A DNA stretch of 64,000 nt from a virus. Below, one piece after another: positions 1 to 64,000 of the stretch. A program made the translations under genes and the position numbers. The stretch lies in IMG/VR virus record IMGVR_UViG_3300020193_000004, positions 1-64,000 of that record, one strand, 5' to 3'. The notes beneath the pieces are model-generated. The model was not told the DNA's origin. It was given only the letters and a program-made list of their open reading frames with translations, and ran no database searches. Numbering within the stretch: position 1 is the stretch's first letter; the number at the start of each line of letters is the position of its first letter.

Positions 1-273
1 CGCTTCATCGGCGCGGCCGAGCGGGAGGCGAGGGGGAAGAAGCTCCCCGCGCTCGACGCCGAGATCGAGAATGCCTTCGCGTCCGCCATACCGGGGTTCT
101 CAACCTCGGAGGTCACCGAGATGCAGCTCGGGGAGTGCAAGCTGCTGGTCACCCACAAGCAGCGGCAACTCCTGGAGGCTGCGCTTGGGGAGCCGACCGA
201 CGACCTCGCGAGGCTCATCCTCGCGCGGGTGATCGTGCAGACCGTGGCGCTCCGTCAGGCGAAAGCAGCCTGA
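1..273 (+). CDS. hypothetical protein, 3' part (5' truncated by window)
   Basis: Open frame RFIGAAERE...RQAKAA* with high-GC3 codons, ending TGA at 271-273. Confidence 0.6.
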   Translation, partial: RFIGAAEREARGKKLPALDAEIENAFASAIPGFSTSEVTEMQLGECKLLVTHKQRQLLEAALGEPTDDLARLILARVIVQTVALRQAKAA

Positions 274-391
274 CGGGGGTCCGCCCCATAACCGGCGAAA
301 ATCCGTACATAAGGGTCAATCTGTACCGGTACGCATGCCTCCGTGCGGGCTCACGTGGCTCGCGAGGCATCCTCTTCTTAGCGGAGAAGAT

Positions 392-865
392 ATGCCCTTA
401 CATTGCCCGATCTCACCCACGCACCTGCTGGTGGAGATCGCCCCTGGCCTCTTCCAGTGCCCAACCTGCGGAGCGGGTCCAACCGAGTTCTGGGCGCTCG
501 GCTTCGTCGAGGTCGAGGGTGACACCGTCAGCGCGGTCTACAGCACCTGGCGCCCGGAGCTCTTCTGCTACGTGTCCTCGTTCGCGAAGTGGATGGTCGA
601 CAACGCCGGACGGCGTGTCCCGGGCTCGCTCACCACGACCCTGCTCAGGTACTGCAGCACGGAGAGCGATCTCCGCGAGACACCGCTGCCCCTTCGCGCT
701 GACGGAGACGTCGTCCGTCTCCGGGAGGGGATGTTCACGTCCCCGCTGGGCGAGAAGACATCAGGCCGGTCAGGCGGGCGAGGAGGTACGTCCGCAAGAG
801 CGCCTTCTCCATCGGGAGGAGCGGGTCCTGGTTCCCCGCGCCGCCGACGGAAGGCGAGCGGGTGA
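392..865 (+). CDS. zinc-ribbon hypothetical protein
   Basis: GGAG RBS before ATG 392; C-x4-H...CPTC motif; CATAAG at 308. Confidence 0.55.
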   Translation: MPLHCPISPTHLLVEIAPGLFQCPTCGAGPTEFWALGFVEVEGDTVSAVYSTWRPELFCYVSSFAKWMVDNAGRRVPGSLTTTLLRYCSTESDLRETPLPLRADGDVVRLREGMFTSPLGEKTSGRSGGRGGTSARAPSPSGGAGPGSPRRRRKASG

Positions 866-959
866 AGAACTCGTCGAAGGCGTCGATCTCGCGCTCGACA
901 GCGGCCTTCTGCTCTACGAGGGTCGCAGGACCCGTGACTTCCACGTTCGTGCTGCTCAT
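735..959 (-). CDS. small hypothetical protein
   Basis: Protein-like helical sequence MSSTNVEV...; overlaps the low-complexity tail of the previous ORF in antisense. Confidence 0.45.
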   Translation of the reverse strand: MSSTNVEVTGPATLVEQKAAVEREIDAFDEFFTRSPSVGGAGNQDPLLPMEKALLRTYLLARLTGLMSSRPAGT

Positions 960-998
960 ACGGCACACCTACCACTGTGAGTACAAGGAGACAAGCTG

Positions 999-2378
999 GT
1001 GGAGAAGCGAGAGTTCAAGCAGGTGTCCAGGACCGGCAAGCCGCGCATCTGGACCATCGAGGTCGTGGGGCGCTTCGTGCGCACCACCTACGGGGAAGAG
1101 GGCGGCAAGCTCCAGTTCGTCGAGGACGAGGGGCAGTGCAAGAACCCCGGCAAGGCGAACGAGGTCAGCCCGGAGGAGGACGCGCTGTACCTGGCCGGGA
1201 GGGCCATCCTCGCAAAGGTGCGCAACGGCTACGTCGAGGAGGGCACGGAGCGGGCGACCAGCATCGACTGGAACTCCACGCTGCCCATCAATCTCCGGTT
1301 CTTCAAGCCGGACAACACGCTGAGCGTGGCGCTCGAGAAGAAGCTCCGCTCGTGCGATGCCTGGTTGGGTCGGAAGCGCGACGGCGAGATGATGGTCCTC
1401 GTGAAGGGGCCGGACGGGAAGGTGGACGCGTACTCGCGCACGATGCTGCGCCACCACCACCTCGAGGAGGGGCAGTTCGAGTGGAAGGACCGCATCCAGG
1501 AGATGGTCAAGGAGCTCGAGCAGCGGGCCGACGTACCGCCGCGCACCATCCTGCTCGGCGACCTGGTGCACGACCCGAAGGACGACGGGCGCTGGAACGT
1601 GGCGTCCTTCATGAAGAGCCTCACCCCCGAGGCCGTCGCCACGATGCCGCCCCCGTTCTACTACGTCTGGGACGTCGCCTTCTGGGGCGGCGAGGACCTG
1701 GTCAGCCACGTGTCGGTGGGGACGCGGTACTCTCTCATCTGGGATACCTTCGGCACGGTGAAGGACTCCGGAGGGCACGCCATCCCCTCCTGGCCCGGTG
1801 ACAGCTGGTTCTTGCCGATCGAGGTCTGGGAGGTCGGGCAACTGCGTCGGATGCACAAGCTGAAGAGCAGTCCCGAGGACGATGTCGACTTCGCCCGCGA
1901 GGTGACGAAGCTCCTGGGCTGGGAGGGCTGGGTCGTGGTCGACCCGGACGGCCAGTACAACGACCGCGCCTACAACTTCCGCGGCAAGACCGACCGCCCG
2001 GGCAAGTACTGCGGGAAGCTCAAGCCCTGCTACGAGGACGACTTCGTGGCGCTCTTCGACCCCAACAACGCCAAGGGCCAGGGGGTCCAGGGCAAGTGGG
2101 GGAGCGGCAACAGCCGCGGCATGGTCGGGGCGGTGAGCCTCTACCAGTACAACAAGAAGGGCGAGCTCATCTACATCTGCGAGTGCGGCGGCGGTATCAC
2201 GGACGACTTCCGCGCAAAGTACTCCGACCCCGCCGACTACCCGATCGTGCTCCAGGTGGAGTACACCGACCGCACCTACAAGTCCGAGGGCGAGAAGACC
2301 GACGCCCTCACCTACCCCCGTGTGCTTTGCATCCGCGACGACAAGAAGGTCGCGGAGTGCATCAACCCGAGGCTGTGA
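999..2378 (+). CDS. ATP-dependent DNA ligase, phage type
   Basis: KRDG adenylation motif, YYVWDV, EGWVV, KLKP, C-terminal OB-fold YPRVLCIRDDK; AAGGAG RBS. Confidence 0.88.
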   Translation: MEKREFKQVSRTGKPRIWTIEVVGRFVRTTYGEEGGKLQFVEDEGQCKNPGKANEVSPEEDALYLAGRAILAKVRNGYVEEGTERATSIDWNSTLPINLRFFKPDNTLSVALEKKLRSCDAWLGRKRDGEMMVLVKGPDGKVDAYSRTMLRHHHLEEGQFEWKDRIQEMVKELEQRADVPPRTILLGDLVHDPKDDGRWNVASFMKSLTPEAVATMPPPFYYVWDVAFWGGEDLVSHVSVGTRYSLIWDTFGTVKDSGGHAIPSWPGDSWFLPIEVWEVGQLRRMHKLKSSPEDDVDFAREVTKLLGWEGWVVVDPDGQYNDRAYNFRGKTDRPGKYCGKLKPCYEDDFVALFDPNNAKGQGVQGKWGSGNSRGMVGAVSLYQYNKKGELIYICECGGGITDDFRAKYSDPADYPIVLQVEYTDRTYKSEGEKTDALTYPRVLCIRDDKKVAECINPRL

Positions 2379-2542
2379 TGGAACACCTCGACGGCTACTG
2401 CTGCTTGGCTGGGATGCTCGGCTTCGCGGTCCTGCTCCTGGTTTCTCTGTGGTGGAAGCCGTCTGAGGACGGCCCGCGGTACTGGGAACTGTACGACGAA
2501 CAAGACGACGACCAGGAGAACGACAATGCCCCTAAAACCTGA
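2378..2542 (+). CDS. small membrane protein
   Basis: TGATG coupling to ligase; one hydrophobic segment plus acidic tail. Confidence 0.5.
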   Translation: MEHLDGYCCLAGMLGFAVLLLVSLWWKPSEDGPRYWELYDEQDDDQENDNAPKT

Positions 2543-2837
2543 GCAGGTCCGCCTATTCCCTCACTGGGACGGGACCGTCTTTTCGGACCATGACTACTCG
2601 GAGCATCTCCGACTGCGCGACGAGGCGTACCAGCGCTTCACCGACCTCATCGAGAAGGTTCACCGCGGTGATGCACTCACCGATGCGGAGCTCGACCGGG
2701 CCGTCTCGTTCTACGGCCAGATGCAAGCAGGGCTCGACCTTCTCGGCCCGCACTTCCACCTCGCGCGGATGGAGGTCACGCGCACGTACGAGGCCCTCTG
2801 CATGTACTGCCGAGTGCGGTCGGAGGATCACCGGTGA
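2526..2837 (+). CDS. hypothetical protein
   Basis: AGGAG RBS, codon bias, operon packing. Confidence 0.65.
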   Translation: MPLKPEQVRLFPHWDGTVFSDHDYSEHLRLRDEAYQRFTDLIEKVHRGDALTDAELDRAVSFYGQMQAGLDLLGPHFHLARMEVTRTYEALCMYCRVRSEDHR

Positions 2838-3031
2838 CGCCGGTACGCGTCCGCGACTTCCGACCCACCCCACTCGACCCGCCCATCAGCACGTTCCTGC
2901 CGGAGCGCAGCGACTGGTTCGTCGTGGCGGTGAGCGCCAAGGACATGCCCGACCGGAAGGGGTCGGAGGTTCACAAGTTCAACCACTGGGGATCCGGGGC
3001 GTTCTACGTCCGGATCAAGGAGATGCCGTGA
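2834..3031 (+). CDS. hypothetical protein
   Basis: GTGA overlap coupling on both sides, GGAGG RBS. Confidence 0.55.
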   Translation: MTPVRVRDFRPTPLDPPISTFLPERSDWFVVAVSAKDMPDRKGSEVHKFNHWGSGAFYVRIKEMP

Positions 3032-3648
3032 ACAGGAGTGACCTGATCGACCTGATCGTGCGCGCAGCAGCCGCGCTCGAAACGCCGTCTGACCTCTCGA
3101 ACCGCGAGCTGGTAGACATCATCGAGGACCTGCGCGGGGCCGAGGACAAGCTGAAGGCCATTGAGGAGAGGGAGCAGCGCGTCAGTGGGGGTCTCGCCGA
3201 CTGGAAGCAGAAGGTAGAGGACGAGCTGTCGACGTGGAGGCAATCCCCGATCCTCCTGACGAACACCAAGAACCCGCAGGTCGAGGACTTCGAGATCTTC
3301 ATGCGCGGGCACGAGGGGCCGAACAGCCCCGGCCTCCTCCGCACGACCATCGGGGCCATCCGATCGGTGGACCCCGCAAACGTCGAGCCGAGCGCGCTCA
3401 TCGGCGTGTGCTACATCCAGGGCGTCCTGCACCACGCCCACTTCGTGCGCGTGAAGTACGAGGACGGGCCCGACCACATCACCGAGGACGGTGACGGGGT
3501 GCAGGTACCCTGGAACGACGACGAGGAATCCACCTGCAGCCAGTGGTGGCAGGACCTCGAGCGGATCGACGAGATCGTCTTCGACCACATGGAGATCACC
3601 GGCTTCCCTGGCAAGTGGGTGCTCTATGTCACACCGGGAGAACGCTGA
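3028..3648 (+). CDS. hypothetical protein
   Basis: GTG start with AAGGAG RBS; coupled to upstream gene. Confidence 0.65.
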   Translation: MNRSDLIDLIVRAAAALETPSDLSNRELVDIIEDLRGAEDKLKAIEEREQRVSGGLADWKQKVEDELSTWRQSPILLTNTKNPQVEDFEIFMRGHEGPNSPGLLRTTIGAIRSVDPANVEPSALIGVCYIQGVLHHAHFVRVKYEDGPDHITEDGDGVQVPWNDDEESTCSQWWQDLERIDEIVFDHMEITGFPGKWVLYVTPGER

Positions 3649-3649
3649 C

Positions 3650-3931
3650 ATGCCCAAGAACGTCACCACCATCAAGGGTCCGTCGAAGACCTATAAGACC
3701 ACCATGCTCATCCTCGTCGCGAACGAGGAAGCGCAGAAGGGCTGCACGGTCAACTTCTTCAGCGGCGAGGAAGCCCCGGAGGTCCTGCACCGTCGCGGAC
3801 TCCACACCTCCGTGCCGGTCATCATGGTCGGCTCGGACCACAAGGACTGGCTCGGGAAGGTCATGTCCATCCCGAAGGAGCCCGGTCCGACCCGCATCTG
3901 GCGAATCCGCCCGCAGAAGAAGGAGAAGTAG
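3650..3931 (+). CDS. short RecA/DnaB-fold P-loop protein fragment
   Basis: GPSKTYKT Walker A followed by VNFFSGEE strand; 93 aa only. Confidence 0.55.
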   Translation: MPKNVTTIKGPSKTYKTTMLILVANEEAQKGCTVNFFSGEEAPEVLHRRGLHTSVPVIMVGSDHKDWLGKVMSIPKEPGPTRIWRIRPQKKEK

Positions 3932-4258
3932 GTGGCCAACTACAACACGCAGGCAGTGCTCTCGACCGGAGCCCTCACGGGCGTCCCGGACCACGTCCGG
4001 CGCGCGTTCGTGGCGCTCACCGACGGCAACGCCGACGCGCTGCGGGAGCTCTTCTACGAGATCAACGACGGCGGTGCGTTCCGGAAGTCCCTGGCCAAGG
4101 CCGGGATCCTCCTCGACGTCGACAAGCTGACGAGCGAGGCCCTCCGCGAGAGGTACGAGGAGGCATCCGGGAACACGGTCGGAGAGGCGGGGTCGCGGGT
4201 CAGCCCCGCCCAGATGGGCGAGCTGATCCGCGACTTCGCCGGCTTGCGCCACGGGTAG
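3932..4258 (+). CDS. hypothetical protein
   Basis: RBS and codon bias; last gene before a terminator hairpin. Confidence 0.6.
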   Translation: MANYNTQAVLSTGALTGVPDHVRRAFVALTDGNADALRELFYEINDGGAFRKSLAKAGILLDVDKLTSEALRERYEEASGNTVGEAGSRVSPAQMGELIRDFAGLRHG

Positions 4259-4275
4259 GGCGCCTACGGTGCGGA

Positions 4276-4315
4276 GGGAGGCGGGCTTCGGCCCGCCTCC
4301 CGTGCGTCGGTTTAG
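4276..4315 (+). terminator. GC hairpin with cUUCGg loop followed by TTTAG
   Basis: GGGAGGCGGGC-TTCG-GCCCGCCTCCC directly after a stop codon, between convergent gene blocks. Confidence 0.75.
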
Positions 4316-4592
4316 ATCGGGCTTGACGCTCAACGCGGAACTTGGCGCGAGCAACACGTTGATCTGCAGACATGGGCCCTCCAGGGCAGGTTCAGGATTG
4401 GGATGGAGGGCCGCGCTGTCTTTGGTCAGGATCGCGGCGTGCCTGGTCCTGTACACTGTAGCCCTATCAGGTCCCGCAGACCACCGCGCCTCGCTCGTCA
4501 GCCAGTGCGTGCTCCGCTGGGTGCCCGCAACTCCAGAGCGTGCCGTCCTTCCAGAGTCCTACGTGGAAATCCACCAATGCGCGAGACACGGA

Positions 4593-5090
4593 CTACCCGC
4601 CGAAGATGGTGGCGCTCGCGGGGATGTGGTCCTCGTCCTTCGTGGCAGCCGCCCTCTTCCGCATCTCGACGAGCTCCGGGTCCGGCGCGTCCTCCGCAGC
4701 CTTGGCCTTCGCGGCCTGCTGCTCTTCCTGAGCGCGCGCGAGAGCTGCCTGGCGTCGTGCCCGCTCGGCGTCGATCGCCCCGAAGATGGCCTTCTGTCGG
4801 GCCGCGAACTCGGCCTCGGTGAAGACTCCCTTCTCTATGCAGAGGCTCTTCACCGCGGCGATGTTCACGTCGAGGATGTCGTAGGCGTCGCTGACCGTCT
4901 CGAAGTTCGCGAACATCTTGCGGATGTCCTCGAGGAGCCACTGGATGACCTCGCGCCAGGCGACCTCAAGGCGCCCGATGCGCTTCTTGATCGGGTTCGA
5001 GCTGGAGGCCCAGTTGTCCGTCCCAGAAGCCGTCCCGATCTCCTCCAGGAGCCGTGCGCGACGAGCAGCCGCCCTCCCGGGATCAGACAT
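4593..5090 (-). CDS. coiled-coil hypothetical protein
   Basis: GAGGT RBS, codon bias. Confidence 0.65.
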   Translation of the reverse strand: MSDPGRAAARRARLLEEIGTASGTDNWASSSNPIKKRIGRLEVAWREVIQWLLEDIRKMFANFETVSDAYDILDVNIAAVKSLCIEKGVFTEAEFAARQKAIFGAIDAERARRQAALARAQEEQQAAKAKAAEDAPDPELVEMRKRAAATKDEDHIPASATIFGG

Positions 5091-5343
5091 CGCGTACCTC
5101 CGCCGTGCGAGCGGCCCTCACGGCCTTCTCAAGGCTGGCGGCCTCCCGCTCGAACTCGACCACCTGGTTCTCGATGACGGGCTCCGAGACCGGGCTGCCG
5201 TCCAGGGCGCGCATGTTCGCCACAGCCGGGCCCGAGTCTCGCGTGAGGAAGCGCGTGCGGAGGTAGCTGGCGCAGGTCCGGAGGACCGCGATGCGCCCCT
5301 CCATCTCCTTCACCTGGATCAGCTTGTCGTCGAGGGTGGGCAC
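5083..5343 (-). CDS. hypothetical protein
   Basis: GGAGG RBS before GTG; overlaps the downstream start. Confidence 0.6.
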   Translation of the reverse strand: MPTLDDKLIQVKEMEGRIAVLRTCASYLRTRFLTRDSGPAVANMRALDGSPVSEPVIENQVVEFEREAASLEKAVRAARTAEVRDV

Positions 5344-5559
5344 TGTAAACCTCCGAAGAACCAGGGGATAAGGGTCATGCGTTGAAACTGCGGGTGCGCG
5401 AGTCCTGCAGGCCACCTCGCGCGGGAGTAGGCGCCCTGTCTGGGCGTAGTCGGTTGTCGACGAAAGCAGGCAGGAGTTCTTAGTCCTCTGGTTGTACTCA
5501 CATCCTGGAGAACGCGCAAGACATGGTCCGCCCCGGGCATAAGGAGCTTGGAGGTGAAC

Positions 5560-5754
5560 ATGACCAAGAATGAGAAGAAGAAGCGGACCGAGCGGATCCT
5601 TCGGGACTCCCGCGCAGTCCGGGGTGTCGAGCGGCAGATGCACTTCGCCGGCGGTGGTACGGTCACGCAGTGGCGTGGCCGGCACCAGGTGGAGCGCAAC
5701 CAGCGACTGCACGCCCTGCGCAGTGCCTGCCGCGGTCGTCAGCAGGAGGAGTAG
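5560..5754 (+). CDS. small basic protein
   Basis: CATAAG at 5538 plus GGAGGTG RBS. Confidence 0.65.
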   Translation: MTKNEKKKRTERILRDSRAVRGVERQMHFAGGGTVTQWRGRHQVERNQRLHALRSACRGRQQEE

Positions 5755-5756
5755 TC

Positions 5757-6035
5757 ATGGAGAAGCTCGTGACCACCGTGGTCGGCCCTGGGCCCGACCC
5801 GGTAGAGATCTACACCTACCAGGAGGGAGGGGTCGTGGTCGCACACGTCCCTTCCGGCCGGGAGAGGCCGCACCACCGGATCCTGGTCGGCCTGGGGGGC
5901 AGCGAACCTCGGGTAGACCACCGGGCGAGGAAGATGGCGGAGCTCGACTTCCCCAACGGCGACGTCACCATCTGGGTGGCGGCCACGGGGGAGCTGCTCT
6001 ACATCGAAGCCGAGGTCTACCCCCGAGAGGGGTAG
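5757..6035 (+). CDS. hypothetical protein
   Basis: GGAGGAG RBS; followed by CTCTTAG. Confidence 0.6.
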   Translation: MEKLVTTVVGPGPDPVEIYTYQEGGVVVAHVPSGRERPHHRILVGLGGSEPRVDHRARKMAELDFPNGDVTIWVAATGELLYIEAEVYPREG

Positions 6036-6040
6036 ACCTC

Positions 6041-8233
6041 TTAGCCCCTACGCGTCGACTGCGCCTGGTCGAGGAGCGTCTTGATCTGCTGTGCCGCCGC
6101 CTCCACGTGCTGCTTGTGGTTGGGGAAGGCCTGGGCGAGGTTCTTGGTACCTTCGTAAGCCGTGTGCTGGTCCCCCGGAAGCAGCATGGTCCGCAGGACC
6201 CCCGGCCGGTCCGTGTGAAGCCGATCGAAAACCAGCTGTCCGTGCCCCGGGATCTTCAGCTTCCACCGACCCGAGGGGAGGTCAGCTGTGTGCCCGCCCA
6301 GAGGGGCGAGAACACTCTGGATCTTGGTCGTAATGGCGTGTCCCTGCTGCAGCGTCACCCCGGGGATCCGATCCCTGATTCGCTCTGGCAGGTGCGGGAT
6401 GTTGATCTGCACCCGAGCATCCTTCTGCATCCCTGCGAGGACGGCCCCGTGCTTCGACATCTTCGCGTGCAGGTGGTGCATCTCCTGGATGGAGGGGCGC
6501 AGCAGGATTCCAAGCCCTACCAGCTCATTCAGGTCCGATAGGGCTCGCGGATGTGCTCCATGTCCACTACCGTGCATGGTATGAGACAGGGGCTCCAAGA
6601 CCGAGTGAGCTGCCCGCGCTGCGATGCCTACGCGACCAGGTCGACGAGACAGCACCTCGGCACCAGAGGCAGCGAGCGACGTTGCGTACGGGCTCATCAG
6701 CATCCCAAGTCCAGCGGCCTCGTGCATCGCCAGGCTCCGCATCTGCTTCTGCTCAGGGGTGAACTGGGTGCTCTTGGCGTTGCGATGCAGACCCACGGCC
6801 AGCGCCCCGAGACCTGCGGCGGTCCCTGCGGCGAAGAGTGTCTTCGGGTGTGCAGCGAGGCTGGACAGCACCGAGGCCGTCTTCTTGTACATCTTCGACT
6901 CCCTCCATGCGACGATGTGCTTGCAGTCCTGCTCGCCCTTGCCGGCGACGGACTTCTTGTAACGCCAGTCCGGGCACGTGCACCCGACCCCGCCGCCCCG
7001 CAGGCGCGTGATGCTGTACTCGCCGCCGTCGCCGACCCGGACCTTCTCGATCTCCTTGCCGGTGAGCAGGCGGTTCATCTGGTCGACGTGGCGCTCGAGC
7101 TTGGCGTCCGACCGGGTGTCCTGCTGGACCGCGGTGACGAAGGACTTCCGCTTCGCGTGGTCGAGGAAGTCGTCCCACTTCTTGGGGTCGTCGCTCCGGA
7201 AGTGCGTGTTGGCGCGGTGCTTCGCCTCCCGCTGCTCCTTGGAGATCGGGAGGGCTGCGGTCTTCTTCAGGGCGGCCGACTGCGCCCGTACGCCCGTGAA
7301 CGACGGGCCGAACTCTCCGAGTCCGGAGACGTTGCGTATGCGTTGCTGTACCTCAGCCTCACTGCCGCCCTGCGCCCAGTCGAAGACACGCAGGCGCCCA
7401 TCCGGCGTCCTCTGCGTGTTCTTCCCAAGGTCGCCGATGTGCAGACCCTTGCTCCGCGCCCAGTCGTGCAGGGGAGCGTGCGCCTTCTGCTCCTCTGCAT
7501 GGGCCCGATCATAGATCTCGGACACGACGTCCTCGTCGGCACGGCGGCGCGCTCGAACAGCACCAGCATCACCCCAGTTGTGGTCGTGCCAAGCCCTGAA
7601 CTTGCTGCGTACCTGCGCGGATTCCCGCGCTGCTGCTTCGCCGGCGTTCTCGCCGGGAATGTACTCCCACACCTGCGAGACCTGGCCGGGCGCAGCTTCG
7701 ATGTGATGGATCGGCCTCGGCAGAAGCCCTTCGGGAGCGTGCTTGGCCGTCTCGAAGCGCTCACGTGCGTGCTGGGCCTGTGCCTCCGTCGGATGGAACA
7801 TGTCCTTACGGACCTGCAGGCCTTCGGGGCCGAAGACCAGATGCGACACCTGCTCCCCGCCCTTACCGAGTACAGACTTCTCGCCTCGGTGCACGGCATG
7901 CCCGAGAGGCGTGTTCTTCAAGGCCCCGGCCGCGTGCAGACGCGCTGAGAGGGCGGCCACGGCCTCGGGCGCTGCCGCGCGCAACAGCTTCAGTCCCTTC
8001 GCAGTGGCGGTCTTGTCCGCCGGGTGGTCGAAGCGCTCTCGCCACTTCGCGATGATGGTGTTCCGCTCCTCTGCGGACATGGACCGCCAGGCACGCAGGA
8101 CCGCCCGACGCGCCTCGGAGGTGAGCGTACCGGCGACGGCTCCAGACCACTCACCCGGAGGTCCGAGGGAGGAGAGGATGCCAGGCACGTCCGTGCGTGT
8201 GTCCTGCGTTACTGTCGGCATGGCGAAGAGCAT
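6041..8233 (-). CDS. multi-module protein (kinase-like, SWIM zinc finger, membrane segments, RNase-like C-terminus); putative polyprotein
   Basis: LGKGGE...EYIPGE...GDLGKN...DGRLRVFD; CTCPDW-x11-CKH; three KTA and one KDA at module borders. Confidence 0.7.
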   Translation of the reverse strand: MLFAMPTVTQDTRTDVPGILSSLGPPGEWSGAVAGTLTSEARRAVLRAWRSMSAEERNTIIAKWRERFDHPADKTATAKGLKLLRAAAPEAVAALSARLHAAGALKNTPLGHAVHRGEKSVLGKGGEQVSHLVFGPEGLQVRKDMFHPTEAQAQHARERFETAKHAPEGLLPRPIHHIEAAPGQVSQVWEYIPGENAGEAAARESAQVRSKFRAWHDHNWGDAGAVRARRRADEDVVSEIYDRAHAEEQKAHAPLHDWARSKGLHIGDLGKNTQRTPDGRLRVFDWAQGGSEAEVQQRIRNVSGLGEFGPSFTGVRAQSAALKKTAALPISKEQREAKHRANTHFRSDDPKKWDDFLDHAKRKSFVTAVQQDTRSDAKLERHVDQMNRLLTGKEIEKVRVGDGGEYSITRLRGGGVGCTCPDWRYKKSVAGKGEQDCKHIVAWRESKMYKKTASVLSSLAAHPKTLFAAGTAAGLGALAVGLHRNAKSTQFTPEQKQMRSLAMHEAAGLGMLMSPYATSLAASGAEVLSRRPGRVGIAARAAHSVLEPLSHTMHGSGHGAHPRALSDLNELVGLGILLRPSIQEMHHLHAKMSKHGAVLAGMQKDARVQINIPHLPERIRDRIPGVTLQQGHAITTKIQSVLAPLGGHTADLPSGRWKLKIPGHGQLVFDRLHTDRPGVLRTMLLPGDQHTAYEGTKNLAQAFPNHKQHVEAAAQQIKTLLDQAQSTRRG

Positions 8234-8264
8234 ACCTCGCGGCTGGCACTGGTGCCGTGACCAC

Positions 8265-9035
8265 CTACGCCAACATCACCGCCTTGATGCGGGACTCCAG
8301 AGTCGCCCCCGCGGCGAGCTCGCGCATGATGTTCCGAAGCGGGTAGATGAGCAGGCCCTTGTTGCGGATCGCCTCGGCGAGACCGTACGTCTGCGCCATC
8401 ATCTTCGCGCGGACATCCTCCGGGCGGTACTTCAGGTACAGGTCGCAGTCGCTGTCGAGCTTCCGGAACCACTCGGCGATGACCGTCGACGCGACCTCCA
8501 CCGGCAGAACGTAGTAGAGCGAGTCGGCGATGTGCTCGGTGTCCCAGCGCACCCCACAGCCCGGGCAGATCACGTAGCCGTTCACGGCCTGGTCCCCCGG
8601 GATGATGGTGTTGCAGCCGTCGACGCTGGCCTCCTTGGGGAAGGGCGACTTCCCGAGTGCCAGGAAGGGCGGTCGCACCGGCTTGGGGGCGTTCGGGTTG
8701 CGCCGGCAGATGAAGGCCGACTCATCCCCGCCGCCGTGCAGCCGCTTCCCGGACTCCCAGAAGGTGAGCGTGAACGTGATCGGCTTATGGATGGAGCGAT
8801 CGGACTTGAACCAGATCTGCAGCTTCCAGTGCGCCTTCGAGTACTTGCCGGCGGCCTCGAGGTCGTCGAGGGTCTCCTTGCTCAGGAGCTCCTGCAGGAC
8901 TGCCCGGCCAGCTGCCTCGCTCTCAGTATCGCCGACAGTCAGTTCCGGGACGTTGGCGTGGGCTGGAGTCGCCCCCGAGCTCAGGCTCATGATCTTCGAG
9001 CGGCGCTGCTCTGCGGTCTCTTCGGTGCCCATCAC
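8265..9035 (-). CDS. Cys-containing hypothetical protein (probable Zn-binding)
   Basis: FIC...GC...CPGC; codon bias; coupled to upstream gene. Confidence 0.65.
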   Translation of the reverse strand: MMGTEETAEQRRSKIMSLSSGATPAHANVPELTVGDTESEAAGRAVLQELLSKETLDDLEAAGKYSKAHWKLQIWFKSDRSIHKPITFTLTFWESGKRLHGGGDESAFICRRNPNAPKPVRPPFLALGKSPFPKEASVDGCNTIIPGDQAVNGYVICPGCGVRWDTEHIADSLYYVLPVEVASTVIAEWFRKLDSDCDLYLKYRPEDVRAKMMAQTYGLAEAIRNKGLLIYPLRNIMRELAAGATLESRIKAVMLA

Positions 9036-9706
9036 AGCGACCCCCCTCCGCCATCACGACGGTACGAGAACTCGGACTCGCCGCGTCCCTGGACGACGGC
9101 CTTGAACTTCCCCCGACCCGAGTGGAGGTCGATGACCTCGTGCGGGTTCCTGCGCCCACCGAACATCTCCGTGCGCTGGTGCGCGAGCTTCACGGTCGTG
9201 CGCGTCTCGATGGCCCCGTTGTGGATCTCTTCGACGAGCTTGATGTTGTGCCGCCCGTTGTCTCGCAGGCCAGGCATGACGAGCTCCTGTTGTGGCGGTC
9301 CGTCGTAATCGAGCACGGCTGTCGCGGGGGGCTCGGCAACCCGCGTGGCGGGCTGTGCGGTGATGCGCGGCGCAGAGGCGGGCGCGCTCCGCCCCAGTGC
9401 GAAGGGTGGCGGCTTCGGGATGTTCTTGGCGAGCACAGCGCGCAGCGGCTCGCGAACGTCCGTCGGGTCACCCCACAGGATCAGCACCCAGGTGTACTGC
9501 ACGTCGCCCTCGGCCTTGTGGAAGACCTTGTGCGCTTCGAGGCCGAAGGCGCCGTCGGTGTTCGCGGCGATCAGCAGCGCCTGCATCATGCGGATCCATT
9601 GCTTCTCGTCGTGTACGCGCAGGACCAGCTTCCCGCTCTGGGTGTCTGCGTCGACATCCTCGGAGACGACCTCGACGACGTTGGAGGCGAACAGGTCGGC
9701 GATCAT
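9032..9706 (-). CDS. hypothetical protein
   Basis: ATGA coupling within - strand operon. Confidence 0.65.
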   Translation of the reverse strand: MIADLFASNVVEVVSEDVDADTQSGKLVLRVHDEKQWIRMMQALLIAANTDGAFGLEAHKVFHKAEGDVQYTWVLILWGDPTDVREPLRAVLAKNIPKPPPFALGRSAPASAPRITAQPATRVAEPPATAVLDYDGPPQQELVMPGLRDNGRHNIKLVEEIHNGAIETRTTVKLAHQRTEMFGGRRNPHEVIDLHSGRGKFKAVVQGRGESEFSYRRDGGGGSL

Positions 9707-10236
9707 GAGACTCCCGGATCGAGCCGGCACAGGATCGCCGCCTCGATGTCGCGGATGAGCACCCCTTCCTTGGAGCCGACGACGAACACTCCGGACTCGT
9801 GAGCATCCGGGTCCTCGTGGAGGGGGACCTGCCAGATGTCCTCGATGCGTAGGTCGCGACCCAGCCACGCGCGCACGACGTCCTTGGACTCGCAGACGAA
9901 CATGGTGAGCTTCAACCCGCGGGAGGTGAGGGACTGTACTGCGCGGCTGATCGCCTCGAGCGGGGCTCCGATCGGCTCCTGGATCTCGAGGTCGGCGTGC
10001 TGGCGGATCATCTGGAACGGGGTCAGGAAGTCGGGCAGACCCTCCCCGCCCTCTGCGAGGGTGTCTGCGGGCACGAGGCGCTCGACCGTGAACGTGGGCC
10101 TGCCACGCACGTAGACAAGACGCTCGACCTTGTGCGGACCGAGGAAGGCTTCGCGGAATGCCTCGAAGAGGACGCCCACGTTGTTACGCGGGATCGCCCT
10201 CTCTTCCGTCGTTGGAACCAGTGCTTGTCGCTGCAT
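9703..10236 (-). CDS. hypothetical protein
   Basis: GGGAG RBS, coupled operon. Confidence 0.65.
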   Translation of the reverse strand: MQRQALVPTTEERAIPRNNVGVLFEAFREAFLGPHKVERLVYVRGRPTFTVERLVPADTLAEGGEGLPDFLTPFQMIRQHADLEIQEPIGAPLEAISRAVQSLTSRGLKLTMFVCESKDVVRAWLGRDLRIEDIWQVPLHEDPDAHESGVFVVGSKEGVLIRDIEAAILCRLDPGVS

Positions 10237-10405
10237 CAGTACTCCCGCTCCAAGGCTTGCCCGTCTTCTCCGCGTACCGGCTCTCTACCTGCTGGTGGAC
10301 GACCCGGCTCATCCCGCCCTCGGCTTCCGCATCCTGCTTGAACCAGTTCTTGAGGTCCGGGTCCATGCGGAGCTGCAGGCGCTCCTCCTTCTTCGGCTTC
10401 GGCAT
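10184..10405 (-). CDS. ribbon-helix-helix (CopG/Arc-like) DNA-binding protein
   Basis: ERLQLRMDPDLKNWF...GMSRVVHQ strand-helix-helix pattern; GGAGGT RBS. Confidence 0.55.
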   Translation of the reverse strand: MPKPKKEERLQLRMDPDLKNWFKQDAEAEGGMSRVVHQQVESRYAEKTGKPWSGSTDAATSTGSNDGREGDPA

Positions 10406-10418
10406 GGTCGAGGACCTC

Positions 10419-10787
10419 CTACTCGAGGACGAACTCGTCGTAGAAGCCCAGGGTCCCCGAGCCGGTCACGACGGCAAATGCGTCCTTGTTGTTCATGAGG
10501 AAGACCCGGTCGTTGCGGTCAGCTCCGACCAGGTCACCGATCGCGTGGGCGTACTTGATGAAGTCGCGGATCAGGATCTTGTCCCCGGGCCCGAACCCAG
10601 GGTCGACCTCCTGTCCGTCGTCGCGAAGCGCCGGGGTGACGCGGATCACCTCGGCGACCGCCTCCGTGGTCTTGCCCGTCTCGAGGTCGCGAGCCAGGAC
10701 GAGCCCGCCCTTCGACTGCGAGATGGGCTTGAGGGTGCGACAGAGCGCCCAGCCCGTCCGAGGCCGGATCTTGTTCACGTCGTACAC
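10419..10787 (-). CDS. groES: GroES-like co-chaperonin
   Basis: IRPRTGWAL, SKGGLVL mobile loop, AEVIRV, GDKILI, MNNKDAFAVV match the Cpn10 pattern. Confidence 0.8.
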   Translation of the reverse strand: MYDVNKIRPRTGWALCRTLKPISQSKGGLVLARDLETGKTTEAVAEVIRVTPALRDDGQEVDPGFGPGDKILIRDFIKYAHAIGDLVGADRNDRVFLMNNKDAFAVVTGSGTLGFYDEFVLE

Positions 10788-10788
10788 G

Positions 10789-11142
10789 TCAGCCTCCGGA
10801 CTGCCGAATGGCGCCCTCGTCCTCGCCGAGGGACTCCCCTTCAGGGACGTGGAGCGTCGGGGCGGTGTCGGAGGGCACGGCGAACAACGTGGCCTGCCCG
10901 ACGCGCTCGCCCTTCCAGTTCATCCGGACGACCTCCGCGGGGAGCTGCGCGAGCTGCTCCTTGAGCCACTTCGGCGCGGCGTTGGTACGGTCGCGGTCGA
11001 AGAGGGCGAGGATGTCGTTGGCCCAGAACACGTCCGTACCGCAGGCGTAGATGACGATGGCGCGCTTCCGCGACTTCGCGTCGTACACGATCGCCTGGAA
11101 CAGGGCTCCCTCAGCGAGGGCCACGATCTTGCTCTTCGACAT
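10789..11142 (-). CDS. hypothetical protein
   Basis: Codon bias, operon packing. Confidence 0.6.
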   Translation of the reverse strand: MSKSKIVALAEGALFQAIVYDAKSRKRAIVIYACGTDVFWANDILALFDRDRTNAAPKWLKEQLAQLPAEVVRMNWKGERVGQATLFAVPSDTAPTLHVPEGESLGEDEGAIRQSGG

Positions 11143-11461
11143 CTTCTTGAACTCCTTCGTTCGTATCGGGGGTGGTGGGCTTCTTCTCGACGATGGGCTC
11201 GTTCAGGACAGAGATGCCCGGAACGACGGGGGTGGATGGCGGGGCACAGCCGCAGCGGCGGACGTACTCCTCTCGTCGGAAGTCGGTGTGAATGGTGATC
11301 TGCTGCCTGCACAGCGGGCAGAGGTCTCCCTGGTACGTGACCATGCCGGTCCCTGCTTGCAGCAGCGCGTGCAGCACGGGGTCCTGCGCGGCGGCATGGT
11401 GCAGCAGCAGGTCGAGCTTCTGCTCGATCCGCAGCAGCGCGAGGGAGGCTTCAGGGCTCAC
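11111..11461 (-). CDS. zinc-ribbon hypothetical protein
   Basis: CPLC...CGC; GTGA coupling. Confidence 0.55.
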   Translation of the reverse strand: MSPEASLALLRIEQKLDLLLHHAAAQDPVLHALLQAGTGMVTYQGDLCPLCRQQITIHTDFRREEYVRRCGCAPPSTPVVPGISVLNEPIVEKKPTTPDTNEGVQEDVEEQDRGPR

Positions 11462-11802
11462 AGGTCACGGTCCTCGTCGGTGGATGCGAACAGCTGGGGG
11501 CCTCCCAGGGGGCGGCGCAGTTGCACCGGGGGCAGCGGACTGTCCTCCCCCTCCGGCTCCCGCGCAAGCGCCACGACCCGCGCGGAGGGCGGAGGGTCCG
11601 CGGGCGGGGCCGCGGGCGGGGCCTCCTCCTCCTCCTGGGATGCCGTGAAGCTGAGGATCTCTCCCAGCTGCTCCTCCGTCAGCGCAAGGTCGAAGAAGGC
11701 CCCATTGCTGCGCGCGAACCTGGCGAAGTACATCGACGGCTCGGGACCGAACGACTTGTATTCGCCGGCGCCGATCATGACGATCTGGAAGGTGGTGTTC
11801 AT
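11458..11802 (-). CDS. hypothetical protein
   Basis: GAGGA RBS, ATGA coupling. Confidence 0.6.
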   Translation of the reverse strand: MNTTFQIVMIGAGEYKSFGPEPSMYFARFARSNGAFFDLALTEEQLGEILSFTASQEEEEAPPAAPPADPPPSARVVALAREPEGEDSPLPPVQLRRPLGGPQLFASTDEDRDL

Positions 11803-12245
11803 CGAGTGGTCCTCTGTGTGCGAGCTCGCTGCGGGCGGCCAGCCTCGGTTGGCTGGAACTGGTCCTTCAGCATCCCGGCATCCCGCAGGCTGTCTGCGGA
11901 GACGGCTGGGAGTTTGGTCTTTCGGCTGATGCTGCCGATGGGGGTGAATCGAATCTCCTTGATCTCCTTGAGCTTCTCGAGCTGAGCGGCCAGGCGCTGC
12001 TTGGTGTCCTCGGTCTCCACACGCTTGGTGGCGTTGACGAAGTCCTTGAACGCGGCCTCGGCGCTGTCGCCTCCCAGGGACGCCTGTGCCTGCGCACGGG
12101 CTCCGAGGACCGCCAGGTGTGCTCGCTCGCGTTGGACGACCAGGCACATGAGCTCGAGGAGTGACCCGAGGGGCGGGAGCTTGGGCAGGTGATCATAGAT
12201 CAGCTGAGCTCTCGCCCATCCCAACGGGGTCTTCAGCCATTTCCC
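11799..12245 (-). CDS. tail assembly chaperone, -1 frameshift extension (gpT-like)
   Basis: Open -1 frame GKWLKTPLGWARAQ... starting at slippery site GGGAAAT; no clear RBS of its own. Confidence 0.65.
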   Translation of the reverse strand, partial: GKWLKTPLGWARAQLIYDHLPKLPPLGSLLELMCLVVQRERAHLAVLGARAQAQASLGGDSAEAAFKDFVNATKRVETEDTKQRLAAQLEKLKEIKEIRFTPIGSISRKTKLPAVSADSLRDAGMLKDQFQPTEAGRPQRARTQRTTR

Positions 12246-13144
12246 AGGACGGCCACCTCCAGGGTGCGCTGGACACGGTCGATGAACCAGCTAAGGTTGT
12301 CGATGGCCAGGCTGAAGACGAGGGAGGGCATCTGCCGCACCTTGCTGAGGCGAGCCTCGATCGCCTTCTCGTCCACTGCTCCGCCGGAGAGGTAGAGCCC
12401 GGGCCACTTCTGGCCACCGTAGGACTCGATGTGCACGGCGAGCGCGTACTCGTTCTGCCGGCGCACGTACTCGCGTCCGGACATCTTGACGTCCACGCTC
12501 CCCTCACCGTCGCGCGCCTTGTGGGTGCGCGCGGCCTCGTCCGCGAGGAGACGGTCGATCATCGCCTCGACGGACTCCTGCACCGTCTGGTACGCGATGA
12601 CCAGCCCCTTCGAGCCCTCCGAGGGAGCCACGACGGGTACGGCCTGGCTGAGGACCCCGTTCATGAGGAACTGCCCGATGTCCAGCGGACCTACGCGCTT
12701 CTCGATGCGCCGGCGCACGTCGCTGTTGTCCGGGTAGACGAGCGAGTAGACGGCGGCGGCGACGTCCGCGGTGGTGCCGAACATCTCGACGATGTCTTCC
12801 CGCGTCAGCTGCACGGGGCCGGTTGCCTGGGCAGCCGTCTCGGCCTCCTCTTCCTCGGGCGTCGTCTGCTTCGTGTTGACGCGCGCCACCGCCTCGAGCC
12901 CGGCCATCGTCTCCTTCGACAGGACAGGCGGGGAGTCGTGGCCCGGGGCCGGACGCATCGTCTTGGCGCTGTTCACCTGCTCGAAGCTCGGCGTCCCCTC
13001 CATGGGGCCGGGACGCGCATCCGCACCAGCCCTGGAGCGGCTCTTGGCGCGCTCCAGGACGGCACGCCGGCGCGCGGCCTCCGGAGTGGCGGCCTGTTCT
13101 GCATCACCACGTTGAGGGGTGGCCGCCTTGGTGCGGTCAGTCAT
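12233..13144 (-). CDS. probable tail assembly chaperone (gpG-like)
   Basis: Ends CTG GGA AAT GGC TGA, with the slippery heptamer just before the stop. Confidence 0.65.
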   Translation of the reverse strand: MTDRTKAATPQRGDAEQAATPEAARRRAVLERAKSRSRAGADARPGPMEGTPSFEQVNSAKTMRPAPGHDSPPVLSKETMAGLEAVARVNTKQTTPEEEEAETAAQATGPVQLTREDIVEMFGTTADVAAAVYSLVYPDNSDVRRRIEKRVGPLDIGQFLMNGVLSQAVPVVAPSEGSKGLVIAYQTVQESVEAMIDRLLADEAARTHKARDGEGSVDVKMSGREYVRRQNEYALAVHIESYGGQKWPGLYLSGGAVDEKAIEARLSKVRQMPSLVFSLAIDNLSWFIDRVQRTLEVAVLGNG

Positions 13145-13598
13145 CGTCGTTGATCCTCCGGATCACTTCCGCCAGTCGGCGGTTCATGGGTTCGTTGGGG
13201 TCGATCGGGGGCCTGCCACCGCCACGGTCTGGTCCACCCTTGTAGGGGCCACCGAGCACGAGCGGGTTCGGCGGGGGCGGGGGCACGTCGACCAGCACCC
13301 GCGTGGATGCGATCGCGAACTCGTTACGGCACTTCCCATTGGTGCAGCGGCGCGTAATCGTCGTGACCCCGATGGCCGTGGGGCGTCGCTTCGTCGGAGC
13401 GCCGCAGAGGGGGCACTTCGTGACGTCGTGCACCACGGGACGGGTGCGCCCCTCGAGGGCCTCGAGGACGGCGTCTGCCGCAGTCCGGCGCTGGTCGATC
13501 GGGCTCGCCACTACGGACGGCGCAGACGCGTTTTCCGGCAGCGGCTGGGGATCCTCCTCTGCGTCCTGGATCGGGTACTGGTCGAGCGGCCAGCTCAT
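13137..13598 (-). CDS. zinc-ribbon protein
   Basis: CPLC...CTNGKC. Confidence 0.6.
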   Translation of the reverse strand: MSWPLDQYPIQDAEEDPQPLPENASAPSVVASPIDQRRTAADAVLEALEGRTRPVVHDVTKCPLCGAPTKRRPTAIGVTTITRRCTNGKCRNEFAIASTRVLVDVPPPPPNPLVLGGPYKGGPDRGGGRPPIDPNEPMNRRLAEVIRRINDDD

Positions 13599-13630
13599 GC
13601 GCGTCTTGTACTCACATGTGCGTACACCTG

Positions 13631-13804
13631 TCAACCCATCTTTCGTACGAGCGACAGCGTCGGCACCAGGAACGGCTTCCCACAGCCCTCGGCCACGCAC
13701 TTCCAGAGGGAGCCCTTGCGCTCGGCGGAGTAGCCGATTCTCCGGGTCTCCTTCTTCGCGCAGTACGGGCACGTCGCAGGGTTGAGGGGCTTGAGCTGGG
13801 GCAT
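13631..13804 (-). CDS. small zinc-ribbon protein
   Basis: CPYC...CVAEGC, 57 aa. Confidence 0.6.
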   Translation of the reverse strand: MPQLKPLNPATCPYCAKKETRRIGYSAERKGSLWKCVAEGCGKPFLVPTLSLVRKMG

Positions 13805-13806
13805 GT

Positions 13807-14034
13807 CTACGCCTTCCGCGCCGCCCAGGCGTTGCGCACGGTTACCGAGAACTCGCTGGTGCTGGTGTCCCACCCGCTGGTGTAGAGGCGCGCGGCGTCG
13901 ACGACCTTGGCCGCGTCACCCAGGTTCACCTCCGAGGGGCGGCTACGTGTCCCGAGTCGGGCCGCCCGCATGATGCGCCGGCGCGCGTTCAGGTTGACCG
14001 GGATGCCATCGTAGGTGGAGCTGGAGGTGGGCAT
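13807..14034 (-). CDS. hypothetical protein
   Basis: TGATG coupling, GAGGA RBS. Confidence 0.5.
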   Translation of the reverse strand: MPTSSSTYDGIPVNLNARRRIMRAARLGTRSRPSEVNLGDAAKVVDAARLYTSGWDTSTSEFSVTVRNAWAARKA

Positions 14035-14909
14035 CAGGAGGTCCTCTGGATGATCTCGGTCGACACGGTTCGGGGGTTGAACTGCACCGCGTCGAGGAGC
14101 GCGGCGTAGGCTTCGCGCCCCCTGTAGCCTACCGCGGCCTCTGCGTAGCTGCGGGGCGTGTACTTCGTGGCGTGCATGTACCACCCGCCGATCGGCATGT
14201 CGCGGAGGGCGCTCGCCACCGGGGTGCAGAGCACCCGGCCCGTGCAGACCGCAAGGATGGCCGCCTCATGGACGCCGCCGTAGTCCATCTGCTCGCAGGG
14301 GGCGACGAGCAGGCTCGCTCGGGTAGCCACGTCCAGCGCGGAGCGCGCGACGACCACCTCGGCGACCTGCTCGGTCGTAATGATGTCGAACTCCAGCCCT
14401 TCCTGGCGCCGCACCCTCTTCAGCTGCGCGATCACCTCGAGCGCGCCACGGCCCAGACTGAGCACGCCGATCGTGGTGTCCGGGGCCGCGTCGAGGGTCA
14501 CCGCTGGGAAGTAGGGCCCGTTGTGTCGCGAGATCAGGCCGATCCCAGCACTGCGGATGGCGCTGTCCATCTCCTTGCTGTAGACGAAGACCCGCTTCGT
14601 CCTGAAGGCCATGGGGGCGAGCTCGCTCCTCGCTGGGGGCTCGGTCTTGCCGACGGCGTCGAAGAGCAGACTCGCACGCGGGAAGGCGTTGGCGGCTTCC
14701 GGGACACCGGAGAGCCCGCGGACCAGGACGTTCTTCGCACCGACCACGGCGAGACGCTGGAGGGCGCTCTTGCGCCCCTGCTGCGGCATCCCCCGCAGGT
14801 CCAGAGACTGGAACCGGTCACGGTACTCAGCGCGGAGGGCTTCCCTCTGGAAGTCGAGGCACAGGTCGAGAACCTCGCCGCCTTCGTACACCAGTTCCAG
14901 CAGCTGCAT
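14034..14909 (-). CDS. hypothetical protein, possible degenerate GT-B glycosyltransferase fold
   Basis: C-terminal ASLLVAP...EAAILAVCTGRVLCTP loosely resembles the GT4 EA-x-x-x-G motif; the function call is weak. Confidence 0.45.
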   Translation of the reverse strand: MQLLELVYEGGEVLDLCLDFQREALRAEYRDRFQSLDLRGMPQQGRKSALQRLAVVGAKNVLVRGLSGVPEAANAFPRASLLFDAVGKTEPPARSELAPMAFRTKRVFVYSKEMDSAIRSAGIGLISRHNGPYFPAVTLDAAPDTTIGVLSLGRGALEVIAQLKRVRRQEGLEFDIITTEQVAEVVVARSALDVATRASLLVAPCEQMDYGGVHEAAILAVCTGRVLCTPVASALRDMPIGGWYMHATKYTPRSYAEAAVGYRGREAYAALLDAVQFNPRTVSTEIIQRTS

Positions 14910-15216
14910 CAGGCACCTTCTTGCGCGTCAGCGCGTTCAGTATCTTCGAGAGGAGCTCCGCGACTGCCCCGTCCGCGCGCGTGTCGGGAGCCTGCACCCC
15001 GGATGGGCGGGGGCGCACGCGGATGACGTCGCCGGCGCGAAGCACCCGGGACCCGTCGACTCGCGTCCACCCAACAGATGTTCGCCGCTCCAGCCCGCGC
15101 TGCGCGGCCACCTCGAACACACCGAGATCACGGAGTGCCGTCGCCAGCGAGCGGCCTGCCGGGACCTCTGCCTTACAGAGGCCTCCTCCTCGGAGCGGCG
15201 CGTGGATAGTCGGCAT
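14827..15216 (-). CDS. ubiquitin-like (ThiS/MoaD-type beta-grasp) domain protein
   Basis: EVPAGRSLATALRDLG...VDGSRVLRAGDVIRVRP. Confidence 0.55.
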   Translation of the reverse strand: MPTIHAPLRGGGLCKAEVPAGRSLATALRDLGVFEVAAQRGLERRTSVGWTRVDGSRVLRAGDVIRVRPRPSGVQAPDTRADGAVAELLSKILNALTRKKVPDAAAGTGVRRRRGSRPVPRLPEGSPPR

Positions 15217-15317
15217 GCCGGGAGTCGTACCCGGATGTGAGCACACGTGCAAGCATTTGTACTTACATTCGAAATCGGCTATAGGAGCCGTGGAACTGAA
15301 CCCAGGAGCCAGAACCA

Positions 15318-15634
15318 TGCCCGCGATCGGTATTCTCAGTCAGAAGACCTTCTTCCCCAGGACCGGCGACGTCCTGAACGACTCAGAGGACGGCGTGTCC
15401 TGGGAGTGCGTGCGCGCCGGCGTCTACACCGACACGAAGACCGGGAAGGCGATCCGGTTCGTCCTGCTGGTCGGCAGGGCGGCCGCGTTCGGCGACACCC
15501 CGATCCCGAAGACCCTTGAGGACAGCGAGATGCCCCTTCCGTTCCTCAAGAGCATTGATAACATCTTGCGCGAGCGCGGAGGCAAGCACGTCCGCTACCG
15601 CAGGAACGAGAAGGGGAACTACGAGGAGGACTAA
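15318..15634 (+). CDS. hypothetical protein
   Basis: AGGAG RBS, strong codon bias. Confidence 0.65.
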
Positions 15635-15766
15635 CAGTCCGGGTAGCTCCTCGGCATAGGGTAGTTGCAGGCACAGCATCGGTCCTGCAACTACCAAGAG
15701 TTCTCCATGCCACCCCAGCCCACGCCGTAGGCACGACGTTCCCACCAACCGGCGGGGGGCGTCACC

Positions 15767-15812
15767 TTAGCGGCCAAATCGGCGCTTGCTCGTGACATAA
15801 GTAGCCTGGAGG
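15767..15812 (+). promoter_or_regulatory. TTAG...AAA...CATAAG promoter-like module with RBS (representative copy)
   Basis: Same arrangement at 16343-16375, 17107-17139, 17571-17604 and 21349-21380. Confidence 0.65.
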
Positions 15813-15819
15813 TCAACAC

Positions 15820-15960
15820 ATGCGCACGTTCGTAGAGTTCCTGCTGTCCAGCGTTATCACGGCACTCCTTTTATTCTGGTTATTCACCGATGTGAACGAC
15901 GTCGATCGCGCCATCATCCAGGCCAAGGCGGACGTCGCGGCCTACTTCTTCGGACCCTGA
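15820..15960 (+). CDS. 46-aa membrane peptide (absent from ORF track)
   Basis: CATAAG + GGAGGT + ATG; MRTFVEFLLSSVITALLLFWLF... Confidence 0.6.
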   Translation: MRTFVEFLLSSVITALLLFWLFTDVNDVDRAIIQAKADVAAYFFGP

Positions 15961-15961
15961 C

Positions 15962-16315
15962 GTGTCCGGGTACGTGAACGGCAAGGCGGAGATGGTCGCC
16001 CTGCTGGAGGTGTTCCGCAGCTTGGTCCGCGCCGGGACCGTCCGCCCGAGCGCGGACGGTCCCGACGTCATCGCCCTCGGGCTGGACAACTCGGCCAGCC
16101 ACTTCATCGAGCTCCGGCGGACGAAGAGCGGGAGCCTCTGGGTGACGATGCTGGAGGCAGACAGCCGCATCGTCGAGGAGTGGGCGGGTCGCGAGCTCGA
16201 CCTGAAGCTCGTGGACGAGCTCTGGGCAGAGTGCCGGAGCCGCCTCTACACGAGCCGGTTCGAGGACGGCCTGGCAGGGCTGACGGACTGGCTCCGCCGG
16301 CACCAGGCGTCGTAG
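15962..16315 (+). CDS. hypothetical protein
   Basis: Codon bias; followed by hairpin+TTAG. Confidence 0.6.
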   Translation: MSGYVNGKAEMVALLEVFRSLVRAGTVRPSADGPDVIALGLDNSASHFIELRRTKSGSLWVTMLEADSRIVEEWAGRELDLKLVDELWAECRSRLYTSRFEDGLAGLTDWLRRHQAS

Positions 16316-16346
16316 GCAGCCTCCCTCACCGGGGCTGTCCCCTTAG
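16315..16346 (+). terminator. hairpin with CCTCACC loop plus CCTTAG
   Basis: Near-identical loop elements at about 17536-17574 and 36412-36444, each after a stop codon. Confidence 0.6.
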
Positions 16347-16421
16347 CCCGCAACTGTGCGCAAAAGCGGCATAAGGCCTCCGAGGCCCATCTCAACCATC
16401 GCCTCGAAGGATGTCCCAACC

Positions 16422-17030
16422 ATGTCCGATGCTCACACCACCCAGGTCAGTATCACCGCCCCTGCCGCCGAACACCTCGAGCCGCTGCTCACCGAGCTGT
16501 TCGCGGAGACCGACGGCGCCGTCTTCTTCGACGACGCCAACGCCCTGTTCACGAGGCTCTCCGCACTGCGCCACGACCGCGAAGTCGTGCTGCTGATCGT
16601 GGTCTACGGGGAGAGTCCCGTGTCCCAGTACCGGAATACCATGAAGAGCGAGCGCAACGGCGTCTACACCGCCTCGGAGCAGGTCAGCCGCCCGACCTGC
16701 CAGGAGTACCTCGCGAGCATCGGTTGCTCGGAGAAGCTCCCGCGCATCCAGAAGCTCAGCACCCAGACCAGCGTCGAGGAGGATGAGGAGGACGAGGACA
16801 ACATCCGGGTGACCCGGACCGGCAAGACCACGAGGTCCTCCTGGGCGTGGGACGGTCCGGTCGTCAACGGCGTCCAGCACCGCGTCGTCGTCAAGGCCGT
16901 CGACGGGGGCGTGACCTTCACGCTCACGCTGAACGCGCAGGAGGCGACGAAGACGCTCCTCGAGACGGCCCGGAAGTGGGCCGCGGAGCGCGGACGCGTG
17001 GCCCTCCGCGGGAGCCTCTCCCGGACGTAG
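16422..17030 (+). CDS. hypothetical protein
   Basis: Downstream of CATAAG 16370; strong codon bias. Confidence 0.65.
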   Translation: MSDAHTTQVSITAPAAEHLEPLLTELFAETDGAVFFDDANALFTRLSALRHDREVVLLIVVYGESPVSQYRNTMKSERNGVYTASEQVSRPTCQEYLASIGCSEKLPRIQKLSTQTSVEEDEEDEDNIRVTRTGKTTRSSWAWDGPVVNGVQHRVVVKAVDGGVTFTLTLNAQEATKTLLETARKWAAERGRVALRGSLSRT

Positions 17031-17184
17031 GCAACGGGGGAGCGCTCCGCGGCAAAGCGCTCCCCGCAGTCCTGGGAGAGCGCAATCGAGAGCGAGGGCG
17101 CGCCCTTTAGCCGAAAACCGCTGGTTTTCCGAGCATAAGAAACTTGCGCAGGACCTACACTTCCCCTGCGCCGAGGTAAATCTC

Positions 17185-17526
17185 ATGCTCCAGCTTTCCA
17201 TCACCGCCACGACCGCGACCATTGATGATGCAACCATCCAAAAGATGGTTGCCTCCCAGAAGGAGATCGAGCTGAAGAAGCTCGAACTCGTCGAGAAGGT
17301 CATAACGGGCCTGACCGCCATGGTGCAGGCGGTTCAAGAAGCCCGCAAAGAAGAGGCACGCACCTCGCAGGTGCAGGCCGAGGAGGCTAGATTCGGCGCG
17401 GAGACCCAGCTCCTGCAGGCGCGCGTCAGGCTGCTCGAGGTCGAGGCGCGCATAGAGGAGGCGCGCGCGGAGACCGCGAAGCGCATGGTGTGGGCCAGTG
17501 TAGGCCCGGCGGTCCAGGCGGTCTGA
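17185..17526 (+). CDS. coiled-coil hypothetical protein
   Basis: CATAAG 17134, GAGGT RBS. Confidence 0.65.
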   Translation: MLQLSITATTATIDDATIQKMVASQKEIELKKLELVEKVITGLTAMVQAVQEARKEEARTSQVQAEEARFGAETQLLQARVRLLEVEARIEEARAETAKRMVWASVGPAVQAV

Positions 17527-17649
17527 TGCCAGCGCGGCGGGGGCTCCCTCACCAGGGGCCCCCGCCCCCTTTAGCCGCAAAAACACCCCTTTCTTGGGCA
17601 TAAGGAGGGTAGCAGGAGACCTACTCCCCCTGCCTACAAGGAGAGTCCC

Positions 17650-17907
17650 ATGAGCATCACTGGTTCTTCCTACTTGCGAGTCCGCATCACCGACCTCGTC
17701 ACGGGCGACAGCAACGTTGTGGATGCGGTTGTCCTCGACGCCGGGGGATGGTTCGACCTTCCCAGTGGTCGCGGGTTCATCGGTGCGATCGCGTGCCGGG
17801 GCTTGTTGGACAAGGGCTACGCGATCGCCCACGAGGGCGACGCCAGCAAGCCCGACGGAACAGGCCGAGCGCGGCAGGCCTTCGTGCGACTCCAAGCGCA
17901 CGAGTGA
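17650..17907 (+). CDS. hypothetical protein
   Basis: CATAAG 17599, AAGGAG RBS. Confidence 0.6.
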   Translation: MSITGSSYLRVRITDLVTGDSNVVDAVVLDAGGWFDLPSGRGFIGAIACRGLLDKGYAIAHEGDASKPDGTGRARQAFVRLQAHE

Positions 17908-17944
17908 GCGGGGGTTCCGACTGGGTGCAGATGCGCCCTTTTAA

Positions 17945-18164
17945 GGCCATTCTTGAGATGGCCTAAAATATGGCCCGGGTATTACCACCACTGAGATGGC
18001 CGTTCTTGGAGCAAACCGAAACGCACCCTGGACCATTACCACCAGCCAGAAGTGCCACTCAGAGTGTCCATCTTGGCAGCGACTGAAATGGGGTCCGGAC
18101 CATTACCACCACTGAGATGGCCGTTCTTGACATCGACCTAAATGGGGTCCGGGGGATTACCACC
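17945..18164. repeat. four degenerate 54-67 bp direct repeats (iteron-like)
   Basis: ATTACCACC at 17981, 18035, 18102 and 18156; 28-bp exact pair at 17981-18008 and 18102-18129. Confidence 0.85.
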
Positions 18165-18284
18165 CCTGTGTCCCCTCTTTCAGCCCAGTGCGTACTACCT
18201 CTGGCCCTAAGCACCTACACGCTAACGCCTACGAAAGGGCCTTGTGCGTGCTTGTGTGAGAATCTGGGCATGTGCGTCATAAGC

Positions 18285-18360
18285 ACGATGTGAAGGCTGA
18301 GGGTTCGATTCCCTTCGCGCTGCGCTTCGGTGCAGTGCCCCGTGGGGCGCTTTCACTTAG
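18285..18360 (+). ncRNA. candidate small structured RNA with tRNA T-loop motif
   Basis: CATAAG 18278, GGTTCGATTCC, cUUCGg hairpin, terminal hairpin and TTAG. Confidence 0.4.
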
Positions 18361-18885
18361 TTCGCAAGATCGTGCATATATATATGGGCATAGGTTTTGC
18401 GAGAACTTGGCCTTGCCGTGGCGTGACGACGCAATCCGTTCGCGTAGAGGAAGCGCCCCTAACGGGCGTTCTCGCAGTAACCACGAGAATGGCGCGCAAA
18501 CACGCATTCTCAAGAACCCTCGTAGGACACATCTTCTTAGCATTGACCAAAATGATGCCGGACGATGGCTCACACAGAGGGAAAGAGCGCGATTTCATCA
18601 GCAGAACGCACTTTCTACGTGCTCCAGAGACCTAAGAAGGACCGTTTGAGCACTATTCCTGCGCTCAAGAAGGGCTATTTGCCTCCTATTCGTGCAAAAA
18701 CATGCCCACGAGGCACATTCTCGCACTCCGAGCCACTCGTAGATTTGCCCATTCTTGCCCCACACGCTCCACGTCCGCCCTGCTTGCTCGTTGTACCCGC
18801 CGAGGGTGTACGTATGGTGCGGGACCGCATGGTATTTGGGCGAAATGCGCTCACTCAAGTCATCATAAGGAGCTTGAGGTGAAGC

Positions 18886-19140
18886 ATGTCCATTCAACGT
18901 GACGAGTTCATGACACATAAAGTAGGAGACGACCCTACGCTGACGCTGGCGCGCAACATCGTGCGCCTGCGCAAGGAGCGCGGGTGGAGGCAGGGCGATC
19001 TGGCCCGTGAGGCGAACATCTCCCAGGCCACGCTGTCCCGCATTGAGGGTGGGGTGAAAGATGCGCACGTGAGCACGCTGGTGCGACTCGCCAGAGCGCT
19101 CGATGTATCATGCGATGTTCTACTGACATCGCCAACGTGA
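18886..19140 (+). CDS. XRE/Cro-family HTH transcriptional regulator
   Basis: LRKERGWRQGDLAREANISQATLSRIEGG...LARALDVS. Confidence 0.9.
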   Translation: MSIQRDEFMTHKVGDDPTLTLARNIVRLRKERGWRQGDLAREANISQATLSRIEGGVKDAHVSTLVRLARALDVSCDVLLTSPT

Positions 19141-19201
19141 GGACGTTGCGCGTTTCGCAAAAGCGCGCTCGTTTAGGTCATAAGTAGAGTAGAGGTGAAG
19201 A

Positions 19202-19624
19202 ATGAAGTTCTACATGCAAGCCCTGACGGACCAATATGAACTCGATGACGGAGAGCGCGAAGCTGTGGCGGCCGCTGTGGCGGCGGCCCCCGTGAGGAGG
19301 GCGGGGTGGTGGCGAGCACCCGCAGATACGGCGCTCGCGAACATCCTCGCGGACCGCGAAGCCCGGCTGGAGGCGGACCGCGAAGCCCGCCGCGCGGCCC
19401 TGGAGGAGGCCCGGGAGGCGCGCAAGCGCGCCCCCATCTGGGGAATAAAAGAGGTGTTCGGCACCCACTCCTGGAGTGGGTGCCGGTTTGAGGCATCGGC
19501 GCAGGAGGGCCTTGGCACCCTCACGTATGAGGAGGCCGAGGCCGCAGTGCGAGAATACAACCTCTCGCACTCTCGAGAGATCAGGTGGAACAACCAGTGT
19601 CTACAGGAGTACATGAGCTGGTAA
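19202..19624 (+). CDS. hypothetical protein
   Basis: CATAAG 19179 plus GAGGTG RBS. Confidence 0.65.
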   Translation: MKFYMQALTDQYELDDGEREAVAAAVAAAPVRRAGWWRAPADTALANILADREARLEADREARRAALEEAREARKRAPIWGIKEVFGTHSWSGCRFEASAQEGLGTLTYEEAEAAVREYNLSHSREIRWNNQCLQEYMSW

Positions 19625-19782
19625 CAGTTCATGTACTGCGGAGCTGCTGGAGCGCGAGAGAACAAGCCTGAAAGGGCCTCTGTTCTTAAGACATAAGCGC
19701 ATTGAAGGTCGCAGATCGATAGCTGTAGTCGAGCTCTGAGCCGAAACACAGAAGCCGCGTACTACAACAACACCAGAGGCGC

Positions 19783-20184
19783 GTGATGAATCTCAATGAG
19801 AAGACCTACGTGGACCGCGTGTTCTATGTCTACGGCGGCCCGCGCGACCTGATGGCCACGCTGTTCCGCCAGGGAGACGGCCCTTGGGAATGCGAGTACC
19901 GCTTCCGGTACTACGTCGACACCCGCATGGACAACACCAGCAAGGACGAGAAGCGGTTCTTCAACGTGGTAGCGCAGGATAGCAGCATCGAGTCGCGTGA
20001 TAAGCTGCGTGCCGTGTTCAGCGAGCTAACTACCGACCTCGTCAAAGTGGGCTTCGGAGACCAGATGGACGAAGTGGTGATCGCGGGCGGGATCGACCGG
20101 TTCACGGAGGAGATGTCCAAGAGGCCTTGGTGCAACATGGTCAGGGTCGCTGCGCCCAGCGAAGACGGGTATGACGAGCACTGA
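19783..20184 (+). CDS. hypothetical protein
   Basis: CATAAG 19692, GAGG RBS, codon bias. Confidence 0.65.
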   Translation: MMNLNEKTYVDRVFYVYGGPRDLMATLFRQGDGPWECEYRFRYYVDTRMDNTSKDEKRFFNVVAQDSSIESRDKLRAVFSELTTDLVKVGFGDQMDEVVIAGGIDRFTEEMSKRPWCNMVRVAAPSEDGYDEH

Positions 20185-20452
20185 CATGAACCTGCATCTC
20201 GAGGAAGCAATAACTGAAGAACCCATTATGAACTTCGCAATCGCGCTGAAGAAGCTCTACGACTATCTGGTCAACCCCGAGTCGGACCTCGGTACCGTCA
20301 CGCGGGAGCGCTTGCTCATGCGCCTGGAGTCGGACGTGCACTACTACATCGAGGGCGAGAGTGAGCCTACGACGATGCACATCCTGAAGGAGATCCTCGA
20401 CAGCAGGGAGCCACGGGACACTCTCATTGAGTACGGATTCCTCGATGACTGA
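20171..20452 (+). CDS. hypothetical protein
   Basis: Operon packing, codon bias. Confidence 0.55.
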   Translation: MTSTDMNLHLEEAITEEPIMNFAIALKKLYDYLVNPESDLGTVTRERLLMRLESDVHYYIEGESEPTTMHILKEILDSREPRDTLIEYGFLDD

Positions 20453-20771
20453 CGAACCCGAGTTCAACCGCTTCGTACGGGTGATGGCCAAGTTCTCGAT
20501 CGCGGGCATGGTCGCCCACCTGTCCGGGGCGGTGACGCAGGCCATGAGCGACGAGCTCCTCTCGCGCCTGCTGCACGAGGAGAGGCTGCAAAAGGTGGTG
20601 GTTACGCCCAAAGGTTCGAGGGCGCTGCTCCGCCTGGCGGGGAAGGACGCATTCACTGCGGCGTGGAACATCGAGATCAAGAAGGCAGCAGAGGTGCTGC
20701 CTCCCGAGCACCGCGAAGGTGCCGTCGCCCACTTCACCGCGGCCGCCGCCTGGCGCCGCATCATGTACTGA
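20445..20771 (+). CDS. hypothetical protein
   Basis: Operon packing, codon bias. Confidence 0.55.
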   Translation: MTDEPEFNRFVRVMAKFSIAGMVAHLSGAVTQAMSDELLSRLLHEERLQKVVVTPKGSRALLRLAGKDAFTAAWNIEIKKAAEVLPPEHREGAVAHFTAAAAWRRIMY

Positions 20772-20935
20772 AGAGGTTCCACATGAACAAGAAGAGCGGG
20801 CCTGCCCGGGGTGGCGATGAACGAGATTGTCGATGTTTCGGGGCAGGGTGCCCTCCTTCTTGACTGGGTGCCCGCGGAGAATGGGAGTTTCTCCGGCGCC
20901 GTGGGTACCGACGGAGGGCTCGTGGAAGGTGCGGA

Positions 20936-21175
20936 CTACGAGGGCTCGTTGATGGTCCAGAGTTCGTCTTCGCTGAGCTGGGAGTTCCGGATGAGCTCGT
21001 TGTCGAGGAGCTTCCGTCGAAGTTTGGGCGTGACCCGGCGATGGCGGTTCAGGACCTGGGACCAGTACGCAGGGCTGATGTCCAGCTCGCCGGCGAAGCT
21101 CCGGTGGCTCCTGTGGAATCGGTCGAGCAGGTCACAGATCACTTCGGGCCGAAGGAGGAACTCGCGTTGAGGCAT
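20936..21175 (-). CDS. HTH DNA-binding protein
   Basis: SHRSFAGELDISPAYWSQVLNRHRRVT; AGGAG RBS. Confidence 0.7.
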   Translation of the reverse strand: MPQREFLLRPEVICDLLDRFHRSHRSFAGELDISPAYWSQVLNRHRRVTPKLRRKLLDNELIRNSQLSEDELWTINEPS

Positions 21176-21396
21176 GATAACTCCTGATTCCTTGATGTTG
21201 CGATGTGCAACACCTCCAGCATAGCGGGCCCCTGCGGATCTGTCGAGCGGTACGTAAGCATCGATCGCGACTTCGAGCTCTGCTACATGGGAGCCACCGA
21301 GTTCGAGTGAGATGCGCACGCGTCCTACCTCCAGGTAAGGCGCGTTGCTTAGCCTAAAATGTGCGTACTCCCGACATAAGTGCTGCGGAGGTCAAC

Positions 21397-21930
21397 ATGT
21401 CCAGTCCCATCGAGTTCGACTACGACGAGTACATCAAGACGAACAACGCGGAGCGTGACGCGCGCTGGCCGCACACTAAGGTCACCATCCCCGGGGAACG
21501 CCTGTGGGCGCGTCAGATCGGACCCACGCTCGTCATGCTCGACAACCGCCCCCTCGACAAGAACTACCGCTACTGTGACATCGTGAAGGTGGACGCTCGG
21601 GGCAATGTCCTCGAGGTGGTGAAGCGTACCTTCCCCGTGCACCTGGGCTTCCGCTGGGCCGCCGCCGAGGACGACACGGCAGACGTGGAGCTTCGACGCG
21701 TGTTGGCCGAACGTGTCAAGCTACTCGAGTCGCGCGCGGTCATCTCCTTCTTCTGGAAGGGGATGGGCTTCATCCTCCTGCGGGATGAAGCCGACGTGCC
21801 GGTGCTCCTGAAGGCCCTGACGGAGCCCGAGAGCTCGCTGACCGAGCTGGTGCACCTGACCACCGTCGACGTTGAGCAGGACGTGAAGCATCTCTACACC
21901 AAGAACAAGGAAGAGGAGGAAGGAGCGTGA
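21397..21930 (+). CDS. hypothetical protein
   Basis: CATAAG 21375 plus GGAGGT. Confidence 0.7.
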   Translation: MSSPIEFDYDEYIKTNNAERDARWPHTKVTIPGERLWARQIGPTLVMLDNRPLDKNYRYCDIVKVDARGNVLEVVKRTFPVHLGFRWAAAEDDTADVELRRVLAERVKLLESRAVISFFWKGMGFILLRDEADVPVLLKALTEPESSLTELVHLTTVDVEQDVKHLYTKNKEEEEGA

Positions 21931-22079
21931 TGTTCAGCATCGAGAAGTTGGTCGAGGGGAAGTGGGTACTCATACCGGGGCGGTACAGGCAGGAGCGCGA
22001 CGCCAAGAAGGCCCAGAAGGATCTGGCCGCCCGAGGCATAGAGACGCGCATCGTGCCTGCAACGCGGAGGGAGTGGTAG
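21930..22079 (+). CDS. 49-aa hypothetical protein (absent from ORF track)
   Basis: TGATG coupling, AGGAG RBS; followed by hairpin+TTAG. Confidence 0.55.
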   Translation: MFSIEKLVEGKWVLIPGRYRQERDAKKAQKDLAARGIETRIVPATRREW

Positions 22080-22146
22080 TGCCCTGGGGCACTGCCCCAT
22101 TAGCCAGGTATTTCCTGTCATAAAGACCAGTACCCGGAGGTGAAAC

Positions 22147-22665
22147 ATGGGTAGTGGACGTGAGGCGAGGAAGTCCGCGCGCAAGGCTCGCGCGGCGGGG
22201 GCGCGTCTTTACGTCATAAGCGTTATGCAACCTGGAGAAATCAACATGGGTGACTACTACTCCCTGCGCCTGACTGCAGGTCTCAACCCCGAAGGCGCCA
22301 GACGGGTACGCGAGCTTCACAACGCACGTGACTGGCACGTCGTGGACCCCATATACGCCGAGATGCACCGAGCTTCCTTCATCCCATACGGCGCGCTCTC
22401 CTACGAGCCCGATGGATGGGAACAGGCCAATAATCTCGCACCTGTACAGGGAGTCGAGACGTGGCACGTCTGCTGCTCCATCCCGCATCGGGCGCACAAG
22501 ACCCTGCAGTACTTCCTCGACCACGTACTGCCACCGCTGCTACTGCTGCCGGCGAGGTACGAGGTCTATAACGAGGTGCTCGACAGTACCGAGACCGGGT
22601 TTGTGATGCCAGACAGAGCGCGACTCCTGCTCCAGCCCGAAACTGAGGCAACCAAGACAGCATAA
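22147..22665 (+). CDS. hypothetical protein (alternative start at 22246)
   Basis: CATAAA 22119 + GGAGGTG; second CATAAG 22215 + GGAG precedes an in-frame ATG. Confidence 0.6.
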   Translation: MGSGREARKSARKARAAGARLYVISVMQPGEINMGDYYSLRLTAGLNPEGARRVRELHNARDWHVVDPIYAEMHRASFIPYGALSYEPDGWEQANNLAPVQGVETWHVCCSIPHRAHKTLQYFLDHVLPPLLLLPARYEVYNEVLDSTETGFVMPDRARLLLQPETEATKTA

Positions 22666-22682
22666 GGATGCTGGAGGTAAAG

Positions 22683-23024
22683 ATGAAAATGCTCTCATGG
22701 GCCCGCCAGCACTCGTGGTGGGCTGTTGTCGAAGCGCTGCTGGAACAGCCGCAGATGGGAACGCTGATGCACGTGCCTGAGCCCCTCCCCGAGGGGCTCA
22801 GCCGCCTGATCAATCGGAGAACGGGCTCCTTCGTGGAGTTCACCCACTGCCCCCGATCGATGCACATCCTCCTCTCGGCTGACGCCAAGGTAGTGGACGC
22901 GGTCATCGAAACGATGAAGCGTGCCGGGACGGAGAGAGGTCCGTACGACCACAGGCGCGACCCGACCGAGCTGCCAGGGTTCCGGGCCCGAGGGTTCGGT
23001 TCTGGTTCGGTGGGCGAGGCGTGA
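22683..23024 (+). CDS. hypothetical protein
   Basis: CATAAG 22661 plus GGAGGT. Confidence 0.6.
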   Translation: MKMLSWARQHSWWAVVEALLEQPQMGTLMHVPEPLPEGLSRLINRRTGSFVEFTHCPRSMHILLSADAKVVDAVIETMKRAGTERGPYDHRRDPTELPGFRARGFGSGSVGEA

Positions 23025-23092
23025 TCGCAGGGCGCAGGTCGAGAAACTCAACCTGGGCGGGCCGAACGGTCTGCTCCTTTCCTGGTGCTGAC

Positions 23093-23392
23093 ATGAAAGA
23101 CGACGACAATAGGCTGTACAGGACAATCGTGAAGGTGGAGGTACTCTCCCGCGGGCCATTGGTCTTCGTGGACCTCGCCGACCTCCACCATATGATCACC
23201 TACGATCACCTCTCCGGCGAGTACGAGACGGAGTCGAGCGAGGTGGTGAGCAGGGCGAGGATGCGAGAGCTCCTCTCAGCGCAGCGATCAGCCCCCGACT
23301 TCTTCGACGAGCTCGACCCCGAAGAGGGTGAGGAAGATGACGAGGACATGGGTGTGGACACTGAAGCTACCGAAGGGGACAGGGGGTTCTGA
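23093..23392 (+). CDS. acidic hypothetical protein
   Basis: Codon bias, coupled to downstream gene. Confidence 0.55.
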   Translation: MKDDDNRLYRTIVKVEVLSRGPLVFVDLADLHHMITYDHLSGEYETESSEVVSRARMRELLSAQRSAPDFFDELDPEEGEEDDEDMGVDTEATEGDRGF

Positions 23393-23745
23393 TGCCTGCG
23401 AAGAACCTTACGCTCGTCGAGGTGGAGTGGGACGACCTCGAGATGGAGAAGGACGGAGTCCGGATCGTATGGACCTACTGCGACGAGGGCATCAGCGGCG
23501 ACTACGGCCCAGAGGATAGCGAGGACGAGCCGCGCCTGCGCGCCGACATCACCGTACTACGTGATGAGCACGAGAGCGACGTCATGTCGTACTGCACGCT
23601 CGCCCCGGTGGCCACGTCTGAGGCAGAGCTGCGACGCATGCTCGACGACCTGGTCGGCGCGATCTACAGCGACCCCTTCAACGTGAAGACCGTGGTGGAG
23701 CGGTGGACGCACCGCACCCGCCCCAACGACCTCGGAGAACTGTGA
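23392..23745 (+). CDS. acidic hypothetical protein
   Basis: TGATG coupling. Confidence 0.6.
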   Translation: MPAKNLTLVEVEWDDLEMEKDGVRIVWTYCDEGISGDYGPEDSEDEPRLRADITVLRDEHESDVMSYCTLAPVATSEAELRRMLDDLVGAIYSDPFNVKTVVERWTHRTRPNDLGEL

Positions 23746-24098
23746 TGGCCAAGAAGATGATGCTGGAAGAGATCCTGGCGATGATGGACCCTGAGACGCG
23801 TCGAACGTTCGAGCGAACGCTGCGCCACTGGGTCGACCGCGACGACGGCATCGCCGTCTACGAGAACCAAGCGTTCGACAGCGCGAACCACGGGCACCGC
23901 AAGTTCGTGTCCTTCGGCTCGCACGCCGCCCAGCTGGAGGTGGATGAGCCGCCGGAGCGGCTGCCCGACATCGGCAACCAGATCAACTGGGCCTACATGC
24001 TCGTGGGCACCTACCGCCGCTGCTGCGAGCGCGGCAATGATGGGGACGGGGACTGCTACATCCACGTCCGTCGTGGAGAGACGAGGCGCGAGCGATGA
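23745..24098 (+). CDS. hypothetical protein
   Basis: TGATG coupling, GGAG RBS. Confidence 0.6.
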   Translation: MAKKMMLEEILAMMDPETRRTFERTLRHWVDRDDGIAVYENQAFDSANHGHRKFVSFGSHAAQLEVDEPPERLPDIGNQINWAYMLVGTYRRCCERGNDGDGDCYIHVRRGETRRER

Positions 24099-24490
24099 GT
24101 ACCTCGCTGAACAAGGTGTACCTGCTCGGCAACGCCGGGCAGGACGGCGAGTTGAAGATGACCAAGGGCGGGGTCGCCCTCGGCACGGTGAGCATCGCCA
24201 CGAACCGCTCCGTGCGCGAAGCCGGGGGCTGGGTGCAGGTCGCGGACTGGCACCGCATCAAGGCCTTCGGCGAGCTCGGTAAGCGTCTGGCGGCCGTGAG
24301 GAAGGGCGAGAGCGTCTTCGTGGAGGCCGAGCTCCAGTACTCGCGGTGGACGAACAAGGAGGGCGTCCTGTGCTACGGGACCGACCTCGTCGCCAGGGTC
24401 GTCGTCGTTCCTGGGCACGCCGCCAGTGCTCTAACCTTGCCCGATTACGAGCCCCGCGCAGAAGAGCCGCCTATTCCGGAGGAGCCATGA
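24095..24490 (+). CDS. ssb: single-stranded DNA-binding protein
   Basis: SLNKVYLLGNAG, SIATNR, DWHRIKAFG, KGESVFVE. Confidence 0.9.
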   Translation: MSTSLNKVYLLGNAGQDGELKMTKGGVALGTVSIATNRSVREAGGWVQVADWHRIKAFGELGKRLAAVRKGESVFVEAELQYSRWTNKEGVLCYGTDLVARVVVVPGHAASALTLPDYEPRAEEPPIPEEP

Positions 24491-24906
24491 GCAAGCTCAA
24501 CACCCCGCGCGAGATCCCATACGCCTTCCGCGTCGTCGAGGTCGACGAGGTCGTGTGGCTGTACGACGACAGTACGCGGTGGCACCTGTGTGAGGCAGCG
24601 AAATCCATCTGGATGGAGCCGCTCTACCACCAGATGCTCGGCGAAGGCGGGGATGAGTGCCCCAGGTGCAAGAACGGCACGCTCGAGGAGACCATGGACG
24701 AGGTGCGTTGCATGGGCGAGTGCGGAGCCATCAGCGCGAGTTGCGGAGCCGTACTGCCCGACGCGGCGTACTGGAGTGCGTCAGACATCGAGGCGAGGGA
24801 ATCCAAGGCCGTGCCCCTCGCCGAAGAGTACGTCGCCGTCGACGTGCCCGAGAAGGACGCATGGGACGCCGCGCGCGAAGAAGCGTGTGCGAACTGCCTG
24901 CTATGA
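24487..24906 (+). CDS. zinc-ribbon hypothetical protein
   Basis: CPRC...CMGEC; GGAGGAG RBS. Confidence 0.6.
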   Translation: MSKLNTPREIPYAFRVVEVDEVVWLYDDSTRWHLCEAAKSIWMEPLYHQMLGEGGDECPRCKNGTLEETMDEVRCMGECGAISASCGAVLPDAAYWSASDIEARESKAVPLAEEYVAVDVPEKDAWDAAREEACANCLL

Positions 24907-24964
24907 GTCGGCACCGCCTCCCCGACGGCAGCGTGGTCGTGTTCGGCAACGAGGAGTGCCACTA

Positions 24965-25492
24965 ATGCACATGACGGCCGATGAGACCTCCGAGCAGGAG
25001 AAGAACAGCAACTACCTGCTGGTGTCGTTCAAGCCCGACGCCATCCGCGAGCACTTTGAGGACTACCCGGAGCTGGGCGAGTTCGTCGAGGGCCTCACGG
25101 ACGACGAGCTTCTTGATGTTGGCACGGCTGCCGTAGAAAACGATCAGGTCTGGGCCACGTTCCACGAGGTGCTGGTCTTCGCGGTGGAGATCAAGAAGCG
25201 CATGAAGGAGATACTGAAGGCCGCGGAAAAAGCAGAGAAGGAGGAGCCCGCGGTTTCGCCAGCGCGTACCCTGCCCGACAGCCTGATCACCGTCGGGGAC
25301 GGGCCGTGGCACGTCGCCCTCCTCGGGGACGCCTGGTACCTCTACTGCCCCACGATGTCGCACAGCAGGAAGGGCTGGCGGAAGGTGGGGCCGACGCGGA
25401 ACAAGGGGCGCAACTACTTCGACCGCGCCGTGACCGAGGCCGAGAAGCGGAACGCGGAGCACGCGCGCAGGAGCGTGCCCTTCACCCTGTGA
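24965..25492 (+). CDS. hypothetical protein
   Basis: GAGGAG RBS, codon bias. Confidence 0.6.
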   Translation: MHMTADETSEQEKNSNYLLVSFKPDAIREHFEDYPELGEFVEGLTDDELLDVGTAAVENDQVWATFHEVLVFAVEIKKRMKEILKAAEKAEKEEPAVSPARTLPDSLITVGDGPWHVALLGDAWYLYCPTMSHSRKGWRKVGPTRNKGRNYFDRAVTEAEKRNAEHARRSVPFTL

Positions 25493-25839
25493 CCACGTCC
25501 CCTGGGTGGTGGGTGTACATCTTGCGGTGCAGCGACGGTAGGCTGTACGTCGGCACCTCCCCGGACCCAGAACGAAGGTTGCGCCAGCACAACGGTGAGA
25601 TCACGGGCGGTGCCCGTTTTACCCGCAAGCGCCGCCCCGTGGTGCTCGTCTACGCCCACTATGTCGGCGACAAGATCCTCGCCCTTCAGGTGGAGTGGCG
25701 GCTCAAACGCGCCCCCGCATCGTGGAAGCACGCCCTCATCCGAGGTGAGCATGAAGGACTACGTCCTGAAGATCGCCATTCCATTCCAATCGCCCGACGA
25801 TCCCGCCGCAAGAGAGCGCGTCGAGCACGCTCTCGCTGA
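25489..25839 (+). CDS. GIY-YIG nuclease (YhbQ/SLX1-like)
   Basis: WVYILRCSDGRLYVGTS...RRLRQHNG...GGARFT...ALQVEWRLK. Confidence 0.88.
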   Translation: MTTSPGWWVYILRCSDGRLYVGTSPDPERRLRQHNGEITGGARFTRKRRPVVLVYAHYVGDKILALQVEWRLKRAPASWKHALIRGEHEGLRPEDRHSIPIARRSRRKRARRARSR

Positions 25840-25939
25840 GATGTTCCGCAAGCCGGGCGTCGTGGCCGACATCGAGCTCCTCGAGATCTACTCCAACCAG
25901 CCGCCACGCCTCGTGCGGCTCACCAAGGTGCCCGAATGA
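25751..25939 (+). CDS. small hypothetical protein
   Basis: GAGGTG RBS; coupled to next gene. Confidence 0.5.
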   Translation: MKDYVLKIAIPFQSPDDPAARERVEHALAEMFRKPGVVADIELLEIYSNQPPRLVRLTKVPE

Positions 25940-26919
25940 ATCTGAACCTGACCATCGACGACCCCCAGGTCCTCCACTACCTGCAGCAGGCGGGCCCAGA
26001 CCGCGTCGAGGAGCGCGCGTATGCCGCGCTGCGCTGCGGGGTCATCGCCCTGGGCAGCGTGCGCGGCCAGGTGGACGCGGAAAAGATCCGCAACGAGGGG
26101 GAGCGCATCATCGAGGGTACGCAGGCGCTGCTGCAGGCCCACGCCGCGCAGGTGGAGCAGGCGACCTCCTCGGAGCTCGCACGCTATCTCGACCCGAAGA
26201 CCGGGGCGCTCGAGGCGAGCATCGCGAAGCTGCGCGAGGGCAGCGTCGCTCACATCGACATCCTCAATGGGGCGGTGATGGCCCAGGTCGGCAGCAGCGG
26301 GGTGATGGCGCAGACGCTGCTCCGCTACATCGGCGAGGGCAGCCCGCTGCTCCGTCTGCTCGACCCCGGGCAGGAGAACGGGCTGCGTGCGCGCATCGAG
26401 AAGATGCTCCAGGACGGCGTCGAGGCACAGCGCACTGCGGTGCTGGCCGAGTTCAGTCTCGACCGCAAGGACTCCGCCCTCTCGCGCCTGCTGCTGGAGC
26501 TGGAGACGAGCAACGTCCGCCTCACCGAGGAGCTCTCCCTCGACAAGGACGACTCCGCCCTCGCCCGCCTGGTGTCCCGCGTGGAGGCCGCTGCGGCGAA
26601 GAGCACGGCAGAGCTCACCCGCGACGGCATCGAGCGCCACATCGAGCGATTCGCCTCCGAGAACGGCGGTCTCACCTACGACGAGATGATGGCGCTGGCG
26701 GAGCGCGGCGACGCGGATCGAGATCGGCTGCTGGTCGTTGCTGAGGCCCTCGCTACCGACCGTCATCCGCGGTTGCGCCGCGTGTTTGTGGAGCGGGCCA
26801 CGGGCGCCCCGGTGGAGGAGGAGGAGGTCGGGCGCCTGCTGGAGCTGGCCGCCTCGGGCGATGAGGCAGGGCTGGAGCGCCTCGACGTGGTCTACCGGCC
26901 GGTGGAGGCCCGGCCATGA
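25936..26919 (+). CDS. coiled-coil protein with internal SLD-x-x-DSAL-x-RL repeat
   Basis: EFSLDRKDSALSRLL and ELSLDKDDSALARLV. Confidence 0.65.
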   Translation: MNLNLTIDDPQVLHYLQQAGPDRVEERAYAALRCGVIALGSVRGQVDAEKIRNEGERIIEGTQALLQAHAAQVEQATSSELARYLDPKTGALEASIAKLREGSVAHIDILNGAVMAQVGSSGVMAQTLLRYIGEGSPLLRLLDPGQENGLRARIEKMLQDGVEAQRTAVLAEFSLDRKDSALSRLLLELETSNVRLTEELSLDKDDSALARLVSRVEAAAAKSTAELTRDGIERHIERFASENGGLTYDEMMALAERGDADRDRLLVVAEALATDRHPRLRRVFVERATGAPVEEEEVGRLLELAASGDEAGLERLDVVYRPVEARP

Positions 26920-27134
26920 GCGCGGTTGGGGGCCGGGAGCAGCTCGACGGTCTCGGGGAGGGGTGCGATCTGCCGAATCCTCGACGCCAGCGCAGAGGCC
27001 ACCGAACTGGCGTCTGAGGTGCGGAACTTGTTGAAGTAAGAATCCTTCGAGGCCTGCTCTGCCAGCGCCATCAATCGTTCATAGTCGCAGCCGTGCTCCA
27101 GACATGCGTCAGTTCCTGAAGGCATACATCGCTC

Positions 27135-27614
27135 CTATTTCCCGCTCGGGAGTACGGGGACGATGCTGGGGGCATAACGCTCTGTGATGTACGAGAGCCC
27201 GAGCAGGTTGAGGATGACGAGCACCAAGCCGAGGAGCAGGAGCTGCAGAGGCTGCGAGCTCCAGACCCTGGTGAGCCAGGCGTCTTTACGCTCCTGCTCC
27301 TCGCGCTCCTTCTGCAGGCGCTCCGTGCGCTCGCGGTTCGCGCGCTCCTTGGTCTCCAAGCTCACCTGCTTCTCGAACGCCAGGCGGTCTTCCTCTGCCT
27401 TGGCGATTCGGGTCAGCGCGGCCGCGGATGCAGCTGCGGCGGCCGTGGCGTTATCGACACGCGGGTGAAGCTGATCGACCGTCTTCTCCACCGCTTGCAG
27501 GCGAGCCGCAAGTCGCTCGAGCGCCGTCGTCGTCTCGATCATCCACTCGGCCACCGGATCCATGGAGCCTTCTCTCGAAGCATCAGAAGAGGGTGTGGAA
27601 GGAGGTTCCGACAC
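27135..27614 (-). CDS. coiled-coil protein with C-terminal transmembrane helix
   Basis: AGGAG RBS; LQLLLLGLVLVILNLLGL. Confidence 0.65.
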   Translation of the reverse strand: MSEPPSTPSSDASREGSMDPVAEWMIETTTALERLAARLQAVEKTVDQLHPRVDNATAAAAASAAALTRIAKAEEDRLAFEKQVSLETKERANRERTERLQKEREEQERKDAWLTRVWSSQPLQLLLLGLVLVILNLLGLSYITERYAPSIVPVLPSGK

Positions 27615-27715
27615 GTGGGAGCTCCTATGAACAGCCTACCGTATACCGTCTCCAGAAGCACGATGCGATCTCTGTCATAAAGATGTAGTCCCCTCTATGG
27701 ACAAAGGAGGCTTCT

Positions 27716-27970
27716 ATGAACGAGCACGAGGAGTTCGAGTTCTCGCTGGGCGACCATGTGCGGGTCAGCGAGAGCCGGGATGGCAAGGACCCGGGTGGGG
27801 TCGGGATCATCACTGGTCGGGAGGTGAAGGAGGACAACAGGGGGTGGATGACCCTGTACAGGGTCAAGATCCCCGGGCACGCCCTGCAGGAGCAGGTCGC
27901 TCGAGAGAAGAAACGGGACGACAGCAGCGGCTTTTGGTACAAGTCGGACCTGGTCGGGTATGTGCGCTGA
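27716..27970 (+). CDS. small SH3/KOW-like hypothetical protein
   Basis: FSLGDHVRV...GVGIITG; AAGGAGG RBS; CATAAA 27676. Confidence 0.6.
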   Translation: MNEHEEFEFSLGDHVRVSESRDGKDPGGVGIITGREVKEDNRGWMTLYRVKIPGHALQEQVAREKKRDDSSGFWYKSDLVGYVR

Positions 27971-27973
27971 CCC

Positions 27974-28753
27974 ATGCGCGTCGTGACCTGGAACGTCAAC
28001 GGCGTGAGAGCGTGCATCCGAAAGGGGGCGCTTGCACGCATGGCAGATGCCCTCGAACCAGATGTCCTCTGCCTGCAGGAGACGCGGGCCGACCTCGACG
28101 GGCCCGCAGGAGACGCCCTGTGTGACGAGCTGGGGTTCCTGGAGGCGTTCTACTCCACGAATCCCAGCTCGGCCGGGTACTCGGGTACGGCGATCGTCGG
28201 CAACAGGCTGGCAACCGCGCCTCGGCGCGATGTCTGGCTCTACGAGAACGAGGGGCGAGTAGCTGGTGCCCTCGTTCGCGACACCTTCGTGTTGCTGTCG
28301 GTATATGCCCCGAACACTGGCAAGAACGAGAGGCTGCCCTACAAGGAGCAGTTCTTCGAGCGCCTCGGCGACGAGTGCGCATGGCTATGCCGGCAGGGGT
28401 ATAGCGTCGTGTTGGCCGGCGACTTCAATGCTGTGCAGAACGAGCTCGACGTGCACGACTGGAACGGTACCCTCGACGAGGCTGGGAACCGGTCAGAGGA
28501 GCGTGAGGCTCTTCGGGCGCTGCTACATCGGAGGGGTACGCACTTCGTCGACATCTGGAGGGAGTCCCACCCGGACACGCGCCAGTACACCTGGTGGGAC
28601 CAGCGTACGCGCGCACGCCAGCGCAATCGTGGTTGGCGCATCGACAGCTTCATCGTGGACGCTGCACTGAGAGATGCGAGCTGCACGATTCATGATGACA
28701 TCGAGGGTAGCGATCACTGCCCGGTTGTGCTGGACCTACCAGCAAAGAGGTGA
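27974..28753 (+). CDS. xth: exodeoxyribonuclease III / AP endonuclease
   Basis: TWNVNG, LCLQET, GYSGTA, YAPN, GDFN, YTWW, GWRID, SDHCP. Confidence 0.95.
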   Translation: MRVVTWNVNGVRACIRKGALARMADALEPDVLCLQETRADLDGPAGDALCDELGFLEAFYSTNPSSAGYSGTAIVGNRLATAPRRDVWLYENEGRVAGALVRDTFVLLSVYAPNTGKNERLPYKEQFFERLGDECAWLCRQGYSVVLAGDFNAVQNELDVHDWNGTLDEAGNRSEEREALRALLHRRGTHFVDIWRESHPDTRQYTWWDQRTRARQRNRGWRIDSFIVDAALRDASCTIHDDIEGSDHCPVVLDLPAKR

Positions 28754-29040
28754 ACATGATGCGCATTCGGATCTGCCGGGTCCAGAAAGGTACCCTTGAG
28801 TACCTGTACCTGAAGACCTGCTTCATCAAAACGCTCGAGAACTTCAAGGACATCTTCCAGCACCTCATCGAGCGGGGTGACCTCGAACTTGGGGACGTCA
28901 TCTACACGGACGACTTCTATCTCCGGCTCGACAGCATCGAGCCCCTGAAGTTCACCTGCCTCGATCCCCAGCGGCCTGAACTGCAGGGCCTGGGCGGCCA
29001 GATCGAGGAGGCGGAGCGCTCAGTCGGCGACGCCTGGTAG
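28750..29040 (+). CDS. hypothetical protein
   Basis: GAGGTG RBS, codon bias. Confidence 0.6.
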   Translation: MNMMRIRICRVQKGTLEYLYLKTCFIKTLENFKDIFQHLIERGDLELGDVIYTDDFYLRLDSIEPLKFTCLDPQRPELQGLGGQIEEAERSVGDAW

Positions 29041-29200
29041 GGCGTAAGAGCGCCCTGATCTGGGAGCGCGCGGGGTCACACCTCACGCGCTCCCAGGCCA
29101 CATTTCTTAGGTGTACTGGGCATAAAAAGGGTGGAGGAACAGGAGTAGCCCACGGGGGCGCTCCCCATTAGCCTGAACTTCCACCCTCCCAGAGGCACAG

Positions 29201-29971
29201 ATGCCCGCTTCAGACCTCACGCTCGTCACCGTCGACGCACGCATCCTCTCGTCCTACAACAGCAAGCCCTTGGTCCTGGTGGGGAACGCCGGACGTGCAC
29301 CGCAGGATGTGGCAGACGCCCTCCTGGCCCTCTGCACCGAGCTGCCGCTGCTGCGCGTCACCGAGCTCTTCCGGCTCACGGCGACGCAGGCCGCAGCGCG
29401 CAAGAAGTACGAGAACTGGCTCGCTGCCGGGAAGCCTGCAGCCAGGAGCGCGACGTTCGACAGTAAGACCATGAAGAACGCCTACGTGGCGGTGCCCGGC
29501 AAGTCGATGCACAACGCCGGGCGCGCGATCGACGTCGACATCTCGACCCTGCAGAAGATCTTCGGGAAGGAGTACCTCGACGCGTTCTGGCCTGTCGCGG
29601 CCAAGCATGGCTTCACCCCCATCATCGCCAAGCCTGAGGAGGGGAAGAGCGAGAGCTGGCACTTCGACCACCGCGGGTCCTGGGACGCCGTCGGAGACCA
29701 CTACGGCTACGAGGCCATGGCGATGTGCGCCGCCCTCGTCACCGGGCAGGCCGGGGAGTGGCAGTCGGACTCCCGGCTGATGCAGGCACTCCTGCTCCGT
29801 GCCGGGTTCGACATCGGCGAGCCCGACGGCGTGGTCGGCAAGCGCACCCTCAAGGCGCTCACCCTGGCCCTCGGCGAGAAGTATCAGTCGACGTACCCCA
29901 CGGTGGCCAAGATCCTCGAGGGCCTGCGCAAGCTCTCCGCCACGGCCACATGGACGAAGGTGGTCGCGTAG
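29201..29971 (+). CDS. endolysin: M15-type Zn peptidase plus peptidoglycan-binding domain
   Basis: PGKSMHNAGRAIDV (SxH...D), ESWHF, QALLLRAGFDIGEPDGVVGKRT. Confidence 0.88.
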   Translation: MPASDLTLVTVDARILSSYNSKPLVLVGNAGRAPQDVADALLALCTELPLLRVTELFRLTATQAAARKKYENWLAAGKPAARSATFDSKTMKNAYVAVPGKSMHNAGRAIDVDISTLQKIFGKEYLDAFWPVAAKHGFTPIIAKPEEGKSESWHFDHRGSWDAVGDHYGYEAMAMCAALVTGQAGEWQSDSRLMQALLLRAGFDIGEPDGVVGKRTLKALTLALGEKYQSTYPTVAKILEGLRKLSATATWTKVVA

Positions 29972-30017
29972 TCGTCATAAGCGTCGTGCACCCTACATAT
30001 CTGGGAGAACATGCACG

Positions 30018-30239
30018 ATGACTCTGACACCGATCCGCGGCAGCGACTACGCGTCGAAGGCCGAGGCCATCCGGGCGTTCCGCGAGGGCGCGAACTTTCT
30101 GGTCCAACCCGACGACCAGCTCATCAACCGCGCCAAGGTCGAGGCGGCGGGCGTGAAGGCGGTCACGATCCGCTACGCCAACCTCACCCGCCTCGTCATC
30201 ATCGACCAGGCTGAGGACGGCAGCTGGGGAATGCCGTGA
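30018..30239 (+). CDS. hypothetical protein
   Basis: CATAAG 29976; coupled to the topoisomerase gene. Confidence 0.55.
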   Translation: MTLTPIRGSDYASKAEAIRAFREGANFLVQPDDQLINRAKVEAAGVKAVTIRYANLTRLVIIDQAEDGSWGMP

Positions 30240-32143
30240 CCAAGAAGTCCGGCTACGACGCCTCGTCCATCGAGGTGCTCGAAGGCCTCGACCCGGTGCG
30301 CAAGCGTCCGGGCATGTACGTGGGTGGGACGGGGAAGGACGGCTTCCACCACCTGCTCTGGGAGATCGTCGACAACGCAGTCGACGAGGCGCTGGCAGGT
30401 CACGCCACGCGCATCGAGGTCGAGGTCGTGAACGACCCCGTGCCGTCTGCCACGGTGAAGGACAACGGCCGTGGCATCCCCTTCGACACGCACTCGTCGG
30501 GCAAGCCCGCAGTGGAGCTCATCTTCACCACGCTGCACTCCGGCGGGAAGTTCGGAGGGGGCGCCTACAAGGTCTCCGGCGGATTGCATGGCGTGGGCAG
30601 CAGCGTGGTGAACGCGCTCTCCTCGCTCCTCACGGTGCGCGTCGCCCGCCAGGACCAGGTCTACACGCAGGACTTCTCCCGGGGCGTCCCGAAGAAACCC
30701 AAGATCGCCCGGGCAGGGAGGGTCGCGCACGGCACCACGGTCTCCTTCGTACCGGACACGGAGATCTTCGGGAAGCAGGAGTTCGACCTGGCGCTCATCC
30801 GCGAGCGCATCCGCGTCAAGGCGTACCTCACCCCCGGGGTGACGTTCGTGCTCGGTGAGGAGGAGTTCTGCTACCGGGGCGGGCTCGCGGACATGCTCGC
30901 TGCTCGCGTCTCCGAGGAGGAGATGGTGCCCGTGACCGAGTTCCCCTTCCTGCTCTCCGTGGACGGGCTGCAGGTGGCACTGACCTGGACCATGGATCCC
31001 CGTCCTATGGACGAGATGCTCGAGGCCTTCGCGAACGGCATCCCGACGAGGGACGGAGGCACGCACGTCGCGGGCCTGAAGACCACCGTGGCCGCCGTGG
31101 TCCGTGACTACATGGAGGACCACGGCCTGCTGCCGCGCAAGCCCGTCGTCGAGGCCGATGACGTGCGAGAGGGGCTGGTGGGTGCCATCCACGTGCTCGT
31201 CGAGAACCCGCAGTTCCAGGGCCAGACGAAGGACCGCCTGAACAACCCAGAGGTGCAGAGCACCGTGTCCGGCGAGATACGCCGGGCCCTCAAGGCATGG
31301 CTCCAGGCAAACAACGTGCAGAGCCAGCGCCTGGCCGAGCGCGTCGTCGAGGCCGCACGCGCGAGGACAGCTTCACGCGCAGCCGTGTTCGAGGTGCGGC
31401 GGAAGTCGCCCACTTTGCGGCTCACCCTACCCGGCAAGCTCGCCGACTGCACGTCCACCGAGCCGGAGCAGACCGAGCTCTTCATCGTCGAGGGGGACTC
31501 CGCCGGCGGGAGCGCGAAGCAGGGACGGGACCGGGACATCCAGGCCGTCTTGCCCATCCGAGGCAAGGTGCTGAACGTCGCCGACGTCTCGCTGAACAAG
31601 ATCGACGCGAACCAGGAGCTCTCGAACCTGATCCAGGCACTGGGGTGCGGGTTCGGCCCGGATTACGATCCCGAGGGGCTGCGCTACGGCAAGGTGATCC
31701 TCATGGCGGACGCCGACGTGGACGGACACCACATCTCGACACTGCTCCTGATGTTCTTCTTCCGCGCGATGCCGCAGCTCATCCGGGCCGGGCGCGTCTA
31801 CCTGGCATGTCCTCCGCTGTACAGGATCGACGCCGGCAAGGCCACGTTCTGGGCCATCAGCGACGCGGAGCGGGACGCGTATCTGTCCTCGCTCCCCCGG
31901 AGGATGCGCGAGGAGGCGCAGGTGTCGTACTTCAAGGGCCTCGGTGAGATGCCCGCAGCCATGCTGTACGCCACCACGATGGACCCGAAGCAGCGGCGCC
32001 TGCAGCGGGTAGAGATCCCGGACGGGCAGGAGCTCGCCACGGCCGCCATGATGCAGGACCTCCTCGGCCCAGACGTCCGGATGCGCCTGTCGTACATCGA
32101 GACGGCCAGCGAGGACATCGAAACGCTCGACCTTCACCTGTGA
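30236..32143 (+). CDS. gyrB: type IIA topoisomerase subunit B (GyrB/ParE family)
   Basis: VRKRPGMY, EIVDNAVDE, DNGRGIP, GGLHGVG, EGDSAGG, PIRGK, DADVDG, FKGLGEM; GyrB versus ParE is not resolved. Confidence 0.93.
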   Translation: MTKKSGYDASSIEVLEGLDPVRKRPGMYVGGTGKDGFHHLLWEIVDNAVDEALAGHATRIEVEVVNDPVPSATVKDNGRGIPFDTHSSGKPAVELIFTTLHSGGKFGGGAYKVSGGLHGVGSSVVNALSSLLTVRVARQDQVYTQDFSRGVPKKPKIARAGRVAHGTTVSFVPDTEIFGKQEFDLALIRERIRVKAYLTPGVTFVLGEEEFCYRGGLADMLAARVSEEEMVPVTEFPFLLSVDGLQVALTWTMDPRPMDEMLEAFANGIPTRDGGTHVAGLKTTVAAVVRDYMEDHGLLPRKPVVEADDVREGLVGAIHVLVENPQFQGQTKDRLNNPEVQSTVSGEIRRALKAWLQANNVQSQRLAERVVEAARARTASRAAVFEVRRKSPTLRLTLPGKLADCTSTEPEQTELFIVEGDSAGGSAKQGRDRDIQAVLPIRGKVLNVADVSLNKIDANQELSNLIQALGCGFGPDYDPEGLRYGKVILMADADVDGHHISTLLLMFFFRAMPQLIRAGRVYLACPPLYRIDAGKATFWAISDAERDAYLSSLPRRMREEAQVSYFKGLGEMPAAMLYATTMDPKQRRLQRVEIPDGQELATAAMMQDLLGPDVRMRLSYIETASEDIETLDLHL

Positions 32144-32150
32144 GGCGCTG

Positions 32151-32786
32151 ATGAAAGACTTCACCTACGAGACCAAGTACACGCCCGCTCGCGCCGACGG
32201 AGAGACGGCCAAGGCGACCATCTCGATCGAGGGGCCCGGTACCGCCGATCTCATCCGCGTACTGGAGGGCACGGCGGTCGAGATCATGGATGGGCAGGTG
32301 GCCACAGGGCGTGAGATCATCGACTTTCTGACCACCTTCAACGGCGGGCACAGCCGAGTCGAGAACGACGCCATGCTGCTGCAGGCCCTGGACGGCAGCT
32401 GGCTGCTGAAGCTCGACGAGCTCTACACGCTCGCCACCTTTGGCACCATCACTGCCGGCGAGGAAACCTTCAACTTCGCCGACGCGCTGCTGGCCTGGCG
32501 GAGGGCGCACCGCCAGCAGGACCCTCGGCGGAAGGGTCCACGCTACCCCTACACCCACGCCTACGACCTCGTCCGGATGCTCGGTCCGCAGGAGCAGACC
32601 ACAGAGACCCTATTCGGCACCCCCCTGCTCTCTCGTACCCACGCAGCGCTGCTGGTGAAGGCCCTCGCCCCGGCGCTGCGTGTGGAGGCGCACGAGCTCG
32701 CCGAGATGCTCGCCGACTACTACCTGGCCCACGAGGAGGAGCTGGTAGAGCTGTCAGTGCGCAGGATCACCGGCAGTACGCCGTAG
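32151..32786 (+). CDS. hypothetical protein
   Basis: Codon bias, operon packing. Confidence 0.6.
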   Translation: MKDFTYETKYTPARADGETAKATISIEGPGTADLIRVLEGTAVEIMDGQVATGREIIDFLTTFNGGHSRVENDAMLLQALDGSWLLKLDELYTLATFGTITAGEETFNFADALLAWRRAHRQQDPRRKGPRYPYTHAYDLVRMLGPQEQTTETLFGTPLLSRTHAALLVKALAPALRVEAHELAEMLADYYLAHEEELVELSVRRITGSTP

Positions 32787-32789
32787 CGC

Positions 32790-33317
32790 ATGGCGCGGCG
32801 CCCCTACAAGGGAGGCGGGTACTCGTCGAGTTGGATTCGCCCAACCACGAGGCTCGCCCTTTACCTGCGCGACGGCCTGTGCTGCGTCTACTGCCTCCAG
32901 GACTGGTCGGTGAACGGGCTCACCCTCGACCATGTCGTGGACCGGACCGATGGTGGCAACAACGACCCCACGAACCTGGTGAGCTCCTGCATGCGGTGCA
33001 ACGCGCTGAAGCGTCAGCGTGGCTGGCAGGGTTTCGCAGAAGCTCTGGACATAAGTCCCTCGTGGCTGAAGCGCCGCATTCAGGAGCAGGCGACGCCACT
33101 GACCACGCACCTCCGCCGGCGTGCCAGGCACCTGCGGAAGTTCCGACCCCCGTGGCTCAAGGAACTCCTCGAGCTCAACAAGAACTGGAGCCCACAGCAG
33201 CCGCTGTTCGACCTGCCGAAGAAGATCGTGCCGATGGTGCACGTCGAGCAGCCGCCGGAAGAAGACGAGGTGGACCCGCTTCCAGCGGTTCCAGATGACT
33301 CCGAGATCCCTTTCTAA
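32790..33317 (+). CDS. HNH endonuclease
   Basis: RDGLCCVYC...LTLDHV...GGNNDPTNLVSSCMRCN. Confidence 0.88.
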   Translation: MARRPYKGGGYSSSWIRPTTRLALYLRDGLCCVYCLQDWSVNGLTLDHVVDRTDGGNNDPTNLVSSCMRCNALKRQRGWQGFAEALDISPSWLKRRIQEQATPLTTHLRRRARHLRKFRPPWLKELLELNKNWSPQQPLFDLPKKIVPMVHVEQPPEEDEVDPLPAVPDDSEIPF

Positions 33318-33329
33318 GGACATGACCGC

Positions 33330-34247
33330 ATGGACAAGCCGATCGAGACCATCCAGGTCCAGGGCCTGGTCGCGAAGATCTACCAGGACACGCACGCCGA
33401 GGACCCCGAGACCCTGACCGACGCCCCGGTGTGGTTGGCGCACTACCACCGCGACTTCCAGCACGCGCCGAAGGAGCTCCCCTTCCGGGACGGTCCGGGC
33501 TTCGTCGAGTGGTACAGGGGCTACAACGGAGAGGAGAGGGAGGATGACGAGTGGGACAGCCCCGTCCCCGAGTTCAAGTCCCTCTACTTGCACCGGCGGA
33601 AGCAGGAAATGCAGGACCAATGGGCCGTCTTCATCGTCCGCGCGTACATCCACGGCGGCGTGAGCCTCGCGCTGGAGGGCAGTCTGGCCCACGCGCGCAT
33701 GCCAGACCAGCAGTGGGACGTGAGCCGCTGCGGCGTCTTGCTCATCGACAAGGCGAAGTGGCGTGAGCGCATGGGATGCCCTCCGGCGCCAGTAAGCGGC
33801 GAGACCGAGAACGCCGCCTACTGGCGTGAGATCGCCGAGGCCCACATCCAGGAGTGGAACCAGTACCTGGGTGGCGAGGTGTACGGGTACCGCGTCGTCG
33901 AGGGCGAGGACGATGACAACGAAGTCGACAGCTGCTGGGGCTACTACGGCATCGAGGCCGTACGGGAGGCAGCGAAGGAGGCCGCCGAGGCGTGCTTCGA
34001 GAAAATGAAGCGCGATGGCGAGGAGTTCGACAGGTTCTGCGATTCCCTTGACCAGGACACCCTCATCGAACTCGTACTTGACGTGAAGCTGGACGAAGCC
34101 GCAGCCATCAACAACGCCGCCAAGGGTGTGCAGGTGGACTACCTGCTGAAGAATGGCTTCACGAAAGAGCTGCTCCTGGCGAAGGCGCGGGGGCCCGAAG
34201 AGGGCAACCTCAGCGACTTTGTGGCGCGCGGTGCGCGCCATGGATGA
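33330..34247 (+). CDS. phage hypothetical protein
   Basis: AAGGA RBS; YIHGG...WD...YLGGEVYGY...DSCWGYYG. Confidence 0.65.
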   Translation: MDKPIETIQVQGLVAKIYQDTHAEDPETLTDAPVWLAHYHRDFQHAPKELPFRDGPGFVEWYRGYNGEEREDDEWDSPVPEFKSLYLHRRKQEMQDQWAVFIVRAYIHGGVSLALEGSLAHARMPDQQWDVSRCGVLLIDKAKWRERMGCPPAPVSGETENAAYWREIAEAHIQEWNQYLGGEVYGYRVVEGEDDDNEVDSCWGYYGIEAVREAAKEAAEACFEKMKRDGEEFDRFCDSLDQDTLIELVLDVKLDEAAAINNAAKGVQVDYLLKNGFTKELLLAKARGPEEGNLSDFVARGARHG

Positions 34248-34494
34248 GGGCCTCGAAGAGTTCGGCGAGTACACCCTCCGTGACAGGGGCGCAGTGGACA
34301 TCGTGGACGTCGGCCAGTTCGCGAACGAACTCCGTAAGCTGGACCCCGCGGAAGCCGGACGTCGCCTGAAAGCGCTGCACGGCAAGGGAGAGCTTTACTC
34401 CAAGGTCGCCAACGCGATCCTCGGGCAGCTCGACGATATGCCACTGGAATGGTGGGGAGACTGCATCGCCGCAAGCCCCCACGTGGAGTACTGA
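34240..34494 (+). CDS. hypothetical protein
   Basis: Overlap coupling. Confidence 0.5.
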   Translation: MDEGLEEFGEYTLRDRGAVDIVDVGQFANELRKLDPAEAGRRLKALHGKGELYSKVANAILGQLDDMPLEWWGDCIAASPHVEY

Positions 34495-34495
34495 C

Positions 34496-34897
34496 ATGGA
34501 CGGCATCAGGAACATGCTCGACCTGTCGACGGCGCACATGCCGTACAACCCGGACGAGCAGGAGCGGTACGTGGTCGAGCGCGACCCGCTGCGCGGGCTG
34601 GTCATGCCTTCGATCTACGACAGGGTCACGAGGGAGAACAGCGAGCGGTGGCTCGACGTGAAGGCGTGCTTGCGCCACCGTACGAAGCTGAACCGGAAGG
34701 AGCGCTTCTGGGGCAGCCTCCGCGTGGCGAAGCACGAGCACGGCTGGATCGTGTTCGTGCCCGGCCGGGAACACGCCGAGACCGTTCCCGAGTGGGCGCA
34801 GCCGCTCATCAAGTACGCCCTCGAGCACGACTGCATCGTCGTCAACTTCGACAGGGACGCCGACGCGGTGGACCGTCTGCCGAAGTGGGAGTGGTAA
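34496..34897 (+). CDS. hypothetical protein
   Basis: GGAG RBS; MLDLSTAHM. Confidence 0.6.
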   Translation: MDGIRNMLDLSTAHMPYNPDEQERYVVERDPLRGLVMPSIYDRVTRENSERWLDVKACLRHRTKLNRKERFWGSLRVAKHEHGWIVFVPGREHAETVPEWAQPLIKYALEHDCIVVNFDRDADAVDRLPKWEW

Positions 34898-34900
34898 GAC

Positions 34901-35170
34901 TCAGGGCTGGGTAGCCGTGTCTTCCTCGACGGCGGGAGCAATGGCTGCCCTGGGGCGCTTGGCGAAGTGCTCGCCGACGTTCGTCCCCGAGAACGTCGCG
35001 AGGATGCCTGTGAGCGCCATCAGCAGGGAGTCGAGCTCGTTCTCCGACATCCCCCCGTCGACGAAGGCCGCCACCCCGAGGAGGACGAGGACGATCAGCG
35101 CCTGCGCGTAGGCGATGCCCTTGCGCCCTTCAGGAGAACCGAGGAGTCGGCCGATGTTGATGGAACCCAT
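34901..35170 (-). CDS. two-TM membrane protein, holin candidate
   Basis: GRK + TM1, short acidic loop, TM2 ending GTNVGEHF; 89 aa. Confidence 0.55.
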   Translation of the reverse strand: MGSINIGRLLGSPEGRKGIAYAQALIVLVLLGVAAFVDGGMSENELDSLLMALTGILATFSGTNVGEHFAKRPRAAIAPAVEEDTATQP

Positions 35171-35225
35171 GGGAGCATCGTAGCCGATGCAGTCCCCCGA
35201 AGCACACAACAACCAGGAGTACGTG

Positions 35226-35453
35226 ATGCACAACAAAGAGGACCAGGTCGAGTTGCTGCGGCGCGCCGCGGGCCAACTCGGCTACACGCTCACCAAGAAG
35301 CCGACCGGGCGGACGAAGGAAAAGCGCGAACAAGAGCTGCACGTGATGTGCAAGCTCTGCCAGAACTCGGTCCCGGCGAAGACCGCGCACCTGCACCAGG
35401 GAACCTGGGTCGGGGAGTGCTGCTGGGACGAACGACTGAAGAGCACGGAGTAG
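35226..35453 (+). CDS. small Cys-containing protein
   Basis: AGGAG RBS; CKLC...ECCW. Confidence 0.55.
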   Translation: MHNKEDQVELLRRAAGQLGYTLTKKPTGRTKEKREQELHVMCKLCQNSVPAKTAHLHQGTWVGECCWDERLKSTE

Positions 35454-35545
35454 TCGATGAACGAGACGAAATGCGCCTTCCTGCTCGAAGGACTGAAGCA
35501 CCTCGAACTTTGGACCGACGCGAAAACTCCTCAAGGCGCGCAGTG

Positions 35546-35911
35546 ATGCGGCGACAGCTATCGGAGCGACAGGTCCTCGTACTCTGCAGAGAGGACGAGG
35601 TCATCGCTGGCATGGGCGATACGTGCACCATCTTTGAGCTGCCCGGGACTCCGCAGGGGATCCAGCTGTGGGGCATTCGACTCAAACGACTCCTCCTCCC
35701 GCTCGAGGCGGGTGTCCTCGTGGCGGGGGAGTCCGGCCTGTCGCTCCGCCTGGAACGCGTCGGCAGAGGCGGCGGAGAGCTGGTGGCGAAGAACCTCACG
35801 TTCGTCAGCTCCGCCTTCGGGTTCATCGTCGATGGGCACAACACGGCGATCTACGAGCAGGTCAACTTCCAGACCGGGACGGAGCCAGCCATCCTCCTCG
35901 CGGAGACGTGA
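35546..35911 (+). CDS. hypothetical protein
   Basis: Coupled to downstream gene. Confidence 0.5.
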   Translation: MRRQLSERQVLVLCREDEVIAGMGDTCTIFELPGTPQGIQLWGIRLKRLLLPLEAGVLVAGESGLSLRLERVGRGGGELVAKNLTFVSSAFGFIVDGHNTAIYEQVNFQTGTEPAILLAET

Positions 35912-36243
35912 TGCACGAGGACTACAGGAGCTTCGACGAGATGAGCGAGCTGGAGCTGGTCACGTACATCGACCGGGTTCTCGGATGGACCTGCAGCGAG
36001 ATGTCCTACGACGAGCTCCGCAACCTGGCCTTAGAGGGCTACGCCGAGCGCCTCGGCGGGCTCGACATGCACAGGAGCGAGCTCATGCAGTTCGGGGACG
36101 GGGGCTACCCGTACCTCTACGTCTCGCAGGCGGACGGGGGCGACAGCCTCTGCCACGTTTGTGCCACGAAGGAGCTCAAGAAGGGCGCGACCGTGGCCTG
36201 GTGCCACCACATGGAAGGGGAAGACGAGTACTGCACGGACTGA
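35911..36243 (+). CDS. hypothetical protein
   Basis: GGYPYLY...CHVC; TGATG coupling. Confidence 0.55.
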   Translation: MHEDYRSFDEMSELELVTYIDRVLGWTCSEMSYDELRNLALEGYAERLGGLDMHRSELMQFGDGGYPYLYVSQADGGDSLCHVCATKELKKGATVAWCHHMEGEDEYCTD

Positions 36244-36446
36244 GGTGCCGTCATCCACCCATTCGTACGGAGTGCTGATGTTCGCAGTTAACCTGTTCGC
36301 TGGGGACGGTAACGCATCCAAGGGTATCCGGAGGGCGATCGTCTATGCGAATGCCTGCACTGGCCTTGCCAGGCGCAGGACGAGTAGACCTGAGATGGAT
36401 GCGGACATCGAGGCACCCCTCCCTCACCGGGGGCGTGCTCTTAGAC

Positions 36447-36683
36447 CTACTCCTTAGAACCGAGCGGGGCGCGCTGGGCGGCGTCGAGCTTCTCGAGCGC
36501 CTTGCGCGCGTCGTCGATGGCCTGCTGTGCCGCGGGAGGAGCGGGCACCGCCGCTGGGCATGCCGGGCACGGCGGGCACGTGGTCGGGTCCTGCGCGTGC
36601 GCCTGCGACATCTGGGAGCCGAAGCCGAGACCGAAGAGGAAGGTCACGACGATCAGGGAGAAGCTGGCGGGAGTGAGTCGCAT
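36447..36683 (-). CDS. secreted Pro/Cys-rich protein
   Basis: Signal peptide ending AHA, then CPPCPACP; GGAGGT RBS. Confidence 0.6.
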   Translation of the reverse strand: MRLTPASFSLIVVTFLFGLGFGSQMSQAHAQDPTTCPPCPACPAAVPAPPAAQQAIDDARKALEKLDAAQRAPLGSKE

Positions 36684-36913
36684 CACGGACCTCCGGGGGT
36701 AGGCGTAGGTGAAGAGATGGCGGAGCACGATTCGAGAGCGACGCGGCAGGCTGCGATGGCCTCGTCGGTCATCTCGAGTCGAGCGGTCTTGTCCGCCAGC
36801 TCGACCTGGCACTGGACGGCCTCTGGGGTCGTGATCTTCAGGTACCCGGCGAGCGCCAGGGCGATCATTCCGATCGCACCGAGACCAGCAGAGGCATAGC
36901 GGGAGTTCGGCAT
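36683..36913 (-). CDS. membrane-anchored coiled-coil protein with three Cys
   Basis: N-terminal TM segment; TGATG coupling to next gene. Confidence 0.6.
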   Translation of the reverse strand: MPNSRYASAGLGAIGMIALALAGYLKITTPEAVQCQVELADKTARLEMTDEAIAACRVALESCSAISSPTPTPGGP

Positions 36914-36927
36914 GGGCTTCCTGTGAA

Positions 36928-37176
36928 CTATGGGACAGGGACGCCATTCGCCCGCAAGATTGCGGGCATGGCAGCCTCTCCCCAGGCCTTGAAGAACGCA
37001 GCGACATCCTCGGCAATCTCGCCAGCGGTGACCTTCTCCCCGCCCGGGCTGTCCGGGTCGTGGTTGTCCGCCCCCGACTCAATGCTTGCGCGCACCCCCT
37101 TGGGGATGGCAGCCAAGAGCTGGATGACCGGGATGGAGATGTTGGCGCGGCCGATCCGGACATGTTTGTTCTTCAT
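36928..37176 (-). CDS. hypothetical protein
   Basis: DSPGGEKVTAGE motif; first gene of a three-gene - strand unit. Confidence 0.55.
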   Translation of the reverse strand: MKNKHVRIGRANISIPVIQLLAAIPKGVRASIESGADNHDPDSPGGEKVTAGEIAEDVAAFFKAWGEAAMPAILRANGVPVP

Positions 37177-37297
37177 GCGAGGGACGGTAGCATATCTACG
37201 GGGATTTCTGGTGAAGCGCGTGCCGAGTTTCATCCTAAGTGTGCGCTGGCTCTTAGCGGTAATCAGTTACAGATCTCGGCCCGCGAGACTGCTGCCT

Positions 37298-37849
37298 ATG
37301 AAAATCACAACGGTTAGCATGAAGCCGGAGTTCATAGTGTTGCAACCTTCAGTGCCACCGGACCGAGTCCTCGACTGGGCCCAGATCCTCCAGGAGGGGC
37401 TGACTGCCTTGCCCGCGCGCGGGCTCTACGTCGTCGTACGCGGGGTGGAGGTTCTCTACGTCGGCAGGTCTCGCGTCCTGCCGCAGCGTGTCGGCGAGCT
37501 AATCGGCAGCCTGCTCAGCGGGAGAGGCAACCACGCTGCCGGGGCCGTCATGTGCACCGCGGGGGTGGTCGCCGGCGACCTGCGCCTGGTGTTCTACTTC
37601 GGCGCCGAAGCGTACCGGCGCGAACCCGAGGTGGTTGTCGCCCTCCGGCCTCGCTTCAACACCAAGTACCGTCGCGACACGAGGGGCAGGTGGCACACCA
37701 GCGCACCACCCGCGCCTCCGGGGATGTCTCCTGCAGCGCAGCTCCTCGTGGAAGTATTGGGCAGGAATCCGCGGAAGGAGCCCCATCCGGCAGTCCAGGA
37801 TGAGCCGCGGGATGCCTACGAGATCCTCGAGCGGATCCTCGGGGGATAG
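37298..37849 (+). CDS. GIY-YIG-like protein
   Basis: GLYVV...VLYVGRS...QR...E...LRPRFN. Confidence 0.65.
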   Translation: MKITTVSMKPEFIVLQPSVPPDRVLDWAQILQEGLTALPARGLYVVVRGVEVLYVGRSRVLPQRVGELIGSLLSGRGNHAAGAVMCTAGVVAGDLRLVFYFGAEAYRREPEVVVALRPRFNTKYRRDTRGRWHTSAPPAPPGMSPAAQLLVEVLGRNPRKEPHPAVQDEPRDAYEILERILGG

Positions 37850-37941
37850 TAGCGCGCAGCCCACGTGCGAGAGACATGAGCATCCGCAGCTCTGGCGGAG
37901 TAGTATAGACCTTGTTCACACTGCGCACCCGCAGGAGCACC

Positions 37942-38310
37942 ATGGCTCGCCGAGTCAAGACCAGCACTATCAAGTCGGGGAACACGGCGAACGACCGTCG
38001 CGTTCTTGTGAGCGTCTCGACGACGGGCACAGCCCCCGCCGCAGCCACCGAGGGGTACATCCTCCAGCAGAACGAGTACGTGCACGTGCTCTTCGGCGTA
38101 GGAGGCACGAGCCCTGTGTTCCGTGTCCGCCTCTACTGGTACTTCGACGTCTCCGGGAAGTGGCACAAGGGGCACCAGGTCGTCGTGAACGGGGACGACT
38201 GCATGCTCATCGAGGCACAGGGCGCACAGCGGCTGGCCCTCGTCGTCGAAGGCGTCTCCGGGACCAGCCCCACGCTCAACGCTTGGGTCGCCCTGGCAAG
38301 GCCCGTCTGA
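37942..38310 (+). CDS. probable virion structural protein
   Basis: AGGAG RBS; beta-rich; precedes a fibre-like gene. Confidence 0.55.
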   Translation: MARRVKTSTIKSGNTANDRRVLVSVSTTGTAPAAATEGYILQQNEYVHVLFGVGGTSPVFRVRLYWYFDVSGKWHKGHQVVVNGDDCMLIEAQGAQRLALVVEGVSGTSPTLNAWVALARPV

Positions 38311-38873
38311 TGGGCCAGCGCATCATCACCCACCGTGGTCCGAACGAGACCCTGGCCCCGGCGCTTCAGGATCTTACAGAGCTCGCGCTCTACTCAACGG
38401 CCGACACCGACGACAAGCAGGGGGTCTACGTCGAGGACGAGAACTCCCTCTACTTCTACGACCTCCAGTCCGCGCTCGCCGAGAGCCTACCGGACATCGT
38501 TGCCCCGACTGGTGGGGTCGGGCGCTGGATCCGACACGGCTACCTCGCTGGTGGGAGCCCGTCGGAACTATACCGGCGGAAATGGTGGCAGCCGCAGGTC
38601 CTCGACACTGGTGACGACGTCGTCATCGAGGAGGACAACGAGCTCATCATCAGCACGCTCGATGTCGACGACGGGACCTTCACCGTCGATGGGCAGCTGA
38701 TCATCTACAGCAACGGCACCGGGACGTGGCGCTCCAGGTTCTCACAGCCTATGTACATCGGCCCCGACGAGGGCCACGCCATCCCGCGCGGGGACCATCT
38801 CCTCGTGGTCGGTGAGTTCACCGTCGACGGCAGCCTCGACGTGCGGGGCGACCTCTTCTTCCTAACCGTGTAA
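38310..38873 (+). CDS. probable virion structural protein
   Basis: IVAPTGGVGRWIR; repeated FTVDG. Confidence 0.55.
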   Translation: MGQRIITHRGPNETLAPALQDLTELALYSTADTDDKQGVYVEDENSLYFYDLQSALAESLPDIVAPTGGVGRWIRHGYLAGGSPSELYRRKWWQPQVLDTGDDVVIEEDNELIISTLDVDDGTFTVDGQLIIYSNGTGTWRSRFSQPMYIGPDEGHAIPRGDHLLVVGEFTVDGSLDVRGDLFFLTV

Positions 38874-38895
38874 ACTTTCACGCTTCGGAGACCCC

Positions 38896-40416
38896 ATGCC
38901 CGGCTCGATTATCACTGACAACCTCAAGATGCGCCAGGGCGCCGCGGCCGCCACGCCCGCAGTGGGCCAGATCGCCCTCTACTGGAAGACCGGAGACGAG
39001 ACCCCGTACATCAAGGACTCGGGCGGAGTGGAATACGCCGTCCTCCTCGCCAGCGTGCCCACCGACGATCTGGTCATCGTCGACAACCAGGCGGGCGCGT
39101 GGGGCGTTCGGGAGGGCACCAACGACTACCTCCGAATCCGGACCTCCAACGGCGCTGAGATCATGACCTTGGGCGCCGACCCTGTGACGGTGACCACGGC
39201 GCAGCTGCACACGCGCGGCGGGCTCGGTGGGTGGGTCGCAACCAGCACAGGCGGGATGACCCTGGACGCGGTGGCTGCGCTGGAGCTGAACTCCAGTACC
39301 GGCGCCATCAACATCGCTAACGACGCGGTGAATCAAGCCGTCAACATCGCTACGGCAGGTACACGTACCGTCACGGTGGGCAACTCCACAGCCACACTCG
39401 TTACCACCGGTGCCTCTCACACCTGGAACATCAAGGACAACGTCGCTGCTCCCCTGACGATCAAGCAAGGAACGGACAACTACCTCGCCCTCAATACCAC
39501 CGATGGGACCGAGGCGATCAGCTTCGGTAACGCCGTCACGAATCCTGATTTCTTCTTCCTGGGGACCGGACCGACGGACTTTGCTGGGCCGGTCGATGTT
39601 AATGGCGCATTCACGCTCACCGGGAGTGCCTCCTACTCTCAGACTGCCGGCAACTTCACCTACAACGCCACGACGAACGACTACATCGTCAATGCGTCGT
39701 CAGCAGCCTTCGCGATCGCCAACAACAACGCAGCTGCTTGGGAAGTGAAGAAGACCCTCACCAACGACAGCTACATCAAGGTCAGCACCCTGAGTGGGTC
39801 AGAGAGGATCACGCTCGGCTCGTACAACGTCCACGTGGCGCAGGGCCTATACGTGGATGGAACGGCGTACGTGAAACTTGGTGTCGCCTCTGGCGTGGAG
39901 GCATACATCGGTGGATACGTCTACGCCAACGACGATGTCTCCTCCCTCGTGCAGAACACCGCGGTTGAGACAGCCTTCAACAAGCAGTGCCCGCAGTTCC
40001 CGGCCAACACCTTCGTCCCGGGTCGGAAGCTGAAGATCCGTGCGGCGGGCACGGTCGTCGACACCAACGGCAACGACGGCAATCAGCAAGTCACCCTGCG
40101 CATCAAGCTGCTCGAAGGGGCGGGCCCGACGCACGCCGTTCTCTTCACGCTCCAGTTCAACGCCAACGCCAACAACGTCTGGAGTATCGACTACTGCGGC
40201 CACGTGCTCAGCACCGGTACCGCCGGGACGCGCACGCTACGCCAGCTCATGGAGGCCGGGGCCGGGGCGTCTCCGGTGGCGAGGACCGCGGTGCAGAATG
40301 CCTCCCCGACGTTCGCCGCCGACCAGCCGGAGACCTTGCAGATCACGGCACAGTGGCAGAACCAGCACGTGGACAACAAGGTGCGCCTGGACTTCCTCGA
40401 GGTTGAGCTCGGATAG
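38896..40416 (+). CDS. tail fibre / receptor-binding-like protein
   Basis: T/N/G/A-rich beta repeats (DYLRIRTSNGAE, NYLALNTTDGTE, SYIKVSTLSGSE). Confidence 0.65.
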   Translation: MPGSIITDNLKMRQGAAAATPAVGQIALYWKTGDETPYIKDSGGVEYAVLLASVPTDDLVIVDNQAGAWGVREGTNDYLRIRTSNGAEIMTLGADPVTVTTAQLHTRGGLGGWVATSTGGMTLDAVAALELNSSTGAINIANDAVNQAVNIATAGTRTVTVGNSTATLVTTGASHTWNIKDNVAAPLTIKQGTDNYLALNTTDGTEAISFGNAVTNPDFFFLGTGPTDFAGPVDVNGAFTLTGSASYSQTAGNFTYNATTNDYIVNASSAAFAIANNNAAAWEVKKTLTNDSYIKVSTLSGSERITLGSYNVHVAQGLYVDGTAYVKLGVASGVEAYIGGYVYANDDVSSLVQNTAVETAFNKQCPQFPANTFVPGRKLKIRAAGTVVDTNGNDGNQQVTLRIKLLEGAGPTHAVLFTLQFNANANNVWSIDYCGHVLSTGTAGTRTLRQLMEAGAGASPVARTAVQNASPTFAADQPETLQITAQWQNQHVDNKVRLDFLEVELG

Positions 40417-40467
40417 TTTCGAATCGAGAGGATCGCCTATTGACGGTGCCCGTGTTAGCACGCGCGT

Positions 40468-40857
40468 ATGCTGCTGCGTGCACGCGTCATCGCAGAGGTC
40501 GAGACCCGGGAGCTCTCGCTGTTCGCCAAGAGGCGCATCGACGCCGCGCTCAAGACATTGGAGCAGGAGTTGGGCCAGCTGGACGTGGGAGACCTGACCC
40601 CGCCCCAGCTGGCCCAAGTCGTCTACGTACCGGGCGACGATGCGCGCTACATCGTGATCGGTGACTGGGCTGACGGGACTGTGGACGTCGTGCGCGAGTT
40701 CGGATCCTTCCCTGCGGACTGCCTCGTCGGCTGGCGGCCAGGTCAGTCCATCGAGGCCTACGCGACCGAGCTCGCCGCCGAACCTGTACCGGAGCCCACA
40801 GATGAGCACCGACGAACGCCCCGTTCTCTCCTCACCACAGCTTCAACTTCGCGCTGA
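40468..40857 (+). CDS. hypothetical protein
   Basis: Codon bias. Confidence 0.55.
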   Translation: MLLRARVIAEVETRELSLFAKRRIDAALKTLEQELGQLDVGDLTPPQLAQVVYVPGDDARYIVIGDWADGTVDVVREFGSFPADCLVGWRPGQSIEAYATELAAEPVPEPTDEHRRTPRSLLTTASTSR

Positions 40858-41086
40858 CCTCGAGACCCGCCTCCTCGCGCTCCCGTATGTGGACTTCGTC
40901 TCGATCGGGTTTCTGAGCGAGGCACCGGGCGCACTGCTGGTCAGCATCGGTACCACGCGCCCCGACATCCTACAGGCCCTGGCCCGGGACATGGTCACCA
41001 CGCTCATGGAGCGCCTCTATGAGCACGACGAAGACATGGCCTGGAACCCGGACATCCACATCCTCAAGGGGCGCATCCGGAGCTGA
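40802..41086 (+). CDS. hypothetical protein
   Basis: GGAG RBS. Confidence 0.55.
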   Translation: MSTDERPVLSSPQLQLRADLETRLLALPYVDFVSIGFLSEAPGALLVSIGTTRPDILQALARDMVTTLMERLYEHDEDMAWNPDIHILKGRIRS

Positions 41087-41132
41087 TGTACTCACATCTT
41101 CCTTGACGATGTGAGTACACATGAAGTAGAGG

Positions 41133-41411
41133 TTGCCCATGTCCACCCAGCCCATCGACCTCAGCGCCGCCTCCCCGCAGGAGTTCCGGGGGCGTCTGGG
41201 GGAGCTGGTGCAGATCAGCTTGCAGAGGTCCGGGGCCTGCGTCCTGGTCGCCCGAGGGATCCAGGAGGTGTCCATCCTGAATCCCGGGATCCTGGACGCC
41301 GTCCCAGATGAAGACATCGCCGCAGCGCTGCTCGAGGTGTGGACCGATGAAGAGGTTCTTCGCTACCTCGAGCAGCGGGCCGAGCGCCGCAAGGGAGGCC
41401 GACATGGGTGA
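41133..41411 (+). CDS. hypothetical protein
   Basis: GAGGT RBS. Confidence 0.55.
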   Translation: MPMSTQPIDLSAASPQEFRGRLGELVQISLQRSGACVLVARGIQEVSILNPGILDAVPDEDIAAALLEVWTDEEVLRYLEQRAERRKGGRHG

Positions 41412-41760
41412 GGGCAACAGGGTCATCGACGCCAGGGAGATATTCGCGGCACGCGCGAAGGAGGCCGTGAAGTACCCCTACTTCTCGCCCAACATGCGGT
41501 ACCTCCGCGAGCTCTGCTCGAGTATCTGCAAGACCCGCCTGCACAAGATGAAGGTCAGCCGCAAGACGCCGCCACCGCCGGACGTCGTCCAGGAACTGGT
41601 CAATGCTATCTCCCGCAATGTGCACCAGGTCCTCGACTGTCATGTCCTGCTGAACCGTACCGGGTGGCTCGTCGTCTTCGAGGCGGGCGACGAGAACGAG
41701 CGGTTCAACTACAGCCTGGTGGTCGACTGGAAGTGGATCCTGCACGAAAACTATGCGTAG
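41404..41760 (+). CDS. hypothetical protein
   Basis: GGAGG RBS. Confidence 0.6.
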   Translation: MGEGNRVIDAREIFAARAKEAVKYPYFSPNMRYLRELCSSICKTRLHKMKVSRKTPPPPDVVQELVNAISRNVHQVLDCHVLLNRTGWLVVFEAGDENERFNYSLVVDWKWILHENYA

Positions 41761-42709
41761 ACCTGCCATAGGGACCAGTCCCCGCCAGCGTACACCCAAC
41801 CCGGAGAGTGACGAAGTGCCGTACGAAATCGAACACACCACCGTGGAACTGCCCCTCGACACGATTGCGGTCGGGCGGAACATCAAGAACATCCGAACGG
41901 TGTTCAACGACGACAGCACCGTGGAGCTCGCGAAGAGCATCTTCCACGACGGACTGCTGAACCCCCTGGTGGTCATGCCGACCACCGACCCCGAGAGCGG
42001 AGAGGCGATCATCGAGCTGGTGTGTGGCGCCCGGCGTATGCGCGCCATCAGCTGGATCCGCGAGAACCTCGACCCGGACTGGAGCGCCGGAGAGGTGCGG
42101 TGCACCCAGTTCGCCGGCACCCTCGAGGACGCCAAGCTCCTAAACGGCGTCGAGAACGTCGAGCGCGAGAACGTCGACGAGGTCGACACCTGCGCCTGGC
42201 TCTACCACATGGTCGAGGAAGAGGGCCGGACCCAGGATGACCTCGCCGAGCGGATGCACCGTAGCGGGCAGTGGGTCTCGCTCCGCCTCACCGTGCATCG
42301 CAAGGGCAGCGACGAGCTCAAACAGGCCCTGCGCGAGGGGCTCATCTCCATCAGCGCGGCGTACGAGCTCGCGAAGAACCTGTCCAAGGAAGACCAGGAC
42401 AAGCGGGTGAAGAGGGCTCGCACCAACGCGGAGAAGCTCATCACCCTCGAAGAGGCGACCACCGCCGGCGACCCGGACAGGGTGCCGCGCCCCAGCAAGA
42501 AGAAGATTGCCGAGATGCTCGCGAAGGCCGAGCAGGCGTCGGCGAACCTGAAGAAGCGGAACGCGCACGGCACGGCCATGGGCCTCCGCTACGTCCTCGG
42601 TCTCTGCTCCGAGGACGAGGCGACCCGAGCGATCGAGTTCGAGCCGGAAGAGGAACCGTCCGGCGGGAACGAGAGGACCGACGACGCCGAGGACTCCAAG
42701 GAGGAGTGA
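41753..42709 (+). CDS. ParB/Spo0J-like protein
   Basis: NIR...ELAKSIFHDGLLNPLVV...LVCGARRMRA, ENVERE, HTH TQDDLAERMHRSGQWVS. Confidence 0.85.
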   Translation: MRRPAIGTSPRQRTPNPESDEVPYEIEHTTVELPLDTIAVGRNIKNIRTVFNDDSTVELAKSIFHDGLLNPLVVMPTTDPESGEAIIELVCGARRMRAISWIRENLDPDWSAGEVRCTQFAGTLEDAKLLNGVENVERENVDEVDTCAWLYHMVEEEGRTQDDLAERMHRSGQWVSLRLTVHRKGSDELKQALREGLISISAAYELAKNLSKEDQDKRVKRARTNAEKLITLEEATTAGDPDRVPRPSKKKIAEMLAKAEQASANLKKRNAHGTAMGLRYVLGLCSEDEATRAIEFEPEEEPSGGNERTDDAEDSKEE

Positions 42710-42880
42710 GGATGTTCACGTGGTTCAGCACTCGCGTAGTGCTCGGCGTCAACCTTCGTACGGGCGAGGCAGTACTCTTCCTCGTCGACTTCGATGTCCG
42801 AGGGCAGCCGAACTACACCCCGCTCGCCAGTGGCTACGGAAACCTGGCTGCGGCAGCGTAGACCACATCCACCCCACAGC

Positions 42881-42918
42881 AGGACGGCCCCGAGGCGACT
42901 CGGGGCCGTTTCTGTTTG
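42881..42918 (+). terminator. intrinsic terminator
   Basis: ACGGCCCCGAG-GCGA-CTCGGGGCCGT followed by TTCTGTTT. Confidence 0.75.
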
Positions 42919-42951
42919 CTTACAACCTATACAACTACATGGTGCTCTCAC

Positions 42952-44001
42952 ATGCACGAGATCGCGGACATCCGCCGCATCGACACCGCCCTGCTCCGCG
43001 CACGGCACTTCCCGACATACCAGAAGACCGGGCTCTTCGACATCCTCGGCAAGCTGGCGTGGAAGTCGCCGCTCATCCTCAAGGGTCCGAAGGGGGCCGG
43101 CAAGACGCTCGGTGTCGAGCAGTGGGCTTACGAGAACAAGGTGCCCTTCCTTAGGAAGAGCTGCACCGCGGACACCGGTGACCGTCAGTTGCTGGGCGCG
43201 CACACGCTCAAGAGCTTCACCGAGAGCTACTTCAGCCTGGGCGTTCTCTCCACCGCCATCGACGTAGCGAACCAGACGGGCCGGTGCCTTCTGGTCCTCG
43301 AGGAGATCAACGCGCTCAACGAGGAAGCGCAGAAGGTCGTCAACTCCATCGCCGATTACCGGCGCGAGGTCGACCTGCCGCACGTGGGCATGGTGTACCG
43401 CCTCAACGACGAGGAGGTGTCCCCCTTCGACGGCAAGGTCGTCGAGCTGGAAGCCATCAACGACTACCAGACCTCCCTGGTGATCGTGAACGCGCTCGAG
43501 GAGGAGGTCCATGAGCTGAAAGTGGCGACGCTCCTCCTCCGCCCGGAGGTGGTGCTGAACGCCGTCGTCAAGAAGGGGGAAGCCCTCTCGGATCGTCCGC
43601 AGCTCTGGGTCGTCGGTACGATGAACCCCGGGTACGGCGGCACCTACGACCTGAACGAGGACTTCCGGTCCCGCTTCAAGTTCATCGAGGTCGGCTTCAT
43701 GGACGACGCCAAGGAGACGGCCGTGCTCCACGGGAAGTTCCCGAGCAAGCCCACGGCGGCGGAAGAGGCGTTCATCCGACACCTCCGCTCCTTGGCGAAG
43801 GAGACCCGCGGCGGGAAGTACGGGTACGCGCTCTCGCTGCGCGACCTCGAGCAGGTGATCGAGGACTACCTGTCCCTGCTGTCGCTCCCGCTGGCGCTCA
43901 AGATGCTCGAGGGGAAGTTCGACTCCCAGTACACCAACGACCTCCAGGCGCGCGTGAAGAGCGTCTTCAGCGTGGACCTCACGCAGGTGACCCTGCTGTG
44001 A
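42952..44001 (+). CDS. MoxR/CbbQ-type AAA+ ATPase
   Basis: GPKGAGKT, LVLEEIN, VVGTMNPGYGGT, FRSRF, SLRDL. Confidence 0.88.
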   Translation: MHEIADIRRIDTALLRARHFPTYQKTGLFDILGKLAWKSPLILKGPKGAGKTLGVEQWAYENKVPFLRKSCTADTGDRQLLGAHTLKSFTESYFSLGVLSTAIDVANQTGRCLLVLEEINALNEEAQKVVNSIADYRREVDLPHVGMVYRLNDEEVSPFDGKVVELEAINDYQTSLVIVNALEEEVHELKVATLLLRPEVVLNAVVKKGEALSDRPQLWVVGTMNPGYGGTYDLNEDFRSRFKFIEVGFMDDAKETAVLHGKFPSKPTAAEEAFIRHLRSLAKETRGGKYGYALSLRDLEQVIEDYLSLLSLPLALKMLEGKFDSQYTNDLQARVKSVFSVDLTQVTLL

Positions 44002-44219
44002 GCGATCTCATCAAGAAGCCGAAGAGCCTGTATTGGCGCCAACGGCACGGGCCCGACGACGGACCCTTCTGCGGCGAGTGCGGTGAGCCGGTGATGCTCC
44101 TGGCCACCGACTTCACGTACCTGCCCGCGTTCTACGTGTGCATCTCTGCCAACTGCGGGTGGATCGGACAGATCGGCGTCGGCCCAGTACCGGATCTTAC
44201 CGATAAGGAGGAGCGTTGA
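43998..44219 (+). CDS. zinc-ribbon protein
   Basis: CGEC...CISANC. Confidence 0.55.
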   Translation: MSDLIKKPKSLYWRQRHGPDDGPFCGECGEPVMLLATDFTYLPAFYVCISANCGWIGQIGVGPVPDLTDKEER

Positions 44220-44794
44220 TGCCTGATTACGACGCAACGACAGCGTCGAGGAAGGGGGAGAAAGTCCTCCGCCACGGCATCTCCACCAAGAACTTCTGGG
44301 GCACGCCCGGAGACGTGTTCCAGGAGCTGGACAAGGAGTTCGACTTCGACCTGGACGCCGCGGCCGAGAGGGGGTCCGCGAAGTGCAGCGACTGGCTCGG
44401 GCTCGATCATCCGGATCCGACCAGACGAGACTCCCTTGGAGGGCCTTCCTGGCCCGGGCTGCGGTCGTTCCTCAACCCGTCCTACTCGCCCGACGGCGGT
44501 ACGCTCTTCCGCTGGACAGTACGAGCCCACAGCGAGTCCAAGAACAAGGAGCACGTGGTGTGTCTCCTGCCTGGGACGGCGGACACGGACTGGGCGAACT
44601 ACTGCTTCGAGCACGCCGACGAGATGCGGTTCACGCCGCGCATTGCGTTCATCGACCCCAACGGCGGGCGAACGGCGCCGATGGGAGGTTCGCTCGTGGT
44701 GGTGTTCCGCAAGGAGCCGATCTGGAGGACCACCCTCTACCTCGACCATGCCTACGTGACCCTCGGCTACGCGCCGTGGAAGAAGGGGAAGTGA
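44216..44794 (+). CDS. phage DNA N6-adenine methyltransferase (phage Dam family)
   Basis: WGTP...LDKEFDFDLDAAA...FLNPSYS...VCLLPGTADTDW. Confidence 0.82.
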   Translation: MMPDYDATTASRKGEKVLRHGISTKNFWGTPGDVFQELDKEFDFDLDAAAERGSAKCSDWLGLDHPDPTRRDSLGGPSWPGLRSFLNPSYSPDGGTLFRWTVRAHSESKNKEHVVCLLPGTADTDWANYCFEHADEMRFTPRIAFIDPNGGRTAPMGGSLVVVFRKEPIWRTTLYLDHAYVTLGYAPWKKGK

Positions 44795-44973
44795 TGAACG
44801 GCCGCACCGGTGGCTGGATCTGCACGAGCCACGTAGTGGAGTTCTACCCACTTGACCCACGCATGCCCGCGCTCCCTCCCCCGCTCCCGGAGCCACTTCG
44901 CCCGTGGGTACCGGCCATCGCCAAGACGCGCTTCCTCACGCGTTTCCACCAACTCAAGGAGCGGCTGCAATGA
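44794..44973 (+). pseudogene. internally deleted remnant of a phage HD-domain phosphohydrolase
   Basis: N-terminal WICTSHVVEFYPLDPR fused to C-terminal PWVPAIAKTRFLTRF; no HD core. Confidence 0.5.
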
Positions 44974-46901
44974 TGACCACGCAGGGACTCGGCGTAGCGC
45001 CGACTCGTCCACCCCTCGACCTCGGACCGATGACAGGCCCGCCCGAGTACATCCGCCAGCGTGCGGAGAACCTGGTTCGCGCGTTCGCGGGCCTGCTCGA
45101 CGTGCCGGAGATCAAGCTCGTCGACAGCTTCCCCGAGGGCGGGAAGACGGACTGCTTCAGCACCATCTGGGTGCCGATGCAGGACCCGGAAGGCTACCTC
45201 GTCACCGAACACGAGCTCTCCCACTGGCTCTTTGAGACCGACTGCGTCGCCACGACCAAGGTCGTCGAGAAGATCTCCAGCCGGCTGCTGAACGCCGCGG
45301 GGCTGAAGATGGGCACGGACGCTGCCCTGGCCTACGAGAAGCACCTCGGGAAGATCGTCCACCACCTGTGGAACATCCTCGAGGACTGGCGGTGCTGCTG
45401 GGCGTGGACCCGCCTGTACCCCGGCGGAGGGGCACTGCTGCAGCAGCGGTGGCACGACATCTCGGAGCATGAGGTACCGAAGGAGGCGCTGAAGCAGAAC
45501 CTCGTGACCTGCCTGGGCGCCTACGCCGTCGGCGTCGACGAGCCGGACGTGCCGCAGGCCTTCAAGGACTGCAAGAAGGCGATGCGCCGGGCCCTGAACC
45601 TCGTGGAGGGCGTGGACGCGATGGCCTGCCTGGCCATCACCTCGCGCCTCATCGACGAGATCGGGGACGCCCTCCTGGACAACAATCCTCCGCCTCCGCC
45701 CCCTCCGCCCGGTGGTGGGGGTGGTGGGCAGGGGTCGTCTCCCGCGCAGCAGCAGCAGCAGAAGCTCCAGCAGGCGCTCCGGCTGCTGAAGCTCCTGTGT
45801 GGCGCGGTGCCCAGGAGCGGGCAGTTCGCCCTGAAGGACAAGGGCCAGGGCATCGGGGACGCGGACATCGCCGACCCGCCGGAGCGGGAGAAGCTGCGGC
45901 GGGAGAGGACGGAGGGGCGACTGGTCACCATCGACCGCCTTCTCGGAGCAGACGACAAGGAGACCGACGAGTCCGGGATGACGCCCTTCGGCCTCATTCT
46001 GGCCCAGGGCGGGGAGAGCATGGAGGCGCGACTCGAGGCTGCACGGGCCGCCATGCTACGTCGGCTGGACACGCCGGACGAGAGCAACGCGGCCGCCCAC
46101 CTCGGCTGGTCGCGCGAGGCGGGGATCCCCATCGTGCACGTCAAGGCGCAGCGGGATCTGCCGCCCCCGACGCACGTGGGCTACGAGAACCGGCGCATCC
46201 TCGAGCAGCTCCGCATGCAGAAGCGGAGGAAAAAGGACTTCGACGGCGAGCTGAACACCGAGCGGCTGCTCTCGGCGATCGGCGCCGGCGAGCTCGATCG
46301 CCCGCTGTACGACAAGCTGGTCCGGGTCCCGCAGTTCGAGCTCCTCTTCGTGCTCGACGTCAGCGGGTCGATGACGATGGGCCAGGCGATGGCGCTCTCC
46401 GAGCGGGCGATCGCCGACTCCGTCTTCGCGGTCCAGGCCATCCGGTCGAAGGCGTACATGTGGGGCTTCTCTGACAAGCTCTACATGTTCGACAAGCCTG
46501 GGTCGCCGACGACGGCCGGGATCCTCTATGGCTCGACCTGCACGGTACAGGCGCTCGATGTCGCGCACAAGTGGGGCAAGAAGGCTCCAATGAAGCGAGC
46601 GGTGATGCTCGTGACCGACGGGTGGCCCACGAGCGTGCGGGCGCGGAATAGCACGGGCAACCCGCTCACGGACCTGCACGCCGTGCTGTCCGAGATGCGC
46701 GAGAGCAAGATCCCGCTCTCCGTACTGGCCATCCAGCACCAGGGACACGCCCTGGAGCAGGCGGTGAAGCAGTACGACATGGCATTCGGGCCCGGCGGCT
46801 ATGGCATGCTCGGGACCTTCGACGACCTGGCCAAGGAACTCCCCAAGGCGGTGCGAATCCTCGCGTCTGCCCACATCCAGAAGGGACTGACACGTACATG
46901 A
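44970..46901 (+). CDS. VWA-domain protein (MoxR partner) with N-terminal metallopeptidase-like region
   Basis: MIDAS DVSGS, T, LVTDG; N-terminal HELSH and NILED. Confidence 0.85.
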   Translation: MMTTQGLGVAPTRPPLDLGPMTGPPEYIRQRAENLVRAFAGLLDVPEIKLVDSFPEGGKTDCFSTIWVPMQDPEGYLVTEHELSHWLFETDCVATTKVVEKISSRLLNAAGLKMGTDAALAYEKHLGKIVHHLWNILEDWRCCWAWTRLYPGGGALLQQRWHDISEHEVPKEALKQNLVTCLGAYAVGVDEPDVPQAFKDCKKAMRRALNLVEGVDAMACLAITSRLIDEIGDALLDNNPPPPPPPPGGGGGGQGSSPAQQQQQKLQQALRLLKLLCGAVPRSGQFALKDKGQGIGDADIADPPEREKLRRERTEGRLVTIDRLLGADDKETDESGMTPFGLILAQGGESMEARLEAARAAMLRRLDTPDESNAAAHLGWSREAGIPIVHVKAQRDLPPPTHVGYENRRILEQLRMQKRRKKDFDGELNTERLLSAIGAGELDRPLYDKLVRVPQFELLFVLDVSGSMTMGQAMALSERAIADSVFAVQAIRSKAYMWGFSDKLYMFDKPGSPTTAGILYGSTCTVQALDVAHKWGKKAPMKRAVMLVTDGWPTSVRARNSTGNPLTDLHAVLSEMRESKIPLSVLAIQHQGHALEQAVKQYDMAFGPGGYGMLGTFDDLAKELPKAVRILASAHIQKGLTRT

Positions 46902-47104
46902 GTAGTAGCTCGGAGCACGAGAAGTGCGACCACACCGAGTTTGAGTTCAGCCGGTGCGAGGTCGACGGCGGCGACCTCATCTTTCACGTCAACTGCTGCG
47001 CCTGCGGGCGGTCCGGCAGTGTCATCATCACCAGCGAAGACGTTCATCTCGTACTGGCGAGCTTCGTTACGAGAGGAATGTCTTCGAGCGACGTGCTCTG
47101 GTAG
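46898..47104 (+). CDS. small Cys-rich protein
   Basis: CDH...CCAC; ATGA coupling. Confidence 0.5.
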   Translation: MSSSSEHEKCDHTEFEFSRCEVDGGDLIFHVNCCACGRSGSVIITSEDVHLVLASFVTRGMSSSDVLW

Positions 47105-47118
47105 CACACAGGAGTTCT

Positions 47119-47475
47119 ATGCACACCCGTAACTACGACGTCTTCCAGAGTGAGCTGTACCAGCTGCTCGGCAAGTCCAAAGTGGAGAACTTCTTCTTCG
47201 CCACCGTCACCTTCGACGGTGGCGACCTGACCGACCTACCGGTGATGGCGAACGTGGTGGGCAACCGCGAGCAGAACCTCGGCCCGGCACGCCTGACAGC
47301 AGTCATGGTGGAGCAGTGCGTAAAGGCCCTGATCCAGCTGACGATGCGGTACTGCGGACTCCAGCTCCACCAGGCGGTCGGAGTCATGGTCGAGTCGACC
47401 AAGGCTGCCGCCTTCGAGTTGCAGCAGCAGCAGGAGGCGTACCTGCAGAGCCAGCGTGGGCACGCCGAGGGGTAG
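47119..47475 (+). CDS. hypothetical protein
   Basis: AGGAG RBS. Confidence 0.6.
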   Translation: MHTRNYDVFQSELYQLLGKSKVENFFFATVTFDGGDLTDLPVMANVVGNREQNLGPARLTAVMVEQCVKALIQLTMRYCGLQLHQAVGVMVESTKAAAFELQQQQEAYLQSQRGHAEG

Positions 47476-47646
47476 TCGGCTGAAGGGGTGTCTGCACACG
47501 GCGCTCACCGCGCCCGTGCGGGCCCTCTTCTTGTACCTGGACTGGCGCAGACGGCGCGCCGACGCGCGGTGGAGGCGGGACGTGTGAAGCCCCATCACGA
47601 GCTTGCGTTCAAGGTATACGCGTGATACCTAAGGAAGGGAGGTTGA

Positions 47647-48261
47647 ATGTGCTCCTTTCCTGAGTGTGAGAAGGACGACTACTGCGGTGGCCTGTGCCGA
47701 GGGCACTACGCCCAGAAGCGCAAAGGCCAAGAGCTCAGACCGCTGCAGGACCGCAGAAAGCCCAACCGCTACGTCGTCGTGGATGACGAGGCGCACATCA
47801 TCCTCGTGGACCGCGAAGGTAGTCCGCAGGGCTTCGCTCGCGTGTCTCTCGAGGATCTCGATCGTGTACTACGTCTCCGCTGGCACCGTGCGGCAAAGGG
47901 CTACGTCGCTGCGCACGTCTACGGCACGACCTCGAACACCGTCTTCTTGCACCGCTACATCCTCGACGCACCAGAGCGGGACGAAGTCGACCACAGGAAT
48001 GGGGACCGCCGGAACTGCACGCGCGGGAACCTTCGACTCGGAACCTTGATCCTGAACAGCGAGAACCGCGGGAGTACCGGAGCCACCGGGTACAGGAACA
48101 TCTACCGGTACGGCGACCGCTTCAGGGTGGCCGTGGTGAAGAACCGCAAGCAGTACTGGGGTGGCTACCACGACACGATCGAGGAGGCAGAAGAGGAAGC
48201 CCGCAGGCTACGCACGCGGCTCTTCACCTTCCACAACGAAGAGCGCAGCCGTGCGTCTTGA
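47647..48261 (+). CDS. HNH endonuclease with AP2-like C-terminal domain (homing-type)
   Basis: CSFPEC..LCRGHY; LHRYIL...VDHRNGDRRNCTRGNLR; TGYRNI...YWGGYHDTIEEA. Confidence 0.88.
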   Translation: MCSFPECEKDDYCGGLCRGHYAQKRKGQELRPLQDRRKPNRYVVVDDEAHIILVDREGSPQGFARVSLEDLDRVLRLRWHRAAKGYVAAHVYGTTSNTVFLHRYILDAPERDEVDHRNGDRRNCTRGNLRLGTLILNSENRGSTGATGYRNIYRYGDRFRVAVVKNRKQYWGGYHDTIEEAEEEARRLRTRLFTFHNEERSRAS

Positions 48262-48523
48262 GGTCTCACCGAAGGCCGAGCGGTACCTGGAGCGCACAGC
48301 CCGCATCCTGTCACGGGACGCGGGCCGACGCCTCAAGCCGGAGGATGTCCTCGAGCTCCTGGTGGAGCTGGCGATCGCGGACGAGGGACTCTACGACCCC
48401 GAGACCGGGGCGTCGCTCAGTAGTACACGGGCTCGGAGCCAGAGCGAGAGAGTCCGAGGCTCAGAACCTTCTGGGCGGTTCGCGCTCCAGCACCTAAGCC
48501 AACGCCTTCGGGACGAGGATTGA
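48251..48523 (+). CDS. small hypothetical protein
   Basis: Overlap coupling; 3' end overlaps the convergent gene. Confidence 0.45.
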   Translation: MRLEVSPKAERYLERTARILSRDAGRRLKPEDVLELLVELAIADEGLYDPETGASLSSTRARSQSERVRGSEPSGRFALQHLSQRLRDED

Positions 48524-51500
48524 CCGCCTGGTCGGCGGTTCTCTTTAGGGTGGCCAGCCCCAGGCCCACTGCTCCAGTACCGAGCGCCCCGTAGCGGACC
48601 TTCTCAGGGATAGCGTTCCAGTGTGTACCGAGCTCGCGCAGGATGTCTTCCGCACCTGCCGCTTTCACCACCCCTGTGGCTGCGGGCGCAGCACCTGCCT
48701 GCACCGGACGAGACAGCTTCGGGAACTCGATGGGCTTGGTCAGCGCTCTGGCGATGCGGTTTGCCGGACGCGTAGGGTCCACCGCATACTCAGAGTGCTC
48801 CGCGAGGCCCATGGGCACCTGCACGCCGTGTGCTTTCAACACCCCCACGGACTGCCGAACATCGTCCACGCTCGGCAGTCCGTGGATCCCGCGCTCACGT
48901 GCTGCAGCACCCAGTGCCTGCGCCTGTTCGTAGTGCCCGACGACATGGGGGTCGAACGCACTCAAGATCCCCTTGCTGACGGGGTGCAGGCCGCGTTCGC
49001 CCCTGGTTCCGGCAACCAGGCCCGCATGCGCTGCCCCCTCGTAGTACGGACGGAATACCTGCTTCAGGCCTGGGATTTTCGTCCCATATCGCCCGAGGAG
49101 GTGTGCCTTGGCGATGCCTGCGGTGGCAGCCAGCGCCTCTGGAGACGCGAAGGCATAGTGCAGTATGTCGTAGAGGTTCGCCTGTTTTATTGCAGCTGCG
49201 AGCGGTAGCTTGCCGGTGAAAAGGGGTTGTCCTTCTCTCCCCGGGACCGCCTCAAGTGCAGTACGGTTCCCATAAGTCTTCACGACACCAGGCACCTTAT
49301 CAATGGTGTAACCCTGTGTCTTTCCCAGTGAACCCCACACCCGCTGAGCGGCCTCCGACACTTGTTCACCGCTCTTTAGCTCCTGATTCGGCAAGCGCCG
49401 CATGACCTCCCCATACAGCTTCTTTCCCAGACCAAACCCCTGAAACTCGTCATTGATGTGGGTACCAACGATACGACCGTTCAACGTCTCCATATAGCCG
49501 ATCGGACGCCCATTCAGATGCATAGTATGGTCGACCAACCCCGGAAGATATTCGTGCGCTTTGGACACGACCTGCACTGATCGACGCAGGCGACTCCCCG
49601 CCAGCTTCTGCCAGTTGCCGCGGAAGGGGTTGATCGGGATGTGCTTGCCCTGATCCGGGTTCAGGCGAGGGGCGGCGAGCCGCGGCTGCTTCATGCCAGG
49701 CACGCGCGGCCGCTCCCCTTCGTCTCCCACTCCAGGGAGCTCCGCGGCGAGCTTCACACTCCCTTGCTTGGCCCAAGGACTCGAGGCCACCTGCAGGGTG
49801 GGCGCCGGCGGGCGCTGCGTCGGTATCGGGGTCTGCTGCTTGCTGGCGTACGCCTTCAGCGCGATTCCCCCTGTCAGCGCACCAGCCCCAAGGAGGATCT
49901 TGCCCTTGTTCCCGGCTACGAACCCGCCAACACGATTGAGCCCGCTCCGCAGAGCACTGCCAACTCCTCCATCGGCATGCGCCGCGGTGTTCCGTACAGC
50001 CAGAGCAGTATTGGCGGTAGCCGCTTCTGCAGCGGGCGGCGGAGGCGTCACGATCCGTGCGCGCCCCTGCGCGTCGAAGTGCGGGATCCGCGCGGCCAGA
50101 TCCTTCGACCGCTGTGCAGCTACGGGGTCCACGACGGGGCGAGGGGGACGCTCCACGCCCACCCACGGGACCGTGGGGGCCTTGCCCGGGTTCTGCAGGA
50201 CGTTGTGGATCTGATGCTCCGTACGGAAGGCCAGCCGTTTCACGGCAGCGCCTTGGCGCAGGGCCTCTTCAGGAGAGCTCGCCTTCAGTGCGTCGGCCGC
50301 TCCGCGCTGCAGACGGTCGTACCGAGCGGCGATGGCCCTCTGCTTTGCCTCCTCCGAGATGGCGACCTTCTCGAGGGACGACAGCACGGCCGAGCCGACA
50401 GGCACCTCTGCGAGGTTGGACTTCCCCGCGGTCTTCTGGAGGACCCCGAACGACCTCTCTGGTACAACACGTGCTGCATGTGCATGTGCCTGTCGTGCGA
50501 ACTCTTCGGAGGACTGCCCGAAACGTGCCTTCTGCGTGACCACCACTGGCGCTGCACGGCCAACCACGTCGAGCTCGTCAGGTATCACCTCAGCGTACAT
50601 GTGACGCCCCCGCTGCCTTACACGCACGCGAGGGAACCTCCGCGCCCCTTGTTCTGTCGAGCTGTACGCAGGAGAAGCACCCGCCGACACTGAGGCACTG
50701 CTGATAGCTTCCTCTACTTCGGGACCAGCGGCCTTTCGTCCATTCTTGAAGTAGATGCCTGGGCCTTCGTTGTCCAAGGCTTGCCCGAGCAAGAAGGTGT
50801 CCCCCGGCTCAGCCCACTTCGTCCTTGCGAGCGCCGCAGGGGTAACTGCCGCTCCGAGTACTCCACCGAGCAATCCTCCAGCAAGAGCGCCGCGAGTACG
50901 GTTTTTCTTGTCAAGAGCAGCACCGGCTCCAGCACCTGCAAGTCCAAACCCGAGCCCACCAGCAATGCGTGCGCGTAGGGGCGTAGCTACGAGTCCCTCG
51001 AGGGACGACAGTACATTGGCTGCAGTCTTGGAAGAGTTCTGCGAGAACCCGAGACGGTTGAGGGCGCTGGCCCTCTGCTTTGCCTCCTCCGAGATGGCGA
51101 CCTTCTCGAGGGACGACAGCACGCCGGAGGATTTCTGTGCTCGTCGCGCATGTCCCCACAGGCCCTTCGCCAAGGCCAGCCCGACCATCCCTCCAACGAT
51201 GCCCCGCTCTACCGGCGTCCAGCCAGCGATCTTCTTGCCGTGGTTCTGGCGGTCGTGGAAGATTCCGGCCGTCTTGGGCGGGGCCTGCGGTACTGCAGGA
51301 TGTACGGCGTCCCAGAGCTTCTTGACGCCATAGCCGCCCAGGTGGTGGGCGGCGTGGAAGATTCCGGCCGTCTTGGGCGGGGCCTGCGGTACTGCAGGAT
51401 GTACGGCGTCCCAGAGCTTCTTGACGCCATAGCCGCCCAGGGCCGCGGCTCCTGTCGCCAGTGCAGCCCCACCGGCGAACCTACCAGGACGCGCACGTGC

Positions 51501-52238
51501 GTACTCCGCGATCTCACGCAGACCGACACCTCGATAGTTCTTCGAGCCCTTGATGTACTCTGTCGGTATGGAGTCGACCGCGTGCTCGGCATATGACTGG
51601 AGACCGTGCTGTGCGCGCGCAGCGAGCTCGTTGTCCCTGATCAGCGCTGCCTGCTGGTGTGCATTGAAGTCGAGAAAATGGGCGCCCTTTAGACGGTCTA
51701 ACGTACGCTGCCTCCACGCGTGAAACCCGCCTGCCGTTTCTGGGTTCTCCTGTAGCGGAATCTTCCAGGTTGGTACGGACATCTTGACCGTAGCGGCTCC
51801 GCCTTCTCCAGGGCGGAGCTTAGCGGCCTGAGCGGCGTACATTGGCGCCTTCAGGTTCTTGGACGTCGTCACGTACGCCTTGTCTGCCCACTCCTTTGGG
51901 AAGTTGCCCTTGTTAATAACGCCGGCGGCGCCACCCCGGTTTGACGGCAAGAGCCCCTGTTCGCGGATCCGTGCCGCAGACTCCGCCGTAGTGCCGTGGT
52001 AGAGCGCCTGCCGTCCTGTGACCCGTGGAACCGACATCTTGGCGAGCACGCCACCACCTGCGAGCGCTCCAACTCCCGTAACGGCATCATCGGTCGTGGA
52101 GGGCTCTTGCCGGTCCGCACCCAGCTTCTGGAGCTCGTCCCCGAAGCTGGTCCAGTGGACGGTCTCTGCTGCGAGCTCGGTAATGCTCGCCTCCTTGGTC
52201 AACGGCCCCGCGAGGAGTCGATATAGACGCGCACCCAT
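48417..52238 (-). CDS. 1273-aa multi-module protein (ART-like, glycine zippers, GNAT); putative polyprotein
   Basis: LYHGT...GLLPS...YVTT; FQGFGLGKKLY; more than 10 K-x-A motifs at module borders; internal DNA repeats. Confidence 0.75.
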   Translation of the reverse strand: MGARLYRLLAGPLTKEASITELAAETVHWTSFGDELQKLGADRQEPSTTDDAVTGVGALAGGGVLAKMSVPRVTGRQALYHGTTAESAARIREQGLLPSNRGGAAGVINKGNFPKEWADKAYVTTSKNLKAPMYAAQAAKLRPGEGGAATVKMSVPTWKIPLQENPETAGGFHAWRQRTLDRLKGAHFLDFNAHQQAALIRDNELAARAQHGLQSYAEHAVDSIPTEYIKGSKNYRGVGLREIAEYARARPGRFAGGAALATGAAALGGYGVKKLWDAVHPAVPQAPPKTAGIFHAAHHLGGYGVKKLWDAVHPAVPQAPPKTAGIFHDRQNHGKKIAGWTPVERGIVGGMVGLALAKGLWGHARRAQKSSGVLSSLEKVAISEEAKQRASALNRLGFSQNSSKTAANVLSSLEGLVATPLRARIAGGLGFGLAGAGAGAALDKKNRTRGALAGGLLGGVLGAAVTPAALARTKWAEPGDTFLLGQALDNEGPGIYFKNGRKAAGPEVEEAISSASVSAGASPAYSSTEQGARRFPRVRVRQRGRHMYAEVIPDELDVVGRAAPVVVTQKARFGQSSEEFARQAHAHAARVVPERSFGVLQKTAGKSNLAEVPVGSAVLSSLEKVAISEEAKQRAIAARYDRLQRGAADALKASSPEEALRQGAAVKRLAFRTEHQIHNVLQNPGKAPTVPWVGVERPPRPVVDPVAAQRSKDLAARIPHFDAQGRARIVTPPPPAAEAATANTALAVRNTAAHADGGVGSALRSGLNRVGGFVAGNKGKILLGAGALTGGIALKAYASKQQTPIPTQRPPAPTLQVASSPWAKQGSVKLAAELPGVGDEGERPRVPGMKQPRLAAPRLNPDQGKHIPINPFRGNWQKLAGSRLRRSVQVVSKAHEYLPGLVDHTMHLNGRPIGYMETLNGRIVGTHINDEFQGFGLGKKLYGEVMRRLPNQELKSGEQVSEAAQRVWGSLGKTQGYTIDKVPGVVKTYGNRTALEAVPGREGQPLFTGKLPLAAAIKQANLYDILHYAFASPEALAATAGIAKAHLLGRYGTKIPGLKQVFRPYYEGAAHAGLVAGTRGERGLHPVSKGILSAFDPHVVGHYEQAQALGAAARERGIHGLPSVDDVRQSVGVLKAHGVQVPMGLAEHSEYAVDPTRPANRIARALTKPIEFPKLSRPVQAGAAPAATGVVKAAGAEDILRELGTHWNAIPEKVRYGALGTGAVGLGLATLKRTADQAVNPRPEGVGLGAGARTAQKVLSLGLSRSGSEPVYY
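50333..51123. repeat. 56-bp exact dispersed repeat (50333-50388 and 51068-51123)
   Basis: Encodes VLSSLEKVAISEEAKQRA twice. Confidence 0.9.
51254..51441. repeat. 89-bp exact near-tandem repeat, period 99
   Basis: 51254-51342 equals 51353-51441; encodes LGGYGVKKLWDAVHPAVPQAPPKTAGIFH. Confidence 0.92.
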
Positions 52239-52241
52239 CAG

Positions 52242-52652
52242 TCAGAGCTCCCAGACGTAGTTCGGGTCCTTCAGCTTAGCCTGTACCTCACTGACGGACA
52301 TGTCGCCGATGGCCTTGTCGAGGCCTGCGTCGGTCTTTGCAGAAGTGGCGTTCATCTTCTTGGCACGCTCGAGGACCTGCTGCATGCGTTCCTTGGGATC
52401 TGCAATCGCGGGCTTCACCGTGACCTTGATGTCGGGCGTAGGCAATGCAGCCGCGAGGCTTGAGGTTCCAGTCCTCGACCGCAGGGTGTGGCGCGCAAGG
52501 AGGCCGCCACCGGCCAGCAGGCCAACGGCACCCAGGCCTGTGGCGACTGGATGCCTCTTCCAGAACGGCCGATCGCCCTCGTGCTCCTCGTCCCCGACCT
52601 TCTCGAGAGCGAGGGCGTACACGTCGTAGACTTCTGCGGCTGTTTTGAACAT
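52242..52652 (-). CDS. small membrane protein with KTA/EKVG leader
   Basis: MFKTAAEVYDVYALALEKVG; one Gly-rich TM segment. Confidence 0.7.
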   Translation of the reverse strand: MFKTAAEVYDVYALALEKVGDEEHEGDRPFWKRHPVATGLGAVGLLAGGGLLARHTLRSRTGTSSLAAALPTPDIKVTVKPAIADPKERMQQVLERAKKMNATSAKTDAGLDKAIGDMSVSEVQAKLKDPNYVWEL

Positions 52653-52661
52653 GGAGAACTC

Positions 52662-55487
52662 CTACTTCACTGAGACGGCACGGGCATTCGAGCCCACAGC
52701 GAGCCGGTGGAGCTTCTTCTCCTCCTGCTGTACCTCGAGACCGCGCAGGAGGTGGATCATCTGCTCATCCGTGAGGCGGGCAGAGCGCCTCGCACGTGCC
52801 CCAGTCGTGGAGAACTTCGGGTCCTTGTAGCTCGACCACGCGTTCATGCCTCCCAGAACACCGCCACCCAGGAGACCAATCGCCGCGGCGCGTGGCAGGG
52901 CATCCTTCATCGGAAGGCCGCTCTTCAGGCTCTGGACGGCCGCGGTGACTACCTGCGTGTAGCCTGTGATGAGCGCACCGAGTGCTCCGACCGCCAACGT
53001 CTGCTTCAGGATCTCCCTCTTGCGCTCGTCATCGGTCTTGGCCTTCGACACCAGGCCGTCTCCGCTCCCGGGCTTCGCTGCCTCCCGGTAGTAGGCTCGC
53101 AATGCCTCGACGTACTCCTGCTCACGCTCCTGCAGCTCCTTGGGGAGCACCACCTTGGTGGGGTCCACCGCCTCCTCGAGGTGAGGGGCGAACTCCTTCA
53201 TGTAGGCCTCCATGATCGGCCTGTCGGACTTCACCAGGCGGTAAGGCTGCATGGGGAGGCGCTGCGCTGCAAGGCGGCGCTCCTTCGTCTTCTGGTCCGC
53301 TGCGGTCTTGATCGCCGCCGCCTCTGGGAGGGACCCGCGGTAGGACCACGGGCGCTCCTCCCTCAGCATCTGCGCCTTGATCTCTGGAGTGAGACCCTCC
53401 CAGGGCATCCGCTGTGAGGTCCTCAGCATCCCATTGTGCTCGTACTGGTGCGACCAAGGCGCCTGCTCCACCTTCCACCCGTGGCCGCCCTTCCCCAGGG
53501 AGTTCCAAAGACGAGTGGCCTCCGGAGAGACTTGTCCGTCGCTCTTCAGGGACGCGCCAGGCATACGACGCGCAACCTCCCCGTAGAACTTCCTTCCGAG
53601 CCCGAGGTTCCGGAACTCCTTCTCGATCTCGGTACCCATGATCTGCCCATCACGGGTCACCATCCGCCCAGCGGGCTTCCCACCGACCAGGAGCGTCCAG
53701 TGTGTCCGATCTGGATGCACCGAGCTTACTTCAGAGACCACCCGAGTCATTGCACGTAGACGACTCCCTGCCATCTTGGTGGCGCCACCCCCGGCGCGAG
53801 CCGCGAGGCCGTCCTCGAGGAGGTCCAGCATGTCCTCGACGGTGTCGCAGGGAGCCTCGGCGGTCTTGTCGAGGTTGCCGCGCAGCTGCTTGTTGCGCTC
53901 GTCCTTGTTCCACGCCACCTCGTAGGCCCACTCGTCCGGCGAGCGCTCACGCTTCAGCGGGTTGTAGAAGACGGGCTGGCCCTCGAGGACGCGACTGAGC
54001 ATGCCGGACGGCGCGATCAGGTTCATCGTGTCCTTCGCGACCTGCGTCTTCGAGAGAGGGACGCGCGTGACGTAGCGACGGATGAGGACGTGCCGCTGGT
54101 CCTCGGGACGGTGCGCCTGCCCGCCGGCGCGCACGCCGCGGGCCTCGGCCTGGTGGATCTTCTCGGGGTTGAAGTGCCCGTCGACGTTGGCGACGAAGGT
54201 GGTGTTGCCCAGGTTCAGTCCCTCGCCGCCAGCGGAGGAGAGGAGGATGACCTTCTTCGTCCCCGCCTGGTAGTCGGCGACCGCCTGTGAGCGGCTCTGC
54301 TCGGTGGAGCCCGCCTGCCCCTTGCCCATGAAGATGCCGTGCGCGATGCCGCGGTCCTTCAGGCCTTGGCTGAGGACGTCGACCCCACCCTGGATCATGT
54401 TCGAGTAGATGATGACCTGCCCGTCCGGCGTCTCCTTCAGGTGCGTCTCCACGTCGTCCAGCACCCGCTTGATCTTGGGGGAGCGCTGCGCGGACTCCGC
54501 GAGCGTCACCGACTTGTTGACGGTGTGGATGGCGTTCGAGACCTGGCGCGCCTGGGTCATCTTGTTGAAGATGTTGTTGATATCGTTAGTCTTGAGCTTC
54601 GACGAGCCGAAGCGGAACTTCAGTGCCGTCACCGGGTCCATCTTCCCGACGACGTACTGGTAGAGCTCCTGCTGCTCGGGGGTCATGTCGACCTTGACCG
54701 TCTCCACGGTCTTCTTCGGCATCGCGCCGCCACCGGTCGAGGCGTCGACGTGGTGGATGTAGGGGTTCAGCAGCAGGCGCACGACGGGGGTGTTCTGGAG
54801 CTTCCCGTCCTCGGTCATGAACCGCCGCTCGAAGTTCTCCTTCGTACCGAGGTGGTGCTGCCCGTCCGTCATCGCGTCGACGAGCGGGACCAGGTCCGCC
54901 GGCGTGTTGCTCACGATCGAGCCCGTCAGCCCGATGAAGTTGCGGTGATGCTTCCGCGCCTCGCGGAGCGCCTTACCGGTGATCCCGATGTTCTTGATCT
55001 TGTGGAGCTCGTCGTAGATGACGGTGTCCGCCCCCGAGGACTTGATGTACTTCTCGGGGTTGGTGCGGAAGAGGTCGTAGCTGACGACGTGGTAGCGCGC
55101 AGACGGGTCCGGGTCGTCTACATGACGGCCCGTGCCGTTGGCGACCTCCTCGGCGTTGCCGAACACCGCGGCCTTGTCCTTCGTGAACTTGTGCACGCCC
55201 TCGTTGGTGAAGTTCTTCCGCAGGGAGGCCGGGGTCACGATGAGCGCGCGGTCGGCCATCCCGTTCTGGCGGAGACGATCGAACGCCGCGATCGCGGTGA
55301 CGGTCTTCCCGGAACCGACGGGGTGGCTCAGGATGAGGTTGCCGTTCTGCCGCACGGCCTTCTGGACGGCGTCCTCCTGGTGCGGACGGAGCTCAACGCC
55401 AGCCTGCAGGGCCGAGCCCACAGCGGCCGCGAGCTTCTGCCCCAGGTTGACGAAGATGTGGAAGCCCTGCCGCTCTCGCATGGACAT
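52662..55487 (-). CDS. SNF2-like SF2 helicase fused to a GNAT module and membrane tail
   Basis: GSGKT, DELH, LTGS, GGEGLNL, QAEARGVR; FRNLGLGRKFY. Confidence 0.85.
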   Translation of the reverse strand: MSMRERQGFHIFVNLGQKLAAAVGSALQAGVELRPHQEDAVQKAVRQNGNLILSHPVGSGKTVTAIAAFDRLRQNGMADRALIVTPASLRKNFTNEGVHKFTKDKAAVFGNAEEVANGTGRHVDDPDPSARYHVVSYDLFRTNPEKYIKSSGADTVIYDELHKIKNIGITGKALREARKHHRNFIGLTGSIVSNTPADLVPLVDAMTDGQHHLGTKENFERRFMTEDGKLQNTPVVRLLLNPYIHHVDASTGGGAMPKKTVETVKVDMTPEQQELYQYVVGKMDPVTALKFRFGSSKLKTNDINNIFNKMTQARQVSNAIHTVNKSVTLAESAQRSPKIKRVLDDVETHLKETPDGQVIIYSNMIQGGVDVLSQGLKDRGIAHGIFMGKGQAGSTEQSRSQAVADYQAGTKKVILLSSAGGEGLNLGNTTFVANVDGHFNPEKIHQAEARGVRAGGQAHRPEDQRHVLIRRYVTRVPLSKTQVAKDTMNLIAPSGMLSRVLEGQPVFYNPLKRERSPDEWAYEVAWNKDERNKQLRGNLDKTAEAPCDTVEDMLDLLEDGLAARAGGGATKMAGSRLRAMTRVVSEVSSVHPDRTHWTLLVGGKPAGRMVTRDGQIMGTEIEKEFRNLGLGRKFYGEVARRMPGASLKSDGQVSPEATRLWNSLGKGGHGWKVEQAPWSHQYEHNGMLRTSQRMPWEGLTPEIKAQMLREERPWSYRGSLPEAAAIKTAADQKTKERRLAAQRLPMQPYRLVKSDRPIMEAYMKEFAPHLEEAVDPTKVVLPKELQEREQEYVEALRAYYREAAKPGSGDGLVSKAKTDDERKREILKQTLAVGALGALITGYTQVVTAAVQSLKSGLPMKDALPRAAAIGLLGGGVLGGMNAWSSYKDPKFSTTGARARRSARLTDEQMIHLLRGLEVQQEEKKLHRLAVGSNARAVSVK

Positions 55488-55499
55488 CCGGTGCTTCCC

Positions 55500-56201
55500 C
55501 TACAGACCGCTGATCAGGCCAACGACCCTGGTGGCGATCGGGAGCATCCGCTCGTACTGGATCCCGACACCTTCCTGCAGGACCGTGCCCATGGCGTCGG
55601 TCGAGAGGGAGTGGTTGGGGACGTAGCAGGCCTCGAAGTAGTAGGCGCACATCGTGTCCTCGTTACTGTCCTTCAGCATGAGGAGGATGCCAATCGGCTG
55701 CTTGAAGAGGTCGCTGGCCAGATTGAGGTAGATGTTCTCGTAGCCGGGAGGGATGACGACGTCGTGCGGGTTGGCCACCGTCGAGGCCCCGATGTTCGGG
55801 AACACGGCGGGGACGACCGTGGGCGGGACCAGGTCCTGGTAGTAGGCGTAGAGCGTCCGGAGCAGCGAGGGCCCGTGGTACATGATACGGGACAGCGAGA
55901 GGCTGCCCATCACGCGGCCAGGGATGAAGTAGCTGCGCTCGGACCCGATCTCGAAGAACCGGGCCAGCTGCATGTTGTTGCCGAGCTGGAAGCTCTGGAC
56001 CACGCCCACCGGGTAGGCGATCTGGTCGCTACTGCTGCTGCCCGCCGAGAGCGCGGCCGCGAGGAACGAAGGGCCGCCGATGTTCGCCAGACGTGGGGGA
56101 CCGGCCGCGATCAGGGTGAAGGCCGCGTTCAGAAAGCGACCGTCGACCATGCCCCCCTGTACGTACTGATCGTACGGGCTCCATTCGGAAAGCGTTGCCA
56201 T
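55500..56201 (-). CDS. probable tail tube protein
   Basis: Downstream of sheath; VGVVQSFQ...FEIGS...SLSLSRI...EGVGIQYE beta pattern. Confidence 0.7.
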   Translation of the reverse strand: MATLSEWSPYDQYVQGGMVDGRFLNAAFTLIAAGPPRLANIGGPSFLAAALSAGSSSSDQIAYPVGVVQSFQLGNNMQLARFFEIGSERSYFIPGRVMGSLSLSRIMYHGPSLLRTLYAYYQDLVPPTVVPAVFPNIGASTVANPHDVVIPPGYENIYLNLASDLFKQPIGILLMLKDSNEDTMCAYYFEACYVPNHSLSTDAMGTVLQEGVGIQYERMLPIATRVVGLISGL

Positions 56202-56243
56202 CAGGTACTCCGCAGGGAGAGGAGGTGTGCGTGGTGAAAGAGT

Positions 56244-56270
56244 GGTGGCCCCGGTCTAACCGGGGCCACC
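56244..56270. terminator. perfect 12-bp hairpin between virion genes
   Basis: GGTGGCCCCGGT-CTA-ACCGGGGCCACC. Confidence 0.6.
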
Positions 56271-56279
56271 TACAGCCGA

Positions 56280-57710
56280 CTACCGGGCGGCGCGGACGCG
56301 GTACCAGTCGATGCTCATGACCTCGGCCTCGGCCCCGGCGTCGCGCTGGATGCAGAAGATGGGCTGGAGCATGTTGGAGTTGGTCAGGGCGCCGGCGTCG
56401 AGCGTCTGGGTGATCAGCACGCCGTTGACGTAGAACTTGACCGCGTTGAGGTCGGACGCGTCGATGCGGAACACCGTGTAGGTGTTGTCGACGATGTCCA
56501 GCGTGCTGTCGTTGTCGTCGTCGTCGAGGGTACCGTCGTCGGACTCGATGAGGATGTTCAGGTTCGCGCCTTCGACCCGGAACCAGAGGTTCGAGACGAC
56601 GGCGTCGAGCCCGTCCTCGGCGTTGGTGTGTGCGGAGCAGAGCCCCACGACCGCGCGCTGGTCGGCGGAGAAGGTGGCGCCGTCGAAGTTGATCTTGAGG
56701 CGGGCCTCGAAGATCGGGTTCTTCGTGGGGTCGAAGACCAGCTGGTCGCCGAAGGTGAGCTGTCCGGCTTGGGCTTCCGAGGTGCCGTCGTGGGTGAGGG
56801 CCCAGACGCCGCCGGCGACATCGGCCACGAAGTCGCCGGCGATGTTGGCGGTCTGCAGGTCCTTGGCGAGGGGTGCCGGCAAGGTGCCGGCGGCGTCGAG
56901 CTCAAAGTCGTACGACTTGCAGAAGAAGCTCCCGCCGATGGCGCCCCAGGGCTCGCTGTCGGCGACGAGGGCGGTCTCGTAGGCGAGTACGTCGTCCACC
57001 CACAGGCGGAGCATGTAGACCTTGCCCGAGGCGAGCGCGGTCGCATCGAAGTCGAAGGTGATCGCCGTGTCGGTGTAGATGGTGATGCCGGTCTTCGAGA
57101 CGGAGCCGTCGACCGCGACGGTGTCGATCTGGAGCACGGGGAGGCTCCCCGTACCGCCGTCGACCGTCACGGTCTCGTCGGCGTCGATGTCGCCGGCGGT
57201 GCCCACGGTTGCCTGGACCATGAACTTCGCCACCGCATCGGCGTTGATCGCCGCGACGATCTCGGCCGCTGTCGAGGCCCCGCCCGCACCGCCACCGTCG
57301 GAGCCGTGCACGATCTCGATCGTACCGGCCGCGGCGTCCGCGGTGATTGCGAGGGCCGCGTTGGTGTCCTCGATGGTGACCGTGATGGTCTGCTCGCCGG
57401 GGACCACCGCGGTGAAGGTCACCTGGCCGGTGCTGTCTGCCTGGGTCCCGGTCGACTTCGTCGCGCTGTCGATGAGGTTGGTCCCGGTGATGACCAGGTC
57501 CTGGTGCTGGATGAGGGCAAGCCACCCGATCTCCCGGCTGAGCGACTGGACCGCCGGGTAGTAGGAGTCGGACCGCGCCTCGATGATCTTGAGCGCGTCG
57601 AAGATGGCGTTATCGCGCTCGTCCAGCACGCGGTGCCTGCGGAGGGTGAGCTGCTCCTTCACGCGCTCGTAGTTGGTGACGCTCGAGAAGGCCTTGGAGT
57701 CGGTCGACAT
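56280..57710 (-). CDS. acidic virion structural protein (Ig/lectin-like domains)
   Basis: Between sheath and tube; STAAEIVAAINA; C-terminal VKFYVNG...IDWYRV. Confidence 0.65.
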   Translation of the reverse strand: MSTDSKAFSSVTNYERVKEQLTLRRHRVLDERDNAIFDALKIIEARSDSYYPAVQSLSREIGWLALIQHQDLVITGTNLIDSATKSTGTQADSTGQVTFTAVVPGEQTITVTIEDTNAALAITADAAAGTIEIVHGSDGGGAGGASTAAEIVAAINADAVAKFMVQATVGTAGDIDADETVTVDGGTGSLPVLQIDTVAVDGSVSKTGITIYTDTAITFDFDATALASGKVYMLRLWVDDVLAYETALVADSEPWGAIGGSFFCKSYDFELDAAGTLPAPLAKDLQTANIAGDFVADVAGGVWALTHDGTSEAQAGQLTFGDQLVFDPTKNPIFEARLKINFDGATFSADQRAVVGLCSAHTNAEDGLDAVVSNLWFRVEGANLNILIESDDGTLDDDDNDSTLDIVDNTYTVFRIDASDLNAVKFYVNGVLITQTLDAGALTNSNMLQPIFCIQRDAGAEAEVMSIDWYRVRAAR

Positions 57711-57747
57711 GGGAGGATTCTCCGCAGATTGAGGCAGTTGAAGTGTA

Positions 57748-60700
57748 TCAAGAGACGATGGTGATCTTGATCTTGTTGCAGGGGTAGACCGGCTCGACCG
57801 AGACATCAATGAGGACGGTGTCGGGCGCGTCGGTATCCTGCAGCAGCTTCGTGAGCTCGGCCTTGCGGACCACGCCGAGCAGCTCCGCGTAGTCCAGGAA
57901 GCCCTCGTTGCAGAGGGTCAGCTGGTCGAGGAAGCCGCTAGTGATGACGGACCGCCCGATGAACACGCGGTTCGTCGCCCGCAGGCCCTTCGCGAGCCAG
58001 TCGATCGCCTTCGTGATCGACAGCTCCTTGGTCTGGATGCTGGTCGGGTCGGTCGACAGCTGCTTCCGCGCGACCGGCACACCGCCCAGGTTGACCATCA
58101 CGTAGCGGCCGGCGTCGGCGATGGTGTCGAGCTGCTTCCCATTGTAGGTGTCGTCGGTCCCATACACCCGGGTGAAGCCCGCGACCGGGAAGTTCGTGAA
58201 CGGCTGCTGCGGGGGCTGCTCCGCCACCATACCGGCGATGGCCGCCGCCAGGTAGAAGCCCTCCACGTTCTGGGTCACGCCGTCGATGCTCGTGTCGACC
58301 GAGTCGCACGCCAGGTAGTAAACCCGGCGGTGCGCGAAAGCCGCGGCCTGCGACGCCGCGGCAGACGCCTCGGCGGCCAGGTCGGGGATCGTGGTCCCGG
58401 TCACGTAGAGCCTGTCGCCGCGGATCTTGAGCGTCCAGTCCGCGGCGGACAGCTCCTCGTCAAGGGTCTCGGTCGTGAAGAACCCGTCCGTGTTCTCGCC
58501 GTCCGCGAAGGTCACGCGCAGCGCGATGACCACGCCGTTGACCTCCTGCACGGAGTAGCGGCGGAGCTCCGAGACGCCCAGGGTCGTTACGACCAGCTCG
58601 AGGTAGAGGTTGTCGTCGACCGAGATCTCGTCCGAGGGGTCGATGCCGTTCTCGATGAGGTCCGACGCCGGGTTCACGTCGAGCGTGAACGAGTTCTCGG
58701 TCCCGTTGCTCTCCCCGTTCTCGCCGCTGGCCACGGTGACGGTGACCGCACGGTCCGGCAGCGCCGCCCAGATGAAGAGAATGCGCTCGCCGCGCTCCTC
58801 GGGGGCGCTCATCGCCTGGACGTGCGTGGACAGCAGCCCCTGCACGTACTCGTCGGCGGTGAGCGGCGCGATGGCGTAGACCTCCTTGCTCTCGATGTAC
58901 TCGATCGCGCGGCTCCATCCGTCCAGTGTCCCGTAGGGCGCGGCCGCACTCTCCTCGTCGATGCCGAGGGCGCTGATGGTTTGCGTCGGGCTGTTGGCGA
59001 GGGCCAGGAAGACGCCCAGGCACAGCGGGTTGTTGATGCTGATCGGTCCGATGGACGCCTCGAGGATCTCGGTACTCTCGAATGTCAGGAGCGCCGGGTC
59101 CTCCGCCGAGGCCGTCACGTCCTTCCGCAGCGCCGTGTACGGGATGTACACGTCGGCGAGGGCCGAGGCGAGCGAGAATGGGATGCCAGAGCTCCGGTTG
59201 CGCAGGATGTTGGGGCCGATGTGTACCGCACCGTCCCCGTCCAGGTAGAAGTCGGGGTCCGGGCGCCCTGCTCCCTCGTCGGTGCCGGTGATGCCGAAGA
59301 CCGTGTCCGCGGTAGAGGTGGAGTCGATCGCCACCTTCGACGCGGCGCCTGCGAGCAGGCTGGTCAGGACCAGCTTGCGGGTGTCCTCGGAAGCCACGTC
59401 TTCCGCACCATCGACGAGCTCGTTGATATCGTCGATGGCGGCCTGCAGCGAGTTCGTCGCGAACGTGATCTCGTAGTCGTACGGGTTGTCATCGAGGTTG
59501 AAGATCAGGATGGTGCTCTTGAGAGCGTCGGCGCCGCCGTCGTCCGCGTTGGTCCCGTTGGCTGCGCCCGCGTCGTTGTACGCCGCGGGGTCGACGTCGA
59601 AGCCCATCGCTGTGAAGCCGGCCTGCAGTGCGGCCGCCTCCAGCTCCATCACGACCCCACCGTCGATGGTGCGCACGGACACGACGTCGTTGTCGGCGCT
59701 GAACCACTCTACGAGACGCTTCGCTGCGGCGGTGATGCCGTTGAAGTTCGCCGCCGCGTTGAGCAGCTCGGTGAGCTCCTCAGCATCTGCCGAGCCGGCC
59801 ATCGCGTAGGTAGCCGTGCCTGTAATGGTGGTAGTGGTGCCGCCACCGTCGTCCGACCAGGTGAAGACGATGTCTGCGGGGGTGATACCACTGGGAGTAC
59901 CACCGAGCCACGTGGCCACGGCCTGCGCGTCGGACGCGCCGGAATCAAAGAGAACGTCGCGCAAGTTGGTACCGCCAGTACGGTCCGCGATCGTGATCGA
60001 CGCCGCGCCCGTGACCGTGATCTCGAACTGCTCGTCATCGAAATCGAAGATCACGGAGACAAGGCCCGACGCGGCACCGGCGCCGACCATCGCGGCCTCG
60101 AGCTGCGTCTCGAGGTCGGCGGCGAGCTCGTTCAGCGTCAGGCCCGTCCCGGTCGATAGCGAGATCACCACGGCGGCGGGGTTGCCGCCGGCGACGCCGG
60201 TCGTGGAGAAGTCGAAGCCGGAAGTGGCTCCCACGGTGAGGATGCCACCGAGGCCGCTGAAGTCCGTGACGCCGCCGACAGAGTCGAGCTGCGCGGGAGC
60301 GTCGCCAGTATCGTCGTGGAACCCGAGGAATCGGAACCCGTCGGTCTCGTCCACAGCGGTGATGGCGAGCGTCACGCTCGCGCCACCCTCGATCGTGGTG
60401 ATGGTGATCGTGCCGGTCGTGTCCGCCCCGCCGGAGTTCGTCATCGTCGCGATGGGGATGCCGCCGTCGTAGATGGTCGGGTCGAGGGTTCCATCGGTGG
60501 AGCCGAAGGCCTCGCAGAGCTTATCGGTCAGTGCCGCGAGCGTCCCCGCGTCCGTCGCCAGCGACACCGCCGCCGTGGTGACGGTGTGGGTGCCCTTCGA
60601 GTCCTCGATGGTGAGCTCGTAGACCTTCGTGGTCAGGTCGACCATGGGCAGGGCGAAGAAGTCGCTCGTGAGCGCTGCCTGGGTCGCGAACTCGACGTCC

Positions 60701-62274
60701 TTGCCGGTGTCGGTGGTCGCGGCGGTGGTCGAGAACAGGAGCGCGGTGTTGGCCGTGCCCGTGGACTTCACGGTAACAGACTGGTCTGCGCCGGCCTTCG
60801 TGGTCGTGAGCACGAGACGGTTGTCGACGGAGATGCTGATCGTGAGCTGGCCGAACTCGTCTGCGGCGGCCAGCAGATCCTTGAGCTCCGTGCGCGTGTA
60901 CGGGCCGCCGGCGAAGGTGTAGGTGACCTCCTCGCCCTCGACGCCGTCCTCAGTCACCTGGAAGATCAGCGTGAGGCTGGCCAGGCTCAGCGAGGCGGCG
61001 ATGGCGCCGGTGCTCTGCACGTAGGCCGAGCGGGACGCGAGCCCCTGGTTGGAACCGGTGAGCGTGGCGGCCTCGCCCTCGGGGGTGATCGAGCCGTACT
61101 CGAGCGCCTGCGCCCGGAAGTACGCGTACTTCGGCGCGAATGGGGTGCCGTGGTTCTCGGTGTTCACCTCGATGGTGTCGTAGACGCGGTTCGTGGGGTT
61201 CCCGTCGTCGTCGAACGTCGAGAGGCTGCTGTTGAGCTTGCCGATCTTGAACCGGCTGGCCTCGATCTTGGTGATCTCCCCGCTGCCGACCTGTGAGCCG
61301 TCGGCCCACATCTGGTCTCCGGGCTTCGCCGCCGTTGCTGCTGCGAGCGGCACCGTGGCGGACGTCCCGGTGTAGGTGACCGCGGCCGCCTTCGAGGTGT
61401 TGAAGGTCTCGTCGAGGTCGACCTGGCCTGCCCAGAGGAGGTTGGCGGTGGGAGCCGCGTCGAAGGAGAGCTGCTCGCTGTCGTCCTCGAAGTAGCCGCC
61501 ACGGTAGAACTCGAGCCACGGCGTGGTGAGGTCGCTGTCCTCGTCGTCCTGTCCGCGGAAGCCCGCGCCCTCGACGCGGTACTCCTTGGAGGCGTCGAAC
61601 GAGGCGCCGAAGAGGATGGTGAGGGCCGAGGTCCCGGCTCGGATGGTGATACTCGAGGTTGCGCCGAAGGTCGGCGAGGTGAGCTGCACCTTGTCCGAGC
61701 CGCTGACGTCGACCACCGTGGCGACCTCGGAACCGACGGCCTCGTTGATTGCCTCCGCGACCTCCTCTGCCGTCAGGGTCCCGACGAAGGTCACGGTGAT
61801 GTCGGAGGAGACGTTCACGGGGTTCACGACGTCGAAGGCGAACGTGAACGCGTCCCCCACGGTGGCGTCGAAGGCGAACGAGTCGCCGACAGAGGTGCGC
61901 AGCGCCGCGGCGCGGCACTTGTTCATCAGCTTGAGGAACGCCGAGCCGTACGAGTCGTTGCTGCCGCGGTCGAGCGTGCGGACACTCCCGCCGAAGTACA
62001 GCGAGACCCCGACGGTCTCCTCGTCGATGTTGAGCTCGTCGATGTTCTCGCGGGGGTCCGGGAAGTCCGCCTGCGGGATGAACATCGACGCTTGGTTGTA
62101 GCGTGCGTCGGGGTACTTCGCATCGCTGTTCAGCCCGCCGTCGCTGTCGAGGACCTCGATGATCTGACGACAGACGCCCATGACGAGAGGGACGAGGGCG
62201 GGAGACGAGGGCGTGGAAGAACTCGACGCGATTTCCTGCGTGATCTCGACACCGGGGCGGTTGCTGGATGCCAT
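57748..62274 (-). CDS. contractile tail sheath protein with large insertion domains
   Basis: N-terminal RPGVEI; C-terminal ELSITKAIDW...FIGR...VEPVYPCNKIKITI. Confidence 0.88.
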   Translation of the reverse strand: MASSNRPGVEITQEIASSSSTPSSPALVPLVMGVCRQIIEVLDSDGGLNSDAKYPDARYNQASMFIPQADFPDPRENIDELNIDEETVGVSLYFGGSVRTLDRGSNDSYGSAFLKLMNKCRAAALRTSVGDSFAFDATVGDAFTFAFDVVNPVNVSSDITVTFVGTLTAEEVAEAINEAVGSEVATVVDVSGSDKVQLTSPTFGATSSITIRAGTSALTILFGASFDASKEYRVEGAGFRGQDDEDSDLTTPWLEFYRGGYFEDDSEQLSFDAAPTANLLWAGQVDLDETFNTSKAAAVTYTGTSATVPLAAATAAKPGDQMWADGSQVGSGEITKIEASRFKIGKLNSSLSTFDDDGNPTNRVYDTIEVNTENHGTPFAPKYAYFRAQALEYGSITPEGEAATLTGSNQGLASRSAYVQSTGAIAASLSLASLTLIFQVTEDGVEGEEVTYTFAGGPYTRTELKDLLAAADEFGQLTISISVDNRLVLTTTKAGADQSVTVKSTGTANTALLFSTTAATTDTGKDVEFATQAALTSDFFALPMVDLTTKVYELTIEDSKGTHTVTTAAVSLATDAGTLAALTDKLCEAFGSTDGTLDPTIYDGGIPIATMTNSGGADTTGTITITTIEGGASVTLAITAVDETDGFRFLGFHDDTGDAPAQLDSVGGVTDFSGLGGILTVGATSGFDFSTTGVAGGNPAAVVISLSTGTGLTLNELAADLETQLEAAMVGAGAASGLVSVIFDFDDEQFEITVTGAASITIADRTGGTNLRDVLFDSGASDAQAVATWLGGTPSGITPADIVFTWSDDGGGTTTTITGTATYAMAGSADAEELTELLNAAANFNGITAAAKRLVEWFSADNDVVSVRTIDGGVVMELEAAALQAGFTAMGFDVDPAAYNDAGAANGTNADDGGADALKSTILIFNLDDNPYDYEITFATNSLQAAIDDINELVDGAEDVASEDTRKLVLTSLLAGAASKVAIDSTSTADTVFGITGTDEGAGRPDPDFYLDGDGAVHIGPNILRNRSSGIPFSLASALADVYIPYTALRKDVTASAEDPALLTFESTEILEASIGPISINNPLCLGVFLALANSPTQTISALGIDEESAAAPYGTLDGWSRAIEYIESKEVYAIAPLTADEYVQGLLSTHVQAMSAPEERGERILFIWAALPDRAVTVTVASGENGESNGTENSFTLDVNPASDLIENGIDPSDEISVDDNLYLELVVTTLGVSELRRYSVQEVNGVVIALRVTFADGENTDGFFTTETLDEELSAADWTLKIRGDRLYVTGTTIPDLAAEASAAASQAAAFAHRRVYYLACDSVDTSIDGVTQNVEGFYLAAAIAGMVAEQPPQQPFTNFPVAGFTRVYGTDDTYNGKQLDTIADAGRYVMVNLGGVPVARKQLSTDPTSIQTKELSITKAIDWLAKGLRATNRVFIGRSVITSGFLDQLTLCNEGFLDYAELLGVVRKAELTKLLQDTDAPDTVLIDVSVEPVYPCNKIKITIVS

Positions 62275-62276
62275 GT

Positions 62277-63071
62277 TCAGGCCTCGTCAGAGCTGTTGGA
62301 GGTGAAAACCGTCTCGAGGAGGACTTCAGCCTCTCGGAGGGTCTCGGGAGGTGAGCCGATCCGACGTACCACGACGGGCGCCGAAGACATCGCCAACTGT
62401 ACCTTCTCCAGCACGCTGGGGGAAGAGTAGAGGTAGTCCGAGGCGCGTCGTTCCTGGTTGATCATGTCGATCGACCGAGCACTTGCGGGAGCAGTGGGCT
62501 CTTCTGCCCATGTCCACTGGAACGAGAACGGGAGGTTGACCTGCACCATGAAGAGCCCGGTCGGGTCGCCGTGGATCAGTGCCCCCGGTGGGCTCGGGGA
62601 GTTCTGCGAGGCCGCCGGGCGCGCTATCTGATGGAACCCACCAGAGCCTTCGAGGAGGCGGCGGTTGGCGTACGTCCCGTGCACGACCAGGTGTGCCAGC
62701 CACTGCGCGACGACGTCGTTCTCGGCCAGGCAGTACACCACGAAGTGGCCGGAGATCAGGTCCGCGTGGACCCGCCGCCCGGTGGTGAGGTTCATGTACA
62801 TCAGCTGGTCGATACCGAGCCCCTGGTACTGGACAGGGCCCATGACGACGGTCACCGCAGGCTTCTTGCCCACCGTCTTCATGTCGAGCGGGGCCTCGGC
62901 GCGGATGATCACTTCCGTCCGCTCGGCATCCGGCTCCCAGTGGAACTTCCCCTCTGCGTTGAAGTTGAAGAGTCCCTGCAGGAACCGGACGAAGAGCTTC
63001 TGCGCATAGAGCAACGGGTTGTCCCCGCGCTCCAACGAGACGCGTCGCGAGCGGGTGGCAACCTCACTCAC
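62277..63071 (-). CDS. probable tail completion/terminator protein
   Basis: Immediately upstream of sheath; KKPAVTV; GGAG RBS. Confidence 0.55.
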   Translation of the reverse strand: MSEVATRSRRVSLERGDNPLLYAQKLFVRFLQGLFNFNAEGKFHWEPDAERTEVIIRAEAPLDMKTVGKKPAVTVVMGPVQYQGLGIDQLMYMNLTTGRRVHADLISGHFVVYCLAENDVVAQWLAHLVVHGTYANRRLLEGSGGFHQIARPAASQNSPSPPGALIHGDPTGLFMVQVNLPFSFQWTWAEEPTAPASARSIDMINQERRASDYLYSSPSVLEKVQLAMSSAPVVVRRIGSPPETLREAEVLLETVFTSNSSDEA

Positions 63072-63495
63072 GGGACAGCTCCAGGAGGGCTTGGTGGTAC
63101 ACGTCGTAGATGGAGGCGACCTTCTCAGACCCAGCAGCCTTGCGCTCCTTCTCCAGTCGAGAGACCTCCTCTGCGATACGGACTTGACCGGCCATGTGCG
63201 CGAGTCCAGCGCTGACGGTGGCCACGGAGCCGAGAGCCCCCACGGCCTGTGTGATGGCCCGACGCTGAACGTCCGGGTGGAGCCGCGCGAAGCGCGCACC
63301 GAACCGGGAACGGGCGAGGGCGTCGGCGACCGGTACCCCTGCGTAGTACCCGAGCGCGTGTGCAGCCGCGATTCCGCCCATGTTCGCCAGGACGAACCCC
63401 CAGGGGTACGACGATGGGGGCGTACGCGCAGCCTGCTCCTGGTACTCCTGGTACCCGGGCTGCTTCTTCATCTCGGCGACAGGGTCACGCATCAT
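63064..63495 (-). CDS. small membrane protein with C-terminal EKVASIYDVY motif
   Basis: Two hydrophobic segments; overlap coupling. Confidence 0.6.
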   Translation of the reverse strand: MMRDPVAEMKKQPGYQEYQEQAARTPPSSYPWGFVLANMGGIAAAHALGYYAGVPVADALARSRFGARFARLHPDVQRRAITQAVGALGSVATVSAGLAHMAGQVRIAEEVSRLEKERKAAGSEKVASIYDVYHQALLELSRE

Positions 63496-64000
63496 CGCGG
63501 TATCCGTACCGACCGAGTAGCCGATCCAGCTCGTCCGCGGGAGTCGAACTCGCTGCCTCGATCGTGTGTGGGTTCGTGTAGTTGCGCGACGCCGCGTGCG
63601 TGACCTCCCGGTGGTCGACCTGCAACGGAATCGCCGCCTCGATCGCACTGGGAGACAGCTGCACAGCCTGCGCCTCCTGATGCACCGAGACCCCGAGGCG
63701 GGTGGTGGCGGAGACGCTGAGCACTCGGAAACGCTGGTTCCGGTGGTCGATGATCAAGGACAGCGGGGTGATGCGCGGCGACGCCGTGGTGCGCAGGGTC
63801 AGCGTGTTCTGCTGATAGTGGTCGTACGTGGACGAGATCTCGACGGTCGGGTTCCGGTCGAACTGGATGAAGCACTCGACGGGGTAGTGGTAACCCCCCG
63901 AGAACCCAGTCCCCCAGCACACCGTGCAGGAGTCGTCCAGGCGCTTTGCGAGGGCGTCGTCCCAGCACTGCGGACAGCGCTGCCCGAAGGTGCGCCGCGG
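63485..64000 (-). CDS. probable neck/head-closure protein with Zn finger (5' truncated)
   Basis: GQRCPQCWD...CTVCWGTGFSGGY; IIDHRNQRFRVLSV. Confidence 0.6.
   Translation of the reverse strand, partial: PRRTFGQRCPQCWDDALAKRLDDSCTVCWGTGFSGGYHYPVECFIQFDRNPTVEISSTYDHYQQNTLTLRTTASPRITPLSLIIDHRNQRFRVLSVSATTRLGVSVHQEAQAVQLSPSAIEAAIPLQVDHREVTHAASRNYTNPHTIEAASSTPADELDRLLGRYGYRDDA

Follow-up and report, generated by a model that had tools for sequence, protein, structure and literature searches.

The window, a stretch of 64,000 nucleotides, comes from an uncultured phage with a genome of about 175 kb. It was predicted to hold two polyproteins, some 40 kb apart, built from modules that open at Lys-x-Ala (K-x-A) motifs. 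For the protein treated here, a 730-aa open reading frame is present on the minus strand at 6041..8233, as predicted. The database gene call (P0002) begins at Met5 and gives 726 aa, and the N termini of the homologs agree with it, so the true start is likely Met5, at 8221. The features discussed below are as follows.

6041..8233, minus strand: whole open reading frame, P0001, 730 aa (ORF translation, P0002 call, homolog N termini)
8006..8233, minus strand: N-terminal leader, residues 1-76, ending ...PADKTA (homolog conservation and AF2)
8006-8014, minus strand: site 1, K74-T-A76, end of the leader
7256..8005, minus strand: variable effector module with the look of a minimal protein kinase, residues 77-326, ending LKKTA (ESM Atlas and motifs)
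7256-7264, minus strand: site 2, K324-T-A326, end of the variable effector module
6875..7255, minus strand: SWIM zinc-finger module, residues 327-453, ending YKKTA (AF2, alignment and Pfam)
6875-6883, minus strand: site 3, K451-T-A453, end of the SWIM module
6416..6874, minus strand: helical Gly/Ala-rich module, residues 454-606, opening SVLSSL and ending MQKDA (homologs and hydropathy)
6416-6424, minus strand: candidate site 4, K604-D-A606, end of the Gly/Ala-rich module
6044..6415, minus strand: C-terminal alpha/beta domain, residues 607-730 (domain model m612126fe0677)
48417..52238, minus strand: 1273-aa protein with 15 K-x-A motifs, in the same window
52662..55487, minus strand: 941-aa SNF2-family helicase protein with K-x-A motifs (Pfam SNF2-rel_dom and PHROG 62)
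72691-74601 in genome numbering: candidate head protease, the N-terminal domain of a 636-aa protein (PHROG 18299, E = 9e-05, a weak match)

All four K-x-A motifs placed by the original prediction (at ~8010, ~7260, ~6880 and ~6420) are there in the translation, as is each of the strings on which its domain calls were based (LGKGGE, EYIPGE, GDLGKN, DGRLRVFD, CTC...CKH, SVLSSL and HLPERIRDR). Against shuffled sequences, K-x-A is no more frequent in the protein than chance predicts (5 motifs for 5.4 expected), with 3 of the form KxA[SAGT] where 1.7 are expected; from sequence comparison it is their placement, unlike their count, that is far above chance. Predicted folds spanning the KTA sites would have spoken against separate modules, and in the AF2 model no confident fold crosses any of them: pLDDT is below 50 around sites 1 and 4, site 2 is at a domain edge, and site 3 falls where a helix leaving the SWIM domain fades out. 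The residue that follows the motif is usually Ser, Ala or Gly, and here it is Thr after site 1 and Arg after site 4. The latter site (KDA, then Arg) is atypical, and a single homolog retains it. GC3 also differs by module, at 0.77 for residues 77-326, 0.98 for the SWIM module and 0.72 for the Gly/Ala-rich residues 454-606.

The placement of the sites is best appreciated among relatives. In seven close homologs, at 42-64% identity, all three KTA-type sites are kept (7/7): the leader is followed by K-[TS]-A, and the SWIM module is preceded by K-x-A and followed by KTA. The intervening modules, by contrast, have been exchanged, added or dropped. Between sites 1 and 2 the homologs have unrelated modules or hardly any sequence; C92/NlpC-P60-like, DUF5754-like and GemA-like modules occur there, as does an HExxH stretch, read from the alignment. 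In two homologs (P0003 and P0007), the SWIM domain is followed by a further module, which starts KIAG or KTAD and ends KTAS. The pattern extends to diverged relatives of the SWIM module, where K-x-A lies 4 to 24 residues after the CxH of the finger in 93 of 115 (18.1 expected) and upstream of the module in 59 of 67 (16.4 expected). The downstream motif is followed by G, S or A in 61 of those 93 and is missing from about one-fifth of the SWIM relatives. Its middle residue is unconstrained (T, V, K, S, E, I or L), which points to selection acting at the level of the protein and not of a DNA joint. Thus, the seven homologs and the SWIM relatives bear out a modular protein with boundaries at conserved K-x-A sites, as had been proposed, and at least two unrelated effector-type domains share a single polypeptide whose architecture varies among relatives, as in polyvalent proteins.

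The leader consists of four short helices (AF2 pLDDT of 75-95 for residues 11-70, falling below 50 for 74-92) and is conserved in all seven close homologs and in P0009. Searches of the phage's genome and of short proteins recovered it on SWIM-module proteins only; it is present in a single copy in the 115 kb of genome examined, and no other cargo there carries it. Its confinement to SWIM-module proteins does not show a general targeting signal, which stays a candidate role. Stand-alone SWIM proteins have short N-terminal leaders of the type F-x-D-E-L-x-K-x-A.

Residues 77-326, predicted to open a minimal kinase-like domain, find moderate support as such. For residues ~90-323 of the ESM Atlas model, which has a whole-protein pLDDT of 0.51, all 10 structure rows are protein kinases (TM 0.53-0.59 by query), and the nearest named Atlas feature clusters are APH, ABC1/RIO1, OspG and YrbL. 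Candidate catalytic motifs, read by eye with no profile alignment, are GKGGE (123-127), VRK, HIGDLGKN and VFDW. On the other side, no Pfam kinase family matches the module at E≤1, our own AF2 model of this part is poor (pLDDT 25-70), and a search of 1.84 billion representatives with residues 77-323 returned no relative except the protein's own record. The module resembles minimal effector kinases (OspG, RIO/ABC1 and APH types) and the T7 protein kinase in its length of ~200 residues and in the order of its elements, a Gly-rich loop (GKGGE) followed by a Lys (VRK), H-x-x-D-L-x-x-N and a late Asp (VFDW) with a short tail beyond. It differs from them in its missing kinase profile match and poor AF2 model, and in the spacing of the Asp and Asn, which is usually 5 residues in kinases; here the Asn comes 4 after the Asp.

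The SWIM finger (CTC...CKH) was correctly called. Its zinc signature, C418-x-C420...C437-x-H439, is encoded at 6917-6982, and an alignment of 74 sequences shows no change at C418, C420, W423, C437 or H439, which include all four residues of the CxCxnCxH pattern. Pfam SWIM matches 27 of these 74 members at E≤0.05 (best, 3e-05); the 730-aa protein itself reaches 13.5 bits (E = 0.053) against PF04434, whose gathering cutoff is 19.6 bits. Confidence in the AF2 model is high here, with pLDDT of 97-98 over residues 330-450. The phage module shares its signature with PF04434 and differs from it in the ~90-residue helical part before the finger and in the K-x-A flanks. Its 240 relatives range from 111 to 1495 aa, and the module may stand anywhere along their length. 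In phages and bacteria, SWI2/SNF2 ATPases are known to be accompanied by SWIM domains (PMC5512222), and an SNF2 gene is present in the same window; its 941-aa product matches Pfam SNF2-rel_dom at E = 4e-18. In the relative G005, the SNF2 homolog is immediately followed by a SWIM-module gene. These associations suggest the 941-aa protein as a candidate partner in function for the SWIM module; a complex prediction for its residues 1-520 with the SWIM module scored 0.00, which is evidence neither way.

The Gly/Ala-rich module is conserved in 6 of the 7 homologs and is modeled at pLDDT 50-78 (below 50 for 567-610). Its description as a membrane module overstated the case: there is a hydrophobic helix at 465-483, but it is single, Gly/Ala rich and borderline, with a Kyte-Doolittle maximum of 1.41 at residue 465. 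The opening SVLSSL was also said to recur beside K-x-A motifs in the 1273-aa protein. It does (KTAANVLSSLEG, with GVLSSLEKVA present twice), but as a short motif and not as a homologous module, and blastp of the two proteins gives E = 1.3, with KTA-x-VLSSL as the only shared part. The 1273-aa protein includes KTAANVLSSL and a duplicated ...PPKTAGIFH.

The C-terminal domain, with the order a-a-b-b-b-b-a, was modeled at pLDDT 74.5 and pTM 0.69 (m612126fe0677); homologs occur in P0003 and, weakly, P0004 only, and no short stand-alone homolog was found. Fold searches with Foldseek against PDB and BFVD and with a wide VIA-align gave nothing significant. The resemblance to RelE/BECR-type RNases proposed for this domain amounts to subthreshold rows for RelE, ParE and HigB2 (Foldseek E of 0.5-1.5 and TM of 0.3-0.4; Z of 3.1-3.3), and the best Z overall, 4.5, is to an unrelated chain. 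Because the Foldseek and VIA-align searches had no significant match and the search for stand-alone homologs no match, we did not adopt an RNase reading of residues 607-730.

Searches with the whole protein returned little. Pfam gave the weak SWIM match alone, PHROGs gave two families of unknown function (E of 0.003-0.009), and a PDB sequence search gave nothing at E≤10. With the full 730-residue model, Foldseek found no match, and VIA-align found helical-hairpin rows only (Z≤6.2). A tblastn search of 50,697 GenBank phage records with the protein and with its SWIM core had zero matches, so that no SWIM-module homolog was found in Salmonella phage Arash, and no close relatives were present across 185,579 bacterial and archaeal species genomes. 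The gene sits in a conserved block of unknown genes, adjoining a GroES-like gene and ~60 kb from the head block, and no link to head or packaging genes was seen within the 115 kb of genome examined. In G005, by contrast, the SWIM gene lies between the SNF2 gene and terminase and head genes.

An indication of what the K-x-A sites may be comes from the head genes. An unbiased scan covered all 400 a-x-b motifs in the 9 head-block proteins (genome 67-77 kb), and 12 other proteins were taken as controls. K-x-A ranks first in the head block (47 versus 17.1 expected, z of 7.2; runner-up, z of 2.7) and is at expectation in the controls (35 versus 37.1), and per-protein shuffles give p≤0.013 for seven proteins. 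The supposition of a genome-wide grammar is thus borne out, concentrated in the head-gene block and several large proteins. The 387-aa protein matches what is annotated in Arash as the major capsid protein (E = 1e-21), and its nearest Atlas cluster is capsid protein, with a score of 0.98. It has K-x-A at residues 27-29 in all five orthologs, down to 51% identity, with varying residues upstream; the Arash capsid has KEA at about the same place in our own reading of the alignment. A scaffold-like protein of 501 aa has 12 K-x-A sites, spaced every 10-60 residues. The protease candidate has GL-x-K-x-A near its N terminus, conserved in three distant orthologs, and a conserved C-S-I-C...Y-C-x-H element. 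The motif of the capsid, scaffold-like and candidate protease proteins is also the motif at the module ends of the 730-aa protein. A scoring matrix from 64 head-protein sites, too small and overfitted for classifying the sites of the 730-aa protein, has a clear preference just after the motif (Ser>Ala>Gly) and nothing else clear, and it gives site 1 no higher score than K-x-A sites in controls.

The enrichment, strong and specific, is shared by the clade. Arash is the nearest cultured relative, with 116 virion proteins that include the RNA polymerase beta and beta' subunits (PMC10585845). K-x-A is again the top motif in its gp218-226 (46 versus 21, z of 5.4), and gp222 is a homolog of the protease candidate (31% identity, E = 6e-31). 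Cleavage-site analysis is absent from the Arash virion paper (PMC10585845) and from the phage G paper (PMC12484599), and our literature search found no paper pairing "K-X-A" with "prohead."

As a chain of modules has K-x-A joints and the same motif marks capsid and scaffold, the 730-aa protein is probably loaded into the head and cut by the head protease. We infer, at a probability of roughly 0.55, that it is a cargo polyprotein processed by that enzyme, a K-x-A version of the cargo systems of T4 and phiKZ and of polyvalent proteins; the roles of K-x-A as cleavage site and of this protein as substrate, its packaging and injection, and each biochemical activity are all parts of that inference. 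Counted in its favor were the joints kept while modules vary, the family-wide pattern, the head-block rank, the capsid motif, the scaffold and protease sites, the bias in Arash, the stand-alone leaders, the lack of a fold across the sites and precedent. Counted against it were the chance-level count, the residues next to sites 1 and 4, the helix at site 3, the ~60 kb to the head block, a leader on no other cargo, the weak protease match, the motif-less fifth of SWIM relatives and Arash without a SWIM-module homolog.

Several of the same points could be read differently. A chance-level count, a site within a helix and atypical residues after sites 1 and 4 would suit an uncut multidomain polyvalent protein in which K-x-A marks a conserved junction or docking point, such as a contact with the scaffold or capsid interior or a favored recombination joint kept for folding, and in which at most the leader is removed; many polyvalent proteins are thought to act, or to pass into the host, as whole chains (PMC5512222). 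We consider this possible but distinctly less probable, since a motif near the capsid N terminus and every 10-60 residues in a scaffold-like protein is the pattern of T4-type protease sites and unlike that of linkers, and the free middle residue speaks for selection on protein and not on a DNA joint.

More doubtful still is that the protein stays out of the virion, as an intracellular and perhaps membrane-tethered partner of the SNF2 ATPase in DNA metabolism or regulation, with K-x-A as no more than the ends of the SWIM family. The association of SWIM domains with SWI2/SNF2 ATPases (PMC5512222), the gene order in G005, neighbors of the 730-aa gene that are not recognizable structural genes and the travel of the flanking motifs with the SWIM module in 240 relatives would all fit, but K-x-A as the top head-block motif in two distant phages and inserted modules with their own K-x-A ends would be left unexplained. 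That the three KTA tripeptides are simply meaningless, in a protein that contains Ala and Lys and comes from a GC-rich phage, is hardly credible. The count of 5 against 5.4 would allow it, but it is contradicted by three sites in every close homolog and a five-fold excess at module ends in 115 diverged relatives.

If the protein is indeed processed cargo, a precursor of five parts (leader, variable kinase-like effector, SWIM, Gly/Ala-rich helical module and alpha/beta domain) would be synthesized late in infection and taken up into the assembling prohead. The head-maturation protease, for which the N-terminal domain of the 636-aa protein is the candidate, would cut after Lys-x-Ala, at A76, A326, A453 and perhaps A606. 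The released modules would remain in the head and go into the host cell with the DNA, where the kinase-like piece may modify host proteins and the SWIM piece may work on DNA or alongside the phage's SNF2 ATPase. More broadly, we see even odds that Lys-x-Ala followed by Ser, Ala or Gly is the rule of an uncharacterized head-protease family across 150- to 200-kb RNA polymerase-packaging myophages, including Arash, serving as a universal joint for swappable effector cassettes (kinase, peptidase, SWIM, ART, GNAT and SNF2) that are loaded, cut and injected, with SWIM a near-universal packaged component.

Were K-x-A a head-protease site, the mature virion proteome and the injected effectors of a large and mostly uncultured phage group could be read from sequence, and cassette swapping at cut sites would explain the evolution of new injected functions. 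Arash, with the same head-protein motif bias and an existing virion proteome, would be a tractable model. The motif could also be a handle to load foreign proteins in such capsids, like the T4 targeting sequence.

The closest precedents are head proteases with three-residue motifs. Those of T4 and of SPN3US/phiKZ (A-x-E, with Ser preferred at P1') take propeptides off ejected head proteins (PMC10052503). In T4, internal proteins IPI-III and Alt carry a capsid targeting sequence that is removed by the prohead protease gp21 at L/I-x-E. The process proposed here is alike in prohead loading, trimming at a motif that also marks capsid and scaffold, and injection with DNA, and the short leaders ending in the motif on stand-alone SWIM relatives are a further likeness. 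It is unlike T4 in that the motif is Lys-x-Ala and not hydrophobic-x-Glu, the leader has 76 residues and is family specific, several internal sites would free several modules, and the evidence here is sequence.

The E and inner-body proteins of phiKZ and SPN3US are cut by gp175/gp245 at (S/A/G)-x-E (PMC10052503, PMC5694885). These too are large myophages packing many proteins, RNA polymerase included, as Arash does, and their long propeptides, several sites, free middle residue and preference for Ser after the cut are like the K-x-A rule. The motif and the protease family differ, the latter being PHROG 18299-like here, and cuts in SPN3US remove propeptides and do not separate unrelated enzymes.

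A further parallel is with polyvalent proteins (Iyer, Burroughs, Anand, de Souza, and Aravind, 2017; PMC5512222), in which minimal kinases, ARTs, GNATs and SNF2 modules are combined. The chains of unrelated conflict-type domains in variable architecture are alike, and the repertoire of kinases without the C-terminal lobe, ARTs, GNATs and SNF2 helicases is all seen or proposed in the K-x-A proteins of this genome, although SWIM is named in that work only as an SNF2 ATPase companion (PMC5512222). Where built-in zincin peptidases are proposed for polyvalent proteins (PMC5512222), the 730-aa protein has no peptidase domain and, presumably, joints for the head protease instead.

The 115,144-bp IMG/VR record, whose opening 64 kb make up the window, is rated 66% complete, which implies a phage of ~175 kb; its GC content is ~65%. 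Gyrase B, an SNF2 helicase and a tail-fibre-like protein are encoded in it, along with the features below, where G000:C1 marks coordinates on the whole record and L002 and L003 are stretches of it.

Features of the record
Window 6041..8233, minus strand: target, 730 residues
Window 10419-10787, minus strand: GroES-like co-chaperonin gene (PHROG 3188, E 7e-06), in a conserved block adjoining the target
Window 48417-52238, minus strand: 1273-aa protein rich in K-x-A
67-77 kb of the record: head-gene block
G000:C1:72691-74601 (L002:8691-10601): 636-aa protease candidate
G000:C1:78720-81806 (L002:14720-17806), outside the window: large terminase, 1028 aa, with an intein inside
G000:C1:85939-92366 (L003:1939-8366): two large proteins, 929 and 1022 aa
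G000:C1:97213-103643 (L003:13213-19643), beyond the window: full-length, unsplit genes for the RNA polymerase subunits beta' (1069 aa) and beta (1074 aa)

The terminase intein carries a homing-endonuclease domain of the LAGLIDADG type (Pfam Intein_splicing and LAGLIDADG_3; PHROG 675). In Arash, a cultured Salmonella phage distantly related to this one, RNA polymerase beta and beta' rank with the virion proteins of highest abundance (PMC10585845).

Evidence for K-x-A as a probable processing signal comes from the head genes. All 400 a-x-b patterns were scanned in nine head-block proteins picked by position, not motif, and K-x-A ranked first, with 47 occurrences against 17.1 expected (z 7.2; second motif, z 2.7). 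In twelve control proteins, which include gyrase, terminase and RNA polymerase as well as several without an assigned function, the motif was at expectation (35 versus 37.1). Shuffling marks seven proteins as enriched (p<=0.013), among them a scaffold-like protein of 501 aa, in which 12 sites occur, its two small neighbors, and large proteins encoded at 85.9 and 108.9 kb. K-x-A is again top in the Arash head block (46 versus 21, z 5.4), where L-x-K is second, which hints at a longer rule, L-x-K-x-A. Such a pattern is the signature of T4-type and phiKZ-type heads for their own rules; the head-protease rule of SPN3US is A-x-E, with Ser favored just after the cut, and its propeptides are cut at multiple places (PMC10052503). 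From these patterns we infer that the head protease of this phage clade very probably cuts at K-x-A; we are somewhat less sure that the target is among its substrates.

Judged by sequence, the 387-aa head-block protein is the major capsid protein, with 25.6% identity (E 1e-21) to the annotated capsid protein of Arash and 'phage major capsid protein' as its nearest Atlas cluster (score 0.98). Its recognizable relatives in GenBank phages are those of Arash and three Vibrio phages only. The K-x-A at residues 27-29 is kept in five of five orthologs, to 51% identity, while the preceding residues drift, and by our own reading Arash has KEA at about the equivalent place. The protease candidate matches a head-maturation protease weakly (PHROG 18299, E 9e-05), and its family has no Pfam match; Arash gp222 is a homolog (31% identity, E 6e-31). 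Conserved His and Ser residues are present, as is a GL-x-K-x-A near the N terminus, conserved in three distant orthologs. Common to the candidate, gp222 and the ortholog in the related genome G005 are F-R-H-H-x-N-K, S-M-[GA] and C-S-I-C...Y-C-x-H, the last of which may bind zinc.

Other proteins deserve mention. The 929-aa protein has 15 motifs and an N-terminal DUF6582/PHROG 16160 match, the 1022-aa protein has a ferritin/Dps-like domain, and both are possible cargo chains. In the 1273-aa protein, third-position GC is 0.70 versus ~0.9 in most genes, and a tandem duplication repeats ...VPQAPPKTAGIFH. The target and the K-x-A-rich head proteins of this phage and of Arash all contain Gly/Ala-rich hydrophobic helices with basic residues behind them (G000:C1:69438-75608, in L002; window 6770-6874; Arash gp221/gp224, L020:7427-7978 and 10299-10919); these are glycine-zipper-like and may be membrane-active after ejection.

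In the target itself, for which the database gene call and homologs indicate Met5 as the start, the four motifs originally predicted are correctly placed: KTA 74-76, KTA 324-326, KTA 451-453 and KDA 604-606 (sites 1-4). A fifth, KHA 164-166, is followed by Pro. As shuffled versions average 5.4, the count in the target alone is meaningless. Seven relatives (42-64% identity) have a common fixed frame, namely a helical leader closing with K-[TS]-A and a SWIM-containing core with K-x-A before and KTA after, and in six of them a Gly/Ala-rich helical part lies behind the core. The segment between sites 1 and 2 is different in every lineage.

Segment between sites 1 and 2
Target: kinase-like
P0004: almost nothing
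P0005: C92/NlpC-P60-like peptidase
P0006 and P0007: DUF5754-like; P0007 has an additional stretch with an HExxH-like string (our own reading of the alignment)
P0008: GemA-like piece

The homologs P0003 and P0007 have an extra module after the SWIM finger, with KIAG/KTAD at its start and KTAS at its end. Third-position GC reaches 0.98 in the SWIM core as against 0.72-0.83 in the other parts, which agrees with an old core to which modules were added later.

Full-length AF2 model of the target (74-row alignment, mean pLDDT 66.6)
Residues 11-70: leader, helical, pLDDT 75-95
Residues 74-92: gap with site 1, pLDDT below 50
Residues 77-323: variable module, poorly modeled
Residues 330-450: SWIM module, pLDDT 97-98
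Residues ~454-566: helices after the SWIM module, pLDDT 50-78
Residues 567-610: gap with site 4, pLDDT below 50
Residues 611-730: C-terminal domain, pLDDT 60-91 (ten-residue block means)

Site 2 sits where a weak helix meets the SWIM module, and site 3 falls within the fading portion of the helix leaving the finger (438-460); in this model no confidently predicted fold spans the K-x-A sites, in keeping with the modular layout first proposed. The SWIM call is confirmed by an invariant signature and a Pfam match in 27 of 74 members. The kinase-like call is moderately supported: the Atlas model of the variable module matches protein kinases only (TM 0.53-0.59), its nearest named clusters are APH, ABC1/RIO1, OspG and YrbL, and motif candidates are readable. 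Almost no sequence follows the late Asp, which is reminiscent of the kinases without a C-lobe in polyvalent proteins (PMC5512222). Against the call, there is no kinase profile match and the AF2 model of the module is poor. The putative membrane module is weak, consisting of one Gly/Ala-rich helix of borderline hydrophobicity, and the C-terminal domain (order a-a-b-b-b-b-a, model pLDDT 74.5) is left unassigned, the RNase-like call not being supported: it has no significant match, and RelE, ParE and HigB2 are among weak rows only.

The most likely reading, at roughly 55%, is a precursor that would be loaded into the head and cut at K-x-A into leader, effector, SWIM piece, helical piece and small domain, the freed pieces being injected along with the DNA. 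Rather unlikely is an uncut polyvalent protein whose joints have another purpose. More doubtful still is a non-virion SWIM/SNF2-linked protein, in which K-x-A flanks would be a property of the module family. Chance, with which the bare motif count would agree, is hardly credible.

Evidence for the joints also comes from the wider SWIM-module family. In an exhaustive search run without profiles, 240 relatives of 111 to 1495 residues turned up, all matching via residues ~320-455; the module may come first, midway or last in the chain. Among 150 listed representatives, K-x-A lies 4-24 residues (mostly 8-12) past CxH in 93 of the 115 that continue beyond the finger (18.1 expected from the same proteins) and in the corresponding upstream window in 59 of 67 (16.4 expected); Gly, Ser or Ala directly follows in two thirds, and the middle position is unconstrained. 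Members that stand alone, 130-230 residues in length, open with a short F-x-D-E-L-x-K-x-A-type leader. The target's gene position is kept in three related phages, and the syntenic gene of one, G003 (L007:9932-10381), is a bare SWIM module of ~150 residues without leader or other modules.

Many of the stand-alone relatives P0088, P0100, P0114, P0123, P0124, P0133, P0134, P0142 and P0146 also end in a last K-x-A and a conserved 15-18-residue peptide of [AS]-[IL]-R-G-x-A-A-x-x-[IL]-L type, which could be a removable C-terminal peptide for targeting or anchoring. In G005 (L013:6429-10540), a 444-codon open frame with a SWIM module lies directly downstream of an SNF2 helicase homolog, near terminase and head genes.

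No description of the Lys-x-Ala rule, of its protease family or of such a site serving to join swappable enzyme cassettes was found in the literature searched; the underlying principle is already known from T4 internal proteins, the E proteins of phiKZ/SPN3US and polyvalent proteins.

Follow-up and report, generated by a model that had tools for sequence, protein, structure and literature searches.

A Lys-x-Ala motif common to head proteins and exchangeable protein modules of an uncultivated phage

The substrates of the T4 prohead protease gp21 are gp23, the scaffold protein gp22, the internal proteins IPI-III and the ADP-ribosyltransferase Alt, of which the internal proteins and Alt carry a capsid targeting sequence. 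In T4, cleavage follows the Glu of an (L/I)-x-E motif, and the cargo consists of single proteins with one N-terminal site. The consensus of herpesvirus assemblin is (V/L/I)-x-A↓S. The prohead proteases phiKZ gp175 and SPN3US gp245 act on a large number of inner-body and ejection proteins (PMC10052503, PMC5694885). They recognise (S/A/G)-x-E, in some substrates at more than one place (SPN3US gp53), and nearly all cuts in SPN3US release N-terminal propeptides rather than splitting enzyme modules. Polyvalent proteins (Iyer, Burroughs, Anand, de Souza, Aravind 2017; PMC5512222) are mosaics of unrelated effector-type domains in one polypeptide, predicted to be delivered with the DNA and proposed to be processed by an embedded metallopeptidase (MPTase).

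The window, i.e. the whole stretch of 64,000 nucleotides analysed, is derived from an uncultivated phage with a contractile tail and a genome of ~175 kb, which has Salmonella phage Arash and Bacillus phage G as distant relatives. The system described here would be a new variation on head-protein processing of the T4/phiKZ type and on Aravind's polyvalent proteins. It would share with T4 a head protease, here a candidate with a putative assemblin-like fold, one short site across capsid, scaffold, protease and cargo, a short N-terminal cargo leader ending at the site (removed in T4 and presumably here), and an ART-fold enzyme among the cargo. It differs from T4 in the site, which is K-x-A plus a small residue, in the chains of up to about a dozen modules with a site at each joint, and in that a sequence relation to gp21 is undetectable, leaving a weak fold match (Z 5.2). 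As in phiKZ and SPN3US, a giant phage encodes its own multisubunit RNA polymerase, which is virion-packaged in Arash and phiKZ-like phages, and the site occurs in many head proteins; the capsid protein, however, is small and unrelated in sequence. With polyvalent proteins, the five proteins at issue (P0001-P0005, listed below) share the mosaicism, the pairing of unrelated effector-type domains (SNF2 with GNAT-like, ART fold with GNAT-like, kinase-like with SWIM) and the hallmark domains SNF2 and polyvalent-type InPase, the latter (PF18823) in orthologues of the close relatives G001 and G002. In contrast to the polyvalent proteins, a Pfam scan of P0001-P0005 at E ≤ 0.1 (≤ 10 for nine segments scanned separately) gave no peptidase family, and every joint has the motif ascribed to the head protease which the phage itself encodes, so that cutting would be in trans; a defined joint motif and a leader are absent from the description in PMC5512222. 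As in assemblin, Ala would occupy P1 and Ser is preferred at P1', whereas P3 is an invariant Lys here and hydrophobic there, a sequence relation is not detectable and fold scores are low.

Modules of the five proteins

All five genes and their motifs were located on the minus strand where the preliminary description had placed them, using translations and a site table. Its block of three genes beside the tail genes was also borne out, with the tail sheath upstream and a tube-like gene recognised by synteny. The features are as follows; a slash marks the end of a site.

48417-52238, minus strand: P0001, multi-module protein of 1273 aa, ~11-15 segments split by K-x-[A/G] sites (translation, site table, comparison with the G001/G002 mosaic)
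52119-52238, minus strand: P0001 leader, residues 1-40, ends FGDELQKLG/ (AF2 pLDDT 48-66, low)
51366-52118, minus strand: ART-fold module, P0001 residues 41-291, ends PPKTA/ (AF2 pLDDT 86)
51237-51434, minus strand: tandem duplication of 99 nt, 93% identity, 33-aa unit ending PPKTA/GIFH
50328-50394, minus strand: dispersed repeat of 67 nt encoding VLSSLEKVA/ISEEAKQRA, second copy at 51063-51129, 96% identity
49599-49745, minus strand: ELPGVGDEGERP...NPFRGNWQKLA/ cassette, P0001 residues 832-880 (comparison with homologues)
49179-49598, minus strand: GNAT-like cassette copy 1, P0001 residues 881-1020, KLA/GSRLR to AAAIKQA/
48657-49178, minus strand: module of unknown family, P0001 residues 1021-1194, ends VVKAA/, missing from the G001/G002 homologues
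48420-48656, minus strand: conserved C-terminal module with Gly/Ala-rich hydrophobic stretch, P0001 residues 1195-1273
52242-52652, minus strand: P0002, 136 aa, leader MFKTA/AEVYDVYALALEKVG/, then a hydrophobic segment
52662-55487, minus strand: P0003, 941 aa, leader, SNF2 helicase, GNAT-like cassette and C-terminal module with hydrophobic segment
53301-53768, minus strand: GNAT-like cassette copy 2, P0003 residues 574-729
6041-8233, minus strand: P0004, 730 aa, leader to DKTA/, kinase-like module (77-326), SWIM (327-453), hydrophobic module (454-606), basic C-terminal module (607-730)
7256-8005, minus strand: kinase-like module of P0004 (Atlas 0.94 to minimal protein kinases)
6875-7255, minus strand: SWIM-type module of P0004, between KKTA/ and KKTA/
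63064-63495, minus strand: P0005, hydrophobic protein of 143 aa, C-terminal tail EKVA/SIYDVYHQALL, conserved in relatives
55500-56201, minus strand: tail-tube-like gene (position after the sheath, synteny with Arash)
57748-62274, minus strand: giant tail sheath, 1508 aa, C-terminal domain matching phage G gp178, annotated 'tail sheath' (E 1e-7)

The genes of P0001-P0003 adjoin these tail genes and lie outside the head cluster.

The ART-like domain described earlier was confirmed by the AF2 model and the fold search. The top Foldseek matches were Tpt1/KptA (prob 1.00, E 0.02-0.1), DarT and pertussis-like S1, and ART-superfamily proteins filled nearly all top-ranked rows, including the A subunits of pertussis and cholera toxin. 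A profile search against the PDB gave Tpt1 at E 0.003, and ART-PolyVal was a weak Atlas lead (0.79). The module family has 544 members; in a sequence alignment of 44 homologues H81 is invariant and E167 nearly invariant, accompanied by a TGR...YHGT motif, and these may be part of a catalytic H-Y-E (or R-S-E) set. The SNF2 domain was likewise verified (Pfam SNF2-rel_dom E 4e-18, Helicase_C E 2.5e-11; phrog_62 E 1e-56). For the remaining domains the assignments are weaker. The two GNAT-like cassettes are paralogues (46% identity, E 8e-25) and match three GNAT Pfam families at E 0.02-0.17, all below the cut-off; a motif F(Q/R)xxGLGKKLY, comparable to the acetyl-CoA motif Q/R-x-x-G-x-G/A, is kept in five homologues. 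The kinase-like domain is supported as a lead by Atlas and by structural TM values of 0.53-0.58 over residues 89-326, and the SWIM domain is weak (E 0.006), with its CxC...CxH signature present. Hydrophobic segments of the Gly/Ala-rich kind were found in four of the five proteins.

The leader type of P0001 recurs in its homologues from G001 and G002 as well as in ART and GNAT genes that stand alone; that of P0002 has a paralogue in the gene at genome positions 104498-105337. In P0005, the K-x-A is kept in all four matches which extend to the C-terminus.

Lys-x-Ala sites in head proteins and the protease candidate

The preliminary description had proposed a count of K-x-A per residue, and by this measure its five proteins are not enriched (29 observed, 24.6 expected, z 1.0). 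The statistic fails because the signal resides in K-T-A and in those K-x-A which have a small residue at P1'. K-x-A-[SAG] occurs 17 times in these proteins (7.2 expected, z 4.0), a count reached in 1 of 300 shuffles, and K-T-A ten times (1.3 expected, z 7.1). In the head-gene cluster, K-x-A-[SAG] is enriched ~5-fold (24 against 4.7 expected, z 9.2) and K-x-A-S was counted 15 times with 1.0 expected; the carriers are the N-terminus of the major capsid protein, a scaffold-like protein and both flanks of the protease. A search for the same motif in capsid and scaffold propeptides had been suggested, and the motif is present in these proteins with head-specific enrichment. The remaining 108 proteins are at background (31 against 24.5 expected). 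The tail proteins of this phage are unenriched; K-x-A occurs three times in the sheath (4.3 expected) and never in the tail-tube-like gene. The reversed motif and R/E variants were at background in the named proteins and in the head cluster, and E-x-A-[SAG], the sole Glu-containing variant tested, was unenriched. The position following the motif Ala shows a strong preference for Ser, Gly or Ala. Motif columns are more conserved than other columns of the same residue in the same proteins, both for Lys (0.59 against 0.35, p 2e-4) and for Ala (0.65 against 0.33, p 3e-8).

The scaffold-like protein has four K-x-A sites in 127 aa. In the likely major capsid protein (387 aa), K-x-A at residue 27 is found in 24 of 25 aligned homologues. 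The 26 residues upstream are well conserved too, which is less usual for a discarded propeptide, and the conservation of the capsid site is therefore not independent evidence.

A head protease had been expected elsewhere in the genome, and a prohead protease candidate was found as the N-terminal domain of the gene at genome positions 72691-74601, outside the window. Its residues H137, H138 and S194, the serine of an SMG motif, are invariant, and two relatives have inteins directly after this motif. The best fold match of the model, whose pLDDT is only 61.5, was T4 gp21 (5jbl) both in Foldseek (E 0.068) and in VIA (Z 5.2, rmsd 3.8, 126 residues aligned), both matches being weak in absolute terms; herpesvirus proteases came next with low scores (Z 2.6-3.7). 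Among the tblastn matches are phage G gp19, which has been termed a head maturation protease (PMC12484599), and a gene of a Gordonia phage with the annotation 'capsid maturation protease'. The K-x-A sites flanking the protease domain persist amid otherwise variable sequence.

The same enrichment was found in 13 non-redundant related phage genomes (GC 47-68%, z 3-12), the tail proteins of which show none. In Arash, the motif was counted 10 times in gp220 (3.0 expected), 8 times in gp223 (3.0) and 7 times in gp225 (1.8), and the capsid protein has VKEA/G near residue 29. Phage G has 8 in gp19, its protease homologue (2.5 expected), and two sites in the portal N-terminus; its capsid protein has no K-x-A.

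Exchange of cassettes at the sites

The idea that new modules can be added at the joints was borne out by gain, loss and swap at K-x-A sites between close relatives. In comparison with G001 and G002, the GNAT-like, InPase, ART-fold, kinase-like and SWIM cassettes were inserted, swapped or replaced at sites. The P0003 orthologues of both genomes are 80-81% identical over residues 6-570 and lack GNAT-like copy 2; this cassette is bounded by K-M-A/ and K-T-A/ in P0003, and a single VKEA/ joint is found in its place. In the P0001 family, the ART-fold module is replaced in G001/G002 by InPase (PF18823, E 4.5e-40 in the G001 orthologue) and the cassette order is swapped between genomes: the NPFRGNWQKLA/ cassette lies upstream of the GNAT-like cassette in P0001 and downstream of it in G001. 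The G001 match to the P0001 C-terminal module starts at residue 1192, which is the K of the K-A-A site. In the P0004 family, slot-1 and C-terminal modules are replaced between relatives; the kinase-like module occurs in this genome only, G001 and G002 filling the slot with other modules, and the SWIM module is found in G004 in a different protein, between KEA/ and KTA/.

Single modules also occur as separate genes. Of 84 stand-alone ART-fold homologues, 67 show K-x-[AG] at or before residue 25 (shuffle mean 36, maximum 50), and in distant, low-GC relatives such genes lie directly upstream of the protease gene. The stand-alone GNAT-like genes P0156 and P0157 start with a leader and K-x-A and end approximately at the cassette end. 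The near-exact repeats of 99 and 67 nt span sites, which indicates recent duplication of linker-containing DNA.

The claim that K-x-A marks module borders holds in part. It agrees with the comparison of relatives and with alignment ends, which in a rough test lie at a median of 10 aa from the nearest site (35 at random), 8 of 33 being at most 3 aa away (mean 2.3 at random). Against it, several K-x-A lie inside folded domains (P0001 K184; P0003 K105 and K604; P0004 K164), hence the motif alone would not suffice for cutting. The analysis supports the shared motif as a real signal which is specific to head proteins and brackets swappable modules.

Proposed processing and alternative explanations

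The best explanation, to which we assign a probability of roughly 0.6, is head-loaded polyvalent cargo cut in trans by the prohead protease with a new Lys-x-Ala↓(Ser/Ala/Gly) specificity. The tag at the joints is also borne by the capsid, scaffold-like and head-protease proteins, which makes it probable that the head is where the chains are loaded and cut. The scheme is inferred as regards cleavage and its exact bond, packaging, injection and targets in the host. Points against it are the position of the three genes beside tail genes, the lack of K-x-A in the phage G capsid protein and the K-x-A inside folded domains. The analogy of herpesvirus assemblin and the Ser preference at P1' point to a cut after Ala as most likely, in (L/F)-(E/T/D/Q)-K-x-A↓(S/A/G). 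Its putative substrates, all site-bearing, would be the major capsid protein, the scaffold-like protein, the protease itself and a cargo set. The cargo would exist either as one module preceded by a short N-terminal leader Φ-x-D/E-E-L-x-K-x-A or, in the form seen in this window, as chains of unrelated modules linked by the site. The chains would be made late, alongside the tail genes, and taken into the prohead by the leader; cutting in trans would then free the SNF2 helicase, the ART-fold enzyme and GNAT-like, kinase-like, SWIM and Gly/Ala-rich hydrophobic pieces, to be ejected with the DNA and to take effect in the host at an early stage of infection. With one and the same short site at every joint, cassettes can be gained, lost or rearranged by recombination while their neighbours stay unharmed.

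The motif might instead be a docking or linker element, bound e.g. by scaffold, portal or capsid interior, of polyvalent proteins which are delivered intact. Packaging or transfer of unprocessed proteins has precedents in the N4 virion RNA polymerase, ArdC and TraC1 (PMC5512222), and the conserved sequence upstream of the capsid-protein site would fit. We nevertheless consider docking unlikely: sites on both protease flanks and four within 127 aa of scaffold-like protein form a pattern well known from self-processing and scaffold removal, separate genes for single modules stop approximately at cassette ends, and a small residue after Ala suits a scissile bond better. The chance is slimmer still that the products of the genes behind the tube are ejection proteins of the tail lumen or of a tape-measure-like kind, with any processing taking place outside the prohead. 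Their position after sheath and tube is the usual myophage place for chaperones and tape measure, Gly/Ala-rich hydrophobic segments are present, and tape measures can bear enzyme domains and be processed. The motif is missing, however, from tail proteins both here and in the relatives, P0004 and P0005 lie elsewhere in the genome with the same joints and leaders, and relatives encode the ART-fold module in the head cluster; tape-measure proteins are not globular enzymes, as the SNF2, ART-fold and kinase-like domains are.

To a similarly small degree we allow for late cytoplasmic, unpackaged proteins, either uncut or cut by free protease, in which the motif reflects common ancestry of recombining linkers. 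The 99-nt and 67-nt repeats across sites would agree with this. Prohead proteases such as T4 gp21 are normally active only within proheads, and the motif is kept between 30% and 68% GC in unrelated proteins while its middle residue and codons vary, which indicates selection at the protein level. An Ala-rich, high-GC proteome might also yield such a pattern by chance or through its composition, and plain K-x-A at expectation in the named proteins would agree with this. Such an artefact is effectively refuted by the enrichment of K-x-A-[SAG] and K-T-A with flat controls, the conserved columns and the replication in relatives, also at low GC.

If the load-and-cut explanation is true, it adds a third phage head-protease rule to the HK97 type and to cleavage behind Glu (T4, phiKZ), one which resembles the herpesvirus Ala↓Ser. 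Polyvalent proteins that lack a peptidase domain could still be divided into functional units, the free shuffling of cassettes would be accounted for, and the proteins packaged and delivered to the host could be predicted from sequence alone across a large phage clade which is mostly uncultivated. A leader-plus-site tag could load foreign proteins into capsids, comparable to the T4 capsid targeting sequence. Sensing of phage prohead proteases by CBASS enzymes via cleavable loops has been reported (PMC12991175), so protease specificity would also be relevant to host defence.

More tentatively, and at somewhat less than even odds, the code may hold across a clade that is large and deep, the big Arash-like and phage-G-like phages (GC 30-68%). 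The leader would send any module into the prohead and an assemblin-fold Lys-x-Ala↓Ser/Ala/Gly protease would free it, so that a combinatorial toolkit for early infection is delivered to the host; ART-fold, kinase-like, GNAT-like, SNF2 and InPase cassettes would, with the same reservation, be strung together and swapped. In that case the virion cargo of hundreds of uncultivated phages could be read from sequence alone.

Indirect support for the packaging in the main scheme comes from two sides: the stand-alone ART-fold genes next to the protease gene in distant relatives, and the Arash helicase Gp217, a homologue of the SNF2 protein (30% identity). Gp217 was among the most abundant proteins of the virion preparation, with 1148 spectra, comparable to the capsid protein, and the protease homologue Gp222 is listed there as well (PMC10585845). 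As 116 proteins were detected in this preparation, with odd coverage figures (PMC10585845), this evidence for packaging is weak. The Arash helicase itself lacks a leader, and its reported coverage is 100%.

The K-x-A motif in named genes, head cluster and relatives

The IMG/VR record comprises 115,144 bp (GC 66%, CheckV completeness 66%), of which bases 1-64000 form the window. The five named proteins are encoded by the following genes:

48417-52238, minus strand: P0001, 1273 aa
52242-52652, minus strand: P0002, 136 aa
52662-55487, minus strand: P0003, 941 aa
6041-8233: P0004, 730 aa
63064-63495: P0005, 143 aa, conserved in relatives

P0003, P0002 and P0001 are three co-oriented minus-strand genes, and genes for proteins of 1508, 509 and 233 aa lie upstream of P0003 on the same strand. 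The preliminary description placed the three genes 'downstream of the tail tube'. This is reasonable, because the C-terminal domain of the 1508-aa protein resembles gp178 of Bacillus phage G, annotated 'tail sheath' (E 1e-7), and the 233-aa protein, taken as the tube by synteny only, comes after the sheath as does its homologue in Salmonella phage Arash. PDB sequence searches with the sheath and tube genes gave no match, and a PHROGs scan of ten structural genes returned almost nothing. Within the sheath protein (57748-62274, minus strand, 1508 aa), many Thr/Ala/Gly-rich repeated insertion domains precede the conventional C-terminal sheath domain. The third-position GC of P0001 (48417-52238) is 0.70, far below the 0.89-0.92 of its neighbours, which would fit recent acquisition or fast evolution of its cassettes.

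Motif counts were compared with shuffled sequences. The anticipated enrichment of plain K-x-A was not found in the four large named proteins (29 observed vs 24.6 expected). A signal emerges once the residue after the motif is taken into account: K-x-A-[S/A/G] occurs 17 times vs 7.2 expected (z 4.0), and K-T-A 10 times vs 1.3 expected (z 7.1). No enrichment was seen for the reversed motif or for the variants R-x-A and E-x-A. The same motif, sought in the capsid and scaffold-like genes, is present there and much stronger than in the named proteins: in the head cluster around the major capsid protein gene (genome 67008-76829, outside the window), 24 occurrences of K-x-A-[SAG] stand against 4.7 expected (z 9.2) and 15 of K-x-A-S against 1.0, while K-x-A-[SAG] is at background in the remaining 108 predicted proteins (31 vs 24.5). 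Around the sites, P5 is L/F, P4 is E/T/D/Q, P3 is K and P2 is T/L/E/V/I; P1 is A, and P1' is S (4.6-fold), G or A.

A search with the capsid protein yielded 35 related IMG/VR loci (GC 47-68%). The head-cluster homologues of 13 non-redundant loci have the same enrichment (4-6-fold, z 3-12), and no enrichment was found for tail homologues or the reversed motif in these loci. Motif Lys columns are conserved above other Lys columns of the same proteins (0.59 vs 0.35, p 2e-4), as are motif Ala columns above other Ala columns (0.65 vs 0.33, p 3e-8). Residues 27-30 of the capsid protein read K-T-A-A; K-x-A is kept in 24/25 aligned homologues, with conserved residues before it, and a scaffold-like coiled-coil protein of 127 aa has four conserved sites. 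The closest isolates, Arash and three Vibrio phages, show 22-26% identity in the capsid protein. Arash proteins adjoining the capsid/protease genes are K-x-A-rich (gp220, 10 vs 3.0; gp223, 8 vs 3.0; gp225, 7 vs 1.8), and VKEA↓G stands near residue 29 of its capsid protein, Gp226 (↓, presumed cut point). In phage G, K-x-A occurs 8 times vs 2.5 expected in the protease homologue gp19, flanking the catalytic domain on either side, and the portal N-terminus carries KQA↓A and KMA↓S; its capsid protein contains zero K-x-A.

Module identities and cassette exchange

Module borders were compared in two near-complete relatives, G001 (183 kb) and G002 (188 kb), whose capsid proteins are 94% and 88% identical, respectively. 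Their P0003 orthologues show 80-81% identity over residues 6-570 and 54-57% between residues 724/730 and 939; residues 574-729 of P0003 are missing from them. Both read …AEDPALPLVKEA↓AAKK… where P0003 has …GGGATKMA↓GSRLR…(GNAT-like)…AAAIKTA↓ADQK…; two joints around the insert stand against one in the relatives and, therefore, one joint became joint-cassette-joint. The P0001 family (P0001, G001, G002) has a common leader (…HW-x-x-F-x-D-E-L/I-x-K-x-A/G↓), a short N-terminal segment, and a common C-terminal module, and all junctions are K-x-A/G. An InPase domain (PF18823, E 4.5e-40) in G001/G002 occupies the place of the P0001 ART-fold module, P0001 has an additional 174-aa module, and the GNAT-like cassette lies upstream of the ELPGVG cassette in G001, downstream in P0001 and is absent in G002. 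Members of the P0004 family share the leader to DKTA↓ as well as a SWIM and a hydrophobic module; the slot-1 module (kinase-like in P0004) and the C-terminal module vary. In G004, another related genome, an unrelated protein contains the SWIM module, with K-E-A↓ and K-T-A↓ once more as its borders. BLAST alignment ends have a median distance of 10 aa to the closest site vs 35 for random positions, and 8/33 ends, which are not mutually independent, lie <=3 aa from a site (random mean 2.3, maximum 8 in 2000 trials). Thus, the gains, losses and swaps of cassettes together with the alignment ends bear out the proposal that modules start and stop at K-x-A. A 99-nt tandem repeat at 51237-51434, a recent, near-exact DNA duplication, spans a site, as does a second recent duplication, a 67-nt near-exact repeat with copies at 50328-50394 and 51063-51129. 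The P0004 orthologue in G002 (G002:134755-136146, L052) has a TGA stop just after KKHA↓SLLAGM, and the search match runs through it; this could be truncation at a joint or read-through.

Several enzyme assignments had been proposed for the modules. The SNF2 helicase of P0003 is firmly predicted from sequence (Pfam SNF2-rel_dom E 4e-18, Helicase_C E 2.5e-11; phrog_62 E 1e-56). The ART-like module of P0001 is likewise a firm prediction, as a fold only: the AF2 model has a pLDDT of 86, nearly all top-ranked Foldseek rows belong to the ART superfamily (Tpt1/KptA first with prob 1.00, then DarT and pertussis-like S1), and its profile matched Tpt1 in the PDB at E 0.003. In this model the leader with both its sites has a pLDDT of 48-66, and the folded domain begins after the K-L-G site. 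For the GNAT-like module the GLGKKLY motif is conserved and three GNAT families matched at E 0.02-0.17, below the Pfam cut-off, so that a GNAT identity is weakly suggested; similarly weak is the putative SWIM module, with a CxC…CxH signature and Pfam E 0.006. The kinase-like module of P0004 is retained as a lead, with an Atlas score of 0.94 to minimal kinases and a structural TM of 0.53-0.58 over residues 89-326, a range ending at a K-T-A site. When nine module segments were searched against Pfam with E values up to 10, the ART-fold, kinase-like and C-terminal modules had no match. The glycine-zipper TM segments described before were recovered as Gly/Ala-rich hydrophobic stretches in P0001-P0004.

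The ART-fold profile search found 544 proteins at E ≤ 0.001, mostly stand-alone proteins of ~260 aa, some embedded at varied positions in proteins of 1000-1700 aa. K-x-[A/G] occurs within the first 25 residues in 67/84 stand-alone representatives (shuffles: mean 36, maximum 50), the sites ending at residues 6-21, mostly 6-11, with the consensus Y-L-E-K-I-A. In low-GC relatives, stand-alone ART-fold genes directly precede the protease gene, and the capsid and RNA polymerase genes are close by. Stand-alone GNAT-like homologues have a leader (…FFDEMEKIA↓ or …HMPKQA↓) followed by GSRLR…, and end approximately at the downstream joint of the cassette. Therefore, a module bounded by two sites corresponds to an entire mature protein elsewhere. 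The homologue search with the kinase-like module found no stand-alone form.

The K-x-A pattern is real and specific. A compositional artefact was rejected on the enrichment over shuffles with flat controls and on the same enrichment in relatives. A recombination signal at the DNA level was judged unlikely, because the middle residue and the codons vary and the motif persists over GC 30-68%. A cut after Glu as in T4 was considered for leaders reading K-I-A-E; Glu stands at that position in only 13/67 leaders.

The candidate prohead protease

The head protease sought elsewhere in the genome has a candidate outside the window:

Genome 72691-74601: protease candidate, 636 aa, N-terminal domain with invariant motifs

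These motifs are G-x-x-E-x-x-G-x-N-x-x-G-D, H137-H138-x-N-K and S194-M-G; the putative protease domain covers residues ~40-260. With the moderate AF2 model (pLDDT 61.5, core 70-87) as query, T4 gp21 (5jbl) was ranked first by two independent aligners (Foldseek E 0.068, prob 0.66; VIA Z 5.2, rmsd 3.8, 126/165 residues), followed by herpesvirus proteases. The proposed K-x-A site resembles that of herpesvirus assemblin in having Ala at P1 and Ser at P1'. Conserved K-x-A sites in variable surroundings precede the protease domain (…LDKVA↓SGEHLP) and are also found close to the C-terminus (…DKTA↓D…), the sequence pattern that would be expected for self-processing. The protease profile matched no PDB sequence, and Pfam detected no protease, capsid or scaffold family in ten head-region proteins. 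The tblastn matches include phage G gp19, Arash Gp222 and a gene of a Gordonia phage that carries the annotation 'capsid maturation protease'. Gp222 is a virion protein (PMC10585845), and gp19 was called head maturation protease in a 2025 multi-omics paper, without cleavage sites (PMC12484599).

In two relatives, inteins with an endonuclease-like insert were found directly after Ser-Met-Gly (L008 ~3250-5800, L040 ~4850-6960); the protease of the query phage is without intein. Intein insertion at active sites is common.

Proposed packaging of the chains and comparison with known systems

The best-supported reading, to which we assign a probability of roughly 0.6, is that the putative cargo chains would be loaded into the head and then cut in trans at K-x-A by the prohead protease. 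Packaging is supported indirectly: the motif is common to these chains and to proteins that have to encounter the protease within the prohead, and leaders of the chains are also found on head-cluster genes. The Arash SNF2 helicase Gp217, which has no leader, is 30% identical to P0003 (E 1e-44). In Arash virion mass spectrometry it was reported at 100% coverage with 1148 spectra vs 1333 for the capsid protein and 1210 for RNA polymerase β' (PMC10585845). Because 116 proteins were listed in this preparation (PMC10585845), the spectra only weakly support packaging of the SNF2 helicase.

In T4 the head protease acts on the capsid, the scaffold and internal proteins, which it cuts at a short (L/I)-x-E motif, and T4 cargo, the ART Alt among it, uses a short capsid targeting sequence. 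The phiKZ and SPN3US head proteases cut the same substrate classes at (S/A/G)-x-E (PMC10052503). Polyvalent proteins are mosaic multi-effector proteins, SNF2 and InPase domains included, predicted to travel with DNA; for these, processing via an embedded metallopeptidase was proposed (PMC5512222), whereas none was found in the chains of this phage in Pfam scans. New here are the Lys-x-Ala site, its use at all joints of multi-enzyme chains and, as read from sequence comparison, direct evidence for apparent cassette movement at these joints. Literature searches found no paper on a Lys-x-Ala head-protease motif.

Outside the window, a 1022-aa protein (genome 89298-92366, L004) has a ferritin-like domain (Pfam E 3e-5, just under the cut-off) and leader-type sites TKVA↓S near the N-terminus and SKMA↓S at residue 704, and may be a further cargo chain. 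Two genes of ~1070 aa (genome 97213-103643, L005), also outside the window, resemble multisubunit RNA polymerase beta/beta' (GRHGNKG motif); in low-GC relatives their homologues adjoin the head cluster, and in Arash the subunits are abundant virion proteins. A second peptide type, K-x-A↓x-V/I-Y-D/E-x-Y-x-x-A-L, is common to four otherwise unrelated small proteins (genome 104498-105337 and 96857-97216, L005; window 52242-52652 and 63064-63495). It is N-terminal in three and C-terminal in one, and may be a targeting or docking peptide.
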